DNA of 64,000 bases from Kiritimatiellia bacterium (GTDB lineage: Bacteria > Verrucomicrobiota > Kiritimatiellia > CAIQIC01 > Lenti-01). The position numbers and the translations under genes are program-made. Below the pieces are notes generated by a model. The model had not been told where the DNA came from and ran no database searches. It worked only from the letters and a program-made list of their open reading frames with translations. Positions 1 through 64,000 of the stretch are shown piece by piece; position 1 is the first letter of the stretch; every line of letters starts with the position of its first letter. The stretch covers positions 6,828-70,827 of the forward strand of contig JAFTAH010000072.1 in NCBI GenBank assembly GCA_017458625.1. Reading direction: 5' to 3'.

Positions 1-231
1 GCCGAAAGCCCCCGCGGACGCCTCTACCTCCAAGTCGCCGCCACCGCCCTCGACCCGTCCACCCTCGCCCGCGAACTCGCCCCCCTCCGCGCCACCGGCG
101 ACGACTTCCCCAAGTTGCTCCTCACCCTCGACACCGTCCAACCCGACGACTTCGACGGCATCCGCCACCTCCGCGTCCCCGACTTCCTCCTCGCCGATCC
201 CACCCGCCTCCCGAACTTGTAAAGGCTTTTT
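1..231 (+). CDS. 3' end of a CDS running in from upstream (C-terminal 76 aa, stop TAA at 229-231); possibly the C-terminus of an AAA+/DUF4143-type ATPase
   Basis: Open frame from position 1 to TAA at 229-231 with non-random codon usage. Tail ...GIRHLRVPDFLLADPTRLPNL resembles the C-termini of predicted AAA ATPases. Too short to be sure. Confidence 0.3.
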
Positions 232-308
232 TTTCCCGTTTTCCCTCTCCTCCTCCCGTCCCCCCCTCATAAGAGTCTCGCCGGGCGGCCACCGGGCCGC
301 CCCGCCCC

Positions 309-614
309 TCAATGCTCGTGCACCCCGCTTGGCGACAGCCCGCACGAGCCGAAGCTGGACGACCCGCAAAACCGGCACTTCCCCTGCCCGAAGCCATGTT
401 CGTGCTTCCCGTGCGGCGCCAGGCTGCATGTTCCATAGGCCGATGACCCGCAATACATGCACTTGTCCGCCCCGCTGTCCGTATGCTTGTGCACCTTGCC
501 ATACGCACACGACCCATAACTTCCCGACCCGCAAAACGAACAAGTGCCCCACGCCGCCCCGGCAAACAAAAGGCAAAAGGCCACTGCCCCGGTCGTCAGT
601 CGAAATGTTCTCAT
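309..614 (-). CDS. small secreted Cys/His-rich protein with three tandem C-x-[FY]-C-G-S-x-x-[YF]-G-[ST]-C repeats, each followed by a His-rich patch (101 aa)
   Basis: ATG at 614 (MRTFRLTTGAVAFCLLFAGAAWG = signal peptide). Mature part has 12 Cys in ~80 aa arranged as CSFCGSGSYGSC / CMYCGSSAYGTC / CRFCGSSSFGSC interleaved with HKH, HGKHEHG, GVHEH. The longer 207-aa ORF upstream of this ATG is Gly/Arg-rich noise. Confidence 0.5.
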   Translation of the reverse strand: MRTFRLTTGAVAFCLLFAGAAWGTCSFCGSGSYGSCAYGKVHKHTDSGADKCMYCGSSAYGTCSLAPHGKHEHGFGQGKCRFCGSSSFGSCGLSPSGVHEH

Positions 615-697
615 CTCTCGCTCCTTCTCCGAAAAGCCGTTTGACCCCCGTTTATACCCCGCCCCGCCACCCGTGCCAAGCCCAAACCGCGCCTCCC

Positions 698-780
698 CGC
701 GCATCTGGGTTGTTTGCTCCCCGGGGTGCCAAGGCCGGCGTGCCCCTCTCGTCCGAGTCCCGCCGGGCGGTCCCCGTGCC
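698..780 (+). repeat. copy C of a ~85-105 bp intergenic repeat family (shares GCGCATCTGGGTTGTTTGC head and CCGCCGGGCGG-CCCGTG tail with copy B at 51500-51600; central part diverged)
   Basis: Direct comparison with 51500-51600 and 27524-27627. Confidence 0.45.
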
Positions 781-900
781 GCCCCTCCCCCATCAAGCCC
801 GAAAACACACCCATCCCGCCCTACAAGTTTTGCCCCCGGCCGTCCCGTCGGCCGCCCTGCCCCACTCCCTTCCCACTTTTCACTTGCCCCCACGCGCCGC

Positions 901-1353
901 CTACCACCCGTCCGGCTGAAAGGCGTTCTCAATGTGCCGAATCGTCGGTGCCTCCCGCCCGTCCATCCGTCCCACCACCTCCACCACGTCGAACCGCCGC
1001 AACCCCGCCCCCCGCCGCACCCGCTTCAGATACCGCCACGCCGCTTTCGCCATCGTCTTGCGCTTCACGGCGTCCACGCGGCTCAAGGGGCGCCCGAAGC
1101 GCTCGTTTTCCGAGGTTTTGACCTCGACAAACACCAGCGTGTCCGGCTTCGGCTGCCGCGCCACCAAATCCAGCTCAAGCCGTCCGCCGTAGCGCACGTT
1201 GCGCGCCAGGATTTTCCACCCCTTGCGGCGCAAAAACGCGGCCGCCTCCAGCTCGCCCCAGCGTCCGAGCACCTGGTTCGGGGTGCCGCCCCCGGCCGCG
1301 GCGACCGCCCTCCGCCACGCCCGGCCCCACCGCTCCAGCCAGCCCGCGACCAC
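901..1353 (-). CDS. yraN: YraN-family (UPF0102) predicted endonuclease
   Basis: GRWGELEAAAFLRRKGWKILARNVRYGGRLELDLVARQPKPDTLVFVEVKTS is the YraN/Holliday-junction-resolvase-like core. The start at 1353 is GTG; the exact start is uncertain. Confidence 0.75.
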   Translation of the reverse strand: MVAGWLERWGRAWRRAVAAAGGGTPNQVLGRWGELEAAAFLRRKGWKILARNVRYGGRLELDLVARQPKPDTLVFVEVKTSENERFGRPLSRVDAVKRKTMAKAAWRYLKRVRRGAGLRRFDVVEVVGRMDGREAPTIRHIENAFQPDGW

Positions 1354-1356
1354 CGG

Positions 1357-1803
1357 TCAATCCAGCGGAATCGGGCACGCCCGGATGCCCCAAATCTCCT
1401 CTGCGTACTCCCGGATCGTCCGGTCCGTGCTGAATTTTCCGCTGTTGGCGATGTTCATCAGGCACTTCCGGGCCCACTCTTCCTTGTCCAGGAAGGCCGC
1501 CGAGACCCGCGCCTGCCCCTCCACGTAGGCGGCGAAGTCGGACAGCACCAGATAGCGGTCGCCATGCGTCAGCAGCGTGTCGACGATGGGCTGGTAGAGC
1601 CCCGGCTGGTCGAGGTTGAAGAAATTGTCGCGGATGGCGTCGAGCACGCGCCGCAAATCCGCGTTCGCCCGGTACTCGTCCCACGGGTTGTACCCCGCCC
1701 GCACCGTCGCCGCCACTTCCTCCACGGTCTTGCCGAACAGGAAGAAGTTCTCCGCCCCGACCTCTTCCCGGATTTCCACGTTTTCCCCGTCCCGCGATGC
1801 CCC
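1357..1803 (-). pseudogene. glgP: C-terminal ~148-aa remnant of glycogen/alpha-glucan phosphorylase (glgP), with its 5' ~80% missing
   Basis: DGENVEIREEVGAENFFLFGKTVEEV...DRYLVLSDFAAYVEGQARVSAAFLDKEEWARKCLMNIANSGKFSTDRTIREYAEEIWGI matches the extreme C-terminus of GT35 phosphorylases. Homology stops near 1803, where the tandem repeat array begins. A full-length GlgP is ~800 aa. Confidence 0.75.
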
Positions 1804-1860
1804 GACCCCCGCCCCTGCCGCACGCGGCGCCCACCCCCCGACAAGCCGGGCCGGCCGCGG

Positions 1861-2012
1861 GTTTTCCACACTGTGGAAAACCGCCGCGAAACACGTTTCC
1901 ATTGTGTGGAAAACATGCCGAAACATGCTTCCATTGTCTGGAAACTTTTCCGAAACATGTTTCCATTGTGTGGAAAACCCCACGCAACCTCTTTCCATCT
2001 GTAGGAAAACCG
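1861..2012. repeat. tandem array (~4.5 units, 27-32 bp period) of the palindromic unit GAAACATGTTTCCATTGTGTGGAAAAC
   Basis: Units at 1861-1881, 1888-1914, 1920-1945, 1952-1978 and 1994-2012. Each contains the inverted repeats GAAACATGTTTC and TTCCA-N5-TGGAA (GTTTTCCACA/TGTGGAAAAC is a perfect palindrome). Spacers are short and non-unique, so it is not CRISPR. All six frames give similar peptides, so the ORFs here are repeat artefacts. Confidence 0.85.
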
Positions 2013-2046
2013 TGGAACCCCTCCCCTTTGCCCCACTGGGACCATC

Positions 2047-2649
2047 CTATTGGCCCTTGAGCGCTTTCAGCACCTTTTCACGGTACTTTTCTTTGCCCAT
2101 ATTGCGAGCCGCATAATGAGGAATCTTGATGATTGGATACTTCCCGTCCTTGCCAAGATATTTCCGAAGGATGTCGTATGCATTGTCGCCCATGGCAACA
2201 AGCACGGGATGTTTTCCCAGAAACGACAGTTCTTCTTCAAATCTGCGTATGTTCCTTTTTGCTTTTTCGGGATGCTCCCTCAAGTGTTTCATCACCTCAC
2301 GAGAATTGCCTTCCACATGCTCTTTGATGACGTCGGTGAGGTACGATCCCCAGTATGGTGTATCCTGCAAGGCGAATCTCAACTTGAAATCTTTCTGGCG
2401 GCTATAGTCGCTGTGGAAATTCTTCCAGTCTTCCTTGAACCCTCCCTTCTGATTCCCCCGAGTGTTGGAGACATTCAAGCCGACAAACACAAACTTGGCC
2501 TTGAGAATGCGAAGAAGCCCGGCTTCATTGACCCAATCCATGGAGCCCGTATTCGAACTTGGTGTTCCGCCAGCTCGTTCCCATACCGCCCAACTGCCGA
2601 ATTTGCCATACTTCTCTTTCATGACGGCGTATGTGTCTTCCGTTATCAT
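2047..2649 (-). CDS. hypothetical protein (200 aa) in a low-GC (~45%) island; weak UDG-superfamily (MUG/TDG-like) pattern
   Basis: ATG at 2649, Lys/Glu-rich, clearly lower GC than flanks, AT-rich upstream region 2650-2750. FVFVGLNVSN ... VLVAMGDNAYDILRKY ... IKIPHYAARN loosely resembles the MUG motifs (VGINPG ... ILGKQAY ... LPNPSGL); the assignment is speculative. Confidence 0.55.
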   Translation of the reverse strand: MITEDTYAVMKEKYGKFGSWAVWERAGGTPSSNTGSMDWVNEAGLLRILKAKFVFVGLNVSNTRGNQKGGFKEDWKNFHSDYSRQKDFKLRFALQDTPYWGSYLTDVIKEHVEGNSREVMKHLREHPEKAKRNIRRFEEELSFLGKHPVLVAMGDNAYDILRKYLGKDGKYPIIKIPHYAARNMGKEKYREKVLKALKGQ

Positions 2650-2751
2650 AATATGCTCTCCGTTGTTCGTAATCTTGTGTCTATTTCAATTCGTTGTGGT
2701 TGTTGTGGTTGTTTTCATGAACTCGAAGCAGGTCCGGTTTCTTGTTGTTTT

Positions 2752-4053
2752 TCATTCCGACAGGACCCTGGCGGGGCGGAAGCCCAGGCTGCGGTCGCGG
2801 ACGGACGGGTGGCCGTCGCCGCGGTACGCCGACCGGCAGTAGTCCGCAAAGTGGCCCCAACACCCGCCCCGGTACACGCGGCCCGACCCGGACGAAGCCC
2901 CCTTCGGATCCGTCACCGAGCCGTCCGGATAATCCCCATACCAGTCCGCGCACCACTCCCACACGTTCCCGTGCATGTCGTAAAGCCCCCACGCATTCGG
3001 CTGTTTTTGCCCCACCGGATGCGTCCTGTTCCCGCTGTTGCCGTCATACCACCCCATGTCGTCCAGATTCCCCGTCCCCGCATACTCCCCCGTGCTCCCC
3101 GCACGGCACGCATACTCCCACTGCGCCTCCGTTGGCAACTGCAAGCCCGTTTTCTCGCAAAACTCCTGGCAATCGTCCCAACTCACATTTTCCACCGGCA
3201 GGTCGTCCCCCTCGAAAACTGACGGATTGTTCCCCATCACGCTCTTCCACTGCGCCTGCGTCACCTCCGACTTCGCCATCCAGAACCCCTTCGTCAACGT
3301 CACTTCGTGGACGGGCCGCTCGTCGCTGTCGCCATCGTTGCTCCCCATCATGAACGTTCCCGCCGGGCACCACGCCATCTCCATCTGCACTCCCCCCGGC
3401 AACGTGATGGTCTTCGTCTCTCCGGGTTTCTTTCCAGCTTGCATTGCCACAATTTCGGCTTTCGCTTTGGCTGCGGCCTCGGCTTCGGCTTTTGCCTTGG
3501 CTTCTGCGGCCGCCTTTTCGTCTGCGATTTGTTTTTTGACTTTCTCCAACAAGCTGCCACTCACTTCGACATAGCGTGCGACCCTTTTTTCGGCGCCCAT
3601 GGCGGTTTCGTACTCCATCGAACCACGACGGATATAGTACCCTTCGTCCAAAAACTCGCCATCCTCGTAACGCCTGGTCGTCTCCACCCAGATCACGCGG
3701 TCGCGAGAACCGAATGCGTATTCCACCAAATTGCCTTTCTTCGTGGCTTGCATCACTCTAACAAAATGACCGTTGTTGAAATATACTTCCCCTTCGTCTT
3801 TTGGAAAGCCATCGAACACGCTGAGGAAATCCTTCCCCGTGTATGTCCAGTCGCCGCCCCCTCCGCCGCCCCCCTCCCCGTCACCGACAAACGCCCCGAT
3901 GATTCCCAGAATCACCAGCACGCCCACGATGCAAATCGCCTTGCCTTTGGTGCCGCTCTTCCAGAGTCCGGCAATCTTCGCCCAGATGCCGGCCGTCTTT
4001 TTCTTGGCCTCGCCCGCAAGCTCCGCCGCTTTTTCTTTCGTTTCGTTGTCCAT
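2752..4053 (-). CDS. membrane-anchored formylglycine-generating-enzyme (FGE/SUMF1) domain protein with N-terminal TM helix, poly-Gly linker and Ala/Lys/Glu coiled linker
   Basis: C-terminal domain MEMAWCPAGTFMMGS...RPVHEVTLTKGFWMAKSEVTQAQW...GLYDMHGNVWEWCADWY...RVYRGGCW is a canonical FGE-sulfatase fold. ATG at 4053 with AGGAG 7 nt upstream (the track's 4083 start is TTG). TM segment ICIVGVLVILGIIGAFV. Confidence 0.85.
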   Translation of the reverse strand: MDNETKEKAAELAGEAKKKTAGIWAKIAGLWKSGTKGKAICIVGVLVILGIIGAFVGDGEGGGGGGGDWTYTGKDFLSVFDGFPKDEGEVYFNNGHFVRVMQATKKGNLVEYAFGSRDRVIWVETTRRYEDGEFLDEGYYIRRGSMEYETAMGAEKRVARYVEVSGSLLEKVKKQIADEKAAAEAKAKAEAEAAAKAKAEIVAMQAGKKPGETKTITLPGGVQMEMAWCPAGTFMMGSNDGDSDERPVHEVTLTKGFWMAKSEVTQAQWKSVMGNNPSVFEGDDLPVENVSWDDCQEFCEKTGLQLPTEAQWEYACRAGSTGEYAGTGNLDDMGWYDGNSGNRTHPVGQKQPNAWGLYDMHGNVWEWCADWYGDYPDGSVTDPKGASSGSGRVYRGGCWGHFADYCRSAYRGDGHPSVRDRSLGFRPARVLSE

Positions 4054-4182
4054 GTTTTGACTCCTGTGTTCTCGATTTTCCAAGTTCGTGATGGAAACCC
4101 GTATTGTGTTTTATCTCTTCTGGAGTGGGGCAATGAATTTTCGCTTTGCAGATGTCGGTTTTCCCGTCCTCCATTATCCTTT

Positions 4183-4300
4183 TGGCCGGACACCGTGTCC
4201 GTTCCGCCCTTCACTCAAATACTCGCCCGCCACCCTCAAAATCTTTCACCACCTGTCAAAAAAATTTGTCATGCTGGCAAAAAACGTGTGGACCATGCGA
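4183..4300 (+). repeat. copy 1 of conserved ~90-120 bp intergenic element (CACTCAAATACTCGCCC-N8-CAAAATCTTTCAC-N8-GACAAAAAA ... CGTGTGGACC)
   Basis: Near-identical blocks at 5412-5500 and 10765-10890. Confidence 0.6.
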
Positions 4301-4642
4301 AATGCCCCTGTCCCCCTGCCCGCGTTGAGCGCCCTTCCCCGGCCTGGCACGGCGGAACGGCATGCGAAATGCCAGAGTTTCCTGTTTGTTTCTTCGGAAA
4401 TCTTTCGGAAGTCATGCAATGAATTCTTCTGTAAAGTGGATGGAACTGCCGAATCCAAAACCCGGCTGCCATGACAATACTAACGGGGACAACCTACCGC
4501 GGCAAGACATTCAGGTTGCCACCGTGGCAAACTCCCGCCCTTTTGAAATCCCCTCTCTTCCCCATCCCAATCTCCTTTGTCCCCTCTGTGTTCTTTGTGG
4601 CTTTCCCTCCCCTCTCCGCGCCTCCGCGTCTCCGCGTGAGCT

Positions 4643-5026
4643 TCAATCAGAATCCACCAGAACAGGCGAGAAAAACTCTGCGACCGGCGCCTCCAAAAGC
4701 GCGGCGATGCCTGCGAGAAGCGGCGGCGTGGGGAAGCGCTGTCCGGCCTCCCACCGACTCCAGGTGCTGGCGGAAACGCCGAGTTCGAGAGCCGCGCCAT
4801 AGCGCTTGAGCCCCCGCGCCTCCCGGATGCGGCGCAAGTTGGCGGCAAATGTGCGGCGCATGGCGGCGTAGGCCGCCTCGCGGAGTTCCGGCGTCAGGGG
4901 CTTGACCGGTACTTGGCGCCGTCGCGGCGGCGTTCTCTTTTTCACGCCGTGCCTCCGGGATGCAGCCGTGGCGGGACGGCCCCCGCCGCCGCTCCGCCCG
5001 TCTGGCCTCTCTCTCCTGGTTCGCAT
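4643..5026 (-). CDS. XRE-family helix-turn-helix transcriptional regulator
   Basis: AANLRRIREARGLKRYGAALELGVSASTWSRWEAGQRFPTPPLLAGIAALLEAP is an HTH_XRE domain. The start is ambiguous: ATG at 5026, GTG at 4945 or ATG at 4861. The basic stretch GVKKRTPPRRRQ uses AAG/AAA codons, which favours it being coding. Confidence 0.7.
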   Translation of the reverse strand: MRTRRERPDGRSGGGGRPATAASRRHGVKKRTPPRRRQVPVKPLTPELREAAYAAMRRTFAANLRRIREARGLKRYGAALELGVSASTWSRWEAGQRFPTPPLLAGIAALLEAPVAEFFSPVLVDSD

Positions 5027-5411
5027 CCGGTTTCCTTCCGACCCGCCGTCCGCAAACGCCCCGACGCGGAAACCTGAGCGACAAAAAAAGCACGCCCACT
5101 GCTTCCATCCCCCGGGAGGCCGTAGGAAGTGCCTGGTGGAAAGACGGGAAAGCGGGGCGCGCGCACGTGCGCGCGTTCCCGAAGCGTCATTCCACCGTGA
5201 AATTTCCTACGTTTCCCGGAGCAACATCTTCGCGATTGCGAAACTCGGCTGTCTTCGCCGCGCGGCCCCGGAAGGGGCCCGGAGCCGTGCGGACGACCCG
5301 TTTGTACCCTGTCCCAATGGCCCCGTAAAGCAAAAACAGGCGGCGAAACGCCCCGCTTTCCCAAAATCTTTCCCCCGTTTCCGTCCATGGAGTTGCATCC
5401 TTTCCGTTCGC

Positions 5412-5500
5412 GGCCGGACACCGCGTCCGCTCCGCCTTCACTCCAATACTCGCCCCGCTCCCCGGAAATCTTTCACTTCCTCCCGACAAAAAACGCGCCC
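5412..5500 (+). repeat. copy 2 of the conserved intergenic element (CACTCCAATACTCGCCCC-N8-GGAAATCTTTCAC)
   Basis: Alignment with 4183-4300 and 10765-10890, including the shared GGCCGGACACCG(T/C)GTCCG(T/C)TCCGCC(C)TTCACTC head. Confidence 0.6.
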
Positions 5501-5779
5501 GGTTCCGCCAGACGCTCCCGCACCGCTCCGACCCGCAGTCTTGCCGTTCTCTTTTCTCCCCCCCGCGCGTCTCTGCGTTGAAAAACCTCACACCACCGAC
5601 AACGCATCCACGTTCACCCCCGCCCCCACCCCCTTCACTCCCGCCGCCCGCCTCATCGCCTCCCCCAGCACCCTCGACGCCTCCCTCCCCGCGCCCTCCC
5701 TTCGCGCCACCCTGCTTGGAGCGTCATCGTTGTTCCTTGCGCCCCCAAAAGTTCCACGCCATGGAAGTCGAATTCGGCC

Positions 5780-5876
5780 CCGCGCGCCCTGCCACGGCTA
5801 GGCCAGCATTCCCCACGCCGCCAGCAACCCCGCCAGGCGTTTGGCCCAACAACTTCTCCAACCCCGTCTTGCACAA
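5780..5876 (-). pseudogene. degenerate orphan copy of the N-terminal signal module (MKTRLHFHCARRGWRSCWAKRLAGLLAAWGMLA*) directly after family copy 1
   Basis: Reverse complement of 5780-5876 translates to a 33-aa peptide nearly identical at its start to the 79-aa module at 8832-9071 (MKTELHFHCPRRGWRNWAKHLAWLLPLW...). DNA at 5850-5960 is ~identical to 9046-9130. Confidence 0.4.
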
Positions 5877-5899
5877 TGGAAATGGAGTCGTGTTTTCAT

Positions 5900-6964
5900 C
5901 TACGGGAAGAGAAACGCCTTTTCGTAACGGAAAACATCAAGGTTTTTGAACAGGTTTTCGCTGAATTCGATGTTGCGGTCGTTGGGCACGGGATTGAAAT
6001 AATAGGAAAAATCGCCGAATCCGCCTTCCGTTCCGGGATGGGCTTCAACCTTGAAGTCCCTGTATATTTTCCCATAGTGGGCGGACACGACGTTGCCCTT
6101 TTCGTCCAATTGTGTCCGGACGCGCAAATAGAAACACCTGTCTTGGTTGGGCATCCACCCCCGCTCTTCCGCCTCGTCGTCCGACGGACAGGCGTAATAC
6201 CCCTTCCTCGTCAACCGGGGTTCGTACCCCGACTCCGGCGCCGTCCGCAAAAAGTGCCGGAACGTGTCCTCGGGCAGCAACACGGGAATGACGCCGTTCC
6301 CTTCGCCGGGAAACTCCACGTCCATCTGGAACACAACCATTTCGACGGTTTCATATCCCAGATAGGAAGAGACTTTTCTTTCGCCTCTCGATTCGCGGTG
6401 AATCGTCAACTCCATGTCGGGAATTGTTCCCTTCCCGTAAGGGGAAATCCAATCTCCAGCCTCCAAGTCATAGCCACAGGGACAATCCATTTCGGGGATG
6501 CGGCACCCCTCAAGATGCTTGGCGAACATCGGGACAGGCGTTCCCTTTTTGTTCAGCCGCAACTCCAAGGTTGGATTCCACGGCTGGAACCATGGAGGCG
6601 TTCCCCCCACGACGTTCGTGAAAACGAGGTCCCGCTCGAAACGGTAATACCCGTCGGGCTTGGATTCGACGATGACTTTGCCGCCATCCGCCATCGCCGA
6701 CATGGAACAAAAACCGTCTTTGTCCGTGCGTGCTTTTTTTTGCACGGGAGCGCCAAAACCCCAGCCTTGCCCCCTCTTCAGGGTCGTTCCGAAAAACGCA
6801 TCCACTTCCACCCCTTCCAACGCCGCCCCCGTGTCGAAATCCGTCACCCGGACCGTCACTTTCTGCAAGCTTGGGGCTGCAATCAAATGGACCGCCCCTT
6901 TCCATAACATTGCCACCACCACCCACGCAGGCAGCAACCACAACAAATGTTTAGTCCATTTCAT
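5900..6964 (-). CDS. secreted/membrane-anchored hypothetical protein, family copy 1 (354 aa; N-terminal signal anchor + carboxypeptidase-regulatory-like beta-sandwich motif VTVRVTDFDTG..EGVEV)
   Basis: ATG at 6964; MKWTKHLLWLLPAWVVVAMLWKG signal. ~75% identical to the 9072-10130 product. First ~110 nt and last ~85 nt are identical to the paralog, suggesting gene conversion at the ends. Confidence 0.75.
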   Translation of the reverse strand: MKWTKHLLWLLPAWVVVAMLWKGAVHLIAAPSLQKVTVRVTDFDTGAALEGVEVDAFFGTTLKRGQGWGFGAPVQKKARTDKDGFCSMSAMADGGKVIVESKPDGYYRFERDLVFTNVVGGTPPWFQPWNPTLELRLNKKGTPVPMFAKHLEGCRIPEMDCPCGYDLEAGDWISPYGKGTIPDMELTIHRESRGERKVSSYLGYETVEMVVFQMDVEFPGEGNGVIPVLLPEDTFRHFLRTAPESGYEPRLTRKGYYACPSDDEAEERGWMPNQDRCFYLRVRTQLDEKGNVVSAHYGKIYRDFKVEAHPGTEGGFGDFSYYFNPVPNDRNIEFSENLFKNLDVFRYEKAFLFP

Positions 6965-7369
6965 TCAATGTTCCTTTCTGCACCACAAGATCGAAGATTG
7001 ACTTCGTCTGCCTCCATGGCAACGATTTGGCAGCGGAGGTTTCGCGACCGCCGAACAGGAATCATTGTGGATTCCATGCCATGCCTGCACGCGTTAATCC
7101 TTGCTGGTTCAGGCCCCATGTTTGGAATCCCGGAGACAACTCCGTGTTTGTAGGGGTGGCACGGGCTGGGCGGCGATTCCCGGGACGCACCGCCCGCACC
7201 CCTGCGCCGCCGCGCCCACCGCGGCCGACGCCGACAGCAGCCCAGCCAGTGGCAGGCCCGCCGCCAGGGTCTTTTCATCTTGTCCAGCCGGTTCCTGCCT
7301 TCGGGTCCCAGGTGCACGGGCACTCCTCATCCTCTTTGTTTTCCGCTTTCTTTCCGTTCATTTTCGTTG

Positions 7370-8080
7370 TTATCTCCTCTTTATCAATCCTGAGCGCGGA
7401 CACGGCTTGCGGCACAACAACCAAATGCCAATCCCGCATGAAAACGCCAGACATGTCCAAACAATCGGCATGTACGGCTTTTTCCCTCCAGTCTCGGAAA
7501 ATGCCGTCATGCAGGGAGGGATTGTTCCGGTTGTTCCCTCCGTTTCCGGGGAGTTGGCAGATTCTTCTTTGTCCACCGGCTCTGCCCCCTCATTGTATAT
7601 TTTCCGATTCCACTGCTCCACCTCCCGCACTGCAGTATCTTTCGCGTGACGTTGCAAGTACCCCTGCAAGGGACTCTCGAACGGCCATTGGCACCACCGG
7701 AAAACCCGGGGACTCACTTTCCCCTCATCCGTGAGACGCGCCACCTCGAGCAAAAACGTTCCGAACTCGTCTTCGTCCATGTACCAGCACGAACACAACA
7801 CAAGCGTTTTGGACATTTCGTCCGGCGCCAACTCGTCCAAATGGGCCAGAGCCAAACGCCAAGACTTCGACAATTCCCTTTGCAGAGCCCTGAATTCGGG
7901 TTCATGGGAATATCGAGGAAGGATGTCCACCAAATCGCCCGCTTCGTTCTTGCGGCGTTCTCTTGCATAGCGCTCGGCGTCTCCAATTCGTGCGCGGAGG
8001 CTTTCCAAGCCCCCCCCATACGCGCTGAATGCAAGCGTCACCCAAGCCATGGCCACCAACCATTTCGAACATCTTTTCAT
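7370..8080 (-). CDS. hypothetical protein with N-terminal signal peptide and C-terminal TM helix (236 aa); candidate immunity/partner protein of the upstream amidase-like gene
   Basis: MKRCSKWLVAMAWVTLAFSAYGG signal; C-terminal IVWTCLAFSCGIGIWLLC TM. Start codon overlaps the stop of 8077-8835 (ATGA coupling). Confidence 0.6.
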   Translation of the reverse strand: MKRCSKWLVAMAWVTLAFSAYGGGLESLRARIGDAERYARERRKNEAGDLVDILPRYSHEPEFRALQRELSKSWRLALAHLDELAPDEMSKTLVLCSCWYMDEDEFGTFLLEVARLTDEGKVSPRVFRWCQWPFESPLQGYLQRHAKDTAVREVEQWNRKIYNEGAEPVDKEESANSPETEGTTGTIPPCMTAFSETGGKKPYMPIVWTCLAFSCGIGIWLLCRKPCPRSGLIKRR

Positions 8081-8835
8081 GGTACATATTTCCTGAATCC
8101 GGAGGTTCCGTCCAAAAATTCGTAGTATCGTTTATTAACGGTTCCAGAGGTTCCCGCGCCGATTCCTTCTCCGTCATAATCGACGATTCCAACATGTCCT
8201 GGCCCGCTTGGATCCGGATGGGCCACGATAAATCCCGGTTGAGGATAGGCAGTGTTCTCCAACAGCCAGTGGTCAATCGTGTAAACAAAAGGAAGAATGG
8301 GGTCTGTGGAGGCTGTTCCCGCCCACTGGTTGGCCGTCGGAGGATAATTGTGCAAATAACCATTGATGGCAGGGACGACGGCCCCTGCTTGGACAGCCCG
8401 GTGGGCAACGAAAATGTTGCATTTATAGGCACCGGCTGGAAATTCGGAAAATCCATAATCGGCAGGAACAACGCCTGCCAATGGATAATTGGTACTACCC
8501 AGCCAAGTCCTCGCCAATGCCGAAAAATCCACTTGGAACTGCGTGTCCGCCACACCGACGGCATCGGGATCTCCTACACACCCCAATCCATTGGGCTCTT
8601 CATTGCCTTTCCGCGTGTAAAGCCGTTCAAGTGCCATTGTTGCCGTCACGTGGAGAACGGCTTTCACCCGGAAAATGCCACTCAAATTCATTGCATGGGT
8701 GTAGGTTGTCCCATGCGCATCCGTCCCAAAGGAGGTCCAGTTATCCCAAGTGCCATCCCTCTTCCGGCGTTGATACATCCACGTCGGCTCATCGCCAAGT
8801 GGAACATAGGTGCCGGGATAAATGCCCGTTTTCAT
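8077..8835 (-). CDS. papain-fold (CHAP/NlpC-P60-like) putative amidase/peptidase, no signal peptide (252 aa)
   Basis: Cys in AGAYKCNIFVAHRAVQAG and His in GFIVAHPDPSGPGHVGIVDYDG, in the order and spacing typical of CHAP/Tae-like Cys-His hydrolases. ATG at 8835 overlaps the TGA of the preceding module ORF (ATGA). Confidence 0.55.
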   Translation of the reverse strand: MKTGIYPGTYVPLGDEPTWMYQRRKRDGTWDNWTSFGTDAHGTTYTHAMNLSGIFRVKAVLHVTATMALERLYTRKGNEEPNGLGCVGDPDAVGVADTQFQVDFSALARTWLGSTNYPLAGVVPADYGFSEFPAGAYKCNIFVAHRAVQAGAVVPAINGYLHNYPPTANQWAGTASTDPILPFVYTIDHWLLENTAYPQPGFIVAHPDPSGPGHVGIVDYDGEGIGAGTSGTVNKRYYEFLDGTSGFRKYVP

Positions 8836-9071
8836 GGTGACTTCGCTCCCATTGAGAAAAACGCCTTGACTTCGACTCCTTTCAAGGGCTCGCCCGTGTC
8901 GAAGTCCGACACCCTAACCGTCACTTTTCTCATCCCTGCCGCCAGCGATACGCCCGCAGCGCCATGCCACGCCAACATTGCCACCACCCACAGCGGCAAC
9001 AACCATGCCAGATGTTTGGCCCAGTTTCGCCAACCCCGTCTTGGACAATGGAAATGGAGTTCCGTTTTCAT
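8832..9071 (-). CDS. 79-aa ORF encoding only the shared N-terminal signal + beta-sandwich module (MKTELHFHCPRRGWRNWAKHLAWLLPLWVVAMLAW...KVTVRVSDFDTGEPLKGVEV)
   Basis: Homologous to the N-termini of 5900-6964 and 9072-10130. Begins immediately after the stop of family copy 2 and is translationally coupled to the amidase-like ORF. Confidence 0.45.
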   Translation of the reverse strand: MKTELHFHCPRRGWRNWAKHLAWLLPLWVVAMLAWHGAAGVSLAAGMRKVTVRVSDFDTGEPLKGVEVKAFFSMGAKSP

Positions 9072-10130
9072 CTACGGGAAGAGAAACGCCTTTTCGTAAC
9101 GGAAAACATCAAGGTTTTTGAACAGGTTTTCGCCGAACTCGACGTTCCGGTCGTTGGGTTCCGGGTTGAAATAGTAGCTGAAATCGCCGAACACTCCTTG
9201 CATGCCGGGATGGGGACTGACTTCGAAATCGCCGTAAATCTTGCCGTAGTGGGCCGACACGACATTGCCCTTTTCGTCCAACTGCGTCCGGACGCGCAAA
9301 TAGAAACACCTGTCCTTGTTGGGTATCCACCCCCGCTCTTCCGCATCGTCGTCCGACGGACAGGCGTAATATCCCTTCCTCGTCAAACGGGGTTCGTACC
9401 CCGACTCCGGCGCCGTCCGCAAAAAATGGCGGAACGTGTCCTCGGGGAGAAGAACGGGAATGACGCCGTTTCCCGCACCGGGGAACTCCACGTCCATCTG
9501 GAAAACGACCCCTTCGTAGGGACGGGGTTCAAGCCATCCCCCGTATGGTTTTTCTCCCTTCACCTCCTCGCGGCGGATGGCAAACAAAATGTCGGAGGTC
9601 TTTCCCTTTCCGAAGGGCGCCACCCAATCTCCCGCTTCCAAGTCATAGCCGCAGGGAACATCCGTTTTAGGTAGGCGGCAACACATGAGATGCTTCGCGA
9701 ACATCGGCACGGGAGTTCCTTTCCGGTTCAACCGCAACTCCAGCAGGGGATTCCAGGGCAAAAGCCGCGGGGGTGTTCCCCATGTCACGTTCGTGAACAC
9801 CAGTTTTCTTTCAAACCGATAATACCCTTCGGGTTTGGATTCGACGACCACGCTTCCCCCGTCCGCCATCGCCGATATGGAGCAAAGTCCCTCCTTGTCG
9901 GTGCTGGCGGTTTTCTCGACGGGCCCCTTTTTTCCAAATGCCTGTCCCCACATCGAGAAATGGACATTGACCCCAACGCCCTCCAACGGCTCCCCCGTCT
10001 CGAAATCCGACACCCGGACCGTCACTTTCTGCAAGCTTGGGGCTGCAATCAAATGGACCGCCCCTTTCCATAACATTGCCACCACCACCCACGCAGGCAG
10101 CAACCACAACAAATGTTTAGTCCATTTCAT
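9072..10130 (-). CDS. secreted/membrane-anchored hypothetical protein, family copy 2 (352 aa)
   Basis: ATG at 10130; paralog of 5900-6964 with identical N- and C-terminal ends. Its start overlaps the last 14 nt of gene X (10117-10529). Confidence 0.75.
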   Translation of the reverse strand: MKWTKHLLWLLPAWVVVAMLWKGAVHLIAAPSLQKVTVRVSDFETGEPLEGVGVNVHFSMWGQAFGKKGPVEKTASTDKEGLCSISAMADGGSVVVESKPEGYYRFERKLVFTNVTWGTPPRLLPWNPLLELRLNRKGTPVPMFAKHLMCCRLPKTDVPCGYDLEAGDWVAPFGKGKTSDILFAIRREEVKGEKPYGGWLEPRPYEGVVFQMDVEFPGAGNGVIPVLLPEDTFRHFLRTAPESGYEPRLTRKGYYACPSDDDAEERGWIPNKDRCFYLRVRTQLDEKGNVVSAHYGKIYGDFEVSPHPGMQGVFGDFSYYFNPEPNDRNVEFGENLFKNLDVFRYEKAFLFP

Positions 10131-10529
10131 TCGGTTCCGCCTTCGCGAAATCGGTCGTTCCCCGCCACAATTCCGCGCCGCTTCCGTCGCGCAACACCGT
10201 CGCCCCGCCCTCCCGCTCCGACGACACGGGCACCACCCACGTCGCCAAGTCGCGCGTCGCGGGGGCCGTATCCCATCGCGGCGAAAACTCCTCCCACGCC
10301 GCCGGCCATGTCCCCGCGTCCTGCACCAACTCCCCGTCCCCCGGCGTCATGCGCCGAAACTGGTTCCGCAAAATCTCCAGCCGCTCCGCGAAATCCTCCT
10401 CACCCAGCACCACCGCCTCGCCCGGCCCGTCCCCCGCCTCGTCGGCATCCCCAGCGGCAAACGACGGCGGAACACACAAAAATGCTGCAACACCAAGCCA
10501 ATCAACCAGCCCAATCTCTTCATGTGCAT
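10117..10529 (-). CDS. truncated and probably frameshifted paralog (gene X) of the partial gene at 63408->; secreted hypothetical protein
   Basis: In-frame segment VVLGEEDFAERLEILRNQFRRMTPGDGELVQDAGTWPAAWEEFSPRWDTAPATRDLATWVVPVS...TDFAKAEPNEMD* aligns with DIVVLGEVDLAERAEIWRNQYRRMTPGDGTFVQDVGAWPAAWEEFGSHWDAAPATRDLATWLVPVS...ATDFAKPESAN of the 63408 gene. The only ATG (10529, MHMKRLGWLIGLVL) is in the +1 frame; the homologous frame has no ATG near the signal-like segment, so this is a frameshift or non-canonical start. Confidence 0.4.
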
Positions 10530-10764
10530 CTTCCTGTGTACGCCGCTCTTCTCCACGCCCCATTCTCCCCTCTCCCCCCTCCCTCCCGCAAGCCCAAACT
10601 TCCCCTCCCCCCCATTTGTTCCCCTCCCTCCCCTCTGCGTCCCTGCCTCTGCGTTGAATGCCTCCCCCAATTCCCCCCGCCCCTCCCGCTACTCCCCCGC
10701 CTTGTCGGCGCACAGCCGCAAGCCCACCACGGACTTCCCCATCACGGCCCCGGCCCCGGCCCCG

Positions 10765-10890
10765 GCGCCGACGCCACTCCAATACTCGCCCCGTTTCCCG
10801 GAAATCTTTCACGTTCCGCGAAAAAATCATCCCCGTTTTTACAAAAGCGTTTCCCTTCCGTGCAATCCGTGTAGACCGTTTGCCCCTCGC
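10765..10890 (+). repeat. copy 3 of the conserved intergenic element (CACTCCAATACTCGCCCC-N7-GGAAATCTTTCAC ... CGTGCAATCCGTGTAGACCG)
   Basis: Alignment with copies at 4183-4300 and 5412-5500. The tail motif CGTGCAATCCGTGT also recurs at 16160-16185. Confidence 0.6.
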
Positions 10891-10918
10891 TCCGTGTCCG
10901 TGGACGGTCCGGCACCGT

Positions 10919-12070
10919 TCACATCCCGCCGCCCCACCGGAGCGTCTGCATCAGCGATTGCGTTTCTTCGTTTTCCCAGTAGGCGACAGCCGCTTCCAAC
11001 GCCTCTTGCAATTGCTTGCGGCGCTCTTCGTCTGCTGATGGAGCGTCCGCTTCCGACACTTCCGCCGTTTCCGGCGCTTCCCATGCCGTCGTCGTTTCCC
11101 GCAGGGCCGATGCTTCCGGGATTTCCGGTGCCGGAATCAGCCCTTGCGGGGCTTTCTCCCGCCCCCCGCTCCACAACCACGCCCCCAGCGCCACGGCCAG
11201 CGCGGCCGCCGCCACCGCCCACGCGGCGTTCCGCGCCCGGTGGCGGTGCCGGATTGCCCGCAGCAGCGGCTCCACGTCGGGATAGCGCTGCCGTGGCAGG
11301 GCCGCCGTCGCCCGCCGGATGATTTTCTCCCAGGCACGCGGCGGCTTGCCGCCGAAACACTCCTCCGCCAGCATTCCCAGCGCGTAGACGTCCGCCGCCG
11401 GCGTCGCCCCGGCGCCGGTGAACTGCTCCGGTGCCGAATGCCCGGGCGTCCCCACCCCCGCCTCGCGGCCGTCCACCACCGACGGCGACTCCCGTTCCGA
11501 CGCCGCCGTCTCGACCGCGTCGCCCGTCCCGACCGCCTTCAGCAGCCCGAAATCCGCCAGCACCGCGTGGCCGTCCGCCCGGCACAGGATGTTGCCGGGC
11601 TTGACGTCGCGGTGGAGCCACCCGCGCGCGTGCAACGCCGCCACCCCGGCGCCGACCTCCAGCAGGTATCGCGCCACGTCCGCGTCGGTCTCCGGCAATG
11701 GGCACTCGTCCAGCAGCTCCATCGCCATCCACGGCCGCCCCGACTCCTCCCCTGCCCCGTGGAAAGCGGGGAACGAAGGCATTCGGTTCTCCATCAAGAA
11801 CCGCGTCTCGCGCTCGAACCGCTCCCGCGGTCCCGCCCCGTCCCGCCACAGCACCTTCAGCGCCGCCCGCGTCCCCAGTCGCCGGTGTTTCGCGCAGTAC
11901 ACCTCCGCGTTCCCGCCCCGCGCCAGGAAGCCCGTCACCGTCCACTCGCCGACCTCCCGCCCATCCTCCCACACCCGCCCCGCCGCCTCCCCGCCGCCCA
12001 GGTCCGCCTCCCCCGACTCCGCCAGGTAGGCCGCCAGCAGCTCGTCGCTGTCATCGAATCCCGTCGACAT
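10919..12070 (-). CDS. Hanks-type Ser/Thr protein kinase with one C-terminal TM helix and a short extracytoplasmic tail; candidate ECF-sigma-associated kinase
   Basis: HRDVKPGNIL, DFG, SAPE and GK..ALKVL motifs. TM segment AAWAVAAAALAVALGAWLW. Overlaps the 3' end of the ECF sigma gene by 20 nt. Confidence 0.85.
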   Translation of the reverse strand: MSTGFDDSDELLAAYLAESGEADLGGGEAAGRVWEDGREVGEWTVTGFLARGGNAEVYCAKHRRLGTRAALKVLWRDGAGPRERFERETRFLMENRMPSFPAFHGAGEESGRPWMAMELLDECPLPETDADVARYLLEVGAGVAALHARGWLHRDVKPGNILCRADGHAVLADFGLLKAVGTGDAVETAASERESPSVVDGREAGVGTPGHSAPEQFTGAGATPAADVYALGMLAEECFGGKPPRAWEKIIRRATAALPRQRYPDVEPLLRAIRHRHRARNAAWAVAAAALAVALGAWLWSGGREKAPQGLIPAPEIPEASALRETTTAWEAPETAEVSEADAPSADEERRKQLQEALEAAVAYWENEETQSLMQTLRWGGGM

Positions 12071-12638
12071 CCTTCAAGCACTCCACGAGCTCTCGCAGCC
12101 GCGCCGTCATGCGGCTCTTCGTCAAATCCACCACCCTGCGCTCCACCCCCAGCGACTCCGCGACTGCCGCCGGCTTCTCCCCCCGCAGCGCCGTCCGCAC
12201 GAAAATCTGCTTGCTGCGGGCGCCTAGCCGCGAACTCCCCATCAACTGTCCAAGCGCCGCCGCGTAGACCGTCTTGCGCCACTCCTCCGCCCCGTCGTCC
12301 TCCGCGCCGCCCCCGTCCCGCACCGCCACTGCCTCGGCCTCGCTTCTGCGCCCCGCCCGCCGCAGCGCGTCCACGGCCTTGTGGCGCAGCACCCCCGTCA
12401 GGAAATTGTGGAACGCGCCCTTTTTGTCCTCGCGCTCGACGTACCCGGGCAGCGCCTTCATCACCCCGAGCAACGTCTCCTGGATCAAGTCGTCGGCCTC
12501 AAGCCCCGGGAACCGATCCCGCGCGTACGCCTCCAGCATCGGCCGGTACTTCGCGGCGAACTCCGCCCACCGCGGATGCTCCGCCGCCCCGGCAATCTGC
12601 TTCAACATGGTCGTGGATGTTCTCGGAATCCTGTCCAT
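12051..12638 (-). CDS. ECF (extracytoplasmic function) RNA polymerase sigma-70 factor (195 aa)
   Basis: Region 2 (ADDLIQETLLGVMKAL) and region 4 HTH (AVAESLGVERRVVDLTKSRMTARLREL). ATG at 12638 (MDRIPRTS...). The rest of the 645-aa track ORF upstream of this ATG is Arg/Gly noise overlapping gdh antisense. Confidence 0.85.
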   Translation of the reverse strand: MDRIPRTSTTMLKQIAGAAEHPRWAEFAAKYRPMLEAYARDRFPGLEADDLIQETLLGVMKALPGYVEREDKKGAFHNFLTGVLRHKAVDALRRAGRRSEAEAVAVRDGGGAEDDGAEEWRKTVYAAALGQLMGSSRLGARSKQIFVRTALRGEKPAAVAESLGVERRVVDLTKSRMTARLRELVECLKDVDGIR

Positions 12639-12929
12639 GGCTGCTCGTTCCCTTGCCACCCCCTTGGCTTCCATCACCTTTCCTCTTCCTCCCTCGCGCC
12701 TTCCTCCCGTTCCGCGTAAAACCACCAATCGTCCGCCTCGACGCCGGCGCACGTTTTCGCCCTGCAATGACATAACGGGATGGCAGGGTTCGTGTGTTTT
12801 GCGTGGTTGGAGCGGAGGACGGGCATCGGCACAAGGGGTAATCGGAAATTCTGTTGTCAGCCTAGCAGACGCAGAAAGCAAATGCAAGAACAAATGACCA
12901 TAAAAAACATGTGTTCGAGCCCATTGCCT

Positions 12930-12965
12930 AAAACTCCTCGCCCTAGCCAACTGCGGGCGAGGTCC
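12930..12965 (-). terminator. possible weak intrinsic terminator downstream of gdh (7-bp GC stem CTCGCCC/GGGCGAG followed by a 4-U run on the minus strand)
   Basis: Hairpin is visible by eye; the U-run is short. Confidence 0.25.
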
Positions 12966-12988
12966 GCGCCAGAAGCACGTCTGACGGG

Positions 12989-14296
12989 TTATGGATAGAT
13001 GCCGCGGAGGCGGGAGGCCTTGGCGACGCGGGAGACGGCGAGAATCTGGGCGGCCGTACGGAGGTCGCAACGCTCGCGGGCGGCGACGTCGCAGACGTCG
13101 TGGAAGCTCCGGAGCATGATGCGGTCGAGCGAGCGGTTGATCTCGGATTCGTCCCAGAAATTGGCCTGGAGGTCCTGGACCCATTCGAAATAGGAGACGG
13201 TGACGCCGCCGGCGTTGGCTAGGATGTCGGGGACAATGGTGACGTCCTTGCCCAGCAGAATCGCGTCGGCCTCCGGGGTGGTGGGGCCATTGGCGCCTTC
13301 GACGACAATCTTGGCGCGGACGGCCTCGGCATTGGCGGCGGTGAGCTGGTTTTCGAGGGCGCAGGGGACGAGGATGTCGGCATCGGAGGCCAGCAGGCGG
13401 GCGTTGGCGGCCACGGGGTCGGGGTCGTAGTCGGCCCCCTGGAAGCCTTGGAGCGTGCCGGCGCCGCCAGGGCCACGGACGTGTTCGTGGAGGGCGGCCA
13501 CGTCGATGCCGCGCGGATTGAAGAGTCCGCCGTAGGCATCGGTGACGGCCACGATCTTGACCCCCTTGGCGTGGAGGTGCCGGGCGGCGGCGGAACCGAC
13601 GTTGCCGAAGCCCTGGATGGCCGCCGTGGACTGCGCGGGATGCAATCCCAGGCGTTCGGCGGCGGCCAGGGTCACGGTGGCGACGGAGCGGCCAGTGGCA
13701 TCGAGACGCCCCAGCGACCCGCCAATCTCGACCGGCTTGCCGGTGACGACACCAGGCACCGAGTAGCCGACAGTCATGGAGTAGGTGTCCATCATCCATG
13801 CCATGACCTGGGGGTTGGTGTTGACGTCGGGTGCGGGAATGTCCTTGTTGGGACCGAGAATGATGGAGATTTCGGAGGTGTAGCGCCGCGTGACGCGCTC
13901 GATTTCGCCCATCGACATGCGGGTGGGATCGCAGACGACGCCGCCTTTCGCGCCCCCGTACGGCAGACCGACGACGGCGCATTTCCACGTCATGAGCATG
14001 GCCAGCGCCTTGACCTCGTCGAGGGTGACGCCCGGATGGTAGCGGACGCCGCCCTTCGTCGGCCCGCGCTCGGAGTTGTGCTGGACGCGGTAGCCCTCGA
14101 AGACCTCGACATGGCCGTCATCCATGCGGACCGGAATGGAGACGACGAGGGTGCGCTGGCATTGGCGCAAGCGGGCCAGCGTGCCGGGATCGAGCTGCAT
14201 GCGGGCAGCCACGGCGTCGAGCTGGCGACAGGCCATGTCCCAGAGCGAGAAGGGGCGGGAGACGGGAACAGCGGAAGGGGCATTCGTCGTGGTCAT
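12989..14296 (-). CDS. gdh: NAD(P)-dependent glutamate dehydrogenase (Glu/Leu/Phe/Val dehydrogenase family)
   Basis: GGVRYHPGVTLDEVKALAMLMTWKCAVVGLPYGGAKGG ... GFGNVGSAAARHL ... ANGPTTPEAD. ATG at 14296 (MTTTNAPSAV...). The upstream in-frame extension in the track is likely not translated. Confidence 0.9.
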   Translation of the reverse strand: MTTTNAPSAVPVSRPFSLWDMACRQLDAVAARMQLDPGTLARLRQCQRTLVVSIPVRMDDGHVEVFEGYRVQHNSERGPTKGGVRYHPGVTLDEVKALAMLMTWKCAVVGLPYGGAKGGVVCDPTRMSMGEIERVTRRYTSEISIILGPNKDIPAPDVNTNPQVMAWMMDTYSMTVGYSVPGVVTGKPVEIGGSLGRLDATGRSVATVTLAAAERLGLHPAQSTAAIQGFGNVGSAAARHLHAKGVKIVAVTDAYGGLFNPRGIDVAALHEHVRGPGGAGTLQGFQGADYDPDPVAANARLLASDADILVPCALENQLTAANAEAVRAKIVVEGANGPTTPEADAILLGKDVTIVPDILANAGGVTVSYFEWVQDLQANFWDESEINRSLDRIMLRSFHDVCDVAARERCDLRTAAQILAVSRVAKASRLRGIYP

Positions 14297-14972
14297 GTCG
14301 AACTCCTGTGGAAGGCTGGATGCAATCGTCCAATCCACACCGCCAAGCCTTGAGGAAACGAACGCCATAGGCAAGCGAAAAAGCACCTCCCCAGGTGAAA
14401 CGTTTGAAATCCCCCCCCCTCCGACATTCTGCCGCCTCCTGTCCATTGGCACCCCAATCATTAGCCAAGCAAGGAAAGAGGATGGCGTTGGAAGCTGGAG
14501 TTTCGACTTGATAGCTCCAGGTGGAGCTCCATATAGTCAGAGGCGACCAAGGCCAGCTCCTTAGATGGTGACAATGTGGAAGAAGATGAAAGCCTATCGT
14601 TTCAACGGTGCCCAGACGGGCAGTTTCCGCATGTCTCGACTGTTGATGTCCTTCGTCTTGGTCCTTTGGGGATTTGTCTTGCTAGCGTGGGGAACGGATT
14701 GGTCCGATGTGGCGGAAGTCGCGCGGGAAGGGGAACGGGTACGGAACCTGGCGGCCGAATGAAAGCTACTATGCTCCGGAATTAATGCAGAGCAATCTCT
14801 TACGTCGTCTGGTCATGTACGGGGTCGGAATCGATAGCAAGGCGGATGTCCCGATGGGGGATATTCATGGGATTGCGAAAGAGGCCGGGCAGTATCAGCA
14901 CAGACTTGTTCCTTTAGGAATGACCAATTTGAACCGCACGGCCATCAGCCAATAACAAGGAGGAATACAGGA

Positions 14973-15755
14973 ATGAGATTGAGCGTGGTAATCATTGCAG
15001 CCATGTTGGCAACGGTGACAGAGGCGCAGGAACCCCTGCAAGCGTTTCCCGAGGATGCCATGGCGCGGCTTTCAGAACTTGCCAAGGTGACAGATGACTG
15101 GGAATACCAAGCAGGGGAGCTTGAAGGAATGAGGCGACAGTTAAAGATGTCGCCAGACGCGTTCGGCGGCATGCTGGTCCGCTTTGCCGAGGACGTCGGA
15201 AAAACAGAGGGGGGGGAGGCGTTGAGAAAGCGAGCGCTCGAATGGCTAGGGGCTTTTGGCACAGAAAATGTCCTGCCTTTCTTGAGCCAGACCGTGTTCG
15301 AGGGAACGGAGTTGGAGAAACAGGCCGCGTTCAACTCCTTTGCCCGAATCGATGCGTGTTCTTCCCGAACGTTGGACTTGCTTCGACAGGCCTTGGCCGG
15401 CATGAGCCCCATCGCATCATCTGTCGCCTATGAGTCTTTGGACATGCGGGCAGGAACGGACCATCGGAAAGCGGTCATCGAGTACTTCATCGAACAGGCA
15501 AGGGTTGATGACGGCGGAGCAGGAACGTTGGACAGGCTTCTTTTGAAAAACCTGCCCGAATGGCGTTTTGCGCGCGCAAGGTCTCAGATGGTGAGACGGG
15601 TTTTTGAGGGCAACAACCCATATTCCCGGCAAGCCCTCGCAGGGGCGCGCGAAGAGCTGTTGGCTCTCCCGGCTGGTGTGCTGGCCGATGACGAATCAAT
15701 TTTGCGCTTGGTTGACTTGCGTTTCAAGCCCAGCTGTGAGGAGAAGAGCGAATGA
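14973..15755 (+). CDS. secreted hypothetical protein (260 aa) in a moderately low-GC region
   Basis: Strong RBS AAGGAGG 8 nt upstream of ATG 14973. Signal peptide MRLSVVIIAAMLATVTEAQE. No recognizable domain. Confidence 0.7.
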   Translation: MRLSVVIIAAMLATVTEAQEPLQAFPEDAMARLSELAKVTDDWEYQAGELEGMRRQLKMSPDAFGGMLVRFAEDVGKTEGGEALRKRALEWLGAFGTENVLPFLSQTVFEGTELEKQAAFNSFARIDACSSRTLDLLRQALAGMSPIASSVAYESLDMRAGTDHRKAVIEYFIEQARVDDGGAGTLDRLLLKNLPEWRFARARSQMVRRVFEGNNPYSRQALAGAREELLALPAGVLADDESILRLVDLRFKPSCEEKSE

Positions 15756-16357
15756 ATGAGAGGAAATGTGTGTTAACGAACAGACACTCTGCAATCTTGG
15801 CTGACATGGTTACGGACGAGGTGCTGAGTGAGAGTTTCCTTTCGGACAAGGAGCAGTAAGCACGATTAGTGAGTTTTCAGGCACAGACGGCCGAGACGGC
15901 GATGAGCTGACGCTGGTTGAGGAGCTTCGGATGTTGTCAGACTCAAGTGGAATAGAGGGCATGGAGGGATAAGGGGGGATAAGGGGACAGGCTATTAGCT
16001 GGTGACAAAAGGGTGATGGAAAGCTTGCGACCATCCATTCGCCAATCTCTCGCTTTCCTCTCGCCTCAGCGCCCTCCGCGCCTCCGCGGCGGCTTTGGAG
16101 GGACTTCCGACCTCAGACGTCTGACTTCCCGGAAGGCGTCCCCGACACTGAAACCCCTGCTCGTCCGTGCAATCCGTGTTATCCGCGGTCTGGCTTTTTT
16201 GCGACTCTGCGGCTTTGCGTGAGCTTTTGGACTTGCGATTTGCGACATCCGGATTGCGATGGGCGACGGGCGGGGTGCGCGCAGCCCGAAACTTTTCACT
16301 TGCAATGCGGCAAAAGAGGGACTAGGGTTCGCGGCGTATCCACGCGGTACATCATCC

Positions 16358-16444
<87 letters not shown>

Positions 16445-16564
16445 ACTTCTTGGGCCCATCGGCTGAATCGCCGATGGCCATTTTTTTGTCCCCCGCCCCC
16501 CCTTCGCAGACACGAAAACCTCGAAAATCACTTGCTTTTCACGAAATCTCACGGCAATTCGAAG

Positions 16565-16612
16565 GGCTAGAATTCTAGTTTTCTAGACTTCTAGATTTCT
16601 AGGAAACTAGAG
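16565..16612. repeat. CTAG-periodic repeat R1 ((T)TCTAG-NN)x6, 8-bp period, AT-rich
   Basis: ctagaaTTCTAGttTTCTAGacTTCTAGatTTCTAGgaaaCTAG; lies between the convergent tRNA-Leu and iorB. Confidence 0.8.
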
Positions 16613-16691
16613 GGAAGGAACCAGCCCGTAGGGCGTTGGGCAACGTGCGGGTCTGCCCACGTGACGGCCCGGCCCTACTGGCAACTACGTC

Positions 16692-17276
16692 TTATCGCCC
16701 GAGCTCGAAGGACTGCTGGTTGAGGACGAGGAACCTCGGCTTGATGAGGTCGGGGAAGACGGCGGCCACGTCGGCTTCGGTCAGGCCCAGGGCTCCGGAG
16801 CGGACGGCCTGGCCCAGCAGGAAGACGTTGAGGACACGCGCGGTCCCGAGTTCGCGGCGGCAACGGTCGCCGTCGCACAACAGGAGGTGTCCGGGGGCGA
16901 CGGCCTGCCGCAGGTAGTCGCACATGGTCTTGCCGTCGTAGGTCTGGCCGGCCAGCAGGGCGACCGTCGGCATGACGGCCCCCGTATTGGCGACGACCTG
17001 TCCGTCCGGCTTGAGCCAGGGCAGCATGCGGACGGTCTCGCCGGGCTCGAAGCCGATGAGCAGGTCCGCCTCGCCGCGTCCGATGAGCGGCGCATGGATG
17101 GGGTCGTCGCCGAACCGGAGGTTGCTGTAGACGCTACCGCCGCGCTGGGCCATGCCGATGGTTTCGGCGCTCATGACGTGCCAGCCCTTCCGCATGGCCG
17201 CCGCCGCAATCAGCTTCGAGGCCAGGATGGTGCCCTGCCCGCCTACGCCGCACAAGATGACATTCCGTATGCTCAT
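16692..17276 (-). CDS. iorB: indolepyruvate:ferredoxin oxidoreductase beta subunit
   Basis: MSIRNVILCGVGGQGTILASKLIAAAAMRKGWHVMSAETIGMAQRGGSV (pyruvate/ketoisovalerate oxidoreductase gamma-like domain), 194 aa. ATG at 17276 overlaps the iorA stop (ATGA). The rest of the 819-aa track ORF is antisense noise over iorA. Confidence 0.85.
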   Translation of the reverse strand: MSIRNVILCGVGGQGTILASKLIAAAAMRKGWHVMSAETIGMAQRGGSVYSNLRFGDDPIHAPLIGRGEADLLIGFEPGETVRMLPWLKPDGQVVANTGAVMPTVALLAGQTYDGKTMCDYLRQAVAPGHLLLCDGDRCRRELGTARVLNVFLLGQAVRSGALGLTEADVAAVFPDLIKPRFLVLNQQSFELGR

Positions 17277-19135
17277 GCCTGCTGTTCTCCCTTCCCGATG
17301 GCACCGACGGGGCAGAGCCCCGCGCACAGCCCGCATCCATTGCATTGCGTCTCGTCGATGACGGCGAGCTTCCGTCCCGAATCCGGCCGCTCCCGCAGCG
17401 AGAGGGCAGGGCAGCCGAGCTCCTTGGCGCAGCGGCCGCAGCCGATGCACCGATCGGGGTCCACGCGCAGGGCGGGGCCCGGCTTCGCGAGCACGGCGCA
17501 GGGCGACCGGAAGACGATGGCCTTGACACCCGGCTCCGCCGCCACGCGCCGGACGGTCGCCACCGCCGCAGGCAGGTCGAGCGGGTCGACCGTCTCGACC
17601 GTCGCCAGCCCGATGCCCCGCAGGATGCCCTCGATGGACACTCGGGGGGCGACGTCGCCGCGAATCGTCCGCCCGGTGCCCGGGTGCGGCTGGTGGCCAG
17701 TCATGGCGGTGGTGGAGTTGTCGAGCACCACAACCGTCAGGTCGGCCCCGCTGTAGACGGCGTTGACGATGCCCGTCAGGGCCGAGGCGAAGAACGTGGA
17801 ATCGCCCACGAAGGCGAAGCAGGTCGTGTCGGGTTCGACGCGCCAGACGCCCTGCGCAAGGGCGATGCCTGCCCCCATGCAGAGGCAGGTGTCCACCATG
17901 TCGAGCGGCCGGGCGTTGCCCAGCGTGTAGCAACCGATATCGCCGCAAAACAGGCTCTTTTTCCCCTTCATGGCCTGCTTGACCGCATAGAACGAAGCCC
18001 TGTGCGGACACCCCGCACACAAGACCGGCGGCCGCATCGGCAGCGGCGGCGGCACGGGCGGCTCCACGGTACCGCAAGAAACCTCTCCATCCGCCAAAAA
18101 GTCCCGGAGATAGGCCTTGACGAGCTCGACCGTGTTTTCGCCGTTGACGCGGGTGGTGCGCGTCAGGCGGCCGATGATCTTCACGGGCAGGTGGTGCTTG
18201 CCCACCACCTTGAGCAGTTCCTCCTCGAGCACCGAGTCGAGCTCCTCCAGGCAGAGCACGATATCGAGGCCCTCCAGAAAGGCCAGCGCGGCCTTTTCGG
18301 GGAACGGGTAGGGCGTGCCCACCTTGAAGAGGCGCGGCGTCTCCGTACGGCGGTCCAGCTCGTCCAGCGCCAGCGCCCAGCTGATGCCGCCCGCCACGAG
18401 GCCCAGCCGTCCGAACCGGGCACCGCGAGCCGCCACGACCGCGTTGAACGGGCTGTCGGACAGCTCCGCCGACAGCTCCTCGTTGCGGCGCACCAGCTTC
18501 TCGTGGTTGCGGTAGGACAGTCCCGGAAAGATGACCCAGCGCTGCGAGTCCTTCACGAAGCCTTCCGGTGCCACCGGCGGCGGCAGCTCCTCGTCGTCCA
18601 GCACCTCGACGACCGAATAGGCATGGCATACCCGCGTCGTCGGCCGCAGGAAGACCGGCGTCCCCCGCGCCTCGGACAGCTCGAACGCGGCCCGCACCAT
18701 GTCGTAGGCCTCCTGCACGGAGGACGGGTCGAAGCAGGGGATCTTCGCATGGCTGGCGAACCGCCGCGTGTCCTGCTCCGTCTGCGACGAGATGGGGCCC
18801 GGGTCGTCCGCCACCATCACCACCATACCGCCCTTCACGCCGATGTAGGCCAGGCACATCAGCGGATCCGAGGCCACATTGAGTCCCATCTGCTTCATGG
18901 TGACGAGGCTGCGCGCCCCCGCGTAGGAGGCCCCGGCCGCCGCCTCCAGCGCCGCCGTCTCGTTCACCGACCATTCCACATGGACGCCCCGCTCGCCCGA
19001 CGGCGGCGAGAACTTCGCGACGTTCTCCAGCGTCTCCGTCGACGGCGTGCCCGGATAGCCCGCCGCGAACCGCACGCCGGCCGCCACCGCTCCCTTGGCG
19101 ATGGCCGCATTGCCCATCAGAAATTCCTTGTGCAT
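17273..19135 (-). CDS. iorA: indolepyruvate:ferredoxin oxidoreductase alpha subunit (TPP-binding, two C-terminal 4Fe-4S clusters)
   Basis: MHKEFLMGNAAIAKGAVAAGVRFAAGYPGTPSTE N-terminus, TPP motif GDSTFF...N, C-terminal CIGCGRCAKELGCPA and CNGCGLCAGLCP. ATG at 19135. Confidence 0.88.
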   Translation of the reverse strand: MHKEFLMGNAAIAKGAVAAGVRFAAGYPGTPSTETLENVAKFSPPSGERGVHVEWSVNETAALEAAAGASYAGARSLVTMKQMGLNVASDPLMCLAYIGVKGGMVVMVADDPGPISSQTEQDTRRFASHAKIPCFDPSSVQEAYDMVRAAFELSEARGTPVFLRPTTRVCHAYSVVEVLDDEELPPPVAPEGFVKDSQRWVIFPGLSYRNHEKLVRRNEELSAELSDSPFNAVVAARGARFGRLGLVAGGISWALALDELDRRTETPRLFKVGTPYPFPEKAALAFLEGLDIVLCLEELDSVLEEELLKVVGKHHLPVKIIGRLTRTTRVNGENTVELVKAYLRDFLADGEVSCGTVEPPVPPPLPMRPPVLCAGCPHRASFYAVKQAMKGKKSLFCGDIGCYTLGNARPLDMVDTCLCMGAGIALAQGVWRVEPDTTCFAFVGDSTFFASALTGIVNAVYSGADLTVVVLDNSTTAMTGHQPHPGTGRTIRGDVAPRVSIEGILRGIGLATVETVDPLDLPAAVATVRRVAAEPGVKAIVFRSPCAVLAKPGPALRVDPDRCIGCGRCAKELGCPALSLRERPDSGRKLAVIDETQCNGCGLCAGLCPVGAIGKGEQQA

Positions 19136-19300
19136 ACCTTTGTTTCTCCAACCCTGCTCACGGGGCGCGCCCCCATTCTCTGTTCCGCCCCGCCCCCCGT
19201 CAAGTCCCATTGCCGCGCCGTGCTCCCCTAGGCCCCGCACCTGGCCCCATGAGCAGCCGAGCACGGCCCGCCCCCCCAAAATCGCTGTGTCAGTTTCGTG

Positions 19301-19352
19301 AATTTTATAGAAAATCTAGACAATCTAGGATTCTAGGATTCTAGTTTTCTGG
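19301..19352. repeat. CTAG-periodic repeat R2
   Basis: aaaaTCTAGacaaTCTAGgaTTCTAGgaTTCTAGttTTCTgg; lies in the divergent iorA/ftsA intergenic region. Confidence 0.8.
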
Positions 19353-19459
19353 GGGGCAGGTGCCCCCGGCGGCAGGTGGCGCGACGCGTGCGGCTTGGGA
19401 GTTGCTCCGGGAGGTAGGCTTTGGTATTCTGCGGGGGTTCAACGAAAGCACCAAGGCGT

Positions 19460-20650
19460 ATGACTCTCGATCCCATCGTCGTCCTCGACATCGGCACCAG
19501 CCGAGTGCGCGCACTCGTCGCGGAGGAGAATCCCGACGGCAAGAACCCCGGCCGGCTGGAGGTCACAGGCTACGGGGACTATCCCTCCGCCGGCATCTGC
19601 AAGGGGGCCTGCATCCACATCGATGACGCGGCCGAAGCCATCCGCGCCGCCATCAAGGATGCGTCGACCGCCGCCAGCGTCACCACGCGGGCCGTGCATC
19701 TTCCGCTCACGGGCGTCGGCATCGACTCCACGCCGGTCCATCAGGAACTGGTCGTCAATGGCGAGATCCAGCCCGAGCACATCGAGGAGATCAAGGCACA
19801 TGCGCGCGAGGCGGTACGGCCCGGCGACGCCCTCCTGCACAACGTGGTTCGCCAGTACGCGGTGGACGGCATTCCCGGCGACCTGCCCGTCGGCGTGCTG
19901 TGCAAGACCCTTTCGCTGGATGCGCTCCTCATCCACGGCCCCCATGCGCGGCTGCTCAATCTGGTGCACGTCCTGGAACGCCTCAAGATCGAGCTGGCGT
20001 CGCCCTTCTTCTCCGGGCTCTGCGCCTCGATTTCGTCGCTGACCGGCGAGCAGAAGCGCGACGGCGCATTGCTGATCGACCTGGGCGCGGGCACGACGGA
20101 CTTCGTGGCCTATGCCAACGCGCAGATGGCGGATGCCGGCGTCTTGCCGGTGGGAGGCGACCAGCTGACCAACGACATCGCGGCAGCGTTCCACCTGCCG
20201 GTGCGAACGGCGGAAGCCCTCAAGCGGGCGCACGCGCAGGCGACCCTCAACGTCACGACGCGCACCCAGCGCGTGCAAACCAGCGACATGACCTCCGTCA
20301 AGCTCTTCGACCTCCAGCAGGTCGCCAACTGCCGCATGACGGAGACGTTCACGCTCATCCGCGACCGTCTGCGCCAGAAGGGGCTCCTCTCGCAGCTGCG
20401 GGCGGGGGTCGTCCTGTCCGGCGGCGGAGCGCTGCTGGCCGATGTCGTGACGCTGGCCTCGGACATCTTCGAGCTGCCGGCCGCCATTGCCGAGCCTACC
20501 CTGCCCGGCACCCTCCACGACCCGGCCCACGGCCCGCAGATGGCCACCATCCTCGGGGCCGTCTCCCTCGCCTACGACGAGCAGCTCGAGGCCGTCGCGA
20601 ACCAGAAGACCGTCTGGCGCGGCATCAAGCACTTCTTCGGTTTCTCCTGA
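19460..20650 (+). CDS. ftsA: cell division protein FtsA (actin-like ATPase)
   Basis: IVVLDIGTSRVRALVAE phosphate-1 motif, DLGAGTTD phosphate-2. Immediately upstream of ftsZ. ATG at 19460. Confidence 0.85.
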   Translation: MTLDPIVVLDIGTSRVRALVAEENPDGKNPGRLEVTGYGDYPSAGICKGACIHIDDAAEAIRAAIKDASTAASVTTRAVHLPLTGVGIDSTPVHQELVVNGEIQPEHIEEIKAHAREAVRPGDALLHNVVRQYAVDGIPGDLPVGVLCKTLSLDALLIHGPHARLLNLVHVLERLKIELASPFFSGLCASISSLTGEQKRDGALLIDLGAGTTDFVAYANAQMADAGVLPVGGDQLTNDIAAAFHLPVRTAEALKRAHAQATLNVTTRTQRVQTSDMTSVKLFDLQQVANCRMTETFTLIRDRLRQKGLLSQLRAGVVLSGGGALLADVVTLASDIFELPAAIAEPTLPGTLHDPAHGPQMATILGAVSLAYDEQLEAVANQKTVWRGIKHFFGFS

Positions 20651-20728
20651 GGTCGCCATCGCCCACTCCTCTTTCCCCTTGAACCTTCGATAACCCCGCC
20701 ATCCGCCGCCCTTCCGCCCTTCACCGCC

Positions 20729-22006
20729 ATGCAACCCACTTCCTCCGCCGATTCCGTCTTCCCCTCCGCCACCGCGCCCAACCTGCCCCCGCCGCCCGGC
20801 ACGTCGCAGTCGCTTCTGCTCCTGGCGGTAGGCGGCGGCGCCGCAGCCGTCCTGCCGCGCATCCTGGAAGGCTGGCCGAACCCGCCCGACGCGGCCGCCA
20901 TCGACACCGACCAGCTCGCCATCGACGCGACGTCCCTCCCCCGCGCCTGCGTCATCGGCCACAATGCCACGCGGTCGCATTCCGCCGGCGGCGACCCCTC
21001 CATCGGGCTGCTGGCCGCCAAGTCGGACACCGAACGCATCCGCTCGCTGCTGGCCGGCCACAACGTCCTGGTGCTGCTGGCCTGCCTCGGCGGCGGCACG
21101 GCCTCGGGCGCGGCCCCCTACGTCGCGCAGCTCGCCCGCGACGCCGGCCTGCTCGTCGTCGCCTTCGTCACCACCCCCTTCGACATCGAGGGCCAGCGCC
21201 GCGCCGACTGCGCCGCCGACGCCATCGAGGCCCTCCGCCACGCCTCCGACATCGTCATCCGCCTCCCCAACCAGGCCCTCCACGCCCTGCTGCCGCCCGA
21301 CACCCCCCTCGCCGACTCCTTCGCCTTCGTCAACCGCATGCTGACCGCCGCCATTCGGTCGCTCTGGACCCTGCTCGCCCGCGAGAACATCCTCAACATC
21401 GACATCTCCGACCTCCAGTTCCTCGTCGAGAACTCCGGCAACGAATGCCGCTTCGGCTACGCCGAGGCCAGCGGCCGCGACCGCGCGGCCACCGCCGTCC
21501 GCATCCTGCTCGACGGCCCGATGCTCGAACATGCCCGCCAGCTGGCCAACGCGGGGGCCATCCTGCTGTCCGTGCTGGGCGACCCGACCCTGACGCTGGC
21601 CGAGCTGTCGGCCATCCAGACCGCCGTCCGCGACCGGGCGCGTGACGGGGCGCAGATTCTCGTCAGCGCGGCCATCCTGCCCAACTGGACGGGCCAGCTG
21701 GCCATCGTCCTGCTGGCGGCCAACAACGCCCCCGCCGCCTACGTCCGCCCGGCGCCCCCGGCCCCCGCCGGTACCGTTGCCGCATCGGCCGCCCCGCGCC
21801 CCCACTCCTCTTCCCGTCGCGCCCGCAAGACTGGCCAAGGTGGACAAGGCACGCTCTTCTCCGCCCAGGATGCGGAAGCTGACGCCGCTCAAACCGCCGA
21901 ATCCGCTCCGTCCCCGGCTGACGGCGAACCCATCGGCGGCTTCCCCCCCGCCTCCCTGCTCGACACCCCCGCCTTCCAGCGTCAAGGCCTCCGCTTCTCC
22001 AAGTAG
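20729..22006 (+). CDS. ftsZ: cell division protein FtsZ, divergent type (GGGTASG instead of GGGTGSG), with long Pro/Ala-rich C-terminal tail
   Basis: LLACLGGGTASGAAPYVAQLARDAGLLVVAFVTTPFDIEGQRR corresponds to the tubulin signature and T7 region. Gene order ftsA-ftsZ. Confidence 0.85.
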   Translation: MQPTSSADSVFPSATAPNLPPPPGTSQSLLLLAVGGGAAAVLPRILEGWPNPPDAAAIDTDQLAIDATSLPRACVIGHNATRSHSAGGDPSIGLLAAKSDTERIRSLLAGHNVLVLLACLGGGTASGAAPYVAQLARDAGLLVVAFVTTPFDIEGQRRADCAADAIEALRHASDIVIRLPNQALHALLPPDTPLADSFAFVNRMLTAAIRSLWTLLARENILNIDISDLQFLVENSGNECRFGYAEASGRDRAATAVRILLDGPMLEHARQLANAGAILLSVLGDPTLTLAELSAIQTAVRDRARDGAQILVSAAILPNWTGQLAIVLLAANNAPAAYVRPAPPAPAGTVAASAAPRPHSSSRRARKTGQGGQGTLFSAQDAEADAAQTAESAPSPADGEPIGGFPPASLLDTPAFQRQGLRFSK

Positions 22007-22215
22007 CGAAGCTTCACATACTCCGCCTCTTGCCATTGCTCCTTTCCCCTCGGCGAGGAAGGGGCACCTGCTGCATCCTCGTTGCATTTCCACAAGACGC
22101 GATCTTCCCCATGTTTCACCGTAAACTCACGACCATTCGTATCGTTTCCCTGCCCTTCCAAGGGTAAACGGCATCTAATTCTGCCTTGTCTCCAAGCCAG
22201 ACCCAAGCGGCAAGG

Positions 22216-24657
22216 TCAGAAGTCGAGGGGGAGAGGAGTGCGGGGGACGGGGAGGAGAAGAGGGAGATGAAGGGCGGAGAGGCGGTCGAGAACTTCGGGG
22301 GCGGGAGTGCGGGCCTTGATGGAGGCGGACTGGGTGCCAATGGCCAGGGAGGGGGCCACGGCCTTTAGCCACGGGATGGAGGAGGCGTCGGCCGCGCTGC
22401 CGCGGCCCAGCAGGATGGTGTCGGCGCGAGGAGGCGGAAAGAGGTCGGGGTTGGAGAGGGAGAGGTCGAGGTAGTGGCGTTCGAGGGCTCCGCCGAAGTC
22501 GGTGCAGGCGAGGACGGAGCGGCCGTGGGAGGTGAGGCGGAGGAGGAGGGCGGCATCGTCGGAAGCGGAAAGATGGATGTCGGCGGGTGGCCAGAGGACC
22601 TCGGCGGTGGTACCGGGGGGCATGGGGAGGCGGTCGCCGGCGGCGTAGCGGACGAGGGGCGGGAGGTCGGGGCGCGCGGCGAAGAGCTCGAGCCAGCGGG
22701 CGGTGGCGGTGCAGTTCCAGACGCGGGCGGGGAGGAAGACGGCACGGACGGGGAAGGCGTCGAGGATGGCCGGGACGGCACCGATGTGCTCGGTGTCGAT
22801 GTGGGAAAGGACCAGTGCGTCGAGGTGGTTGACGCCGATGGCACGGAGCTGGCGGAGGACGACGGGCGCACGGAAGGCGGGGCCGGTGTCGATGAGGGTG
22901 ACATGGCGACCGTGGCGGTAGAGAAGGGCCTGGCCGGGGGTGGCGTCGAGGACGTAGAGGCGGTTTTCGGTGCCATGGCGGAAGAAAAAGGCGGCAGCGA
23001 GGAGGGCCAAGGCAAGGAAGGTGCTGGCCGCCGTCAGGCGGGGACGGCGGCGGAAGAAGAGGCAGCCGAGGAGGAGAATGGCAGCCCAGAGGACAAGGAA
23101 GAACAGGGAGGAGGAAGGCGCGTAGAAGTGGCCGCCGGGCAGGTCGGAGGCCCAGCGGACGACTCGGGCGAGGAGGTTGGCCAGGGTGGTGGAGGACTGG
23201 ACGAAGGGCAGAGCCAGGACGGGATGGATGACGGAGGCAAGCAGGGCCAGGACACCGCCCAGCAGAATGAAGTAGGCGGCGGGAATGACGAGGAGGTTCA
23301 GGAGCGGGGCGACGGGGGAGACGAGATTAAAGAAGTAGAGGGTGAGGGGCGCGGTGGCCACCCAGACGGAGAGGCCCAGGACAAAGCTGTCGACAGGGAA
23401 GGCCCAGAGGGGGCGGGCATCGTCGCGGTCGGAACGCGGGGGCCGGGCACGCCAGGGATCACCGGGCAGAAGGCGGGCGGCAAGGCGGGCGAAGATGGGC
23501 TGGAGGGCCAGAATGCCACCGACGGCGGCAAAGGAGAGGATAAAACCCATGTTGGCGAGGTCGCCCGGGGAGACGAGGAGGATGAAGAAGGCTGCCAGCG
23601 CCAGGGCAGAGGGGGCATCGGGGCGGCGGCGGATGGCCGGGGCGGCGTGGAGGCAGCCGAGCATGATGGCGGCACGGACGGCCGAGGCGGAGGCACCGGT
23701 CATCACGACGTAGATGGCCAGAATCGGAACAAGAAACCAGAGCCGGCGATGGATGGGAATGCAGCAGATCTTCATCAGGACGAGGAGGAAGGAGCAAATG
23801 ATGCCTACATGGGCGCCGGAAATGGCGAAGATATGGATGGTGCCGGTGGCGGAAAAGTCTTCGCGGAGGGGCTCGGGAATATCCTGGCGGTAGCCGAGGA
23901 GCAGGGCCTGGACCATGGCGGCACCGGGCTGCTGGTCCTCGACGCCGCGCGACAGGACACGGCGGCAGGCGCGGCGACGTTCGGCGCACCAGCGGAGGAA
24001 GGGGTTGCCGCCGCCGGTGGCGAGACGGGTGGCGCGATCGGCGTCGACGATGGCCTCGTTGCGGGGCAGCCGGAAGAAGCCGCAACGGACGAGATGGGCG
24101 GGCTCGAGGATGCCGCGCATTTCCCAGGTGTCACCGTAGCGGGGGGCAGGAAGATGGTGTTCGCGGGGGCTCTGGAGGACGACGCGGACGGGTTCGTCGC
24201 AGGGGAGCCAGCGGCCGGTGCGGTCGAGTTGCTGGAGGCGGCCCGTGAAGATATAGGCCTCGCGGCGGGAGATGCCGGGGGGACGCAGGACGGCATCCTC
24301 GGTGGCCAGGAGACGGAAGCGGACGTATTCGCTCTGGCGGACGAGAAGACGGGAAAGGGCGGCGGGGCCGGCCGGGAAAACGGTCAGGCGGGCGTCGGCG
24401 GCGCCCAGGAGGGTCAGGGCGAGGTAGAGGAGCGGAGTGGTCCAGGCGTGGGCGTAGGTGACGAGCGAGAGGATGGCGATGGCGGCGGCGAGGGCCAGGG
24501 CGAGCGGGATGGAAACCGGGACGACCAGGCCGACGAAAACCCCGAGGATAAAGGCAAGGGCAAGCCAGGCGGCCGTGCGGCGGCGGGGACGACGGCGACA
24601 GGCGGCGGCGTTGGCCGCGGGGTCGTCCCATTCCTCGTCGAGGCGCCAGAACTCCAT
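22216..24657 (-). CDS. comEC: DNA internalization competence protein ComEC/Rec2 (polytopic membrane domain + C-terminal metallo-beta-lactamase domain)
   Basis: HIFAISGAHVGIICSFLLVL competence-domain motif; C-terminal LIDTGPAF...VLSHIDTEHIGAVPAIL beta-lactamase fold. ATG at 24657 (MEFWRLDEEW). Upstream part of the 1045-aa track ORF is noise. Confidence 0.85.
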   Translation of the reverse strand: MEFWRLDEEWDDPAANAAACRRRPRRRTAAWLALAFILGVFVGLVVPVSIPLALALAAAIAILSLVTYAHAWTTPLLYLALTLLGAADARLTVFPAGPAALSRLLVRQSEYVRFRLLATEDAVLRPPGISRREAYIFTGRLQQLDRTGRWLPCDEPVRVVLQSPREHHLPAPRYGDTWEMRGILEPAHLVRCGFFRLPRNEAIVDADRATRLATGGGNPFLRWCAERRRACRRVLSRGVEDQQPGAAMVQALLLGYRQDIPEPLREDFSATGTIHIFAISGAHVGIICSFLLVLMKICCIPIHRRLWFLVPILAIYVVMTGASASAVRAAIMLGCLHAAPAIRRRPDAPSALALAAFFILLVSPGDLANMGFILSFAAVGGILALQPIFARLAARLLPGDPWRARPPRSDRDDARPLWAFPVDSFVLGLSVWVATAPLTLYFFNLVSPVAPLLNLLVIPAAYFILLGGVLALLASVIHPVLALPFVQSSTTLANLLARVVRWASDLPGGHFYAPSSSLFFLVLWAAILLLGCLFFRRRPRLTAASTFLALALLAAAFFFRHGTENRLYVLDATPGQALLYRHGRHVTLIDTGPAFRAPVVLRQLRAIGVNHLDALVLSHIDTEHIGAVPAILDAFPVRAVFLPARVWNCTATARWLELFAARPDLPPLVRYAAGDRLPMPPGTTAEVLWPPADIHLSASDDAALLLRLTSHGRSVLACTDFGGALERHYLDLSLSNPDLFPPPRADTILLGRGSAADASSIPWLKAVAPSLAIGTQSASIKARTPAPEVLDRLSALHLPLLLPVPRTPLPLDF

Positions 24658-24680
24658 GGGCCTGCCTCGAGGGAGAGGGC

Positions 24681-25688
24681 TCAGACGTGGTAGTAGGCGC
24701 GATACCACTCGACGAAGCGGGAGATGCCGACGTCGAGAGGGGTGGAGGGGGCAAAGCCGACGGCCTGCTGGAGGTCGGAAACGTCCGCGTAGGTGGCGGC
24801 GACGTCGCCGGGCTGCATGGGGAGGTTGTTGCGGATGGCGGAGCGGCCAACGGCACGCTCGATGAGGGCGATGAAGGTGTCGAGCTCGACGGGCGTGTGG
24901 TTGCCGATGTTGTAGACGCGGAAGGGGGCGGAGGAGCGGCCGGGGTCGGGACGAGCAGGGTCGACGGCGGGGTCGGGGGCGGCGATCTGGTCGCTGGTGC
25001 GGACGACGCCGGCGACGATGTCGTCGATGTAGGTGAAATCGCGGCGCATGCGGCCGTGGTTGTAGACGTCGATGGGACGCCCTTCGAGGATGGCGCGGGT
25101 GAACTTGAAGAGGGCCATGTCGGGGCGCCCCCAGGGGCCATAGACGGTGAAGAAGCGGAGGCCGGTGGTGGGAAGGGCGAAGAGATGCGAGTAGACGTGG
25201 GCCATGAGCTCGTTGGCCTTCTTGGTGGCGGCGTAGAGGGAGACCGGATGGTCGACGTCGTCGTGGACGGAGAAGGGCATCTTGGTGTTGAGGCCGTAGA
25301 CGGAGGAGCTGGAGGCGTAGGTGAGATGGGGGGTGCGGGCGTGACGGCAGCATTCGAGGATGTTTCCGAAGCCGACAAGGTTGCTTTGGACGTAGGTGTC
25401 CGGGTGGTCGATGGAGTAGCGGACGCCAGCCTGGGCGGCAAGATGGACGACGCGGTCGAAGGCGTGGTCGGCAAAGAGCTGCTGCAACGCCGGGGCATCC
25501 TCGACGGCGAGATGGTGGAAGGACCAGCCGGGACGGCCCTCTAGACGCGCCAGGCGGTCCTGCTTGAGGCGGACGTCGTAGTAGTCGTTGAGGTTGTCGA
25601 GGCCGACCACGCGGTCGCCCCGGGCGAGGAAGGCCTCGCAGACGTGGTAGCCGATGAAACCTGCCGCGCCTGTCACCAAGATGTCCAT
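24681..25688 (-). CDS. NAD-dependent nucleotide-sugar epimerase/dehydratase (UDP-glucuronate 4-epimerase-like, SDR family)
   Basis: MDILVTGAAGFIGYHV Rossmann motif, YxxxK in SLYAATKKANE. ATG at 25688. Confidence 0.85.
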   Translation of the reverse strand: MDILVTGAAGFIGYHVCEAFLARGDRVVGLDNLNDYYDVRLKQDRLARLEGRPGWSFHHLAVEDAPALQQLFADHAFDRVVHLAAQAGVRYSIDHPDTYVQSNLVGFGNILECCRHARTPHLTYASSSSVYGLNTKMPFSVHDDVDHPVSLYAATKKANELMAHVYSHLFALPTTGLRFFTVYGPWGRPDMALFKFTRAILEGRPIDVYNHGRMRRDFTYIDDIVAGVVRTSDQIAAPDPAVDPARPDPGRSSAPFRVYNIGNHTPVELDTFIALIERAVGRSAIRNNLPMQPGDVAATYADVSDLQQAVGFAPSTPLDVGISRFVEWYRAYYHV

Positions 25689-25871
25689 TGCCGACTCCTT
25701 TAGCCCCCGGTTGAATGTGTGGAAATGTTCATAGCACAGACGGAAGGAATACGCAACGACAAATGGATGGGCAAAGCACGTCCGGGCCACATTCCCCCTT
25801 GCCCCTCTCCGGCGGATGGCGTATCGTCCGCCCATCACCATTTTCCATCCCCATCGGAAGGAGTCTTCCCC

Positions 25872-27506
25872 ATGTCCGCACTCGTCCAATCCCCCGAATG
25901 GCAAGCCCTCCAGGCCCACCACGACGCCATCGTCCCCTTCTCGCTCCGCCAGGCCTTCGCCGACGACCCCGCCCGCGCCGCCGACTTCACCGCCGAGGCC
26001 TGCGGCTGGATTCTCGACTACTCCAAGAACCTCGTCACCCGCGACACTCTCCGCCTTCTCTTCGCCCTCGCCCGCGCCCGCCGCGTCGAGGCCGCCCGCG
26101 ATGCCATGTTCACCGGCGAAAAGATCAACGTCACCGAAAACCGCGCCGTCCTCCACACCGCCCTCCGCAACCGCTCCGGCGCCCCCGTCTACGTCGACGG
26201 CCAGGACGTCATGCCCGGCGTCCGCGCCGTCCTGGCGAAGATGGCCACCTTCGCCGACGCCGTCCGCTCCGGCACCTGGAAAGGCTGCACCGGCAAGCCC
26301 ATCGCCGATGTCGTGAACATCGGCATCGGCGGCTCCGACCTCGGCCCCGCCATGGCCACCGCCGCCCTCCAGCACTACGCCCACCCCACCCTCCGCTTCC
26401 ACTTCGTCTCCAACATCGACGGCACCCACCTCGCCGAGACCCTCAAGCCCCTCGACCCCGAAACCACCCTCTTCCTCATCGCCTCCAAGACCTTCACCAC
26501 CCTGGAGACCATGACCAACGCCGTCTCCGCCCGCGAATGGCTCCTCCGCGGCGTCCCCGCCGACCCCGCCCGCCCTGACGCCCCCGTCGCCCGCCACTTC
26601 GTCGCCATCTCCACGGCAGCCGACAAGGTCGCCGCGTTCGGCATCGACACCGCCAACATGTTCGAGTTCTGGGACTGGGTCGGCGGCCGCTACTCCCTCC
26701 CCTCCGCCATCGGCCTCTCGCTGATGATCGCCATCGGCCCCGAGCGCTTCCTGGAGATGCTCGACGGCTACCACGCCATGGACTGCCATTTCCGCACGGC
26801 CCCGCTTGAGCGGAACCTCCCGGTCATCCTGGCGCTGCTCGGCATCTGGTATCGCAACTTCTGCGGTGCCCAGTCCACTGCCCTCCTCCCCTACGACCAG
26901 TACCTCGCCCGCTTCGCCGCCTACTTCCAGCAGGGTGACATGGAGTCCAACGGCAAGCGCATCGACCAGTCCGGCGCCGTCGTCGACTACCAGACCGGCC
27001 CCATCGTCTGGGGCGAGCCCGGCACCAACGGCCAGCACGCCTTCTACCAGCTCCTCCACCAGGGCACCAGCCTCGTTCCCTGCGACTTCATCGGCTTCGC
27101 CACCTCCCTCAACCCCGTCGGCGACCACCACCCCAAGCTCATGGCCAACTTCTTCGCCCAGACCGCCGCGCTCGCCTTCGGCAAGACCGCCGACGAATGC
27201 CGCGCCGAGGGCGTTCCCGAGTCCTTGGTCCCCCACAAGACCTTCCCTGGCAACAAGCCCACCAACACTCTGCTCGCCAAGACCCTCACCCCCTACTCCT
27301 TCGGCGCCCTCGTCGCCCTCTACGAACACAAGATCTTCACCCAGGGCGTCATCTGGAACATCTACTCCTTCGACCAGTGGGGCGTCCAGCTCGGCAAGGT
27401 CCTCGCCTCCTCCATCCTCCCCGACCTCCTCGACCCCGCCCGCACCCCCGCCCACGACCCCTCCACCAACGCCCTCATCGCCCGCTACCACGCCCTCCGC
27501 GCCTGA
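25872..27506 (+). CDS. pgi: glucose-6-phosphate isomerase
   Basis: [19 protein letters not shown] and other PGI signatures. ATG at 25872 ([14 protein letters not shown]). Confidence 0.9.
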
Positions 27507-27523
27507 TTCCCCGCCTCCGGAAC

Positions 27524-27627
27524 CCACCGTGGGTTGTTTGCAAGCTTGCCCGAGGGCAATTCCGGGAAAGACGCAAACGCCCGGCAGGCTCGGTCGGGCC
27601 CGACCCAAAACAACCCAGATGCGCCCC
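27524..27627 (+). repeat. copy A of the ~100-bp MITE-like/hairpin repeat family (terminal inverted repeats TGGGTTGTTT ... AAACAACCCAGATGCGC around a conserved core GGGCAATTCCGGGAAAGACGCAAACGCCCGGCAGGCT)
   Basis: Core ~90% identical to 51517-51575. The ends are reverse complements of each other. Lies between pgi and argG. Confidence 0.6.
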
Positions 27628-27757
27628 CGTGGGAATGAATTCCTGTTTTTTGCGTAGACGCCGCCCCCCGAGCGGGGTATGCTCCCCGGCCGTCGGCCCC
27701 CAGGACGCCTCGTAGGACCGCCCCGCGCCGACCACCCATCCACTCTACAGAAAGGTT

Positions 27758-29002
27758 TTGAAAATGGCGCTTACGTTGAAGGACATGAAGGGGCGGAAGA
27801 TCGGCATCTGCGTCTCCGGCGGACTCGACTCGAAAACCATCGCCACCCGCCTCCGCGAGGCCGGCGCCAAGGTGCTCTGCTTCACCGCCGACCTCGGCCA
27901 GCCCGACGAAAAGGACATCCGCGACGTCGCCAAGAAGATGGCCCCCTGCGGCGTCGAGACCGTCATCGTCGACATCCGCAAGCCCATGGCCGAGGCCTGC
28001 TTCCAGGTCATCAAGGCCGAGGCCACCTACGACGGCGGCTACTGGAACAGCACCGGCATCGGCCGCGCCGTCACCACCCGCGAGATCGTCAAGGCCATGA
28101 AGAAGCGCGGCATCGACACCCTCGTCCACGGCGCCACCGGCCGCGGCAACGACCAGATGCGCTTCGAGCGCTACACCAACCAGTTCGCCCCCGAGATGAA
28201 CGTCTACGCCCCCTGGCGCGACGCCGACCTCCTCAAGGAGTTCCCCGGCCGCACCCAGATGTGCGAATACCTCGCCAAGCACGGCATCGTCGCCTTCCCC
28301 GGTGGCAAGAAGCGCTATTCCACCGACTGCAACATCGCCGGCCTTTCCCACGAGGCCGAGGACCTCGAGTCCCTCAAGACCCCGATGACCATCGTCGAGA
28401 CCACCATGGGCGCCTGGCCCATGACGGCCCCCGACAAGATCGAGTCCGTCACCATCAAGTTCGAGCAAGGCCGCCCCGTGGCCCTCAACGGCAAGAAGCT
28501 CTCCCCCTTCGACCTCATCGTCGCCGCCAACACCATCGGCGGCCGCAACGGCCTGGGCCTGAGCCACGCCCTCGAAAACCGTATCATCGGCACCAAGAGC
28601 CGCGGCGTCTACGAGGCCCCGGGCATGGAGCTGCTCGGCCAGGCCCTCCGCTACGTCTACCAGGCCGTCCTCGACCGCCGGGGCACCGACCTGTTCAACC
28701 AGCTCTCCCGCTTCATCGCCAACCAGGTCTACGACGGCCGCTACTTCGACCTCTCGACCCGCGCCGCCTTCGCCGCCATCGACACCTTCGCCGAAAAGGC
28801 GACCGGCACCGTCAAGGTCGGCCTCTACAAGGGCAACATCCTCTTCCAGTCCCTCACCGGCGTCAAGGCCTCCCTCTACTTCGAGGAGAACGCCTCCATG
28901 GAAGACGCCCAGAAGGGCCTGAACCCCGTCTCCAGCCAGGGCTATGCGGAAATCCAGTCCGTCGAGGCCCGCTCCATGGCCAAGGCCAAGCAGGTCCCCT
29001 AG
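27758..29002 (+). CDS. argG: argininosuccinate synthase
   Basis: IGICVSGGLDS P-loop-like PP-motif, ...GATGRGNDQ..., overall type-I ArgG architecture. Confidence 0.9.
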   Translation: MKMALTLKDMKGRKIGICVSGGLDSKTIATRLREAGAKVLCFTADLGQPDEKDIRDVAKKMAPCGVETVIVDIRKPMAEACFQVIKAEATYDGGYWNSTGIGRAVTTREIVKAMKKRGIDTLVHGATGRGNDQMRFERYTNQFAPEMNVYAPWRDADLLKEFPGRTQMCEYLAKHGIVAFPGGKKRYSTDCNIAGLSHEAEDLESLKTPMTIVETTMGAWPMTAPDKIESVTIKFEQGRPVALNGKKLSPFDLIVAANTIGGRNGLGLSHALENRIIGTKSRGVYEAPGMELLGQALRYVYQAVLDRRGTDLFNQLSRFIANQVYDGRYFDLSTRAAFAAIDTFAEKATGTVKVGLYKGNILFQSLTGVKASLYFEENASMEDAQKGLNPVSSQGYAEIQSVEARSMAKAKQVP

Positions 29003-29061
29003 TCCCCTCCCCCCCATCTCCTCCCCCTTCCCTTCCCCCTGCCCTCCAAACCCTTGTGCGT

Positions 29062-29751
29062 TTACGTGCCCTCCCCCGTAATCTCGCAGCATTTCATCTT
29101 CCTCCTGCCTCCGATGGGCCCGTAAATGGCGGCGGGATGCCGCCCGTAGGCCGCCCAAAGCCTGTCCCCATACGCCCAATGCCACCACTCGAACGGGTAG
29201 TTCACGAACCCCGTGCCCCGCATCGCCGCGAAAAGAATCTGCCGGTTGCGGCGCTGACTGGGCGTCAGTCCCCGGGCATGGGACGCCGTGGTCGGGGTGA
29301 AGCCGAGATACTCGCTACCGCAGTCCGCCACTTGCCCGTCCCGCCGCAGGACGACATCCACCGCCCCGCCGGTCTGATGCCCGCTCTGCCGCGCTATGCG
29401 ACGCGCCAAATCGGCCTCGCCAGCCCTCGGTGCCGCCCGCCGCGCCTCCTCCTGCAGCTGCCGTTGCTCCGCTTCGTCTCGGAAGCCCGAGCGGACCTGA
29501 ATTGAAAAGCCCGGCGGCAGCAGCTCTCCCGCCCGCGCCAGCCGCTTCGCAACCCCTTCCCGCACCCAGACACCCTGCCATTCCACCAACCCTTCGCCAC
29601 ATTCCTCCACCCCCAACCGGTTGACATAGTAAGCGGGCAAAACCTGCCGCACCCCCAGCCGACAGAGCAACGCATTCCAGCGTTCCCGGAGCGTCGGCGA
29701 ACGGTTTCGCGAAACATCTGCCCCGGTCGGATGATTATCGGTGACCTTCAT
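29062..29751 (-). CDS. D-alanyl-D-alanine dipeptidase (VanX/DdpX-like, peptidase M15D)
   Basis: SGHQTGGAVDV and FVNYPFEWWHWAYGD motifs. ATG at 29751; the longer track ORF start is unlikely. Confidence 0.75.
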   Translation of the reverse strand: MKVTDNHPTGADVSRNRSPTLRERWNALLCRLGVRQVLPAYYVNRLGVEECGEGLVEWQGVWVREGVAKRLARAGELLPPGFSIQVRSGFRDEAEQRQLQEEARRAAPRAGEADLARRIARQSGHQTGGAVDVVLRRDGQVADCGSEYLGFTPTTASHARGLTPSQRRNRQILFAAMRGTGFVNYPFEWWHWAYGDRLWAAYGRHPAAIYGPIGGRRKMKCCEITGEGT

Positions 29752-29803
29752 TTCCAAAACATCTTTTGCGTGTATGCTCTCCGGCGGTTCCCGTTTTGTC
29801 CCG

Positions 29804-30337
29804 CTATCCGACCGGATCGCCGCAGACATCACGGCGTCCGCAATCCGGGCAGAAGTCTCCGCGCCAGACGGCATCAAACTGCGCCTCCAAAGGCGTGATG
29901 AGTGTCGGATCGTCGGTGATGACGCCATTCTCGAAGTTGCGCTTGCGGACGGACTTCGCCCCCATCCCGGCGCCGGTGAGATTCGCGCTGCCGAAGTAGG
30001 CAAATTGCCCGTCGATGATGACGCACTTGAAATGGACGCGCGGGCAGAGCACCCGCTCCATCTGCGCTAAGAGCCTCGGATAGCGGTCGAAGTCCTCGCG
30101 GAAGTTCGGCCCCGGCTCCTTGGCGTGGATGAGCCGGATCTCCACGCCGCGTCCGACCAGCCCGGACAGCACCTCCAGAAACGGCGCCATGCCGCCATTC
30201 TCCGAGTCGACATACATGTCCTTGATGTCGGCGGTGGCGATCCACAGCCGCCGCTTCGTTTCGGGCACGCGGTCGCGGATAACTTGCTCATAGATGTCGC
30301 GGTTGGCGAGGAAGCGGATCATGGCATCAGGGCTCAC
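29804..30337 (-). CDS. phospholipase D / Nuc-like HKD-motif protein (single HKD domain)
   Basis: HFKCVIIDGQFAYFGSANLTGAG contains the H-x-K-x4-D-x6-GSxN signature. Confidence 0.75.
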   Translation of the reverse strand: MSPDAMIRFLANRDIYEQVIRDRVPETKRRLWIATADIKDMYVDSENGGMAPFLEVLSGLVGRGVEIRLIHAKEPGPNFREDFDRYPRLLAQMERVLCPRVHFKCVIIDGQFAYFGSANLTGAGMGAKSVRKRNFENGVITDDPTLITPLEAQFDAVWRGDFCPDCGRRDVCGDPVG

Positions 30338-30517
30338 TGTTTAGGCATCAGCACGTCGGATTATCCTGGTAGTCCTTGGGTTGTGGTAAGCATGTCTTCC
30401 CCGCTTTCACTCGTTGCAGTCCACGCACACTTCTTTGCCGTCGCGTCCAGGGCTGTTTGCTGGTCGTCTGTGAGCTGGATCATCCCTCCGCCTTGCTTGG
30501 TCGCGCCTCGCCAAACA

Positions 30518-31075
30518 TCAACCGGTCGACACAACATCCTCTGAACACCCGCTTAATTCTTGATACACGGCTGCATCCCGGCTGGAGAAGCAGCAGAAGA
30601 TGACCTCCATGTCGGGATGGTGGGCGAGGAAGGCGCGGACTTCGCGGATGGCGATTTCGGCGGCGTCGCGGAGGGGGTAGCCGTAGACGCCGGTCGAGAT
30701 GCAGGGGAAAGCGACAGAATGGCAGCCGTTTTCGACGGCGAGGGCGAGGGAGTTGCGGTAGCAGGCGGCAAGCAGCTCCGGCTCGCCGTGCGCGCCGTCG
30801 CGGTAGACGGGACCAACGGTGTGGATGACAAACTTCGCGGGTAGCCGGAAGCCGGGGGTAATCCGCGCTTCGCCGGTCGGACATCGAACGCCCGGCCGCA
30901 CCTCCGGCACCTTGAGGCACGACTCGAAAAGTTCGCGCCCCGCCGCGCGGTGGATGGCCCCATCCACCCCGCCGCCGCCCAGCATCACCTGGTTCGCCGC
31001 GTTGACAATGGCATCGACGTGCAGAGTCGTGATATCTCCAAGGATAATGTTTCTATTACTCCCAATAATCATCAT
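30518..31075 (-). CDS. macro-domain protein (O-acetyl-ADP-ribose deacetylase, YmdB-like)
   Basis: [34 protein letters not shown]...[11 protein letters not shown]...[18 protein letters not shown]. Confidence 0.85.
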
Positions 31076-31124
31076 TGCTACTCCAGCTTTTCAGCACGCG
31101 TAGGCGCGGAGAACGCGGAGGGGG

Positions 31125-32003
31125 TCAGGTGGAGCTGTGCTCGACCTGGCGGAGGAAGATGCGGGTGCGGGGGTTGTCGGAGGCGAAGATCTGGTCGGGG
31201 GAGCCTTCGTCGGCGATGACGCCGCCTTCGAGGAAGAAGATGCGGTCGGCGACTTCGGCGGCGAAGTGCATTTCGTGGGTGACGACGACCATGGTCATGT
31301 GGTTGGCAGCCAGTTCCTTCATGACGGAGAGAACTTCGCCGACCATCTCGGGGTCGAGGGCGGAGGTGGGCTCGTCGAAGAGCATGACGCGGGGCTCCAT
31401 GGCGAGGGCGCGGGCAATGGCGATGCGCTGCATCTGGCCGCCGGAGAGCTGCTGGGGATAGGCGACGGCCTTTTCGGGAAGGCCGACGCGGGTGAGCAGC
31501 TCCATCGCCTTGGCCTTGGCGTCGGCGGGGCTGACATGGCGAACGAGGCGCGGGGCGAGGGTGATGTTGTCGAGCACGGTCATGTGGGGGAAGAGGTTGA
31601 AGCGCTGGAAGACCATGCCCATGTCGGAGCGGTAGCGGTTGAGATTGGCCTCGCGGCGGCGGTGGGAGAGGTGGAGGTCGGTGCCGTCGGGCTGGATGGA
31701 GCCGCAGGAGACCAGCTCCTCGCCGCCGAACCAAATGCGTCCGGAGGTGGGTTTTTCCAGCATGTTGAGGCAGCGGAGGAAGGTCGACTTGCCCCCGCCG
31801 GAAGGGCCGATGACGACGACCACCTCGCCCTTGAGGATGGTCGTGGAGATGCCGCGAAGGACCTGGAGGCGGCCGAAGCTCTTGTGGAGGTCTTCGACGA
31901 CGATGAGGGGCTTGCCCGCCGGGACGACGGGGCGATCGGAGAGGAAGGGATCGTGGGCGGGGGCGGACACGGCGGCGGGCACGGAGGAACTAGGCTTCGT
32001 CAT
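31125..32003 (-). CDS. polar amino-acid ABC transporter ATP-binding protein
   Basis: Walker [10 protein letters not shown], signature [15 protein letters not shown], Walker [13 protein letters not shown]-loop. Confidence 0.88.
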
Positions 32004-32005
32004 GG

Positions 32006-32746
32006 CTAGACCTCCTTTGCGCGGGTGTCGTGGAGGTGGCGTTCGAGAATGCCGAGGAGCTTGGAGAAGATCATGACGAGGACGAGATAGATGGCGGCGA
32101 CGGCGAGGAAGGGGATGTAGGCCTGGTAGGTCTGCGAGCGGATGATGGAACCGCCGCGGGCAAGGTCGTCGAGGCCGATGAAGGAAGCGATCGAGGTATC
32201 CTTGAGCAGGACGATGAACTCGTTGCCGAGGGCGGGCAGGATGTTGCGGATGGCCTGGGGCAGGATGATACGGTACATGCCCTGGGCATAGGAGAGGCCG
32301 AGGGAGCGGGCGGCCTCCATCTGGCCGTCCTCGATGGAGGTGATGCCGGCGCGGATGATCTCGGCGACGTAGGCCCCGGAGTTGCAGCCGAAGGCGAGAA
32401 TGGCGATGAGAACCTTGTTGTTGATGTTGGCGAAAATGATGAAGTAGGCGATGAGGAGCTGGACGGTCATGGGAGTGCCGCGGATGACCGTGATGTAGAC
32501 CTTGGCGATGGCGTTGAGGAAGCCGAGGCGTCCGTGCTTGTCGTGGGTGGAGCGGATGATGGCAAGGAGAAAGCCGATGAGGGCACCGAGGATGACGGCG
32601 CAGAGGGCCACCTGAAGGGTATTGCCGAGACCGTTGGTGATGTACTGCCAGCGGTTGTTCTTGATGAAGCAGATGTAGAAGTTCTCGGCGAAGGAGTTCC
32701 AGCCGCCGGCAAGAGCGTCAAGCATGGAGGAAAGGAAGGCGGGCAT
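32006..32746 (-). CDS. polar amino-acid ABC transporter permease (His/Glu/Gln/Arg/opine family)
   Basis: [25 protein letters not shown] motif, multiple TM helices. Separated by 3 nt from the ATPase gene. Confidence 0.85.
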
Positions 32747-32833
32747 AGGCGGTCAGGGCAGGAAAAAGGGAAAGGCGAAAACGAGCCGCCCCGTCGCGCA
32801 CGGCGGCGGACGGGGCGGGGGCGGAGCAGCTGG

Positions 32834-33607
32834 CTACTCGGCGGTGGCCAGAGCGTCGGACTTGGCCTTGTTGGCGGCAAAGATCTCGTCGAGGCGGCCT
32901 GAGGCCTTGAGCTCGCCGATGACCTCGTTGATGGTGGCGAGGAGCTCGGGCTGGCCCTTGGCGATGGCAATGGCGTAGTCCTCGGAGGTGAGGAAGTAGG
33001 GCTCGGAGGTGATGGCGAAGGCCGAGGCGTCGCCGCCGTCCTGGACAATAATGTTCTTGGCGGGGTCGACATCGGCGATCACGAGGGAAACCTTGCCGGC
33101 CTTGAGGGCGGCGAAGGCGGCGGCGGGAGAGTCGAAGCGATCAGGCTCCTGGCCGAGCTCGTTCACGCAGTAGTCGGCGGAGGTGGTGCCGTTCTGGACA
33201 CCGATGGCCTTGCCCTGGGCGTCTTCCTTGCCCTTGACGGGGCTGTCCTTGGCGGAGATGATGACGATGCCGGTGGTGACGTAGGGGTCGGAGAAGTCGA
33301 CCGTCTTCTTGCGGTCCTCGTTGACCGTGATGCCGGCGGCGGCGAGTTCGGCCTTGCCCGCGATGAGGGACGGCAGGACGGAATCGAATTCGACGTCTTC
33401 GACGGCCAGTTTCTTGCCCAGCTTGTCGGCGATGGCCTGGCAGATGTCGACATCGATGCCGACGACGGCGGTGCCTTCGCGGAACTCATAGGGCGGGAAG
33501 GTGGCTTCGGTGATCATGCGGATGGTGTTGGGGTCCTGCTTGGGGGCGCAACCGACGAAGGCGGCGGCGACGAGAAGGCAGGGCAGGAGGCGGGAGAATG
33601 CTTTCAT
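32834..33607 (-). CDS. amino-acid ABC transporter substrate-binding lipoprotein
   Basis: MKAFSRLLPCLLVAAAFVGC lipobox; SBP_bac_3-like sequence. ATG at 33607 (the track ORF start 33676 is an upstream extension). Confidence 0.8.
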   Translation of the reverse strand: MKAFSRLLPCLLVAAAFVGCAPKQDPNTIRMITEATFPPYEFREGTAVVGIDVDICQAIADKLGKKLAVEDVEFDSVLPSLIAGKAELAAAGITVNEDRKKTVDFSDPYVTTGIVIISAKDSPVKGKEDAQGKAIGVQNGTTSADYCVNELGQEPDRFDSPAAAFAALKAGKVSLVIADVDPAKNIIVQDGGDASAFAITSEPYFLTSEDYAIAIAKGQPELLATINEVIGELKASGRLDEIFAANKAKSDALATAE

Positions 33608-33760
33608 GATTATCCTTGGGTTGAGGTTTGTGGTTGCCATATCTTGCCAAATCTCACTGCTCCGGGCAAGCCACAACTGAGGTAACCCTGGTGAATGCCA
33701 AGGGAATAAAGGGCTGGGACCCCGCTGGGAACGGAGGAGACGGGAAAACTGGCGGGGGCG

Positions 33761-35275
33761 TCAGGGGGCGACGGACACGACGGCACTCTCCGCGGCATCG
33801 GGCACTTCGGCGGCGGGGGCGGGCGTCTGGGGAACGGCGGGGTGGGGCGGGGGCTCGATGCAGATGGCCGCCCAGCCGATGACGCAGGTGACAACACCAA
33901 CCGCCAGACCAACCTTGAACCACTCCAGGAAGGAGATGCGGAGGTGGGAGTGGCGTTCGAGGAGACCAAGGGCGACAATGTTGGCCGTGGAGCCGATGAC
34001 GGTGATGTTGCCGCCGTAGCAGGCGCCGAAGAGCAGGGCCCACCAGAGGGTGTTGTAGGTCGTGTCGAAGGAGACCATTTCCTTGATGACCGGCGAGAAG
34101 GCCGCGACGAAAGTCATGTTGTCGACAAACGCCGAGCCAATCGAGGAGATGCCGACCACGAGCGCGGAAAGCATGTGGGTGGAGAGGCCCCGGGTCGTCA
34201 GGGTGCGGAGCTTGAGGGCCATGTTGTCGGTGACGCCGGTGACCTCGAGACTGCCCGAAATGGCGAAGAGGAGCATGAAGAAGAGGAGTGTCTCCCATTC
34301 GACGTCCTCGCGGACGTAGTGTCCGGCGCGATGAGGCCGCCACGCCATGAGGATGCCGGCAGCGACCAGGGGCGTGACGATGAGGAAGGCATTGTGGTTG
34401 CCCGGCGTGCCGACGAGCCCGAGCAACGCCTCGATCTGGTGGTGGAAGGCGATGGTGGTGACGGTGGCGACGAGAATGAAGAGGCCCGTCTTGTAGGGGA
34501 TCTTGACCAGCGGGCCGAGGCCCTTGTGCTCGCGCCGGTGCTCTTCCATGCGCTCGGTCATCAGGCGGATGTCCTGGCGGAACCAGAGCAGCAGGACGCC
34601 GATCGTGGCGAGGATGCTGACCACCGTGATGGGCGAGGCGCCATGCAAGAACTGGGTGAAGGTGAAGCCGGCCTTGGTGCCGATGAAGATGCCGACGGGA
34701 TTGCCAAGCATGGTGGTCGGAGAGCCGATGTTGGTGCAGAGCACACCGATGAGGACGAAGGGGGTGGGGCGGATCTTGAGGGTGTCGCAGACCTGGAAGA
34801 CGAGGGCCAGGATGACGACGATGCTGGAGACCTCGTCGAGAATGCTGGCCAGCAGGGCCGAGAGCAGGCAGAGGATGATGGTGAAGGAGACGCCGGTCAT
34901 GTTCTTGCGGCTGATGATGCTCTGGATGATCCAGCTCATGAAGCCAAGGTCCTTGAGCACGCCGACGATCACCATCATGCCGCAGAGGAAGAAGATGATG
35001 TCGAGCTGGGTATGGCCGAGGACGTCGACCAGCGACATCGAGCGGGTCGCGACCAGCACCGCCAGCGCGCCGAAGGCCGCCGGAATGCGGTATTCGCTGG
35101 CCACCAGGATGGTGCCCACGACGAAGATGAAGGCACCGACCGCGATGGCGGACGCGCGGGTCGGGGCCAGCCCGCCGATGGCGGCGAGCCAGGCGACGAG
35201 GAGGGTCGCGGCGCCGAGCAGCACCGGCTTGAGCAGACGGGAAAACAGCGAAGGAGAGGCAGAAGAGGTGACCAT
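33761..35275 (-). CDS. ArsB/NhaD-superfamily (CitMHS/DASS-like) ion transporter permease
   Basis: ~12 predicted TM helices with internal duplication. Motifs typical of the arsenite/Na+-H+ antiporter permease superfamily. Confidence 0.7.
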   Translation of the reverse strand: MVTSSASPSLFSRLLKPVLLGAATLLVAWLAAIGGLAPTRASAIAVGAFIFVVGTILVASEYRIPAAFGALAVLVATRSMSLVDVLGHTQLDIIFFLCGMMVIVGVLKDLGFMSWIIQSIISRKNMTGVSFTIILCLLSALLASILDEVSSIVVILALVFQVCDTLKIRPTPFVLIGVLCTNIGSPTTMLGNPVGIFIGTKAGFTFTQFLHGASPITVVSILATIGVLLLWFRQDIRLMTERMEEHRREHKGLGPLVKIPYKTGLFILVATVTTIAFHHQIEALLGLVGTPGNHNAFLIVTPLVAAGILMAWRPHRAGHYVREDVEWETLLFFMLLFAISGSLEVTGVTDNMALKLRTLTTRGLSTHMLSALVVGISSIGSAFVDNMTFVAAFSPVIKEMVSFDTTYNTLWWALLFGACYGGNITVIGSTANIVALGLLERHSHLRISFLEWFKVGLAVGVVTCVIGWAAICIEPPPHPAVPQTPAPAAEVPDAAESAVVSVAP

Positions 35276-35281
35276 GGCAAC

Positions 35282-36223
35282 CTACTCGCGGAAGATCTTG
35301 TTGAGGAAGTACGGCAGCTTGATGACGCCAGCCAGCCGGGTGCCGTCCAGGACGTAGCAGGTGAAGGCGTTGCGGCGGACGAACTCGGCCGCCACGGAGA
35401 TGGCGGGGTCCGTCGTCTGGACGTGGGCGAAGTCTTTGTTGATGACGTCGGCTATGGAGGAGTTGCGCTCGTTGCGGAGCATGTCGACGAAAGGCTCGAA
35501 GTTGACCATGGGCGAGAGGTCGTGCATCCAGAGCAGGTACTGCGGGATGCAGATGCGCAGGAGGGCGTTGATGGTGACGACGCCGACCATGGTTCCGTAG
35601 CGGTCGACGACGGGCAGGATGTTGACCTTGAGCTCCGTGAGGCGGTCGATGGCCTTCTCGAGGCTGTCGCTCTCGTTGAGGGTCTCGAGGACCTCGTCGT
35701 ACATGATGTCGGCCGCCTCGAGGTGGCCGGAGACGGTCTGCTGCGAGCCCGCGAAGAAGCGGAGGATGTCGTGGGGGCTGTTGTGGGAGGCGAGGACGGA
35801 GACCGACTTGGGGTTGCGCAGGGCCGTGGCGATGGCCTTGAGGATCTGAAGGTGGATGGCCGGCTGGGAAAGGGGGGTGAAGAGCAGGATGATGAGCTTG
35901 ACGGGCCCCTTGCCGGGGGCGAAGGCGATGCCCTCGCGGGAGGTGAGGATGGCGACGTAGGGACGCTGGAGGTTGGCCAGGCGGGCGTGGGGCAACGCGA
36001 CGCCTTCGGCGATGACGGTGTCGCCGCGGGCCTCGCGGGCAAAGATGGCCTGCTCCATCTCGCCGGCGCCGGGCAGGAGGTGGACGCTGGCGAGGCGGGT
36101 GACCAGTCGATGGATGGCCTCGTCCCGGGTGAGGGGGCCTTCGCCGATGATGATGTCCCGTTCGTCCAGGAACGTGGCGACGGTCGTCTCCGTGGGGTTT
36201 CTGTTGCTACTAGTGGGGTCCAT
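35282..36223 (-). CDS. PTS EIIA type-2 (EIIA-Ntr-like) domain fused to a CBS-pair regulatory protein
   Basis: GVALPHARL phosphorylatable His motif of PTS_EIIA_2, followed by two CBS-like segments. ATG at 36223. 7 nt downstream of the transporter gene's start region, i.e. the two genes form an operon. Confidence 0.7.
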   Translation of the reverse strand: MDPTSSNRNPTETTVATFLDERDIIIGEGPLTRDEAIHRLVTRLASVHLLPGAGEMEQAIFAREARGDTVIAEGVALPHARLANLQRPYVAILTSREGIAFAPGKGPVKLIILLFTPLSQPAIHLQILKAIATALRNPKSVSVLASHNSPHDILRFFAGSQQTVSGHLEAADIMYDEVLETLNESDSLEKAIDRLTELKVNILPVVDRYGTMVGVVTINALLRICIPQYLLWMHDLSPMVNFEPFVDMLRNERNSSIADVINKDFAHVQTTDPAISVAAEFVRRNAFTCYVLDGTRLAGVIKLPYFLNKIFRE

Positions 36224-36578
36224 GGCTGTCTTGCCTCCGGCGCGGGTTGTCCGCAAAGCGCCTACTTTAGTCCAACCGGGCCTCGTTTCAATCCAAAACT
36301 GGGGCCGTGTCTTTTCGGCGCAGCCATTGCGGCAGCTCCCCTCCCGCACGACAGCGCCGCGAGCCGCCTGCCGCCCCAGAATGCAACTAAGTGCCAGACT
36401 ATTTGTTGGCCTGGGCTCCCCAAAAGTTGTGATATTTCGTCAGAACATTAGGAATCTTTCGATTTTCCCTTTTTCGGAGGGGGGCCGAGGAGAGGCCAGG
36501 GGGTGGCGGCGAGAAATTGGGGCGGGGCTCGCGTTTTGCGTTGCGGGCGGGGAGACGTGGAAGTATAAGGGGGGCGCC

Positions 36579-37976
36579 ATGAAGGACATCCACTACATCA
36601 GCACGCGCGGGCAACAGGCCCCGCTTTCGTTCCAGGACGCGGTCATGACGGGTCTGGCCCGCGACGGGGGGCTGCTCGTCCCCGACGAGATTCCCGACGT
36701 CAGCGACCGGCTCGCCACGTGGCGGGACCTGTCCTATCCGGAGCTCGCCTTCGAGATCATGCACCTGTTCGCGACGGACATCCCGGAAGAGGACCTGCGG
36801 GGGCTGGTGACGCGCGCGTATTCGACGTTCATGCATCCGGCCATCGCGCCGGTGACCAAGGCGGGCGACCTCTGGATCCTGGAGCTCTTCCACGGGCCGA
36901 CGCTGGCGTTCAAGGACATCGCACTGCAATTCCTTGGCCAGCTCTACGCCTACATTCTCGAGCGGCGGGACGGACGGCTGAACATCCTGGCGGCGACGAG
37001 CGGCGACACGGGCTCTGCGGCCATCTGCGGCGTGCGGGGGCAGCGGCGCGTCAACATCTTCGTCATGCATCCGCATGGCCGGGTCTCGCCGCTCCAGGAG
37101 CGGCAGATGACGAGCGTGACGGACGCGAACGTCTTCAATCTGGCCGTGGAGGGTGCGTTCGACGACTGCCAGTCCATCATGAAGGCGCTCTTCAACGACC
37201 TGCCGTTCAAGGACGCCTATGCGCTGGGCAGCGTGAACTCGGTCAACTGGGCGCGCATTCTGGCGCAGATCGTCTACTACTTCTACGCGGCGTTCCGGGT
37301 GCAGGAGGAGACGGGGGCGGAGGCGGTGCAGTTCGCGGTGCCGACGGGCAACTTCGGAGACATCCTGGCAGGGTGGTACGCCAAGCAGATGGGGTTGCCC
37401 GTGCGGCGGCTGTTACTGGCGACGAACGAGAACGACATCCTGTCGCGGTTCTTCCACACGGGGCGCTACGTGCGGGGACAGGTGGTGCCGACGGTGAATC
37501 CGTCGATGGACATCCAGGTGGCGTCGAACTTCGAGCGGTGGCTCTACTACAAGCTGGGGCGCGACCCGGCGGCCGTCCGGGAGCGGATGGAGACGTTCGG
37601 ACGGGAGGGGGCCATGGAGATTCCGGTGCGGGGGGACGGGCCCGTCGACGTGGAGATCCGGGCGGGGGCCTCGGACACGAAGCACACGCTGGCGACCATC
37701 AAGAGGTACTTCGAGCGGTACGGGGCCGTCCTGGATCCGCACACGGCGGCCGGAGTGTTCGTTGCGGAGCAGTATGACGACCGCGAGGAGCCGACCATCT
37801 GCCTGTCGACAGCGCATCCGGCCAAGTTCCCCGCCGCCATCGAGCAGGCGACCGGACAGCAGGGACTGGCCCATCATCCCCTGCTGGATGCACTGGAAGG
37901 CCTGCCCACCCGGTGCGCCGTGGTGCCGAACGACGTGACCGCGGTGCGGACGTTCCTGGCGGAACATGCGCGGTAG
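36579..37976 (+). CDS. thrC: threonine synthase
   Basis: MKDIHYISTRGQQAPLSFQDAVMTGLARDGGLLVP N-terminus, PLP-lysine motif in FHGPTLAFKD. ATG at 36579 (the track's 667-aa ORF has a spurious 5' extension). Confidence 0.9.
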   Translation: MKDIHYISTRGQQAPLSFQDAVMTGLARDGGLLVPDEIPDVSDRLATWRDLSYPELAFEIMHLFATDIPEEDLRGLVTRAYSTFMHPAIAPVTKAGDLWILELFHGPTLAFKDIALQFLGQLYAYILERRDGRLNILAATSGDTGSAAICGVRGQRRVNIFVMHPHGRVSPLQERQMTSVTDANVFNLAVEGAFDDCQSIMKALFNDLPFKDAYALGSVNSVNWARILAQIVYYFYAAFRVQEETGAEAVQFAVPTGNFGDILAGWYAKQMGLPVRRLLLATNENDILSRFFHTGRYVRGQVVPTVNPSMDIQVASNFERWLYYKLGRDPAAVRERMETFGREGAMEIPVRGDGPVDVEIRAGASDTKHTLATIKRYFERYGAVLDPHTAAGVFVAEQYDDREEPTICLSTAHPAKFPAAIEQATGQQGLAHHPLLDALEGLPTRCAVVPNDVTAVRTFLAEHAR

Positions 37977-37984
37977 AAGCGGTA

Positions 37985-38038
37985 CAAGGATTCTAGGATT
38001 CTAGCAATTCTAGATATCTAGAAAATTCTAGTTTTTCC
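37985..38038. repeat. CTAG-periodic repeat R3
   Basis: gaTTCTAGgaTTCTAGcaaTTCTAGataTCTAGaaaaTTCTAGttttt; lies between convergent thrC and the 38045-39811 gene. Confidence 0.8.
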
Positions 38039-38044
38039 GGGGGG

Positions 38045-39811
38045 CTATCGCCCTTCCTGGGCGAGGCGGAGCGCGAGGCGGTACTGGCGGCGGAAGTGCT
38101 CGGTCCAGTCGCGGAGGAGATCAATGCGGTCGTGGCGCTTGAGGACATCGAGGGCGGTCAGCCAGTTGAGGGGCTCGGGAGCGTCGGGCAGGGTGGAGAA
38201 GGCGGCATAGGCCTCGGGGACGGCGTCGGGGCCGCCGGCGGCGGCGATGGCGCGCCAGGCGGCGCGCTGTTCGATGCCGGAGTCAAGGCACATGGCGCGG
38301 ACGAGGTCGCGGAGCATGCCGAAGTGGGTGCCGGTCCAGCGGACGCGATATTCGTAGGCGGCGGCAAGGACGTAGGCGTCGACGGCGGGATCGGCGAGGT
38401 CGCGGGAGGTGTAGCGGCGGTGGCTTTCGCAGGCGGCGGCGAACTCGGGGTCGGCGGAGGGATAGAAGTCGCGACGAATAGGCACGCGCTGGAGGGCGTA
38501 CTGGTTGGGCCCGCCGGGGGTGCCGGGGCGGTAGCACCAGAGGCGCTGGCCGTCGATGGAGAGGAGGTACTGGATGAAGCGGCAGGCGAGTTCGCGGTGG
38601 GGGGCGCCGCGCAGGAGGAGGACGGGGTCGGCGGAGACGCCGGACTCGCCGGCGGGGGTGCGGTAGTGCATGGGGCCATCTGCGCCGCGCGCACCGTTGG
38701 CGACCTCGGCCTCGAACAGGCCATAGAAGTCGATGCAGATGCCGGCGGCGGCGTTGCCGGTGCCGACGTCGAGGGGAACCTTGTTGGCGCTGTCGGTGAA
38801 GTAGCGGGCGTTGGCGCCGATGCGCTGGACGAGCCGAACGCCCTCGAGCCAGCCGCGTTCGACGGCGTCCTGGTAGGCGCGGGGGACGTCGGGAGGGAGC
38901 TCGCCGGGGGGGAGCTTGGCGGCGGCGATGGCGGCCTCGTAGGCGTCGGCCTGGGCTGGGGCGAAGCCGGCCGCCTCGACGGCCTTGCGGCATTGCACCT
39001 GGACGATGGTCTCGAAAGCCTTGGCGATGCTGCCGCTCTTGGTGGGGTCGGCCAGGCCCAGGGTGCCGCACCAGCGCGGGTCGGCCAGGTCCTCCCAGGC
39101 GGCGGGGTCGTCGGTGATGCCGAGGGCCGCCATGCGGTCGCGGTTGAAGCACATGCCGAAGGTGCTGAGGGTGGTGCCGTAGTAGGTGGGGCGCCACCAT
39201 ACCTCGCCGCCCACGTCGGAGGGAACGAGCTCGCGGCTGTCGGCGGTGGCGACGAGGCCGGGAGGGATGCGGTCGGCGGGCCAGGGGGCAACGGCGATGC
39301 CCTGCCGGGCCGCGGTATCCGCATCGTAGGTGCCGCCGCCAAACCAGATGTCCATGCCGGAGGTGAACGCCTGGGGATCGTCCGTGCCGCGGAAGGCCTC
39401 GTAGAGGGCCTGCTGCTCCTGCCAGTCGGACTCGGGCACGGCATCGGGACGGCGGGTCGGGTCGAACGAACGCGAGAGGATGATGCTGGCGCCATCGCCG
39501 CGCCAGGGACGTCCGGCAGCCTCCCACCACGCCTTGAAGGAGGTCACGAATTCGCTTTGGACGTAGCGGGAGATCTCCGTCGTGCCGCCGATGTTCCGCC
39601 AGTCCACCAGCGCCGGGCGGCCGTAGTGCTCCTGGTGCCACCGCGAGAAGCCTTCGCCGAACTCGTGGCGGATCGCCTCGTTGTGCGGCGAAACCACCAC
39701 CAGCACCGGGTCGCCCTCGCGCCACGCCTGGCCCTCCGGCGGGCACCGGAAGATGAACGGCAGCGCCACCACCGCCGCCAGCACCCCGATGATCACCACG
39801 TTCTTCAACAT
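38045..39811 (-). CDS. ABC transporter extracellular solute-binding protein (family 1-like) with N-terminal signal anchor
   Basis: MLKNVVIIGVLAAVVALPFIF anchor. Overall SBP-like composition and length (588 aa). Confidence 0.65.
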   Translation of the reverse strand: MLKNVVIIGVLAAVVALPFIFRCPPEGQAWREGDPVLVVVSPHNEAIRHEFGEGFSRWHQEHYGRPALVDWRNIGGTTEISRYVQSEFVTSFKAWWEAAGRPWRGDGASIILSRSFDPTRRPDAVPESDWQEQQALYEAFRGTDDPQAFTSGMDIWFGGGTYDADTAARQGIAVAPWPADRIPPGLVATADSRELVPSDVGGEVWWRPTYYGTTLSTFGMCFNRDRMAALGITDDPAAWEDLADPRWCGTLGLADPTKSGSIAKAFETIVQVQCRKAVEAAGFAPAQADAYEAAIAAAKLPPGELPPDVPRAYQDAVERGWLEGVRLVQRIGANARYFTDSANKVPLDVGTGNAAAGICIDFYGLFEAEVANGARGADGPMHYRTPAGESGVSADPVLLLRGAPHRELACRFIQYLLSIDGQRLWCYRPGTPGGPNQYALQRVPIRRDFYPSADPEFAAACESHRRYTSRDLADPAVDAYVLAAAYEYRVRWTGTHFGMLRDLVRAMCLDSGIEQRAAWRAIAAAGGPDAVPEAYAAFSTLPDAPEPLNWLTALDVLKRHDRIDLLRDWTEHFRRQYRLALRLAQEGR

Positions 39812-39895
39812 CCTGCACCGCCTCTTTCAGCTAGCCGAGGGAGCCACCGGGTTTTTCCAGAGAATGGAAGCATGTTTTTGCGGGGAGGGCGCGGC

Positions 39896-40867
39896 TCATC
39901 GTCCAGACCACCGGGCCAGCCAGGGGTGTTGCGCCAGCCGTAGCCGCCGCGCCAGATCGCGCACCGACACCCCGCCCTGCATCCGGATGCGCTTGAGGGC
40001 AAACAGGTCGCACTCGCCCGGAACGTTCGCCCCCGGTCTCATCGAGAGCGCCGCCTCGAAGCCCGACAGCACCGCCGCCTGCACGCTGACCTCGTCGTAT
40101 TCGCCCCAGGGCCAGGCCAGCACGCGGGGAGGCATGCCCGTGATCTCCTCCAGGCGCTCGCGGCATTCCGCAAACTCGCCCAGGCAGAACTCGATGCGCT
40201 CCTCCGTCGTCCGCGCCACCAGGCCTCCGCCTAGCAGGTCGTTGCCCTGCGGCCAGAGGCCGTCGTGGGCGTAGGCCGAGGCGCTGGGGTAGAGGGGGAT
40301 GCCCTCCTGCAGCTCCGGATAGATGCCGTGCACACCCGGATGGATGCCGCTGCCGTCCCAGACGCCGATGGGCCGGTCCGAGCAGAAGCAGGCCTGGTGG
40401 GTGTGGGTGTGCGCAAAGAGGACATGCCCCTGCTCCTGCGCCAGCAGACTCAGCTCCAGACGGCTCATGAACGCCGAACGGTCATCCTCGTCCAGGGCGC
40501 GGCGCCAGGCATCGCGCGCCACCGGGAGATCCCGGAGCGCCGCCCCCGGCGTCGAGCAGGTCGGGCGACACGAATGGCCGTCATGCAGGTACGCCGTCGC
40601 CACGCCGAACGACGCCCGGAAGCCTTCCTGCCGCAGCAGAGGGGCCGCGTGGACCCAGTTGTCCAGATAGCAGTCGTCGAACGTGATGGCCACCGCCTGC
40701 TCGGGCAGCTCCCGATGCCCCTTGAGGATGTCGACCGCCTCGTCCACCGTGACGGTTCTCCAGCCGTTTTGCTTCAGCCACACCAAGTGCGACTGAAATT
40801 CGGCCGGAGCCACCCCGCAGATGGGCGAGATGTTGCGATAGCACAGAATCGGCAGACTACTTTTCAT
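39896..40867 (-). CDS. polysaccharide deacetylase (NodB homology, CE4 family)
   Basis: AITFDDCY and HTHTH motifs. ATG at 40867. Confidence 0.75.
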   Translation of the reverse strand: MKSSLPILCYRNISPICGVAPAEFQSHLVWLKQNGWRTVTVDEAVDILKGHRELPEQAVAITFDDCYLDNWVHAAPLLRQEGFRASFGVATAYLHDGHSCRPTCSTPGAALRDLPVARDAWRRALDEDDRSAFMSRLELSLLAQEQGHVLFAHTHTHQACFCSDRPIGVWDGSGIHPGVHGIYPELQEGIPLYPSASAYAHDGLWPQGNDLLGGGLVARTTEERIEFCLGEFAECRERLEEITGMPPRVLAWPWGEYDEVSVQAAVLSGFEAALSMRPGANVPGECDLFALKRIRMQGGVSVRDLARRLRLAQHPWLARWSGR

Positions 40868-41043
40868 GCGCCCCAATCCTACCCTGCCATAGCCCTGCTC
40901 CGCAACCCCCAATTTAGAACCCCTCTTGAAGCCTAGAAATCTCCGAAACCCTCTGTTTTCGCCGTAAAATCACAGCAGGTGAGGGCAAGAGGATGGCGTG
41001 CGAAGGGCGGGAGGCAAAGGGGCCGGGAGGAAGCAGGAGGAAG

Positions 41044-41925
41044 CTATTTGGGGTCGGCGGAGGAGCCGCGCCAGTGGAGCTTCTGGGTGAGGAGGCGGGG
41101 CCAGGAGTAGTCGGCGAGATGGATGAAGCGGGCGGAACGGGGACTACGGCGGACGACCAGGCGGTCGCCAGGGTGAAGCCATTCGCCAGCCACGCCGTCG
41201 ACGGAGAGCAGGAGTTCCTTCGCGGGGACGGGCAAGGTGAGCTCGATGCAGGAGGAGGCGGGCAGAACCAGAGGCCGGGAGGAAAGCGTATGGGGACAGA
41301 TCGGGGCCAAAACCAGGGCCGACGTGGAGGGATGAAGGATGGGGCCGCCAGCGGACAGGGCATGGCCCGTGGAGCCGAGCGGAGTGGCCACGATGAAGCC
41401 GTCGGAGACATACGAGGCCACGGGCTGGCCATCGACGGCAAGGTCAATCATGGCAGAACGCGGGGCGGCCCCCCAGCCGATGACGACATCGTTGAGGGCA
41501 ACCTGCCGGGCGGCGGTCCGGCGGGGGACGTCGGCCCGGAAGAGGCGCGCCTCAAGCAGCGGGGCCTCGGCAAGGACGTAGCGCCCGGCGGCCAGGGCGG
41601 CCAGGGCGTCCGTGGCCGAGGTCGAGGAAACGGCGGTCAGGAAGCCGAGATGGCCGAGGTTGATGCCGAGAACGGGAGTCTGTCCGCCATGCAGGGAGCG
41701 GACGGCGCGGAGCACCGTGCCGTCGCCGCCCAGCGACAGGACGGCATCCAGACCTGCACCAAACCGCGAGGGCGCAACGACACGCGCATCAGGCAGCTGG
41801 TCCGCCGCCGGGGAATCCGCCGGCAGGACAAAATGAATGTCCAGCGGGCGGGCGGCCGTCCGCAAGGCGGCGAGGGTGGCGGCCGCCAGAGGCTTGTCCA
41901 TGTTCGCGATGATGCCGATTTGCAT
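41044..41925 (-). CDS. nadK: NAD+ kinase
   Basis: GGDGT, NDVVI and DGxxxxTPxGSTAY motifs. Confidence 0.88.
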   Translation of the reverse strand: MQIGIIANMDKPLAAATLAALRTAARPLDIHFVLPADSPAADQLPDARVVAPSRFGAGLDAVLSLGGDGTVLRAVRSLHGGQTPVLGINLGHLGFLTAVSSTSATDALAALAAGRYVLAEAPLLEARLFRADVPRRTAARQVALNDVVIGWGAAPRSAMIDLAVDGQPVASYVSDGFIVATPLGSTGHALSAGGPILHPSTSALVLAPICPHTLSSRPLVLPASSCIELTLPVPAKELLLSVDGVAGEWLHPGDRLVVRRSPRSARFIHLADYSWPRLLTQKLHWRGSSADPK

Positions 41926-41976
41926 TGCGAGGGCTATTCTAGCGCGAGAGGAGAAAAAGGCAAGGGAGAGGGAAGC

Positions 41977-42435
41977 TCAGGCCTGCTGGCGCCATTCGCG
42001 GCCGAAGCCAGCGGCCTCGGCCTCGGGCGTGGGCGGGAAGTCGGCGATGAAGGCGGGGGGCGTGGCAACGGGGCGGTGGGTGTGGATGTCGACGGAAACC
42101 CAGTCGGTCATGGCCTCCGCCAGAACGGCCCCGTCGGTCTCGCGGACGAACCGGTAGCAACGCCGGGAATGGATGCGCTGGAAGTCCTGGACCCAGGTGT
42201 AGAGACTGATGGGCTCGCCGGGGAGGCAGGGGCGCTTGTAGTCGATGTGGTGCGTGCGCACCACCCAGCTCCAGCCCTCGGCCAGCAGCTTTTCCATGGG
42301 CCAGCCATTGGCCTCGACGTGCTCGTTGGCCACGTCCTGCATGAGGCGGACGTATTCGATGTTGTTGACGTGCTCATTGAGGTCGCGGGCGGAGGGCGGA
42401 AAGGCGAAACGCTTCTGGTAGACGGAAATAGTCAT
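41977..42435 (-). CDS. acyl-CoA thioesterase (hotdog fold, YbgC/4HBT-like)
   Basis: 152 aa; ARDLNEHVNNIEYVRLMQDVANEHV... hotdog core. ATG at 42435 with a 4-nt overlap with the next gene. Confidence 0.75.
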   Translation of the reverse strand: MTISVYQKRFAFPPSARDLNEHVNNIEYVRLMQDVANEHVEANGWPMEKLLAEGWSWVVRTHHIDYKRPCLPGEPISLYTWVQDFQRIHSRRCYRFVRETDGAVLAEAMTDWVSVDIHTHRPVATPPAFIADFPPTPEAEAAGFGREWRQQA

Positions 42436-43982
42436 GGCAAACCCTCTTGAGATCCGGATGGGGCGGACACCAGGGATTGCAAAAGCGCCGGGAACGGGCA
42501 GGTGGCGCAACGGGAACGGTCGGAAAGGCAATAGGCGTGATGGATGTGGATGAGGCCTTGGCGGCGCAGGCCTGTGCGGTAGAGGCGCGGGGAATGGTCG
42601 GGGCCCAGCAGGCGCAGGGCGGTGGCCTTGATCAGGGCGTTGGGCTCCTCGGGCGGGATGGCCGCGACGATGGCAGCCCAGGCTTCGGGGGCGGCCCCCA
42701 TCGCCGCCAGCGCCGGCAGCACCAGGTTCACGACCAGCGCGCGGGCGCGGGCCATGCCGACCAACGCCACGGGCGCAAAGACGGGAGGAGTGGAGAAGGA
42801 CAAGCGATAGGACCAGTAGGGGGCGTCGGGGAAGTCGAACCAGGCGGCCAGCTCGTCGGGGGAAAGGGATGCGGAAGACGAGGCGCGGGCGAGTTCCATC
42901 AGGCGTTCGGGCAAGCCTTGGGACGGCGCGAACAGCAGGGCGGCGGCCATGAGGCGACGTTCGGGGCGATTGGCCGGGCGCAATCCGGCCAGGCGCCACC
43001 GGGCGGGTTCGAGGCAGAGGGGGGCGAGAAGGTCGGCGAGGGGCCACCAGGCGTCCCAGCAACGGCGGATGAAGGTGCGGGTGGGCTCGTCCCAGGCCGC
43101 ATGACGGGGAGTGCGCGTAGGGTCGGGAAGGAGCCCGGCGAGACCCATCAGAATGGCATAGGCGCGAAGGGGCGAGCCCTGGGCGTGGCGACGCAAGGTG
43201 GCGAGCGGAAGACGGCGGGCGAGGAGCCGGAAGGGGGCCTTGTTCCAGCGGTAGCCGAGGGCGGCCATGGTCTCCTCGTAGAGAATCTGGTCTATGCCGC
43301 GGTCAAGCATCGACAGGGCCAACAGCTCGGCCCGCTGGCGGAGACGCGTTTCGCCGGCACGGTCGAGAATGAGTCCCCGGACGGCGGAAGGCAACACGGC
43401 CATGGCGGCCTGGCAGGGCGGGGGCTCGGCGCGGGCCCCGATGGGATAGGCAAGCAGGTCGATGTTGTCGAAGGCGAAGTCGGGAATGGCCTCCAGCGCG
43501 GGGCGGAGAGCAATCTGGAGGGCGGTCGCGGGGAGGCCGGGAGGAGGCACGGCCGGCGCATCGTAGTAGGTGACATGGGCGACAATGCCGGCATAGCGCG
43601 GGTCCGCAGTGTGGCCATGGGCCGTCCAGTCGGAGGGGCGGACATGCAGCTCGACGTCGCCGTGGAGCGGAGTGCGGTCGGAACCGACGAGCAACGTGGC
43701 GTTCAGGAAGTCGGGGCCGGGGCCCGTGTTCCACTCGCCGGGATGCTGAACCACGACGGACCGGCCATCGGCGGCAACCAGCGCGCCAGGGCGGAGGCGG
43801 TCGTCGTACCAGATGGCCTGGAGATGGCGTTCCGTGAAGAGCGGCGGTCGGTCGGGGCACGCCGCCGGCTCGGCCACGAGGTCGCGGGAAACCTCCGGCA
43901 ACGCGCGGGGGAACCAGCCAGGATGCAGCGGATAGACGGGCTTCGGGGTCACGGGAGGGACGTCACGCAAGGGAAACGGCAT
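42432..43982 (-). CDS. DUF2851-family protein
   Basis: LQAIWYDD...GPGPDF..A...GDVELHVRPSDWTAHGH..DPRY..IVAHV pattern characteristic of DUF2851. The start is either 43982 or 44015. Confidence 0.65.
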   Translation of the reverse strand: MPFPLRDVPPVTPKPVYPLHPGWFPRALPEVSRDLVAEPAACPDRPPLFTERHLQAIWYDDRLRPGALVAADGRSVVVQHPGEWNTGPGPDFLNATLLVGSDRTPLHGDVELHVRPSDWTAHGHTADPRYAGIVAHVTYYDAPAVPPPGLPATALQIALRPALEAIPDFAFDNIDLLAYPIGARAEPPPCQAAMAVLPSAVRGLILDRAGETRLRQRAELLALSMLDRGIDQILYEETMAALGYRWNKAPFRLLARRLPLATLRRHAQGSPLRAYAILMGLAGLLPDPTRTPRHAAWDEPTRTFIRRCWDAWWPLADLLAPLCLEPARWRLAGLRPANRPERRLMAAALLFAPSQGLPERLMELARASSSASLSPDELAAWFDFPDAPYWSYRLSFSTPPVFAPVALVGMARARALVVNLVLPALAAMGAAPEAWAAIVAAIPPEEPNALIKATALRLLGPDHSPRLYRTGLRRQGLIHIHHAYCLSDRSRCATCPFPALLQSLVSAPSGSQEGLP

Positions 43983-44769
43983 CGAAGAGGTCGAGCGCGG
44001 GACAGGGCGGGGCATCGGCAGGCACGGCGGTCAGGATTTCGGGATCGCCATCGGTCACCAGGACGGTATGCTCGAAGTGGGCGGCGGGCAGGCGATCGCG
44101 GGTCTTCACGGTCCATTCGTTGTCCATGACCTCGACCCGCCAGGTGCCCATGTTGATCATGGGCTCGATGGCGAGGCACATGCCAGGCTTGAGGCGGGCG
44201 CCGGAACGCGGAGAGCCATAGTTGGGAATCTGCGGATCCTGGTGCAGCGCACGGCCGACGCCGTGGCCGCAGAAGTCGCGAACCACGCCGTAGCCGAAGG
44301 ACTCGGCGAAGGTCTGGACGGCATGGCCGATGTCGCCGACGCGGTTGCCGGCGCGGGCCTGGGCAATGCCGAGGGCCAGGGCGTCGCGGGTCACGCGGCA
44401 GAGCTTGAGCCAGGCGGGATCGACGTGCTGACCGACGGGGATAGTCACCGCGTTGTCGCCCGTGAACCCGTCGATCGAGGCGCAGAGGTCGACCGTGACG
44501 ATATCGCCATCATTGAGGACGCGCGGGCCCGGAAAGCCGTGGACCACCTCTTCGTTCACGGAGATGCAGGTGTAGTAGGGAAAGCCCCCATAGCCAAGGG
44601 AGGCCGAGGTGAGGTGGTGGACCCGCATGCGGTCGGCCGCGAGCTGGTCGAGCTCGGCAGTGGTGATGCCGGGGCGGACGGCGGCCGCGACTTCGCGGAG
44701 GGCCAGGGCGTTGAGACGGCAGGCGGTGCGCATGCGGTCGAGGTCGCGGCCTTTGAGGATGGGAATCAT
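43963..44769 (-). CDS. map: type I methionine aminopeptidase
   Basis: Metal ligands in ...DIVTVDL...GFTGD...HGVGRALH...EPM...EHTV. Confidence 0.9.
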   Translation of the reverse strand: MIPILKGRDLDRMRTACRLNALALREVAAAVRPGITTAELDQLAADRMRVHHLTSASLGYGGFPYYTCISVNEEVVHGFPGPRVLNDGDIVTVDLCASIDGFTGDNAVTIPVGQHVDPAWLKLCRVTRDALALGIAQARAGNRVGDIGHAVQTFAESFGYGVVRDFCGHGVGRALHQDPQIPNYGSPRSGARLKPGMCLAIEPMINMGTWRVEVMDNEWTVKTRDRLPAAHFEHTVLVTDGDPEILTAVPADAPPCPALDLFDAVSLA

Positions 44770-44808
44770 GGAAAACCTTTCTAGTGGGTTGGAGGGAATG
44801 CCGCGGCA

Positions 44809-45651
44809 CTAGTAGCCGAAGCGGGTGCGGGGAGCGGCATCGCGGATGCCCTCCGTGTCAAGGTGAGGAGAATGGGCGGCGGCCGGCGTGAATGAATAGG
44901 AGATGGGCGTACCGACAGGAGGACAGAGGTCCGCGTTGACGTAGCAGGCGTCGTCGTTGCCGCCAATGGCATAGGGATTGTTCACGATGGCGAAGGGATC
45001 CCAGAAGGTCGCCACCAGGGACTCCTCCGCCAAGGCCTGGAAACGCCCGCCCGCCACGACGGAGCCAGTAAACACCCATGGTCCGTCCTCGACGGGCGCA
45101 TCGGTCGTCATGTCCCAGACAAACGTCTCGGCGCGGGCACGGCGCGGCGTGCCATCGGCCGGGTCGTTCCAGGCAACCCACATGTCGACGGGCGAGCCCC
45201 GGGCCGGTCCCAGGCCGAGCCCCGGCATGACTTCGCCGCCGCGCAGTCCCGCCAGCAGCAGCGCCGCCTGGAGGTCGAGCGGATTCACCGAAAGCACAAA
45301 CACGGATTCGTGAATCTTGCCGCGCTCGCCGCAGGCCAGCAGCTCGACGATGCCAGAGGCCTGGTTGACCCAGCCCGTCGCGGTGACGGTCTTGGTGGCG
45401 GCGTCGAGCTGGACGGAGCCGATAGTGGCGACATCGCCGTTCCAGACGATGGGCGCGGGACGCGTCGGCGGCTCGTGGCCAGCCGTGTAGATGACGTGGG
45501 ATTCTCCAGAAAGGCCGGTAATCACCGTCGCATGCGGCGGCAGATTCGTGTCGGACGAGGCCACGGCAGGCGCTTCGGGGACAATCTCCGCCAGGACGAG
45601 GCAGGCCAAGGCCAAAAGAAGAGCAAGGGCAACGGCAAGGGATCTTTTCAT
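44809..45651 (-). CDS. secreted hypothetical protein
   Basis: MKRSLAVALALLLALACLVLA signal; no recognized domain. Translationally coupled (ATGA) to the upstream TPR gene. Confidence 0.6.
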   Translation of the reverse strand: MKRSLAVALALLLALACLVLAEIVPEAPAVASSDTNLPPHATVITGLSGESHVIYTAGHEPPTRPAPIVWNGDVATIGSVQLDAATKTVTATGWVNQASGIVELLACGERGKIHESVFVLSVNPLDLQAALLLAGLRGGEVMPGLGLGPARGSPVDMWVAWNDPADGTPRRARAETFVWDMTTDAPVEDGPWVFTGSVVAGGRFQALAEESLVATFWDPFAIVNNPYAIGGNDDACYVNADLCPPVGTPISYSFTPAAAHSPHLDTEGIRDAAPRTRFGY

Positions 45652-46298
45652 TCGAGCGGAGAAAGAAGGTCTAGGGTGTTGGCGCATAAAGCTTGTTGAT
45701 GGTGGTAGAGGGCGGTCTGGGCGGCGGAGACGGGATTCTCCGCATCGCGGCGGACGGCCTCGGACGCGGCCTGGAGGGCGGCCTGCGGATCTCCCAGGCG
45801 ATAGAGGAGCTGGCTACGGATGAAAGGGATGGCCGGCGAAGTGGCAGACGGCGCGCAAGCCGCTTCATCGGGGTCCTCCTCGGCGGCAGCAAGTTCTTCC
45901 AGGGTGTCGTTGAGTAGGTCGGCGGACACCCCCTCGAGCCGGGCGATGGCGGCGGCATGGCCGAGCAGCGCGTCCGCATCGTGGGGATAGCGCTCCAGGA
46001 CGCGGGCAAAGAACTGCACCGCCCGGTCGGCATGCTGCTCCTCGAGCAGGAGGCTGGCAATGCGGTAGAGGGCCTCGGTATCGTGGGCGGGATCGGCCTT
46101 GGCCGCCAGAACATAACGCTGGATGGCCTCGGGCACCCGTCCGGCGGCCGCCGATTCGGAGGCCTGGGCGTAGAGCGCAACGGCCGCCGGGGCAACCTCC
46201 TCGGCATCCCACGCGGCGGCTCCGGCCAGGGTCGGCACGCATGCGCCAGCAACTCCTGCAAGCAGGAACATCCGGCCCATCGTTCCCCAAGGCCTCAT
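45648..46298 (-). CDS. tetratricopeptide-repeat protein with signal peptide
   Basis: Ala/Leu-rich TPR-like helices. Coupled to cdaR upstream. Confidence 0.6.
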   Translation of the reverse strand: MRPWGTMGRMFLLAGVAGACVPTLAGAAAWDAEEVAPAAVALYAQASESAAAGRVPEAIQRYVLAAKADPAHDTEALYRIASLLLEEQHADRAVQFFARVLERYPHDADALLGHAAAIARLEGVSADLLNDTLEELAAAEEDPDEAACAPSATSPAIPFIRSQLLYRLGDPQAALQAASEAVRRDAENPVSAAQTALYHHQQALCANTLDLLSPLE

Positions 46299-47299
46299 TG
46301 TCCGCCTCCATCTGGAGCAGACGGCAGAATGCGCACGAGCACCTCCGGAGGGTCCAGCATCACATGGGGAATCTCGGCAGGCAGCTGGGCCTGGACTTTC
46401 CGCAACACCGTGTTCGGGGAAGCCACAAAGGTGCTGGGCTCGACAAACAGACGCACATCGTCAGCCTTCAGCGAGGCCAGGACTGTTTCGCGCCCGTGCA
46501 GGGTGACATTGCAGGTTTCCGGCGTCAGCTCCGCCAGCAGGGGTTGCCCCGGAGGCACTAGCAGGCGAACCGGCAAGTTGGGAAAGAATTTTTCGCCCCT
46601 CCGCGCCGCAATGCCCACATCCAGCTGCACCGTGCGCGCCCCATACGAGAGGTGCGAGTTCTCCGGTGGCGGCTGTACGCGGAAGGTGGTGGCATGCACC
46701 GGCGAAACCAGTCCCGACAGATTCAGCGGCTCGGTCGGGACAGAGGCCAGGCGCGACACGCTGCTGGACGGCCCCGTGACCGAAATGACCGACGGCGTCA
46801 GGGTGGTATGGACGATCTCATAGCCGTCGGGAAGAATGCTCTGCGTGACGAGGCGGATGGGTATCTGGCGCGTCAGCACCGGTTCCATGCGCAGGCGGAG
46901 CCGCGCCGGGCTGATGGACTCCAGATGCGCCCCGCGAGGGCCCGTGACCTGCTCGGGCCCCAGCAGCACCGCGAATGTGTTCGTGTTCGCATTCGTCTGC
47001 ATGTTCAGCGCCACCTGCACCGCATCCCGGCGGAGTTCCGCCATCTCGGACTTGGACCCCTTGAAGGTGAGGTTGACCTCCCGGACGGACTGCTCGACGA
47101 CCATCCAGCCATCTGGCGCATGCACGGTCAGCGGCATGGCGTCCAGCGACTGAATGTTGCTGGTGGCCTCCCGCACCGTCCACCACAGCAGCACCGCCGC
47201 CAGCACCGCCAGCGTCCAGGTGCCCGCCCGGGAATGCAGGAACGCAATCAGCTTGCGCGTCCAACGCTTCGTGCGCCGCCGCCAGACCCCGCCGCTCAT
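46295..47299 (-). CDS. cdaR: YbbR-like domain protein CdaR (regulator of diadenylate cyclase)
   Basis: N-terminal TM plus repeated YbbR-like beta modules. ATG at 47299 overlapping the cdaA stop. The upstream part of the 484-aa track ORF is noise. Confidence 0.75.
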   Translation of the reverse strand: MSGGVWRRRTKRWTRKLIAFLHSRAGTWTLAVLAAVLLWWTVREATSNIQSLDAMPLTVHAPDGWMVVEQSVREVNLTFKGSKSEMAELRRDAVQVALNMQTNANTNTFAVLLGPEQVTGPRGAHLESISPARLRLRMEPVLTRQIPIRLVTQSILPDGYEIVHTTLTPSVISVTGPSSSVSRLASVPTEPLNLSGLVSPVHATTFRVQPPPENSHLSYGARTVQLDVGIAARRGEKFFPNLPVRLLVPPGQPLLAELTPETCNVTLHGRETVLASLKADDVRLFVEPSTFVASPNTVLRKVQAQLPAEIPHVMLDPPEVLVRILPSAPDGGGQ

Positions 47300-48303
47300 G
47301 ACCGACCTCCTTCCGTCTCGGAAGCGTCCGCCGGCGCGGCGGGGGCCTGTGCCTGTGCCGGGGCCGGAGCATCGGCAGGCGCGGACGCCTGGCCTTCGAC
47401 CGCGCGGGCGCCAGTCGTCGTCTCCCCCGCCATCGAGCTGTTGGCACGCGTCCACCAGCGCGCAAACCATGTTCCTCGCCCCTCGTTCCCGTTGTTCACG
47501 CGGGCGGAGAAGAGCGACTCCAAGGTCTTGTGCAGCTCGTCCCCCGTCAGCACATCCGTCAGTTTGCGGTCCGTGGCCACCCGGATGGCCCCCGTCTGCT
47601 CGCTCACCACCACCACCACCGCATCCGTGTCCTCCGTCAGCCCCACCGCCGCCCGGTGCCGCATTCCCAGACGCCCAATCGAGACCCGTCGACCACCCTT
47701 GACGTTCTGCTCGACATCCCCTCTCGAGGTCGTCATCGGAAACATGCACCCTGCCCGGACAATGCGGTTCTTGCTCACCACCACCCCGCCATCGTGCAGC
47801 GCCGTTCCCGGATAGAAGATGGTGCAGAGCAGGTCCGCCGACACTTCCGCGTCCAGCAGCCGGCCTGAGCTCTGCAGCGACTGCAAGGTGTTTTCGCGCT
47901 CGATGGCGATGAGTGCGCCAATCTTCTCCTTGGCCAGGCGCTGAACCGCATCCTCGACGGCATCCAGCGTCTCGCGCGTCACCTCCACCTCGCCCGGAAC
48001 ATGCGTCTTGCCAATCTCAGCCAGCGCCCGGCGAATCTCCGGATGGAATACGACAATCCCCGCGATCACGACATAGCCGGCCAGTCGCTGGAGCATCCAG
48101 TTCAGCTCCTGCAGCGGCAGCACCCGCGTCACCAGCAGCAAGCCCCCGACCGCCAGCACGAACCCCCACATGATCTCCTCGCCCCGCGTGCCGCGGAACA
48201 AGTTGATGACAAAATAGAACACGACCGCCAGCACCCCGATTTCCACCAAATCGGTTAGCGCCGTCAGCCAGTCCACCCCGATGAATTGCATGACCCAGTT
48301 CAT
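47296..48303 (-). CDS. cdaA: diadenylate cyclase CdaA (c-di-AMP synthase) with N-terminal TM helices and Ala/Pro-rich C-terminal tail
   Basis: DisA_N (DAC) domain motifs ALHDGGVVV, GLRHRAAVG, SEQTG. Confidence 0.85.
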   Translation of the reverse strand: MNWVMQFIGVDWLTALTDLVEIGVLAVVFYFVINLFRGTRGEEIMWGFVLAVGGLLLVTRVLPLQELNWMLQRLAGYVVIAGIVVFHPEIRRALAEIGKTHVPGEVEVTRETLDAVEDAVQRLAKEKIGALIAIERENTLQSLQSSGRLLDAEVSADLLCTIFYPGTALHDGGVVVSKNRIVRAGCMFPMTTSRGDVEQNVKGGRRVSIGRLGMRHRAAVGLTEDTDAVVVVVSEQTGAIRVATDRKLTDVLTGDELHKTLESLFSARVNNGNEGRGTWFARWWTRANSSMAGETTTGARAVEGQASAPADAPAPAQAQAPAAPADASETEGGRS

Positions 48304-48570
48304 GACACCCCCATCCTACTCTACCCGCGCCCCGCGCCGCAATCCCCAAAAGCCGCGAATCGCAACGCGACGACGCTTTTTTGCTGGCACCTCGCCTCCC
48401 TGCGCGGCATGGATGCCCGTCACCATCCCCCTCTGTCCCCATCCCCTTTCCCCAACCTGAAACCGCACTGTGCGCCCCCCCTCCCTATCCCATGAATTCG
48501 TGGGTATCAGGCAGACGGAAAGGACGAAACCTGAGACGGTTGTCGCCATGGGCCGCAGCGACTTCGGTGG

Positions 48571-51336
48571 CTATTCGGCACCCATCGTCCCGCTCACCGG
48601 GAGCAGTAGCGCCTCTGTCACCACCAAGGGCGAAGAGGCTTTGGCGTAGGACTTGTTAAGAATCAATTCGAAGCGGAACGGCATGGGAGGATCGGAAATG
48701 AGAATCAACGGCAGTCGTGTTTCTTCCGTGTCCGCCTGAAGAGCCGTTGACGCAAGGATATCGGGCGAATTAAAATACGTGACCTGGAACGAACCGATTC
48801 CGTTGTCGGACACACGATTGTGCCGCAGAACGGGGAGGTAGACTCCTGGCGGCACGGGCAGGTTGGGGCCGTAAAGCGCCAGCCCCGGCGTAGTGGCTGC
48901 GGGAGGATACTCAATGGCAGGAGAATCGAGCTGGCAAAGGCCTGTCTGTTCGTCCACCAGCATTCGCCCAGAGAACCAGAGGCGAGAGGCCGGGAAGGCA
49001 TAGGCACCATCGGTGGACCGGGGCTTCCAGACGGGACCGGCGGCAAGATAGGCCTGGACGAGAGTTGGCAGCGGACCGGCGGACGCCTTCTTGGTGGTGG
49101 ACAGGGAAAGGCCATAGGGCGAGGCCAAAGGCGTCGAAAACCAACCCGATGTAGCCGAATTCGTGGGCATGACCGCCGGGAGCGACTCAACCGCGACGGG
49201 AGGGCCTTCTGGAGAAGGCAGAGGACGCAGCGCGACCGAGCGTGGACTCACCGCCGCCAGCAGGAGTTCCATCCGCAGATTCGGTTGGGCAAAAATGGGC
49301 GCACGGAGTTTCAACCGCTCGGGGCGCCTCAGGCCAACAGGCTTGCGACAGAAGAAATGGAGTCTGGTTGGCGGCGGCAAGGCGTCAAACCAGGCGACAT
49401 CCAATGCATTTGAGGAAGTCATCGTGTCCGTCTGCTGCTTTTCGTCTTGCCTCAGAATACGAAAGGCAACGGTCTGGGGCGGCAGTGCCCAATCGGAAGC
49501 TGGCGGGCCAAAAGGCGACTCTAGCAGTTGCAGCCTCGGGTTGGCGCGGAGTCCCTGCAACGTGTAGACTGGCGGCCAAGGAGAAACCGTTTCGGGGAAG
49601 GCATGTGGATAGTATAGAATGTAGTGGCATCCCATGGCCAGCAGGGCGTCCAGTTGCGCATCGTCCGCAACCCCTTGGTTGATGGACTCGAAACGCTGAA
49701 ATACATTCTGGCGATAGTCGGCCGGCGCCGCCGGAGAATAGCCATTGATAAAGCGAATGCGTGAAAGCACGGCATCGTATTCATACAAGCTGGACCAATG
49801 GGAGTCGCCTGGCCAGATGGGAATCGCCAGCGCCAGCGGCTTCTCATCCTGGACACCGGCGGCATCTGACAGCACAGCATCTAGCGCCGGTGCGCGTTCC
49901 GGCAGTTGGGTGAGCACCGGCCGAACATGGTCAAGATTCCCCAGGATGACCAGGGCCGAGAAAATCCACACGAAAGCAATCGCCATGCCGTTAACCAGAC
50001 GACCACGTCCCCTCTCCGCCCCACGCGAATCCCCGGATGCATGCGCTGATTCATCCAATTCGGTTTTCGAACCGCGCACCAGAACCGCGCGGTAGATCAG
50101 CGCCAGTAGCGGTACCACGAAGGTTGGCAGAAGACAGTAAATCTTCGCGGTCTGGCGAATCATCGAATACTTGGGCACCAGTTTGCGCGCAAGGCGAATC
50201 CAGAGGCCTGCCGGTGGCGCATGAATCCCCAGCCCCAGCAGGATGGTCGTCAAGATACCCAGCACCAGCAAAACCACGGCCACACGCGGCAACCGGGCCC
50301 GACCTTCCTGTCTCGCCGCCGTCCACCCGGCCAACAGAAGCCCTACCACCAGCAGAACCAGCAGCGGCCAACCGAAGTAGATATGCCGCGCCATTCCCGT
50401 GGCGTTTGCCTCGAACAGCCCGTTGCACATGGGCGAATAGGCCGCCATCTCGAAAATGGTGCGCCCGCCTTGCAGCGAGCTCTGGGCCAGGTTTTGATGG
50501 GCCAAGAAGGTCACGTAGGCAATGGCCCCCAGCAACAGCAGCGCCAACGGAAGCATGGGCAGCAGCACCCGGGCGGAACGCCAGACGGTCGCCAGCCAGT
50601 CGCGCCACGACGGCGCCGCCAGCGTCAGCGAGAGCAATGCCAGCCCGGGCGTCGCCAGCGCGGAAAAATAGAAGACGTGCAAATCGGACGCATACGCGCA
50701 GAAGAGCTCGACGAATACCAGCCCCCACCCCAGCGGCGAGCGGTCGCGGATGGCGCGATCCATGCCATAGGCCAGGAGCGGAGGCAGTGCAATCGCAAAA
50801 CCGGTGGGAGAGCCGCAGACCAGCGTAATCAAGCGGTAGGGCAAGGTACCGCCCAGTAGGGCCGCCAGTGCCGCTGGCAGCCGTGATGGGCCGGGGGCAA
50901 AGCGCCGCGCCCAGAGATACAGGAAGAACAAGCCGAAAAGATAGGAAACCACTCCCGTCACATTCCATGCCACCGCCGCGCCCAGCAGCGGATGAAGCGC
51001 CGCAAAAACTAGTGAAAACGGGAAATAGTGGAAGTCCGCCTGCGTCCGAGCCGAATCGTCTCCCAGATTGAACTCGTAGACGTTTGAAAACGCGGGCGAA
51101 TGGCCGGCCAGCGAATCGTATCCCAGCCAGAAATGATAGAGGAGCTGAATACTGTCAGCGGGATGTGTGCCCTCTGGCAACGCCCTGCCGGAACCGGCCT
51201 GGTCGGACAAAGGAATCATGTCGGTGAAATGTACCGGCAGCGGCCACATCGCATGCCCATAGCACAGCAGGGCCAGAAGCACGAAACCAATCACCGCGAA
51301 CAGATGGCTCAGACCAGAATGGGAAGAATTTTTCAT
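48571..51336 (-). CDS. YfhO-family polytopic membrane protein (putative glycosyltransferase, GT-C like)
   Basis: 921 aa, >12 TM helices in the N-terminal half plus a large C-terminal extracytoplasmic domain; resembles YfhO/ArnT-like GT-C proteins. Confidence 0.65.
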   Translation of the reverse strand: MKNSSHSGLSHLFAVIGFVLLALLCYGHAMWPLPVHFTDMIPLSDQAGSGRALPEGTHPADSIQLLYHFWLGYDSLAGHSPAFSNVYEFNLGDDSARTQADFHYFPFSLVFAALHPLLGAAVAWNVTGVVSYLFGLFFLYLWARRFAPGPSRLPAALAALLGGTLPYRLITLVCGSPTGFAIALPPLLAYGMDRAIRDRSPLGWGLVFVELFCAYASDLHVFYFSALATPGLALLSLTLAAPSWRDWLATVWRSARVLLPMLPLALLLLGAIAYVTFLAHQNLAQSSLQGGRTIFEMAAYSPMCNGLFEANATGMARHIYFGWPLLVLLVVGLLLAGWTAARQEGRARLPRVAVVLLVLGILTTILLGLGIHAPPAGLWIRLARKLVPKYSMIRQTAKIYCLLPTFVVPLLALIYRAVLVRGSKTELDESAHASGDSRGAERGRGRLVNGMAIAFVWIFSALVILGNLDHVRPVLTQLPERAPALDAVLSDAAGVQDEKPLALAIPIWPGDSHWSSLYEYDAVLSRIRFINGYSPAAPADYRQNVFQRFESINQGVADDAQLDALLAMGCHYILYYPHAFPETVSPWPPVYTLQGLRANPRLQLLESPFGPPASDWALPPQTVAFRILRQDEKQQTDTMTSSNALDVAWFDALPPPTRLHFFCRKPVGLRRPERLKLRAPIFAQPNLRMELLLAAVSPRSVALRPLPSPEGPPVAVESLPAVMPTNSATSGWFSTPLASPYGLSLSTTKKASAGPLPTLVQAYLAAGPVWKPRSTDGAYAFPASRLWFSGRMLVDEQTGLCQLDSPAIEYPPAATTPGLALYGPNLPVPPGVYLPVLRHNRVSDNGIGSFQVTYFNSPDILASTALQADTEETRLPLILISDPPMPFRFELILNKSYAKASSPLVVTEALLLPVSGTMGAE

Positions 51337-51499
51337 GTTTGGTTGCCTTGGCTGTGCCCCGCCTCAATCGGCTCGCCATCCAAAATGGCAACACGTTTTG
51401 CAGAGCACGAATGAATCATCCTTTCGTTTTTATCGTGCCATACACAAGGACAGCCCGCAACTGCAAAATCTGTTCGTGAAATCATGATATTTCTTCCGG

Positions 51500-51600
51500 G
51501 CGCATCTGGGTTGTTTGCAACCTCGCTCAAGGGCAATTCCGGGAAAGCTGCAAACGCCCGGCAGGCTTGGTAGGGACCAACCGCCGGGCGGCCCGTGTGC
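51500..51600 (+). repeat. copy B of the ~100-bp repeat family (GCGCATCTGGGTTGTTTGCAA...GGGCAATTCCGGGAAAGCTGCAAACGCCCGGCAGGCT...CCGCCGGGCGGCCCGTG)
   Basis: See copies A and C; sits between the secY terminator and the YfhO-like gene. Confidence 0.6.
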
Positions 51601-51636
51601 CAGAATTGTCTTTCCGAAGCCACAAAAAAACCCGGC

Positions 51637-51665
51637 GGGAAGCCGGGCTTGCCGAATGGCGGGAA
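51637..51665 (-). terminator. rho-independent terminator of the ribosomal/secY operon
   Basis: Minus strand reads GCAAGCCCGGCTTCCCGCCGGGTTTTTTTG: perfect GC stem CCCGGC/GCCGGG, 4-nt loop, 7-U tract, 8 nt after the secY stop. Confidence 0.85.
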
Positions 51666-51672
51666 ACCACGC

Positions 51673-53019
51673 CTAGCGGCGGGAGCGCAGATGGCCCTTG
51701 CGGAGGAAGCCGTCGTAGTGGCGGGTGACGAGGTGGGATTCGACCTGGCGCATCGTGTCCAGCATGACGCCCACGATGATCAACAGCGACGTGCCACCGA
51801 AGAACTGCGCCACCAGCTGGGGAATCTTCAGCATGGGGAGCAGGATGATGGGGAGCACCGCGATGATGGTCAGGAAGATGGCCCCGGCCAGCGTGATGCG
51901 GGTCATGGTCTTGTCCAGATACTCGGCCGTGGGCTTGCCCGGACGGATGCCTGGCACATAGCCGCCGTACTTCTTGAGGTCGTCGGCGATCTGGACGGGA
52001 TGGAACTGGGTCGCCACCCAGAAGTAGGAGAAGAAGAGGATGAGCAAGCCGTAGATGGCAATGTAGAAGAAGGAGGCTTCGCGAGTCAGATGGGTCTGCG
52101 CAAAGTTCTTGGTGAAGGGAATCCATTCCAGCACGCGGCCGAGGAACATCAGGATGGCGGAGGCGAAGATGATGGGCATGACGCCGGAATAGTTCACACG
52201 GAGAGGCATGTAGGTGCTCTGCCCGCCATAGGTCTTGCGCCCGACGACGCGCTTGGCATACTGCACCGGAATCTTGCGCTGGGCCTGGGTGACGGCCACC
52301 ACGCCGGCCGTCACCAGGAAGGCCAGAGCGATGATGACGATCAGCTTGAAGATGTTGGCATCGCCCGTGTGGAACATGGCAATGGTCTGCTCGATGGCTC
52401 CCGGCAGACGGCTCACGATGCTGACCGTGATAATAAGCGAGATGCCGTTGCCAATGCCTCGCGCCGTGATCTGCTCGCCAAACCACATGAGCAACATGGT
52501 GCCCGTCGTCATCGCCAAGACCGCCAGCAACAGGAACGGCACGTTCCCGAGCAACACGATGCGCGTACCTTCCGCAGCCGCCCCGAGGAAACGGCTCGGA
52601 TGGAGCAGCGCGGCAGCAAAGCCAAAGCCCTGGACGACGCACAGGAACACCGTCAGATAGCGGCCATACTGGATGATCTTCTGGCGGCCACTGTCCCCTT
52701 CACGGGCAAGCCGCTCCAGCGACGGGATGACCGCCGTCATGAGCTGCAGGATGATGGAGGCGCTAATGGAGGGCATGATGCCCAGCGCCCCAATGGCCGC
52801 CGCCGTGAGGGCGCCGCCGGAGAACAGGTCAAGCAACCCGAGAAAACCGACGCCACTGCCCTGCGTGATGCGGTCGACAATGCCCTGCAGAGCGACGACA
52901 TCGACGCCCGGCAGTGGGATGACGGCCAGCATCCGGCAGAGGAACAGCAGCGCGCAGGTGAAGAAAATGCGCTGGCGGAGCTCGGGAATCTTAAGGGAGT
53001 TGGTAAATGCGGAAAGCAT
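51673..53019 (-). CDS. secY: preprotein translocase subunit SecY
   Basis: 448 aa, 10 TM helices, conserved SecY motifs (GIMPSISASIILQL, FGEQITARGIGNGISLII). Confidence 0.92.
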   Translation of the reverse strand: MLSAFTNSLKIPELRQRIFFTCALLFLCRMLAVIPLPGVDVVALQGIVDRITQGSGVGFLGLLDLFSGGALTAAAIGALGIMPSISASIILQLMTAVIPSLERLAREGDSGRQKIIQYGRYLTVFLCVVQGFGFAAALLHPSRFLGAAAEGTRIVLLGNVPFLLLAVLAMTTGTMLLMWFGEQITARGIGNGISLIITVSIVSRLPGAIEQTIAMFHTGDANIFKLIVIIALAFLVTAGVVAVTQAQRKIPVQYAKRVVGRKTYGGQSTYMPLRVNYSGVMPIIFASAILMFLGRVLEWIPFTKNFAQTHLTREASFFYIAIYGLLILFFSYFWVATQFHPVQIADDLKKYGGYVPGIRPGKPTAEYLDKTMTRITLAGAIFLTIIAVLPIILLPMLKIPQLVAQFFGGTSLLIIVGVMLDTMRQVESHLVTRHYDGFLRKGHLRSRR

Positions 53020-53183
53020 CGTGGGGTCCTTTCTGCGAAAGCCCCGCGCAGCTGGCGTGGGGCGCTAACGGCTGGCGCAAATGCGCCCGGCGCGGCCTTT
53101 TTGCAAACAGGAAAAGGCCGAAACCCGTGAAGGCCGGAAGCCAATCCCGTCATGGGAGCTGGCTGCGGCCTCGTAGTTCATGC

Positions 53184-53684
53184 CTAGGCCTCCGACGCCG
53201 ACGTATCGGCAGCGGCAGCGGCCTCGACCACCTGCTTGGGCTTGGCCAGCGAAAGGACTTCGCAGGTGCCACCCGCCGCCTCGATCTTCGCCTTGGCGGA
53301 AGCGGAGAAGGCGTGCGCGGAAACCTTGCGCGCCTCCTTGATCTCGCCGTTGCCCAGGATCTTGACGAGGTCGGACTTGGCGATGCGGCCGGCGGCGACA
53401 AGCGCGGCCGGGGTGATGTCGCCCGCCGCCAGGTCGCAGAGGTCGCCCACGTTGATGGCGGCGTACTCGACCCGGTTGGGGCTGGTGAAGCCACGCTTCG
53501 GGATGCGGCGGATGAGCTTCATCTGACCGCCTTCGAAGAGCGGCTTGTGCTTGTGCCCAGTGCGGCTCATCTGGCCCTTGTTGCCCTTCCCGGACGTGCG
53601 GCCCTTGCCGGACGATTCGCCACGGCCAACCCGCATGCGGGCAGTCCGCGCACCCTTGACGTTCTTGAGTTCGTTAAGCTTCAT
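53184..53684 (-). CDS. rplO: 50S ribosomal protein L15
   Basis: MKLNELKNVKGARTARMRVGRGESSGKGRTSGKGNKGQ. Confidence 0.9.
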   Translation of the reverse strand: MKLNELKNVKGARTARMRVGRGESSGKGRTSGKGNKGQMSRTGHKHKPLFEGGQMKLIRRIPKRGFTSPNRVEYAAINVGDLCDLAAGDITPAALVAAGRIAKSDLVKILGNGEIKEARKVSAHAFSASAKAKIEAAGGTCEVLSLAKPKQVVEAAAAADTSASEA

Positions 53685-53696
53685 GGAACAGGCTCC

Positions 53697-54206
53697 TTAC
53701 TGGCGCAGGGCGCTGATTTCTTCGCGGCTCCGCAGCTGGACGAGACCGTCCATGGTCGCCTTGACAACGTTGATGGGGCAGGTGGCGCCCAGGCTCTTGG
53801 CGAGGACGTCGCGCACCCCGGCCAGGTCGAGGACGGCCCGCGCCCCGCCGCCGGCGATGACGCCCGTTCCCTTGGAGGCGGGCTTGAGCATGACGCGGGA
53901 GGCGCCACAGCGGCCAATCACCTCGTGCGGAATGGTGCGGTCCTTGAGGACAATCTTGACCATGGCGCGACGCGCCATCTCCGTGCCCTTGCGGATGGCG
54001 TCCGCGTTCTCGTTGGCCTTGCCCAGGGCGTAGCCGATCTGGCCTTCGCCATCGCCAACCACGACCAGCGCGGAATAGCTGAAGCGACGGCCGCCCTTGA
54101 CGACCTTGGACGTGCGGTTGACCTGGACGACGCGCTCCTGGATGTTGTCCTTGACGAAGTCGTCACTCTTGCGATCACGATCGCGCTTGCGGAATTCTTC
54201 TGCCAT
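53697..54206 (-). CDS. rpsE: 30S ribosomal protein S5
   Basis: VVQVNRTSKVVKGGRRFSYSALVVVGDGEGQIGYALGKA. No rpmD (L30) gene lies between rpsE and rplO. Confidence 0.92.
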   Translation of the reverse strand: MAEEFRKRDRDRKSDDFVKDNIQERVVQVNRTSKVVKGGRRFSYSALVVVGDGEGQIGYALGKANENADAIRKGTEMARRAMVKIVLKDRTIPHEVIGRCGASRVMLKPASKGTGVIAGGGARAVLDLAGVRDVLAKSLGATCPINVVKATMDGLVQLRSREEISALRQ

Positions 54207-54220
54207 TGGAAACTCCTGGG

Positions 54221-54577
54221 TTAGAAGACGAGACCAGCCTCGCGGGCGGCGTCGGCCAGGGCGCGAAGGCGTTTGCTGTAGACGAAACCACCGCGGTCGA
54301 AGACGACGGCGGAGATGCCCTTGGCCTTGGCGGCCTCGCCGGCGGCAGTCCCGACGGCCTTGGCTGTTTCGGCGTTGAGCGGCTTGTCCTTGAGTTCTCC
54401 GGCAACCGTGGAGACGGCGGCAAGCGTGCGGCCGGCCACGTCGTCAATGAACTGGACGTAGATGTGCTTGTTGGAGAGGAACACGCTCATGCGGGGACGT
54501 TCGGCACTGCCCTTGACCTTGCGGCGCAGGCGCAGATGACGGCGAATCCGATATTCCTTGAGAGTCTTGACTTTCAT
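54221..54577 (-). CDS. rplR: 50S ribosomal protein L18
   Basis: [31 protein letters not shown]...[30 protein letters not shown] at 54577. Confidence 0.88.
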
Positions 54578-54578
54578 G

Positions 54579-55118
54579 CTATGCCACCGTCTTTCCTGCC
54601 TTGCGGCGAACGTGCTCGTCCTTGTAGCGGATGCCCTTGCCCTTGTAGGGCTCCGGCGGGCAGAAGCCGCGGATGCGTGCGGCAACCTGGCCGACCAGCT
54701 GCTTGTCGATGCCTTCGACCTTGAGATGGACGGCATCTTCCGCGACCGTCAGCTTGATTCCCTCGGGCACCTCGTAGATGACCGGATGGGAGAAGCCCAC
54801 GCTCATGTTGAGCGTCTTGCCGCTGATGGAGGCGCGATAGCCGACGCCCTGAATCTCAAGTTCCTTGGCATAGCCGGAAAGCACGCCTTGGACCATGTTG
54901 TTGAGGAGCGCGCGCATCGTGCCATGGGAAGCACGAGCCTGCTTGTCCTCGGCCTTGCGGGCGACCGTGAGGACGCCGTTGTCCAGAGTGACCTCGATGC
55001 CGGCGGGGATGGGCTGCGCAAGCTCGCCCTTGGGCCCCTTGACCGTGACCTGACCATCTGAAATGGTGGCTTCGACGCCCTTGGGGAGCGGAAGCGGTTT
55101 CTTGCCAATGCGGGACAT
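54579..55118 (-). CDS. rplF: 50S ribosomal protein L6
   Basis: [33 protein letters not shown]. Confidence 0.92.
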
Positions 55119-55136
55119 ATCGTGTGACCTTTCTGG

Positions 55137-55532
55137 TTACCAGACCTGGCAGAGGACTTCGCCGCCGACGTTGGCCGCGCGGGCCTGCCGGTCGGAAAGA
55201 ATTCCCCGGCTGGTGCTGAGGACGGCCGTGCCGAGTCCGGCGCGCACGCGGGGGATGTCGCCGGCACCGACGTAGCGACGGAGACCGGGCTTCGACACGC
55301 GGGCGATCTTCTGGATGACGGGCTTGTCGTTGTAGTACTTGAGCTTGATGCAAAGCGTCTTCTTGCCGTCGACCTCGCCCTCCGAGACCTCGCCGACGTA
55401 GCCTTCCTCCTTGAGGGTGCGGGCGATGGCGGCCTTGAGGCGGGAATGGCTCATGACGACGTCGGCAAGACCGGCGCGACTGGCATTGCGAATGCGGGTG
55501 AGCATGTCCGCGATGGGATCAGAGCAACTCAT
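55137..55532 (-). CDS. rpsH: 30S ribosomal protein S8
   Basis: DPIADMLTRIRNASRAG...AVLSTSRGILSDRQARAANVGGEVLCQVW. ATG at 55532. Confidence 0.9.
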   Translation of the reverse strand: MSCSDPIADMLTRIRNASRAGLADVVMSHSRLKAAIARTLKEEGYVGEVSEGEVDGKKTLCIKLKYYNDKPVIQKIARVSKPGLRRYVGAGDIPRVRAGLGTAVLSTSRGILSDRQARAANVGGEVLCQVW

Positions 55533-55546
55533 GGGGCTTCTCCTTT

Positions 55547-55786
55547 CTACCAACTGGCTTTGACGACGCCGGGAATCTTGCCTTCGGAGGCGAGCTCGCG
55601 GAAGCAGATGCGGCAGAGCTGGAATTTGCGCATGTAGCCGTGACGACGGCCGCAGCGCTTGCAGCGGGTGTAGGCGCGCGAAGTGAAGGTGGCGGGCGAT
55701 TCGGGGTCGGCCTTCGCGGCGGCGAGGGCGTCGGCCTTGCGCTGGATGGTGCGCTCGCTCTTGACCCTGAGGGATTTCTTAGCCAT
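55547..55786 (-). CDS. rpsN: 30S ribosomal protein S14 (zinc-binding CxxC...CxxC form, 79 aa)
   Basis: [13 protein letters not shown]...[42 protein letters not shown] at 55786. Confidence 0.88.
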
Positions 55787-55799
55787 GTGTATGACCTTT

Positions 55800-56339
55800 C
55801 TATGCGTTGGCGAAGGGCATGCCCAGAAGCCGGAGAAGCTCCTTGGCGTCTGCATCGGTCTTCGCAGTGGTTACGATGGTGATGTCCATGCCCTGGACGC
55901 GCTTGACCTTGTCGGCGTCGATCTCGGGGAACAGGCTCTGCTCCTTGAGCCCCATGGTGTAGTTGCCGCGTCCGTCGAAGGACTTGGCGGGGATGCCGCG
56001 GAAGTCGCGGATGCGCGGGAGGGCCGCGTGGATCAGGCGCTCGAGGAACTCGTACATGCGCTCGCCGCGCAAGGTGACCTTGGCCCCGATGGCCATGCCT
56101 TCGCGAAGCTTGAAGTTCGAGATGCTCTTCGTGGCCTTCGTCAGCGCCGGACGCTGCCCGGTGATCTTCGCCAGGTCGTCCATGGCGGCCTTGAGCGCAT
56201 CGCGGTCGACCTGCGAGTTGACGCCGATGTTGACCACCACCTTGACGAGCTTCGGAATGTCCATCACGGACGGGAACTTGCCCGAGTCCTTGAGGGCCTT
56301 GACGACCTCGTTCGTGTATTTTTGCTTCAAGACGGACAT
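55800..56339 (-). CDS. rplE: 50S ribosomal protein L5
   Basis: [22 protein letters not shown]...[45 protein letters not shown]. Confidence 0.92.
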
Positions 56340-56342
56340 GGC

Positions 56343-56603
56343 TTACTCCTTCTCCTTCTTGGCCGCAGGGGTGACCACGGCGAGATTCGAGATCGCGATG
56401 GGGGCTTCGCGCTTGACGATGCCGCCATTCGGATTGTCGTTGCTCTTCTTCAGGGCCTTGGAGACGAAGTGGAATCCTTCGACCAGCGCGCGCTGCGTCT
56501 TCGGATACACCTTGAGGACCTTGCCTGTCTTCTTGCCGGCGTCGGCGCCGGAAATCGCGCGGACGATGTCGCCGCGGCGAACGTGCAGCTTGGGCTTGTT
56601 CAC
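56343..56603 (-). CDS. rplX: 50S ribosomal protein L24 (86 aa, GTG start overlapping the rplN stop)
   Basis: (V)NKPKLHVRRGDIVRAISGADAGKKTGKVLKVYPKTQRALVEGFHFVSK. GTG at 56603-56601 shares one base with the rplN TAG. The upstream part of the 188-aa track ORF is antisense noise. Confidence 0.8.
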   Translation of the reverse strand: MNKPKLHVRRGDIVRAISGADAGKKTGKVLKVYPKTQRALVEGFHFVSKALKKSNDNPNGGIVKREAPIAISNLAVVTPAAKKEKE

Positions 56604-56968
56604 TAGAGCACCTCCGGGGCAAGGGAAATCACCTTCATGTAGTTCATTTCGCGCAACTCGCGGGCCACCGGTCCGAAGATGCGGCTGCCGCGCGGGTTCT
56701 TCTGGTCGTCGATGAGGATGACCGCGTTGTGGTCGAACGAGAGCGTCGAGCCATCGGGCCGGCGGATAGGGGCCGCCGTCCGGATGATGAGGGCCTTGGC
56801 GACCTCGCCCTTCTTGACCATGCCGACGGGCTGGCATTCGCGGATCGACACCTTGATGATGTCGCCGATGTGCGCCACCGTCTTGCGCTGGCCCAGGACC
56901 TTGATGCACTTGGCCAGACGGGCGCCCGTGTTGTCGGCGACCGTCAGTTCGGTTTCCATCTGGATCAT
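56603..56968 (-). CDS. rplN: 50S ribosomal protein L14
   Basis: [26 protein letters not shown]...[24 protein letters not shown]. Confidence 0.92.
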
Positions 56969-57303
56969 GCCTTCACCTCGCTTCCATCGGCGCGAACCTG
57001 GATCTCGACCAGGCGCCAGCGCTTCGTCTTGCTCAGCGGACGCGTCTCGGCGATGAGCACCTTGTCGCCCTTCTTGGCCTGGTTCTTTTCGTCGTGGACG
57101 TAGTACTTCTTGCTACGGCGCAGGAACTTGCCGTAGATGGGGTGCTGGATGCGGCGCTCGGACGAGACGATGATGGTCTTGTCCATCGCATCGCTCACCA
57201 CGATGCCCACGCGCTGCTTGCGGTTGTTCTTGCGCGCCGCAGGGGCGGCGGCAGCCGCCTCGGGGGCAGCCGGAACCGCGGCTTCGTTAAGTTCTTCGGT
57301 CAT
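56965..57303 (-). CDS. rpsQ: 30S ribosomal protein S17 (with Ala-rich N-terminal extension)
   Basis: [45 protein letters not shown]...[23 protein letters not shown]. Confidence 0.9.
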
Positions 57304-57306
57304 GTC

Positions 57307-57501
57307 TTATGCTTCCTTCCTGGACTCGTTGAGGATGGTGCGAATGCGGGCGACCTCGCGGCGCGCGGCACGCAGGAGGACGGGCTTCTCGAGCTGGCCC
57401 ATGGCCTTCTGGTGACGCAGGCTCGCCAGTTCGGCCTCGGCCTCGGTCAGCCGCTGCGCCTGCTCTTCGGCGGTCAAGTCGCGAATCTCTTTGGCTTTCA
57501 T
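57307..57501 (-). CDS. rpmC: 50S ribosomal protein L29
   Basis: MKAKEIRDLTAEEQAQRLTEAEAELASLRHQKAMGQLEKP. Confidence 0.9.
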   Translation of the reverse strand: MKAKEIRDLTAEEQAQRLTEAEAELASLRHQKAMGQLEKPVLLRAARREVARIRTILNESRKEA

Positions 57502-57522
57502 CGGTGCTTCTCCTTCCGTGCG

Positions 57523-57942
57523 CTAGAGGACGATGCCGCGGCGAACGAACTGCGTGTGGATCGGGAGCTTGGTCGCGGCCAGCCGCAGGCATTCGATGGC
57601 CTGGGCCTCGCTGACGCCGTCCATCTCGAAGAGGATACGGCCCGGACGGACCACGGCCACCCAGCCCTCGACAGCGCCCTTGCCCTTGCCCATGCGGACT
57701 TCCAGGGGCTTCTTGGAATAGGACTTGTCGGGGAAGATGCGGATCCAGAGCTTACCATGGCGCTTCATGGCGCGGTTCATGGCCACGCGGCACGCCTCGA
57801 TCTGGATGTTGGTGATCCAGCAGCGCTCGGTGGTCTTGAGGCCGTATTCGCCGAAGGCCAGCGTGTTGCCGCTCATCGAGTTCCCCTTGCGGGACCCGCG
57901 CTGGCTCTGGCGGTACTTGACGCGTTTAGGCATGAGTGGCAT
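57523..57942 (-). CDS. rplP: 50S ribosomal protein L16
   Basis: [49 protein letters not shown]. Confidence 0.92.
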
Positions 57943-58609
57943 GGCTACGCTCCTTTCGCTGCGTACGGGCGGCGGGAATCACGTCGCCGTTCGGGTTCTG
58001 GCAGATCCAGCACTTCACGCCGATCTTGCCGACCATGGTGTGGGCCTCGGCAAAGCCGTACTGCACGTCCTCGCGGAGCGTCTGCAGCGGAACCTTGCCC
58101 TGCATGTAGTGCTCGGTGCGCGCCAGCTCGGCGCCGCCCAGACGACCGCAGGCCTGCACCCGGATGCCCAGGGCACCGGTATCCATGGCCAGCTGCATGG
58201 CGCGCTTCATGGCACGGCGGAACGCGATGCGGCGCTCCAGCTGCGACGCGATGGACTCGGCCACCAGCTGCGCGTTCGAATCCGGATTCCGGACTTCCTG
58301 GATGTCGATGTAGACATCCTTGCCCGTCGCCTCCGTGATCTTCTTGCGCACTTCGTCCGTCCCCTCGCCCTTGTGGCCGATGAGGACGCCCGGACGCGCC
58401 GAGTAGATGTGGATGCGGACCCGGTTCTGGTGACGCTCGATCACCACGTCGGAAATGCCCGCCTCCTTCAGATACTTCGCAATGATCTGCCGGATGAGCA
58501 AGTCCTCGTGCAGCATGTCGCCGAACGCCTGCTTGTCCGCGAACCAGCGGCTCTTCCACTGCTTGTGGACCGCCGTGCGGAACCCAATCGGATTAACTTT
58601 CTGGCCCAA
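57926..58609 (-). CDS. rpsC: 30S ribosomal protein S3
   Basis: [27 protein letters not shown]...KH2 domain. Confidence 0.92.
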
Positions 58610-58619
58610 TGTGTGCCTC

Positions 58620-59039
58620 CTAGCCCTTAATGACCAATCCCTTAATCAACTTTTCCGTGGCTTTCTTCGACGGCTTCTCGTCCATCAGGGTGACGGAGAT
58701 ATGGCTCGTCTTCTTCCGGATCGATGCCGCGCTGCCCCGGGCCCGTGGCCAGTAGCGGGGGAACGTCGGCCCGTTGTCCACGACGGCCGATGCCACGTAG
58801 AGATCGTCCGCCGACATCTGTCCGTTGTTTTCCGCGTTCGCGATTGCCGACTTCAGCGTCTGCCCGATGCATTCGGCAGCCTTCCGCTTGTTCAGCTCGA
58901 CCACCCGCAACGCCTCGGCCACGCTCAGGCCCGTAATCGCCCGCGCCAAGTCCCGCGCCTTCATCGGCGCCAGCCTGACGAACTTGCTGGTCGCGACGAA
59001 CGTGCGGATCGGTTTCTGCTTCTTGCTTTCGCTTTCCAT
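58620..59039 (-). CDS. rplV: 50S ribosomal protein L22
   Basis: TFVATSKFVRLAPMKARDLARAITGLSVAEALRVVEL...ASAVVDNGPTFPRYWPRARGSAASIRKKTSHISVTL. Confidence 0.9.
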   Translation of the reverse strand: MESESKKQKPIRTFVATSKFVRLAPMKARDLARAITGLSVAEALRVVELNKRKAAECIGQTLKSAIANAENNGQMSADDLYVASAVVDNGPTFPRYWPRARGSAASIRKKTSHISVTLMDEKPSKKATEKLIKGLVIKG

Positions 59040-59040
59040 G

Positions 59041-59829
59041 TCATTTTCCTTCCGGACCGGCCGTGCCTGCCAGCACCGCCCGGTCCCCGGGTTTCGGCCC
59101 CTCTGCGTCCGCCATCTCCTCGATGGCCGCGCCGGAGAGCACCTCTCTCACATCAATCACCCGCAGCCTCGCCACCTTGCGCCGCCCCCGCAGAACCGTC
59201 AGCGGGAGGCCATAGCGCACGCCGTGGCGCGAGCCCAGGTCGACGACTGCCAGTCCCAGCTCCGGATTCACGTCCACGACTTGCCCTTCGAGGGGCCCGT
59301 CGAGGACTGGATCCTCGGCCGGAGGCGGCATCCCGGATGCCGCATTCGCATCCAGTGCCTCCATTGCCTCGGCCAGGCGGCGTCCCAGCAGCTCGGCCCG
59401 GGCTTCCAGTCTTGCGTTCTCCTGACGAAGTGCCGCAAGTTCGGCCCCGAGCCGTGCCACCGCAGTTTGCGCCTCACCGGCCAGCAACTCCAGCAGCTCG
59501 TCTCCGTTGTCTTTCACTCCCCCGCCGGTCTTGCGGCGCCCCTCCGCACCGGCCGCCTCGGTCACTTCCGTGGCCTGGGCTTCCTGCGCGGACTGCACCA
59601 CCGTTCCAGCGGTTGTCTCCGCCTTCTCCCGGACCGCCGTGGGGGTCGTTGCCGACCCCTTTTGCACTGAATCCGGGAGGGTAGAAGACGTTGGCGTGTC
59701 AGCCAACGGTTCAGTAATCAAATCATCTTCCAGGCGCCCATGCAAGAAAAAAATGATTCCCGCACAAGCGATCGCTCCGACGACCGCAGCCCCGGCAAAG
59801 GCCAGGGCTTGCCCGACGAAGCGGCGCAC
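59041..59829 (-). CDS. membrane-anchored coiled-coil protein of unknown function inserted between rpsS and rplV in the S10 operon (262 aa, GTG start)
   Basis: GTG at 59829 preceded by a GGGGATGGGG SD-like stretch, 17 nt after the rpsS stop; stop at 59041 is 1 nt before the rplV ATG. N-terminal TM FVGQALAFAGAAVVGAIACAGIIFFL, central coiled coil LAALRQENARLEARAELLGRRLAEAMEAL, C-terminal ~90-aa domain (GQVVDVNPELGLAVVDLGSRHGVRYGLPLTVLRGRRKVARLRVIDVRE). Coding is not fully certain because overlapping frames in this GC-rich stretch are also open. Confidence 0.55.
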   Translation of the reverse strand: MRRFVGQALAFAGAAVVGAIACAGIIFFLHGRLEDDLITEPLADTPTSSTLPDSVQKGSATTPTAVREKAETTAGTVVQSAQEAQATEVTEAAGAEGRRKTGGGVKDNGDELLELLAGEAQTAVARLGAELAALRQENARLEARAELLGRRLAEAMEALDANAASGMPPPAEDPVLDGPLEGQVVDVNPELGLAVVDLGSRHGVRYGLPLTVLRGRRKVARLRVIDVREVLSGAAIEEMADAEGPKPGDRAVLAGTAGPEGK

Positions 59830-59845
59830 CGCCCCATCCCCGCGG

Positions 59846-60130
59846 CTACTTCAGCGCGACGGTCTTGTCCGTCGCCGCGCCGTGATGGCGGAACGTACGC
59901 GTGGGCGCGAATTCGCCCAGGCGGTGACCCACCATGTTCTCGGTCACGAACACGTTCGTGAACACCTTCCCGTTGTGGACGTTGAAGGTATGTCCGACGA
60001 ACTCCGGCAGCACCATGCTGCGGCGCGACCAGGTCTTGATCGGGAGCTTCTTCCCGCCCTTGTTCATCGCTTCCACCTTCTTCATCAGGTGGTCTTCGAC
60101 GTACGGGCCCTTCTTGATCGAGCGACTCAT
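59846..60130 (-). CDS. rpsS: 30S ribosomal protein S19
   Basis: [55 protein letters not shown]. Confidence 0.93.
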
Positions 60131-60957
60131 TACTTCTTCCTCCTCTGCACGATGAACTTGCTAGACGTCTTGCGCGGGTTGCGGGTGCGCTTGCCCTTGG
60201 CGAGCTGGCCCCACGGCGAGACGGGGTGGCCGCCGCCGGACGACCGGCCTTCGCCGCCGCCCATGGGGTGGTCCACCGGGTTCATCGCCACGCCGCGCAC
60301 GGTCGGGCGGATGCCCTTCCAGCGCTTGCGGCCGGCCTTGCCCATGGACTCGTTCTCGTGTTCCAGGTTGCCGACCTGCCCGATGGTCGCCAGGCAACGC
60401 ACGCTGACCTTCCGGATTTCGCCGGAGGGGAGGCGGATCTGCGCATACTTGTCGTCGCGGGCGGCGATCTTGGCCACCATGCCGGCGCTGCGGGCGAGCT
60501 TGGCGCCGCCGCCGGGGTTCATCTCGATGCAATGGACGTTCATCGACAGCGGGATGGCCGACAACGGCAGGGCATTGCCCACCGCCGGCTCCGCCTTCGG
60601 GCCGCTCATCACGGTGTCGCCGACCTTCAGGCCGTCCGGCGCCAGGATGTAGCGCTTTTCGCCGTCCGCATAGGCCAGCAGGGCGATGCGGGCGCTACGG
60701 TTGGGGTCGTATTCCAAGGCCTGGACCTTCGCCGGAATGTCAAACTTCTGGCGCTTGAAGTCCACCAGGCGCAGATAGCGCTTGTGCCCGCCGCCGCGAT
60801 GGCGGATGGTGATCCGCCCCTGGGCGTTCCGGCCGGCCTGGCCCTTCTTGATCACCCGCAGCTTGCGCTCCGGGCGCTTCTTCGTCAATCCGTCAAAATC
60901 CGACAGCGTCGTGAAGCGAAGACTCGCTGTCCTTGGCTTGTATTTCTTCAGTCCCAT
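60130..60957 (-). CDS. rplB: 50S ribosomal protein L2
   Basis: [26 protein letters not shown]...[29 protein letters not shown]. Confidence 0.93.
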
Positions 60958-60969
60958 GACTCCACCTCG

Positions 60970-61248
60970 CTATGCCGTTTCGATCGTGTTCCCGGACTCG
61001 AGCGTCACCACGGCGCGCTTCCAGTCCGACGTCCGGCCCGGCGTCCGGTTGCGGCCGACGCGCTTGGCCTTGCCCTTGCGCATCATGGTCCGGACATCCT
61101 TGACCTTCACCTTGAACTCCTGCTCCACCGCCTGGCGGATCTGGAGCTTGTTCGCTGCCTTGTCGACCTCGAAGAGATACGAGTTCGTGGCCGCCTGCAT
61201 GGCGGTGCCCTTCTCGGTCACCAGTAGCTTCTTGATGATGTTCTGCAT
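60970..61248 (-). CDS. rplW: 50S ribosomal protein L23
   Basis: [49 protein letters not shown]. Confidence 0.9.
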
Positions 61249-61251
61249 CGT

Positions 61252-61884
61252 CTATTCCTCCTCCCCCGCGCGCGCCGCCAGCACGTCCAGGCCTTCCGCG
61301 TCCGTCAGGACCACGGGATACCTGAGCATCTGGTAGGTGTTCACCTGGCTGGCCGTCGTGACTTCCGCGTCCGGCAGATTCCGGGCGGCACGGCTCAGCT
61401 TCTCGCTGGTCTGGCCGGTCACGAAGAGCGTGGCCTTGCCATCCGCCACCTTCTTGAGCAGCGGGACCAGATTCCGGGTCTTGGGCTCCACGTCGGCAAG
61501 ACCTTCCGCGACCGCGATCGTCCCCTCGACGACCTTGTCCGAAAGGACGCGGCGGAACGCGAGCGCGACCACCTTCTTGTTGACCTTCTTCGAGAAGTCG
61601 CGGGGATGCGGGCCGAAGACCACGCCGCCGCCGCGCAGGATGGGCGAACGCCGCGACCCCTGCCGCGCATTGCCGCTGCCCTTCTGCTTGTAGGGCTTGC
61701 GGCCGCCGCCGGACACGTTGGCCCGAGTCCGCGTCGAAGCCGTTCCCGCACGCTTCGCGGCCCGGTAGGCCGTGATCACGTCGTGCACCGCCTGCTCCCC
61801 GCGGTCGGTCACCAGCAGCTTGTCCGAAAATTCCTTCTCGCCGATGCTTTCGCCGGCGAGGTCATATACCTTGATCGTACTCAT
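61252..61884 (-). CDS. rplD: 50S ribosomal protein L4
   Basis: [44 protein letters not shown]. Confidence 0.92.
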
Positions 61885-61890
61885 GTCCGT

Positions 61891-62526
61891 CTACGCCTTC
61901 TTGATTGCCTTCCGGACCATCACCAGGCCGCCGTTCGGCCCCGGGACCGCGCCCGCCAGCAGGATTGCGTTGTCTTCCGGCATCACCTTCACCACGCGCA
62001 GGTTCTGCGTCGTGACGTTCGCCGAGCCCATCTGGCCAGGCAGCCGCTTGTTCTTGAACACGCGGGCAGGCCACTCGCGGTTCCCGATCGAGCCCGGACG
62101 GCGCGTCCAGGCCCCGCCGTGCGTTTCCCGGCCGCCGGCCATGCGGAAGCGCCGGATGACGCCCTGGAAGCCGCGGCCCTTGGTCTTGGCCAGCACGTCC
62201 ACGTAGGCCACGCCTTCGAAGATCGAGGCCGTGATCGTGTCGCCGACCTTGGCATCCTCGCCCTCGTCCAGGCGAACCTCGCGGAGCACGCGCTTGGCGC
62301 TCACGCCAGCCTTCTCGAAATGCTTCTGCTGGGCCTTAGCCAGGCGCTGGGGCTTCTGGTCCTCGAACCCGAGCTGCACCGCCTCGTAGCCATCGCTGGC
62401 CACGGTCTTGCGCTGCACCACCGCGCACGGTCCGACCTGCAACACCGTCACCGGCACCTGCACGCCGTTCTCGTCATAGATGCGCGTCATCCCCACCTTC
62501 CGTCCGATCAATGCTTTCATCTGCAT
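61891..62526 (-). CDS. rplC: 50S ribosomal protein L3
   Basis: [40 protein letters not shown]...[17 protein letters not shown]. Confidence 0.93.
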
Positions 62527-62534
62527 GCCCTCCT

Positions 62535-62840
62535 CTACAGCTTGATCTGGATGTCCACGCCAGCCGGGAGGTTCAGCTTCTTCAGCTCGTCAACCGTCTT
62601 GGCCGTCGGGTCGATGATGTCGATCATCCGCTTGTGCGTGCGGATTTCGAACTGTTCCATCGACTTCTTGTCCGCGTGAACGCTACGGTTCACGGTATAC
62701 CGCTCGATCCGTGTAGGCATCGGGATCGGCCCTGCCACTTGGGCGCTGGTGCGCTTGGCGGTGTCCACGATGTCCTGGGCCGACTGGTCCAGCATCCGGT
62801 GGTCGAACGCCCGCAAGCGAATTCTAATGCGTTGTTTCAT
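62535..62840 (-). CDS. rpsJ: 30S ribosomal protein S10
   Basis: [78 protein letters not shown]. Confidence 0.93.
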
Positions 62841-63032
62841 GCGTCTTTCTTTCGTTTACAGTCATGATCCAATGGTTCTGCGGCCTTGCCGTCGCCAGCT
62901 CTTCCGCACAGCCTTTGCGCCCTTGTGTCAGTCAAAGAACGCCCGGAAAGGCCCGTCGTGGGCCTCGCCGATGACCTTGCGGACCCGCGCACCCCACACT
63001 GGGTGCCCATGCTGGCCGCAAAATCGGCGCGT

Positions 63033-63060
63033 ATTCAACCACACCCATTTTTTTTGTCAA
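63033..63060 (-). promoter_or_regulatory. candidate sigma-70-type promoter of the S10 operon (TTGACA -35, 16-nt spacer, TTGAAT -10) in an AT-rich patch ~190 nt upstream of rpsJ; the 62841-63030 stretch would be the S10 leader
   Basis: Minus-strand reading gggagTTGACAaaaaaaatgggtgtggTTGAATac. Only sequence-level resemblance. Confidence 0.3.
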
Positions 63061-63407
63061 CTCCCTTTTTCGATTTTCCCCACTTTTTTCGTTTCGCGCG
63101 CCCTGGCGGCGCGGTTCACCGCCGCTCCCGCAACGGTTGTGGCGTCGGCAAAGAAGTCGTAACAGGTCGGATTGGCGGGTAGACTACGGGAAAGAGCCAT
63201 CTGGGCAAAAAAAGCGAAAAACGCCTTGTTTTACGTAAAATCACGACATTTCGGGAGTCGGAGAGAAGGCATTTTCCGCTGCCCTGAAGCGGCGACGGAA
63301 GGATCATGCGTCCACGATTCTTCCCCCCCCCGCTTTTTCGGTTGACAACACTTCTTCTTTCGTGAAAATCGGAACAGGCGGAGTCTCAAGGTCTGCCACC
63401 GACGGAA

Positions 63408-64000
63408 TGCCGCACGTGAAGAAACAAGTTTTACCGTTTTTGCCGCTGATTGCAACGATTGGCGGCGTTGTCGCCGCGTTGGCCGCGGGGAATCATCCGC
63501 CCGCCAGCGCCCCCGACGACATCGTGGTGCTGGGCGAGGTGGATTTGGCGGAGCGCGCGGAGATTTGGCGCAACCAATACCGCCGCATGACTCCCGGCGA
63601 TGGAACGTTCGTTCAGGATGTCGGCGCGTGGCCGGCGGCCTGGGAAGAGTTCGGCTCCCATTGGGACGCCGCCCCGGCCACGCGCGACTTGGCAACGTGG
63701 CTGGTTCCGGTGTCGGTGTCGCAGGAAAACGGTCTCACCGTCATTCGCGATGACGACGGGATGGTCCTCTGGAGCGGCGCGACGGACTTTGCCAAGCCGG
63801 AATCCGCCAACGTGACGCTGACCGGCGCTCTCGTGGACGAGCTCGAGTGGCCGTTGTACGACGCGGCACGCGATGAGATCGAGAGTCGGCTAGCCGCGAT
63901 GAGGATGGATGATGCCGGAGGCCTTCCCGGTCGGCACGGCCCCTACACGAACGGGCTGCGCTTCACGAACGCCTGGGAGGCGACGAACGGGGACTACCAC
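63408..64000 (+). CDS. 5' part of a secreted hypothetical protein (gene X') continuing beyond the window; full-length paralog of the truncated gene at 10117-10529
   Basis: ATG 63408 (MPHVKKQVLPFLPLIATIGGVVAALAAGN signal peptide). Open to the window end, so it is absent from the ORF track. 60-70% identical over ~120 aa to the 10117-10529 product. Possible TTGACA -35 at 63341. Confidence 0.65.

Follow-up and report, generated by a model that had tools for sequence, protein, structure and literature searches.

The window, a stretch of 64,000 nucleotides from a Kiritimatiellia bacterium, contains an open reading frame, here named ORFX, which lies between the genes of ribosomal proteins S19 and L22 in the S10 operon. 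The ORF listing and direct reading of the sequence confirmed the position, the GTG start codon and the length of 262 residues reported in the first-pass annotation. The genes and junctions of the locus are as follows.

59846..60130, minus strand, rpsS (ribosomal protein S19), upstream neighbour, 94-aa ORF
59830..59845, minus strand, rpsS-ORFX spacer of 16 nt, CCGCGGGGATGGGGCG, with the Shine-Dalgarno-like GGGGAUGGGG (direct read)
59041..59829, minus strand, ORFX, GTG start, 262 aa (ORF listing and direct sequence read)
59037..59056, minus strand, ORFX-rplV junction, GGAAGGAAAA-UGA-C-AUG, 1-nt spacer
58620..59039, minus strand, rplV (ribosomal protein L22), downstream neighbour, 139-aa ORF

The rpsS product was 83-98% identical to the S19 proteins of related loci, the counterpart genes of which carried Pfam Ribosomal_S19, and Pfam Ribosomal_L22 was found in the counterparts of rplV. 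The rpsS stop was read directly as TAG at 59846-59848 and the start codon of ORFX as GTG at 59827-59829, so that the spacer measured 16 nt and not the 17 nt first reported, while its plausible Shine-Dalgarno sequence and the single nucleotide before the rplV ATG were both borne out. ORFX ended with TGA at 59041-59043, followed by the single base C and by the rplV ATG at 59037-59039. The Shine-Dalgarno-like GGAAGGA of rplV was located within the final codons of ORFX (GAA GGA AAA TGA), and the 1-nt spacing was common to all six loci of the window lineage. Scanning of the coding strand between rpsS and rplV for promoters and terminators revealed no site resembling either. Because of this and of the junctions of 16 nt and 1 nt, ORFX is likely to be co-transcribed with the ribosomal genes, which agrees with the first reading of the locus. 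The GC3 of ORFX was 0.73, compared with 0.83-0.91 in the neighbouring ribosomal genes, and this lower value could reflect either expression below the stoichiometric level suggested by the operon position or a constraint at the RNA level.

At 65% G+C, a 262-codon ORF alone is no evidence of a gene, and the antisense frames of ORFX were also largely open; its status as a gene is therefore attributed to conservation and not to length. Each of the 49 related loci examined had a homologue immediately before rplV, and in 46 of them rpsS was visible on the upstream side. Among the other three, two were contigs ending upstream (L035 and L046), and in the third (L040) the cluster was broken upstream while the gene stayed with rplV. 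The 49 loci consisted of 26 GTDB species genomes titled Kiritimatiellia, Verrucomicrobiota or Lentisphaerae, unassigned metagenome contigs, and one NCBI MAG titled 'Verrucomicrobia bacterium'; the patterns used in the genome scan were specific to the Kiritimatiellia subfamily, and the metagenome scan with alignment A4 contributed 9 loci. The check proposed for the ORF, whether other Verrucomicrobia conserve it at this position, thus came out clearly positive. Further family matches, named Chthoniobacterales, came from a search with an alignment of the C-terminal domain only and stand outside the 49-locus context count. In the homologue search, 9 close homologues of the protein were found, and the profile search returned 1,484 cluster representatives at E<=1e-3 and 335 at E<=1e-10. 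None of the 1,484 representatives contained a Pfam domain, and their source names were mostly 'hypothetical protein'. The protein-level homologues in the same operon slot extended down to about 25-45% identity.

On these comparisons, ORFX is a genuine conserved protein-coding gene. Chance long ORFs are common at this G+C content, two of the three antisense frames were open over at least 80% of their length in half or more of the relatives (a0 in 15/30, a2 in 25/30), and the opposite-strand ORF at 58825-59670 (+), which the first-pass annotation had kept as an alternative, showed a GC3 of 0.83 against 0.73 for ORFX. The idea that ORFX is a chance ORF in a G+C-rich spacer, or that the opposite-strand ORF is the true gene, is nevertheless already refuted by the comparative data. 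The sense frame was the only frame open end to end in 30/30 distinct Kiritimatiellia-type sequences, the antisense frames being only sporadically open across relatives, and the indels among the relatives were multiples of three. Homologous proteins also reached two loci at 48-51% G+C (L031 and L032), where chance ORFs are rare, dN/dS was below 1, and the AlphaFold fold was confident. The ORF length was 249-266 aa in 29/30 loci, the exception (L030, 211 aa) being shortened by masked bases. For the long helix and the C-terminal domain, dN/dS was 0.05-0.4 in most of the informative pairs, with a few higher values; in the helix itself it was mostly 0.06-0.4, with distant pairs reaching 0.57. Judged from these substitution rates, purifying selection acts on the coiled coil and on the C-terminal domain.

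Gene callers differ on the start of ORFX, which matters for its annotation. The near-identical NCBI protein in the same 90% cluster was the 208-aa 'hypothetical protein IJT88_04100 [Kiritimatiellae bacterium]', and several metagenome gene calls of 84-146 aa covered little beyond the C-terminal domain. The hydrophobic N-terminus was conserved across the family, and the long start is therefore taken as the conserved one. The 208-aa call lacks the anchor, and use of its start would make the protein cytoplasmic. Literature searches yielded no description of the gene or of its RNA. An identity with the 'PVC signature protein' CT421.2 was also considered and dropped, since two papers that discuss CT421.2 made no mention of S19 or L22, and since in Chlamydia trachomatis, where S19 and L22 are adjacent, it is a different gene sited elsewhere.

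Structural analysis with AlphaFold agreed with the N-terminal membrane anchor, long helix and distinct C-terminal domain described at first pass, and divided the protein into four parts.

59731..59817, minus strand, N-terminal hydrophobic signal-anchor, residues about 5-33, predicted N-in (AlphaFold helix 5-38 and flank charges)
59515..59724, minus strand, low-confidence linker (pLDDT <50), residues about 36-105, with a conserved AETxxxxVQSA patch
59332..59511, minus strand, long α-helix, residues 107-166, with an invariant LAEA..ALD motif (AlphaFold pLDDT 90-97)
59062..59298, minus strand, C-terminal six-stranded β-barrel of the FlgT-C/TsaP/MreC type, residues about 178-256

In the model, the helices of residues 5-38 and 107-166 (the latter with pLDDT 90-97) were followed by a C-terminal domain of about 80 aa, for which the first-pass annotation could place no motif. 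Its structure prediction, suggested there as a further check, gave a single six-stranded barrel at residues 181-253, and the domain can be placed as a small β-barrel of the FlgT-C/TsaP/MreC type. The linker is probably disordered according to the model; its dN/dS was about 0.4-1.7 with unusually low dS, and the distant family members had no linker. The long helix probably forms a coiled coil. Weak Pfam matches of the coiled-coil type (SlyX and DivIC) were found in the protein, and the match to FtsB/DivIC (PF04977), which reached 13.1 bits over 25 coiled-coil residues against a gathering threshold of 28.9 bits, did not place ORFX in that family.

The topology of ORFX was assigned from the positive-inside rule and the N-termini of its relatives. 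In the window protein, only the handful of residues MRRFVGQ preceded the hydrophobic segment, the N-terminal flank (MRR) being positive and the C-terminal flank (HGRLEDD) acidic. Across the family, an N-terminal hydrophobic segment was present in 88/102 full-length members, with a charge of +1.7 at the N-flank and -0.5 at the C-flank. The N-termini of several relatives resembled cleavable signal peptides, as was the case for the short relatives P0020, P0023, P0028 and L043, and in many relatives the coiled coil came directly after such an N-terminus. Because of the charge bias and these signal-peptide-like N-termini, everything beyond the anchor is predicted to lie in the periplasm. A lipoprotein lipobox at AIAC was examined as well and rejected, since it was non-canonical and its Cys was not conserved.

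This predicted topology bears on the role first proposed for ORFX, that of a ribosome-associated membrane tether, an assembly factor or a lineage-specific ribosome regulator, in which the helix and the C-terminal domain would touch ribosomes in the cytoplasm. Its position in the S10 operon in 49/49 related loci suggests that the gene is co-regulated with the ribosomal proteins, and the 208-aa NCBI call would give a protein without the anchor. However, the family-wide hydrophobic N-terminus points to the long start as the conserved one, the protein is predicted to be N-in and C-out, and searches of Pfam and NCBIfam at E<=10 gave no match to a ribosomal or ribosome-factor family. A tether is disfavoured because the predicted periplasmic body would be out of reach of ribosomes, and a ribosome partner of any of these kinds now seems highly improbable.

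The barrel of ORFX was found to be remotely related in fold to those of FlgT-C, TsaP and MreC. Among these, the C-terminal domain of FlgT and the FlgT-like domains of TsaP (PF16538; PDB 3w1e, 8z5n and 3jc8) were the best relatives at the sequence level and share the small six-stranded barrel fold. The family profile matched TsaP (3jc8) among the PDB sequences with E = 5.2e-5, the best stretch being 37 residues. Weak Pfam FlgT_C matches were seen in 17/38 members, with a best E of 8.3e-5 and all below the 27-bit cut-off, and the window protein itself had no match to FlgT_C (PF16538, gathering 27 bits). FlgT and TsaP are periplasmic and assemble around envelope-spanning machines. Unlike them, ORFX contains neither LysM nor the N-terminal or middle domains of FlgT and has the signal-anchor and the coiled coil instead, and no flagellar or pilus genes lie near it.

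The likeness to MreC (PF04085) concerns the overall plan, as ORFX combines an N-terminal anchor, a coiled coil and a six-stranded β-barrel predicted to be periplasmic, which also gave structural matches to MreC in the fold search. ORFX might on this basis be the divergent MreC of the lineage, a periplasmic scaffold of peptidoglycan synthases that had moved from mreBCD into the S10 operon. In addition to the shared plan, the NCBIfam MreC model NF010520 matched residues 125-215 with E = 0.017, weak Pfam matches to the MreC barrel core occurred in 5/38 members (best E = 0.002; none in the window protein), and one JGI pipeline name in the family was 'cell shape-determining protein MreC'. The NF010520 score was, however, far under the cut-off (14.5 vs 343 bits), which does not assign ORFX to that family, and the matches to FlgT_C/TsaP were stronger and more frequent. 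Solved MreC structures have two tandem β-barrel domains, compared with one in ORFX; the gene never adjoined mreB or mreD in the loci examined, lying instead in the S10 operon, and nothing linked it to peptidoglycan synthases. We therefore regard the identity of ORFX with MreC as unlikely. Small barrels also stand side by side in rings in the N-terminal 'crown' of the F1/V1-ATPase α/β subunits, in FliI and in the HAS-barrel of HerA, which differ in being cytoplasmic and fused to ATPase cores. The ORFX barrel showed 11-25% identity to them over the structural alignment, and the sequence searches recovered none of them, so this likeness is one of common fold only.

In addition to encoding the linker, the nucleotides of this part of the gene were constrained as RNA, with the following elements.

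59587..59724, minus strand, structured RNA within the linker-coding sequence of ORFX (low dS, invariant blocks, compensatory changes, folding energy)
59715-59724, minus strand, 5' block of the RNA, GAUUUGAUUA
59690-59707, minus strand, hairpin P1, GUUGGC-UGACAC-GCCAAC
59621-59689, minus strand, three-tier hairpin P2, inner stem 59642-59659 with a GCAA loop
59615-59623, minus strand, invariant GGCGGAGAC
59600-59613, minus strand, hairpin P4
59587-59598, minus strand, invariant GUGCAGUCCGCG

Our results showed that synonymous divergence dipped across the linker-coding stretch, where blocks of nucleotides were invariant. Compensatory changes were present in P1, P2 and P4 in 27 sequences and in the six sequences of the window lineage, and the covariation counts supported an embedded RNA structure. 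The fold of 59500-59725 (-) had an energy of -114.7 kcal/mol (z = -5.9), and 0/200 shuffles were as stable; control segments of the operon gave z values from +1.5 to -3.2, and among the segments sampled across 53000-62717 of the operon, the embedded RNA had the most stable fold. A covariance model matched the window at 59588-59622 (15.2 bits, E = 0.033). A covariance model built on all 206 nt of the element recovered it only in the 25 'main-clade' loci, with fragments in the window lineage and no match in distant lineages or in the rest of the window. Rfam (15) at gathering thresholds gave no match in the window except one tRNA, and at E<=1 no match in three of the related loci (L003, L012 and L017). 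From the comparison of these sequences, the linker-coding region also carries a conserved RNA structure in Kiritimatiellia lineages. The first-pass annotation contained no RNA structure in this part of the gene.

Several details of the fold permit more than one pairing. P1 may fold locally as a hairpin or pair with GGCGGCGCGGCGGAUGG in a long-range helix, and the changes in L004 fit both; P3 (GCGGA/UCCGC) and the outer stem of P2 compete for G84-G86; and several changes in the stem GUCCGCG/CG(U/C)GGAC were non-compensated. Two other ideas were rejected. A prfB-like +1 frameshift site, CUU UGA C in the invariant GUUCUUUGA, lies in frames that do not fit, and no frameshift is needed to keep the ORF open. 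A cytoplasmic isoform starting from an internal GTG in P4 was dropped as the GTG was not conserved (L004, L022, L023 and L028).

The embedded RNA would most likely work in cis, on the mRNA of the operon, through translation rate, coupling to rplV, processing or protein binding. The L4-responsive leader of the S10 operon and the S8 operator in the spc mRNA are autoregulatory elements of ribosomal proteins in E. coli. Like them, the RNA in ORFX is a conserved structured RNA of a ribosomal operon that lies just upstream of probably coupled ribosomal genes. It differs in lying inside a translated ORF and not in a leader or an intergenic region, and in being restricted to Kiritimatiellia-type lineages with no Rfam match.

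The RNA also raises the question of whether the protein is secondary, the ORF being chiefly a stretch of translated spacer with a regulatory RNA in it, which hands ribosomes to rplV by coupling and so lets the distal half of the operon be controlled. The most conserved nucleotides of the Kiritimatiellia genes were indeed located in the RNA element and not in a protein motif, the element was the stablest fold of the sampled part of the operon, and the stop-C-ATG junction placed the Shine-Dalgarno-like sequence of rplV inside the ORF. Against this, purifying selection on the helix and the barrel was clear, and both were conserved as protein in distant lineages that had neither the linker nor the RNA element. 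Because they are selected and kept in this way, the protein is considered to have a function of its own, and a mere spacer is very unlikely.

Taken together, we favour, with a probability of roughly 0.55, the reading that ORFX is a bitopic envelope protein with a periplasmic linker, helix and barrel, which is expressed from the S10 operon as a growth-linked scaffold and the linker codons of which also form a folded RNA. The short, positively charged N-terminus would stay in the cytoplasm, the one hydrophobic signal-anchor would cross the inner membrane, and the remainder, a flexible linker, a helix of roughly 60 residues and a small six-stranded β-barrel, would be periplasmic, with the helix probably forming a coiled coil that drives oligomerisation. 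ORFX would be transcribed as part of the S10 operon and probably translated by coupling, as it starts 16 nt past the rpsS stop and stops 1 nt before the rplV ATG. Through this transcription and coupling, we infer, synthesis of the protein would track ribosome synthesis and hence growth rate. In the verrucomicrobial envelope it would most likely serve as a structural element or scaffold on the periplasmic side, for which demand would scale with growth, as may be compared with secY in the neighbouring spc operon (secY of the same cluster lies at 51673-53019 in the window).

A more far-reaching reading, which we hold only tentatively, is that a periplasm-facing, non-ribosomal envelope protein became fixed in the slot between rpsS and rplV early in the evolution of the Verrucomicrobiota, and that its disordered-linker codons in Kiritimatiellia form an RNA of ~140-206 nt, which would represent a previously undescribed family and an operon-internal control element. 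Such an RNA might be an operator bound by a ribosomal protein, which would gate ORFX and, by coupling, rplV-rpsC-rplP and the genes beyond; it might also be a programmed pause ~35-40 codons past the signal-anchor, which would time membrane targeting.

Like ORFX, the genes secY, adk, map and infA of the spc/alpha region are non-ribosomal genes in ribosomal clusters, and as with secY, a membrane or secretion-related gene would be co-transcribed with ribosomal proteins and its output would track growth rate. Those genes close the spc operon and occur almost universally, whereas ORFX separates S19 from L22, which are otherwise adjacent, and the only loci in which it was found were those titled Kiritimatiellia, Verrucomicrobia or Lentisphaerae and unassigned metagenome contigs. 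The S19-L22 junction is among the most stable gene adjacencies in bacteria, and a conserved gene in its midst could provide a clean marker, of the synapomorphy type, for the lineages that carry it. The family is currently invisible to annotation because it has no Pfam model. The stretch in which the codons of a probably disordered linker are also shaped by RNA structure represents an unusually clear case of dual-use sequence, and the RNA within it may regulate a ribosomal-protein operon from an internal site, away from the leaders where such sites usually lie. The position of the gene also raises the question of why this predicted envelope protein would be made in step with ribosomes. If ORFX is an essential periplasmic scaffold, it would be a lineage-specific addition to the poorly understood biology of the envelope and division in the PVC bacteria.

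The presence of an ORF between rpsS (S19) and rplV (L22) in the S10 operon, as proposed in the first-pass annotation, was borne out by the ORF listing and by direct reading of the bases. This ORF, named ORFX, starts with GTG and encodes 262 aa.

59846..60130, minus strand: rpsS, upstream neighbour of ORFX
59041..59829, minus strand: ORFX
58620..59039, minus strand: rplV, downstream neighbour of ORFX

On the minus strand, the TAG stop of rpsS is followed by the Shine-Dalgarno-like 16-nt spacer CCGCGGGGATGGGGCG and then by the GTG of ORFX. The 3' end reads GGAAGGAAAA-TGA-C-ATG, so that the ORFX stop lies one base ahead of the rplV start, and the Shine-Dalgarno-like sequence for rplV lies inside the final ORFX codons. 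No promoter-like or terminator-like site was found by the site scan on the coding strand from rpsS to rplV. The segment 59780-60005 (minus strand), which covers the rpsS 3' end and the ORFX 5' end, exceeded most of the operon in folding stability (z = -3.2).

Since the G+C content of the window is 64.6%, the length of ORFX by itself is no proof of a gene, and the antisense frames of this stretch are also mostly open. An opposite-strand ORF (58825-59670, plus strand) had been raised earlier as the alternative coding frame, and was rejected on reading-frame and selection evidence for the sense strand: the sense frame was the only one open in all 30 distinct sequences, the indels were multiples of three throughout, and dN/dS (Nei-Gojobori) was 0.05-0.4 across the helix and the C-terminal domain for the majority of informative pairs, a few pairs being higher. 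The protein search returned nine homologues with 41-100% identity. Scanning of species-representative genomes gave 26 loci, all in MAGs titled Kiritimatiellia, Verrucomicrobiota or 'Lentisphaerae', a number that is no measure of the full range in Verrucomicrobiota or other PVC phyla because the patterns were subfamily-specific. Using tblastn with L2, S19, L22 and S3 of the window, the order L2-S19-ORFX-L22-S3 was observed in 30 of 30 close loci, with ORFX starting 2-19 nt past the rpsS stop (first start codon taken) and filling the gap to rplV; its length was 249-266 aa in 29 of them, the remaining one (L030, 211 aa) being shortened by masked bases.

The profile search of 1.84 billion cluster representatives extended the family to 1,484 proteins at E<=1e-3 (335 at E<=1e-10), mostly of 160-280 aa, which have the helix and the C-terminal domain in common. 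All distant members with retrievable context lay directly upstream of rplV, namely those of L031 and L032 (48-51% G+C), of eight of nine metagenome loci and of L042-L044, where L044 is an NCBI MAG titled 'Verrucomicrobia bacterium'; the taxonomy of the distant loci was taken from a few such record titles. Three more loci of the window lineage had this arrangement too, and further family matches outside the synteny count carry the NCBI organism name Chthoniobacterales. Among 49 related loci, rpsS was visible upstream in 46; the contigs of L035 and L046 stop before reaching its position, and L040 is the sole broken cluster, with the break upstream of the ORFX homologue and the gene still joined to rplV. 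In the stretch L040:2152-3670 of this metagenome contig, an unrelated 400-aa opposite-strand ORF lies upstream of the homologue. Taken together, these sequence comparisons show ORFX to be a genuine gene with a constant place in the operon.

In NCBI (MBP1590141.1, MBQ9344379.1), a protein near-identical to the ORFX product and in the same 90%-identity cluster is named 'hypothetical protein IJT88_04100 [Kiritimatiellae bacterium]'. It has 208 aa, which implies that it starts near codon 55 and is without the membrane anchor; conservation of the hydrophobic N-terminus among the relatives favours the 262-aa form. In JGI, most members are called 'hypothetical protein' and a few stray ones 'MreC' or 'SpoVG', no Pfam domain is on record for any family member among the protein-search matches listed, and no mention of the rpsS-rplV insertion was found in the literature searched. 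At L044:3505-4255 (GCA_005887855.1), the homologue is split over two frames, one a 154-aa signal-plus-coiled-coil ORF and the other the C-terminal domain, by either a frameshift or an assembly error; splits of this kind explain why many database entries have only 84-146 aa. P0108 (381 aa), a family protein from the profile search, carries two tandem C-terminal barrels after a long coiled coil. In the neighbouring rplV, the window lineage has an N-terminal L22 extension of ~15 residues (MESESKKQKPIRTF..., window 58995-59039, minus strand), and tblastn alignments of the window L22 with other Kiritimatiellia loci begin at window residue 14 or 16.

An AlphaFold model of the ORFX protein, built with the nine-sequence alignment, contained the following elements.

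Residues 5-38: helix covering the hydrophobic anchor
Residues 36-105: low-confidence segment that has a short helix where the conserved AETxxxxVQSA patch lies
Residues 107-166: long helix (pLDDT 90-97)
Residues 181-253: six β-strands

Modelled alone, the C-terminal domain had a pLDDT of 77.5, and structure comparison, with Foldseek agreeing, grouped the barrel with several known small barrels. For the window protein, nothing scored above threshold in Pfam, where only coiled-coil noise (SlyX, DivIC) appeared, or in NCBIfam, where MreC gave E = 0.017 and 14.5 bits vs a cut-off of 343. A profile of 38 diverse C-terminal domains matched TsaP (PDB) at E = 5e-5, and sub-threshold matches to FlgT_C occurred in 17 of the 38 domains vs 5 for MreC. 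We conclude from the profiles and the model that the domain belongs to no curated family and is probably related, remotely, to the periplasmic barrels of the FlgT-C/TsaP/MreC group. The closest protein relatives are MreC, which has the same overall plan but from which the ORFX protein departs in sequence, barrel number and context, and the FlgT-C/TsaP barrel, which shares the fold of the domain with a sequence match under threshold.

The window protein begins with MRRFVGQ, followed by ~23 mostly hydrophobic residues and then HGRLEDD. In a survey of 102 full-length family members, 88 had an N-terminal hydrophobic segment starting near residue 9, with a mean net charge of +1.7 before and -0.5 after it, and most members without the segment resembled truncated gene calls. 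Many short relatives, such as P0020, P0023, P0028 and the 165-aa protein of L043, have ordinary-looking signal peptides with the helix immediately after. The positive-inside rule predicts that linker, helix and barrel all lie in the periplasm. The earlier proposal of a ribosome tether was rejected mainly on this predicted topology, since almost no part of the protein is predicted to lie in the compartment of the ribosomes.

Most likely, the ORFX protein serves the envelope as a structural or scaffolding component on the periplasmic side, as suggested by its anchor combined with an oligomerising helix and a barrel like those of periplasmic scaffold proteins (MreC, FlgT, TsaP). Co-transcription and coupling with the ribosomal genes are inferred; through the S10-operon position and the tight junctions on both sides, ORFX synthesis would be tied to ribosome production and would follow growth rate. 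The 'stoichiometric' level suggested at first should not be assumed, because the GC3 of ORFX is 0.73 vs 0.83-0.91 for the ribosomal genes. The obvious precedent is secY (51673-53019), in the same cluster, and the spc-region genes secY, adk and map are the closest genomic analogy. Downstream of the window secY, the usual adk-map-infA-rpsM is absent. A TTGACA, 16-nt spacer, TTGAAT site, not flagged by the automatic promoter scan, lies ~190 nt upstream of the rpsJ ATG (62840) and is possibly the S10-operon promoter, which would leave a long leader.

63033-63060, minus strand: TTGACA/TTGAAT site
51333-51623: 96-aa ORF after secY
48571-51336, minus strand: 921-aa ORF after secY
47296-48303, minus strand: diadenylate-cyclase (DAC) domain protein beyond the 921-aa ORF
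19421-20650, plus strand: FtsA-like gene
16361-16441, plus strand: the one tRNA in the window

The linker-coding part of ORFX also contains a conserved structured RNA.

Window 59587-59724, possibly to about 59500, minus strand: structured RNA
L003:2745-2950, and the corresponding positions of 24 further loci: structured RNA of the main clade, the loci with the full element

In the N-terminal third of ORFX, dN/dS was about 0.4-1.7 owing to low dS, and in a sliding window over 24 main-clade sequences the synonymous divergence dropped from 0.4-0.5 to 0.15-0.29 in two linker stretches. The nucleotide alignment here consisted of near-invariant blocks, including GGCGGAGAC and GUGCAGUCCGCG, with self-complementary variable segments between them. 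When each sequence was folded from the first hairpin to the invariant GGCGGAGAC, a stem-loop around the terminal hairpin formed in 27 of 27. In 25 of these it was a single nested hairpin of three tiers, always in the same position, L024 and L001 folding less regularly. The inner stems were diverse (ACGGGC/GCCCGU, CAAAGAG/CUCUUUG, CCGGA/UCCGG, AGGGAC/GUCCCU, and GGGGUCG/CGACCCC in the window). After realignment of 24 sequences with a covariance model of the main-clade element (206 nt), 86% of cells were paired vs 34-46% with the partners slid, both-side changes occurred in 40 cells vs 12-23, and the covariation score was 0.112 vs 0.026-0.069; these counts support an RNA structure and are no proof of it, as the sequences are related and the alignment was fitted to the structure. 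The opposite strand of the element was less structured (z = -1.5 vs -2.5).

The covariance model found the full element as a single copy in each of 25 loci (165-232 bits) and scored L004 at 31.5, L001 at 28.3 and the window at 15.2 bits (59588-59622). The window lineage keeps stems P1 and P2 and the P3/P4 core with a diverged 3' part, and its six sequences showed compensatory changes in P1, in two stems of P2 (middle and inner) and in P4. P1 is GUUGGC/GCCAAC in the window vs GUCGGC/GCCGAC, GCCGGU/ACCGGC and GCCGGC/GCCGGC in the others, and the P2 middle stem is CUCCCGGA/UCCGGGAG vs CUCCGGGA/UCCCGGAG in L004. P1 may be either a local hairpin or a long-range helix. For the window segment 59500-59725 (minus strand) the folding energy was -114.7 kcal/mol (z = -5.9), a stability reached by 0 of 200 shuffles, while 28 non-overlapping control segments (53000 to 62717) gave z from +1.5 to -3.2; a segment overlapping the element gave -4.3, and the element itself, rerun, -7.3. 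The covariance model did not detect the element in the distant lineages, whose proteins have no linker, and Rfam gave no match to it.

The 5' edge of the element is the invariant GUUCUUUGA (e.g. L017:3816-3824; window 59715-59724, minus strand), which can base-pair with the element's 3' end. It holds CUU UGA C, a sequence known from the +1 frameshift site of prfB, and an out-of-frame stop is kept at this spot (UGA, or UAG in L004); a frameshift was rejected since the frames do not fit.

The open frame and the indels in threes imply that the region is translated; the codons of the disordered linker do double duty for protein and RNA structure. Candidate roles of the RNA are a protein-binding operator controlling ORFX together with the distal genes coupled to it, a pause in translation some 35-40 codons past the anchor, a processing site, and protection against premature termination. 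The ribosomal-protein operators are the closest analogy; unlike them, the ORFX element sits inside the ORF. We rate the ORFX product as a predicted periplasmic protein of coiled coil plus barrel whose gene has a conserved and very unusual place in the genome, and the undescribed RNA structure in its gene may merit study by itself.
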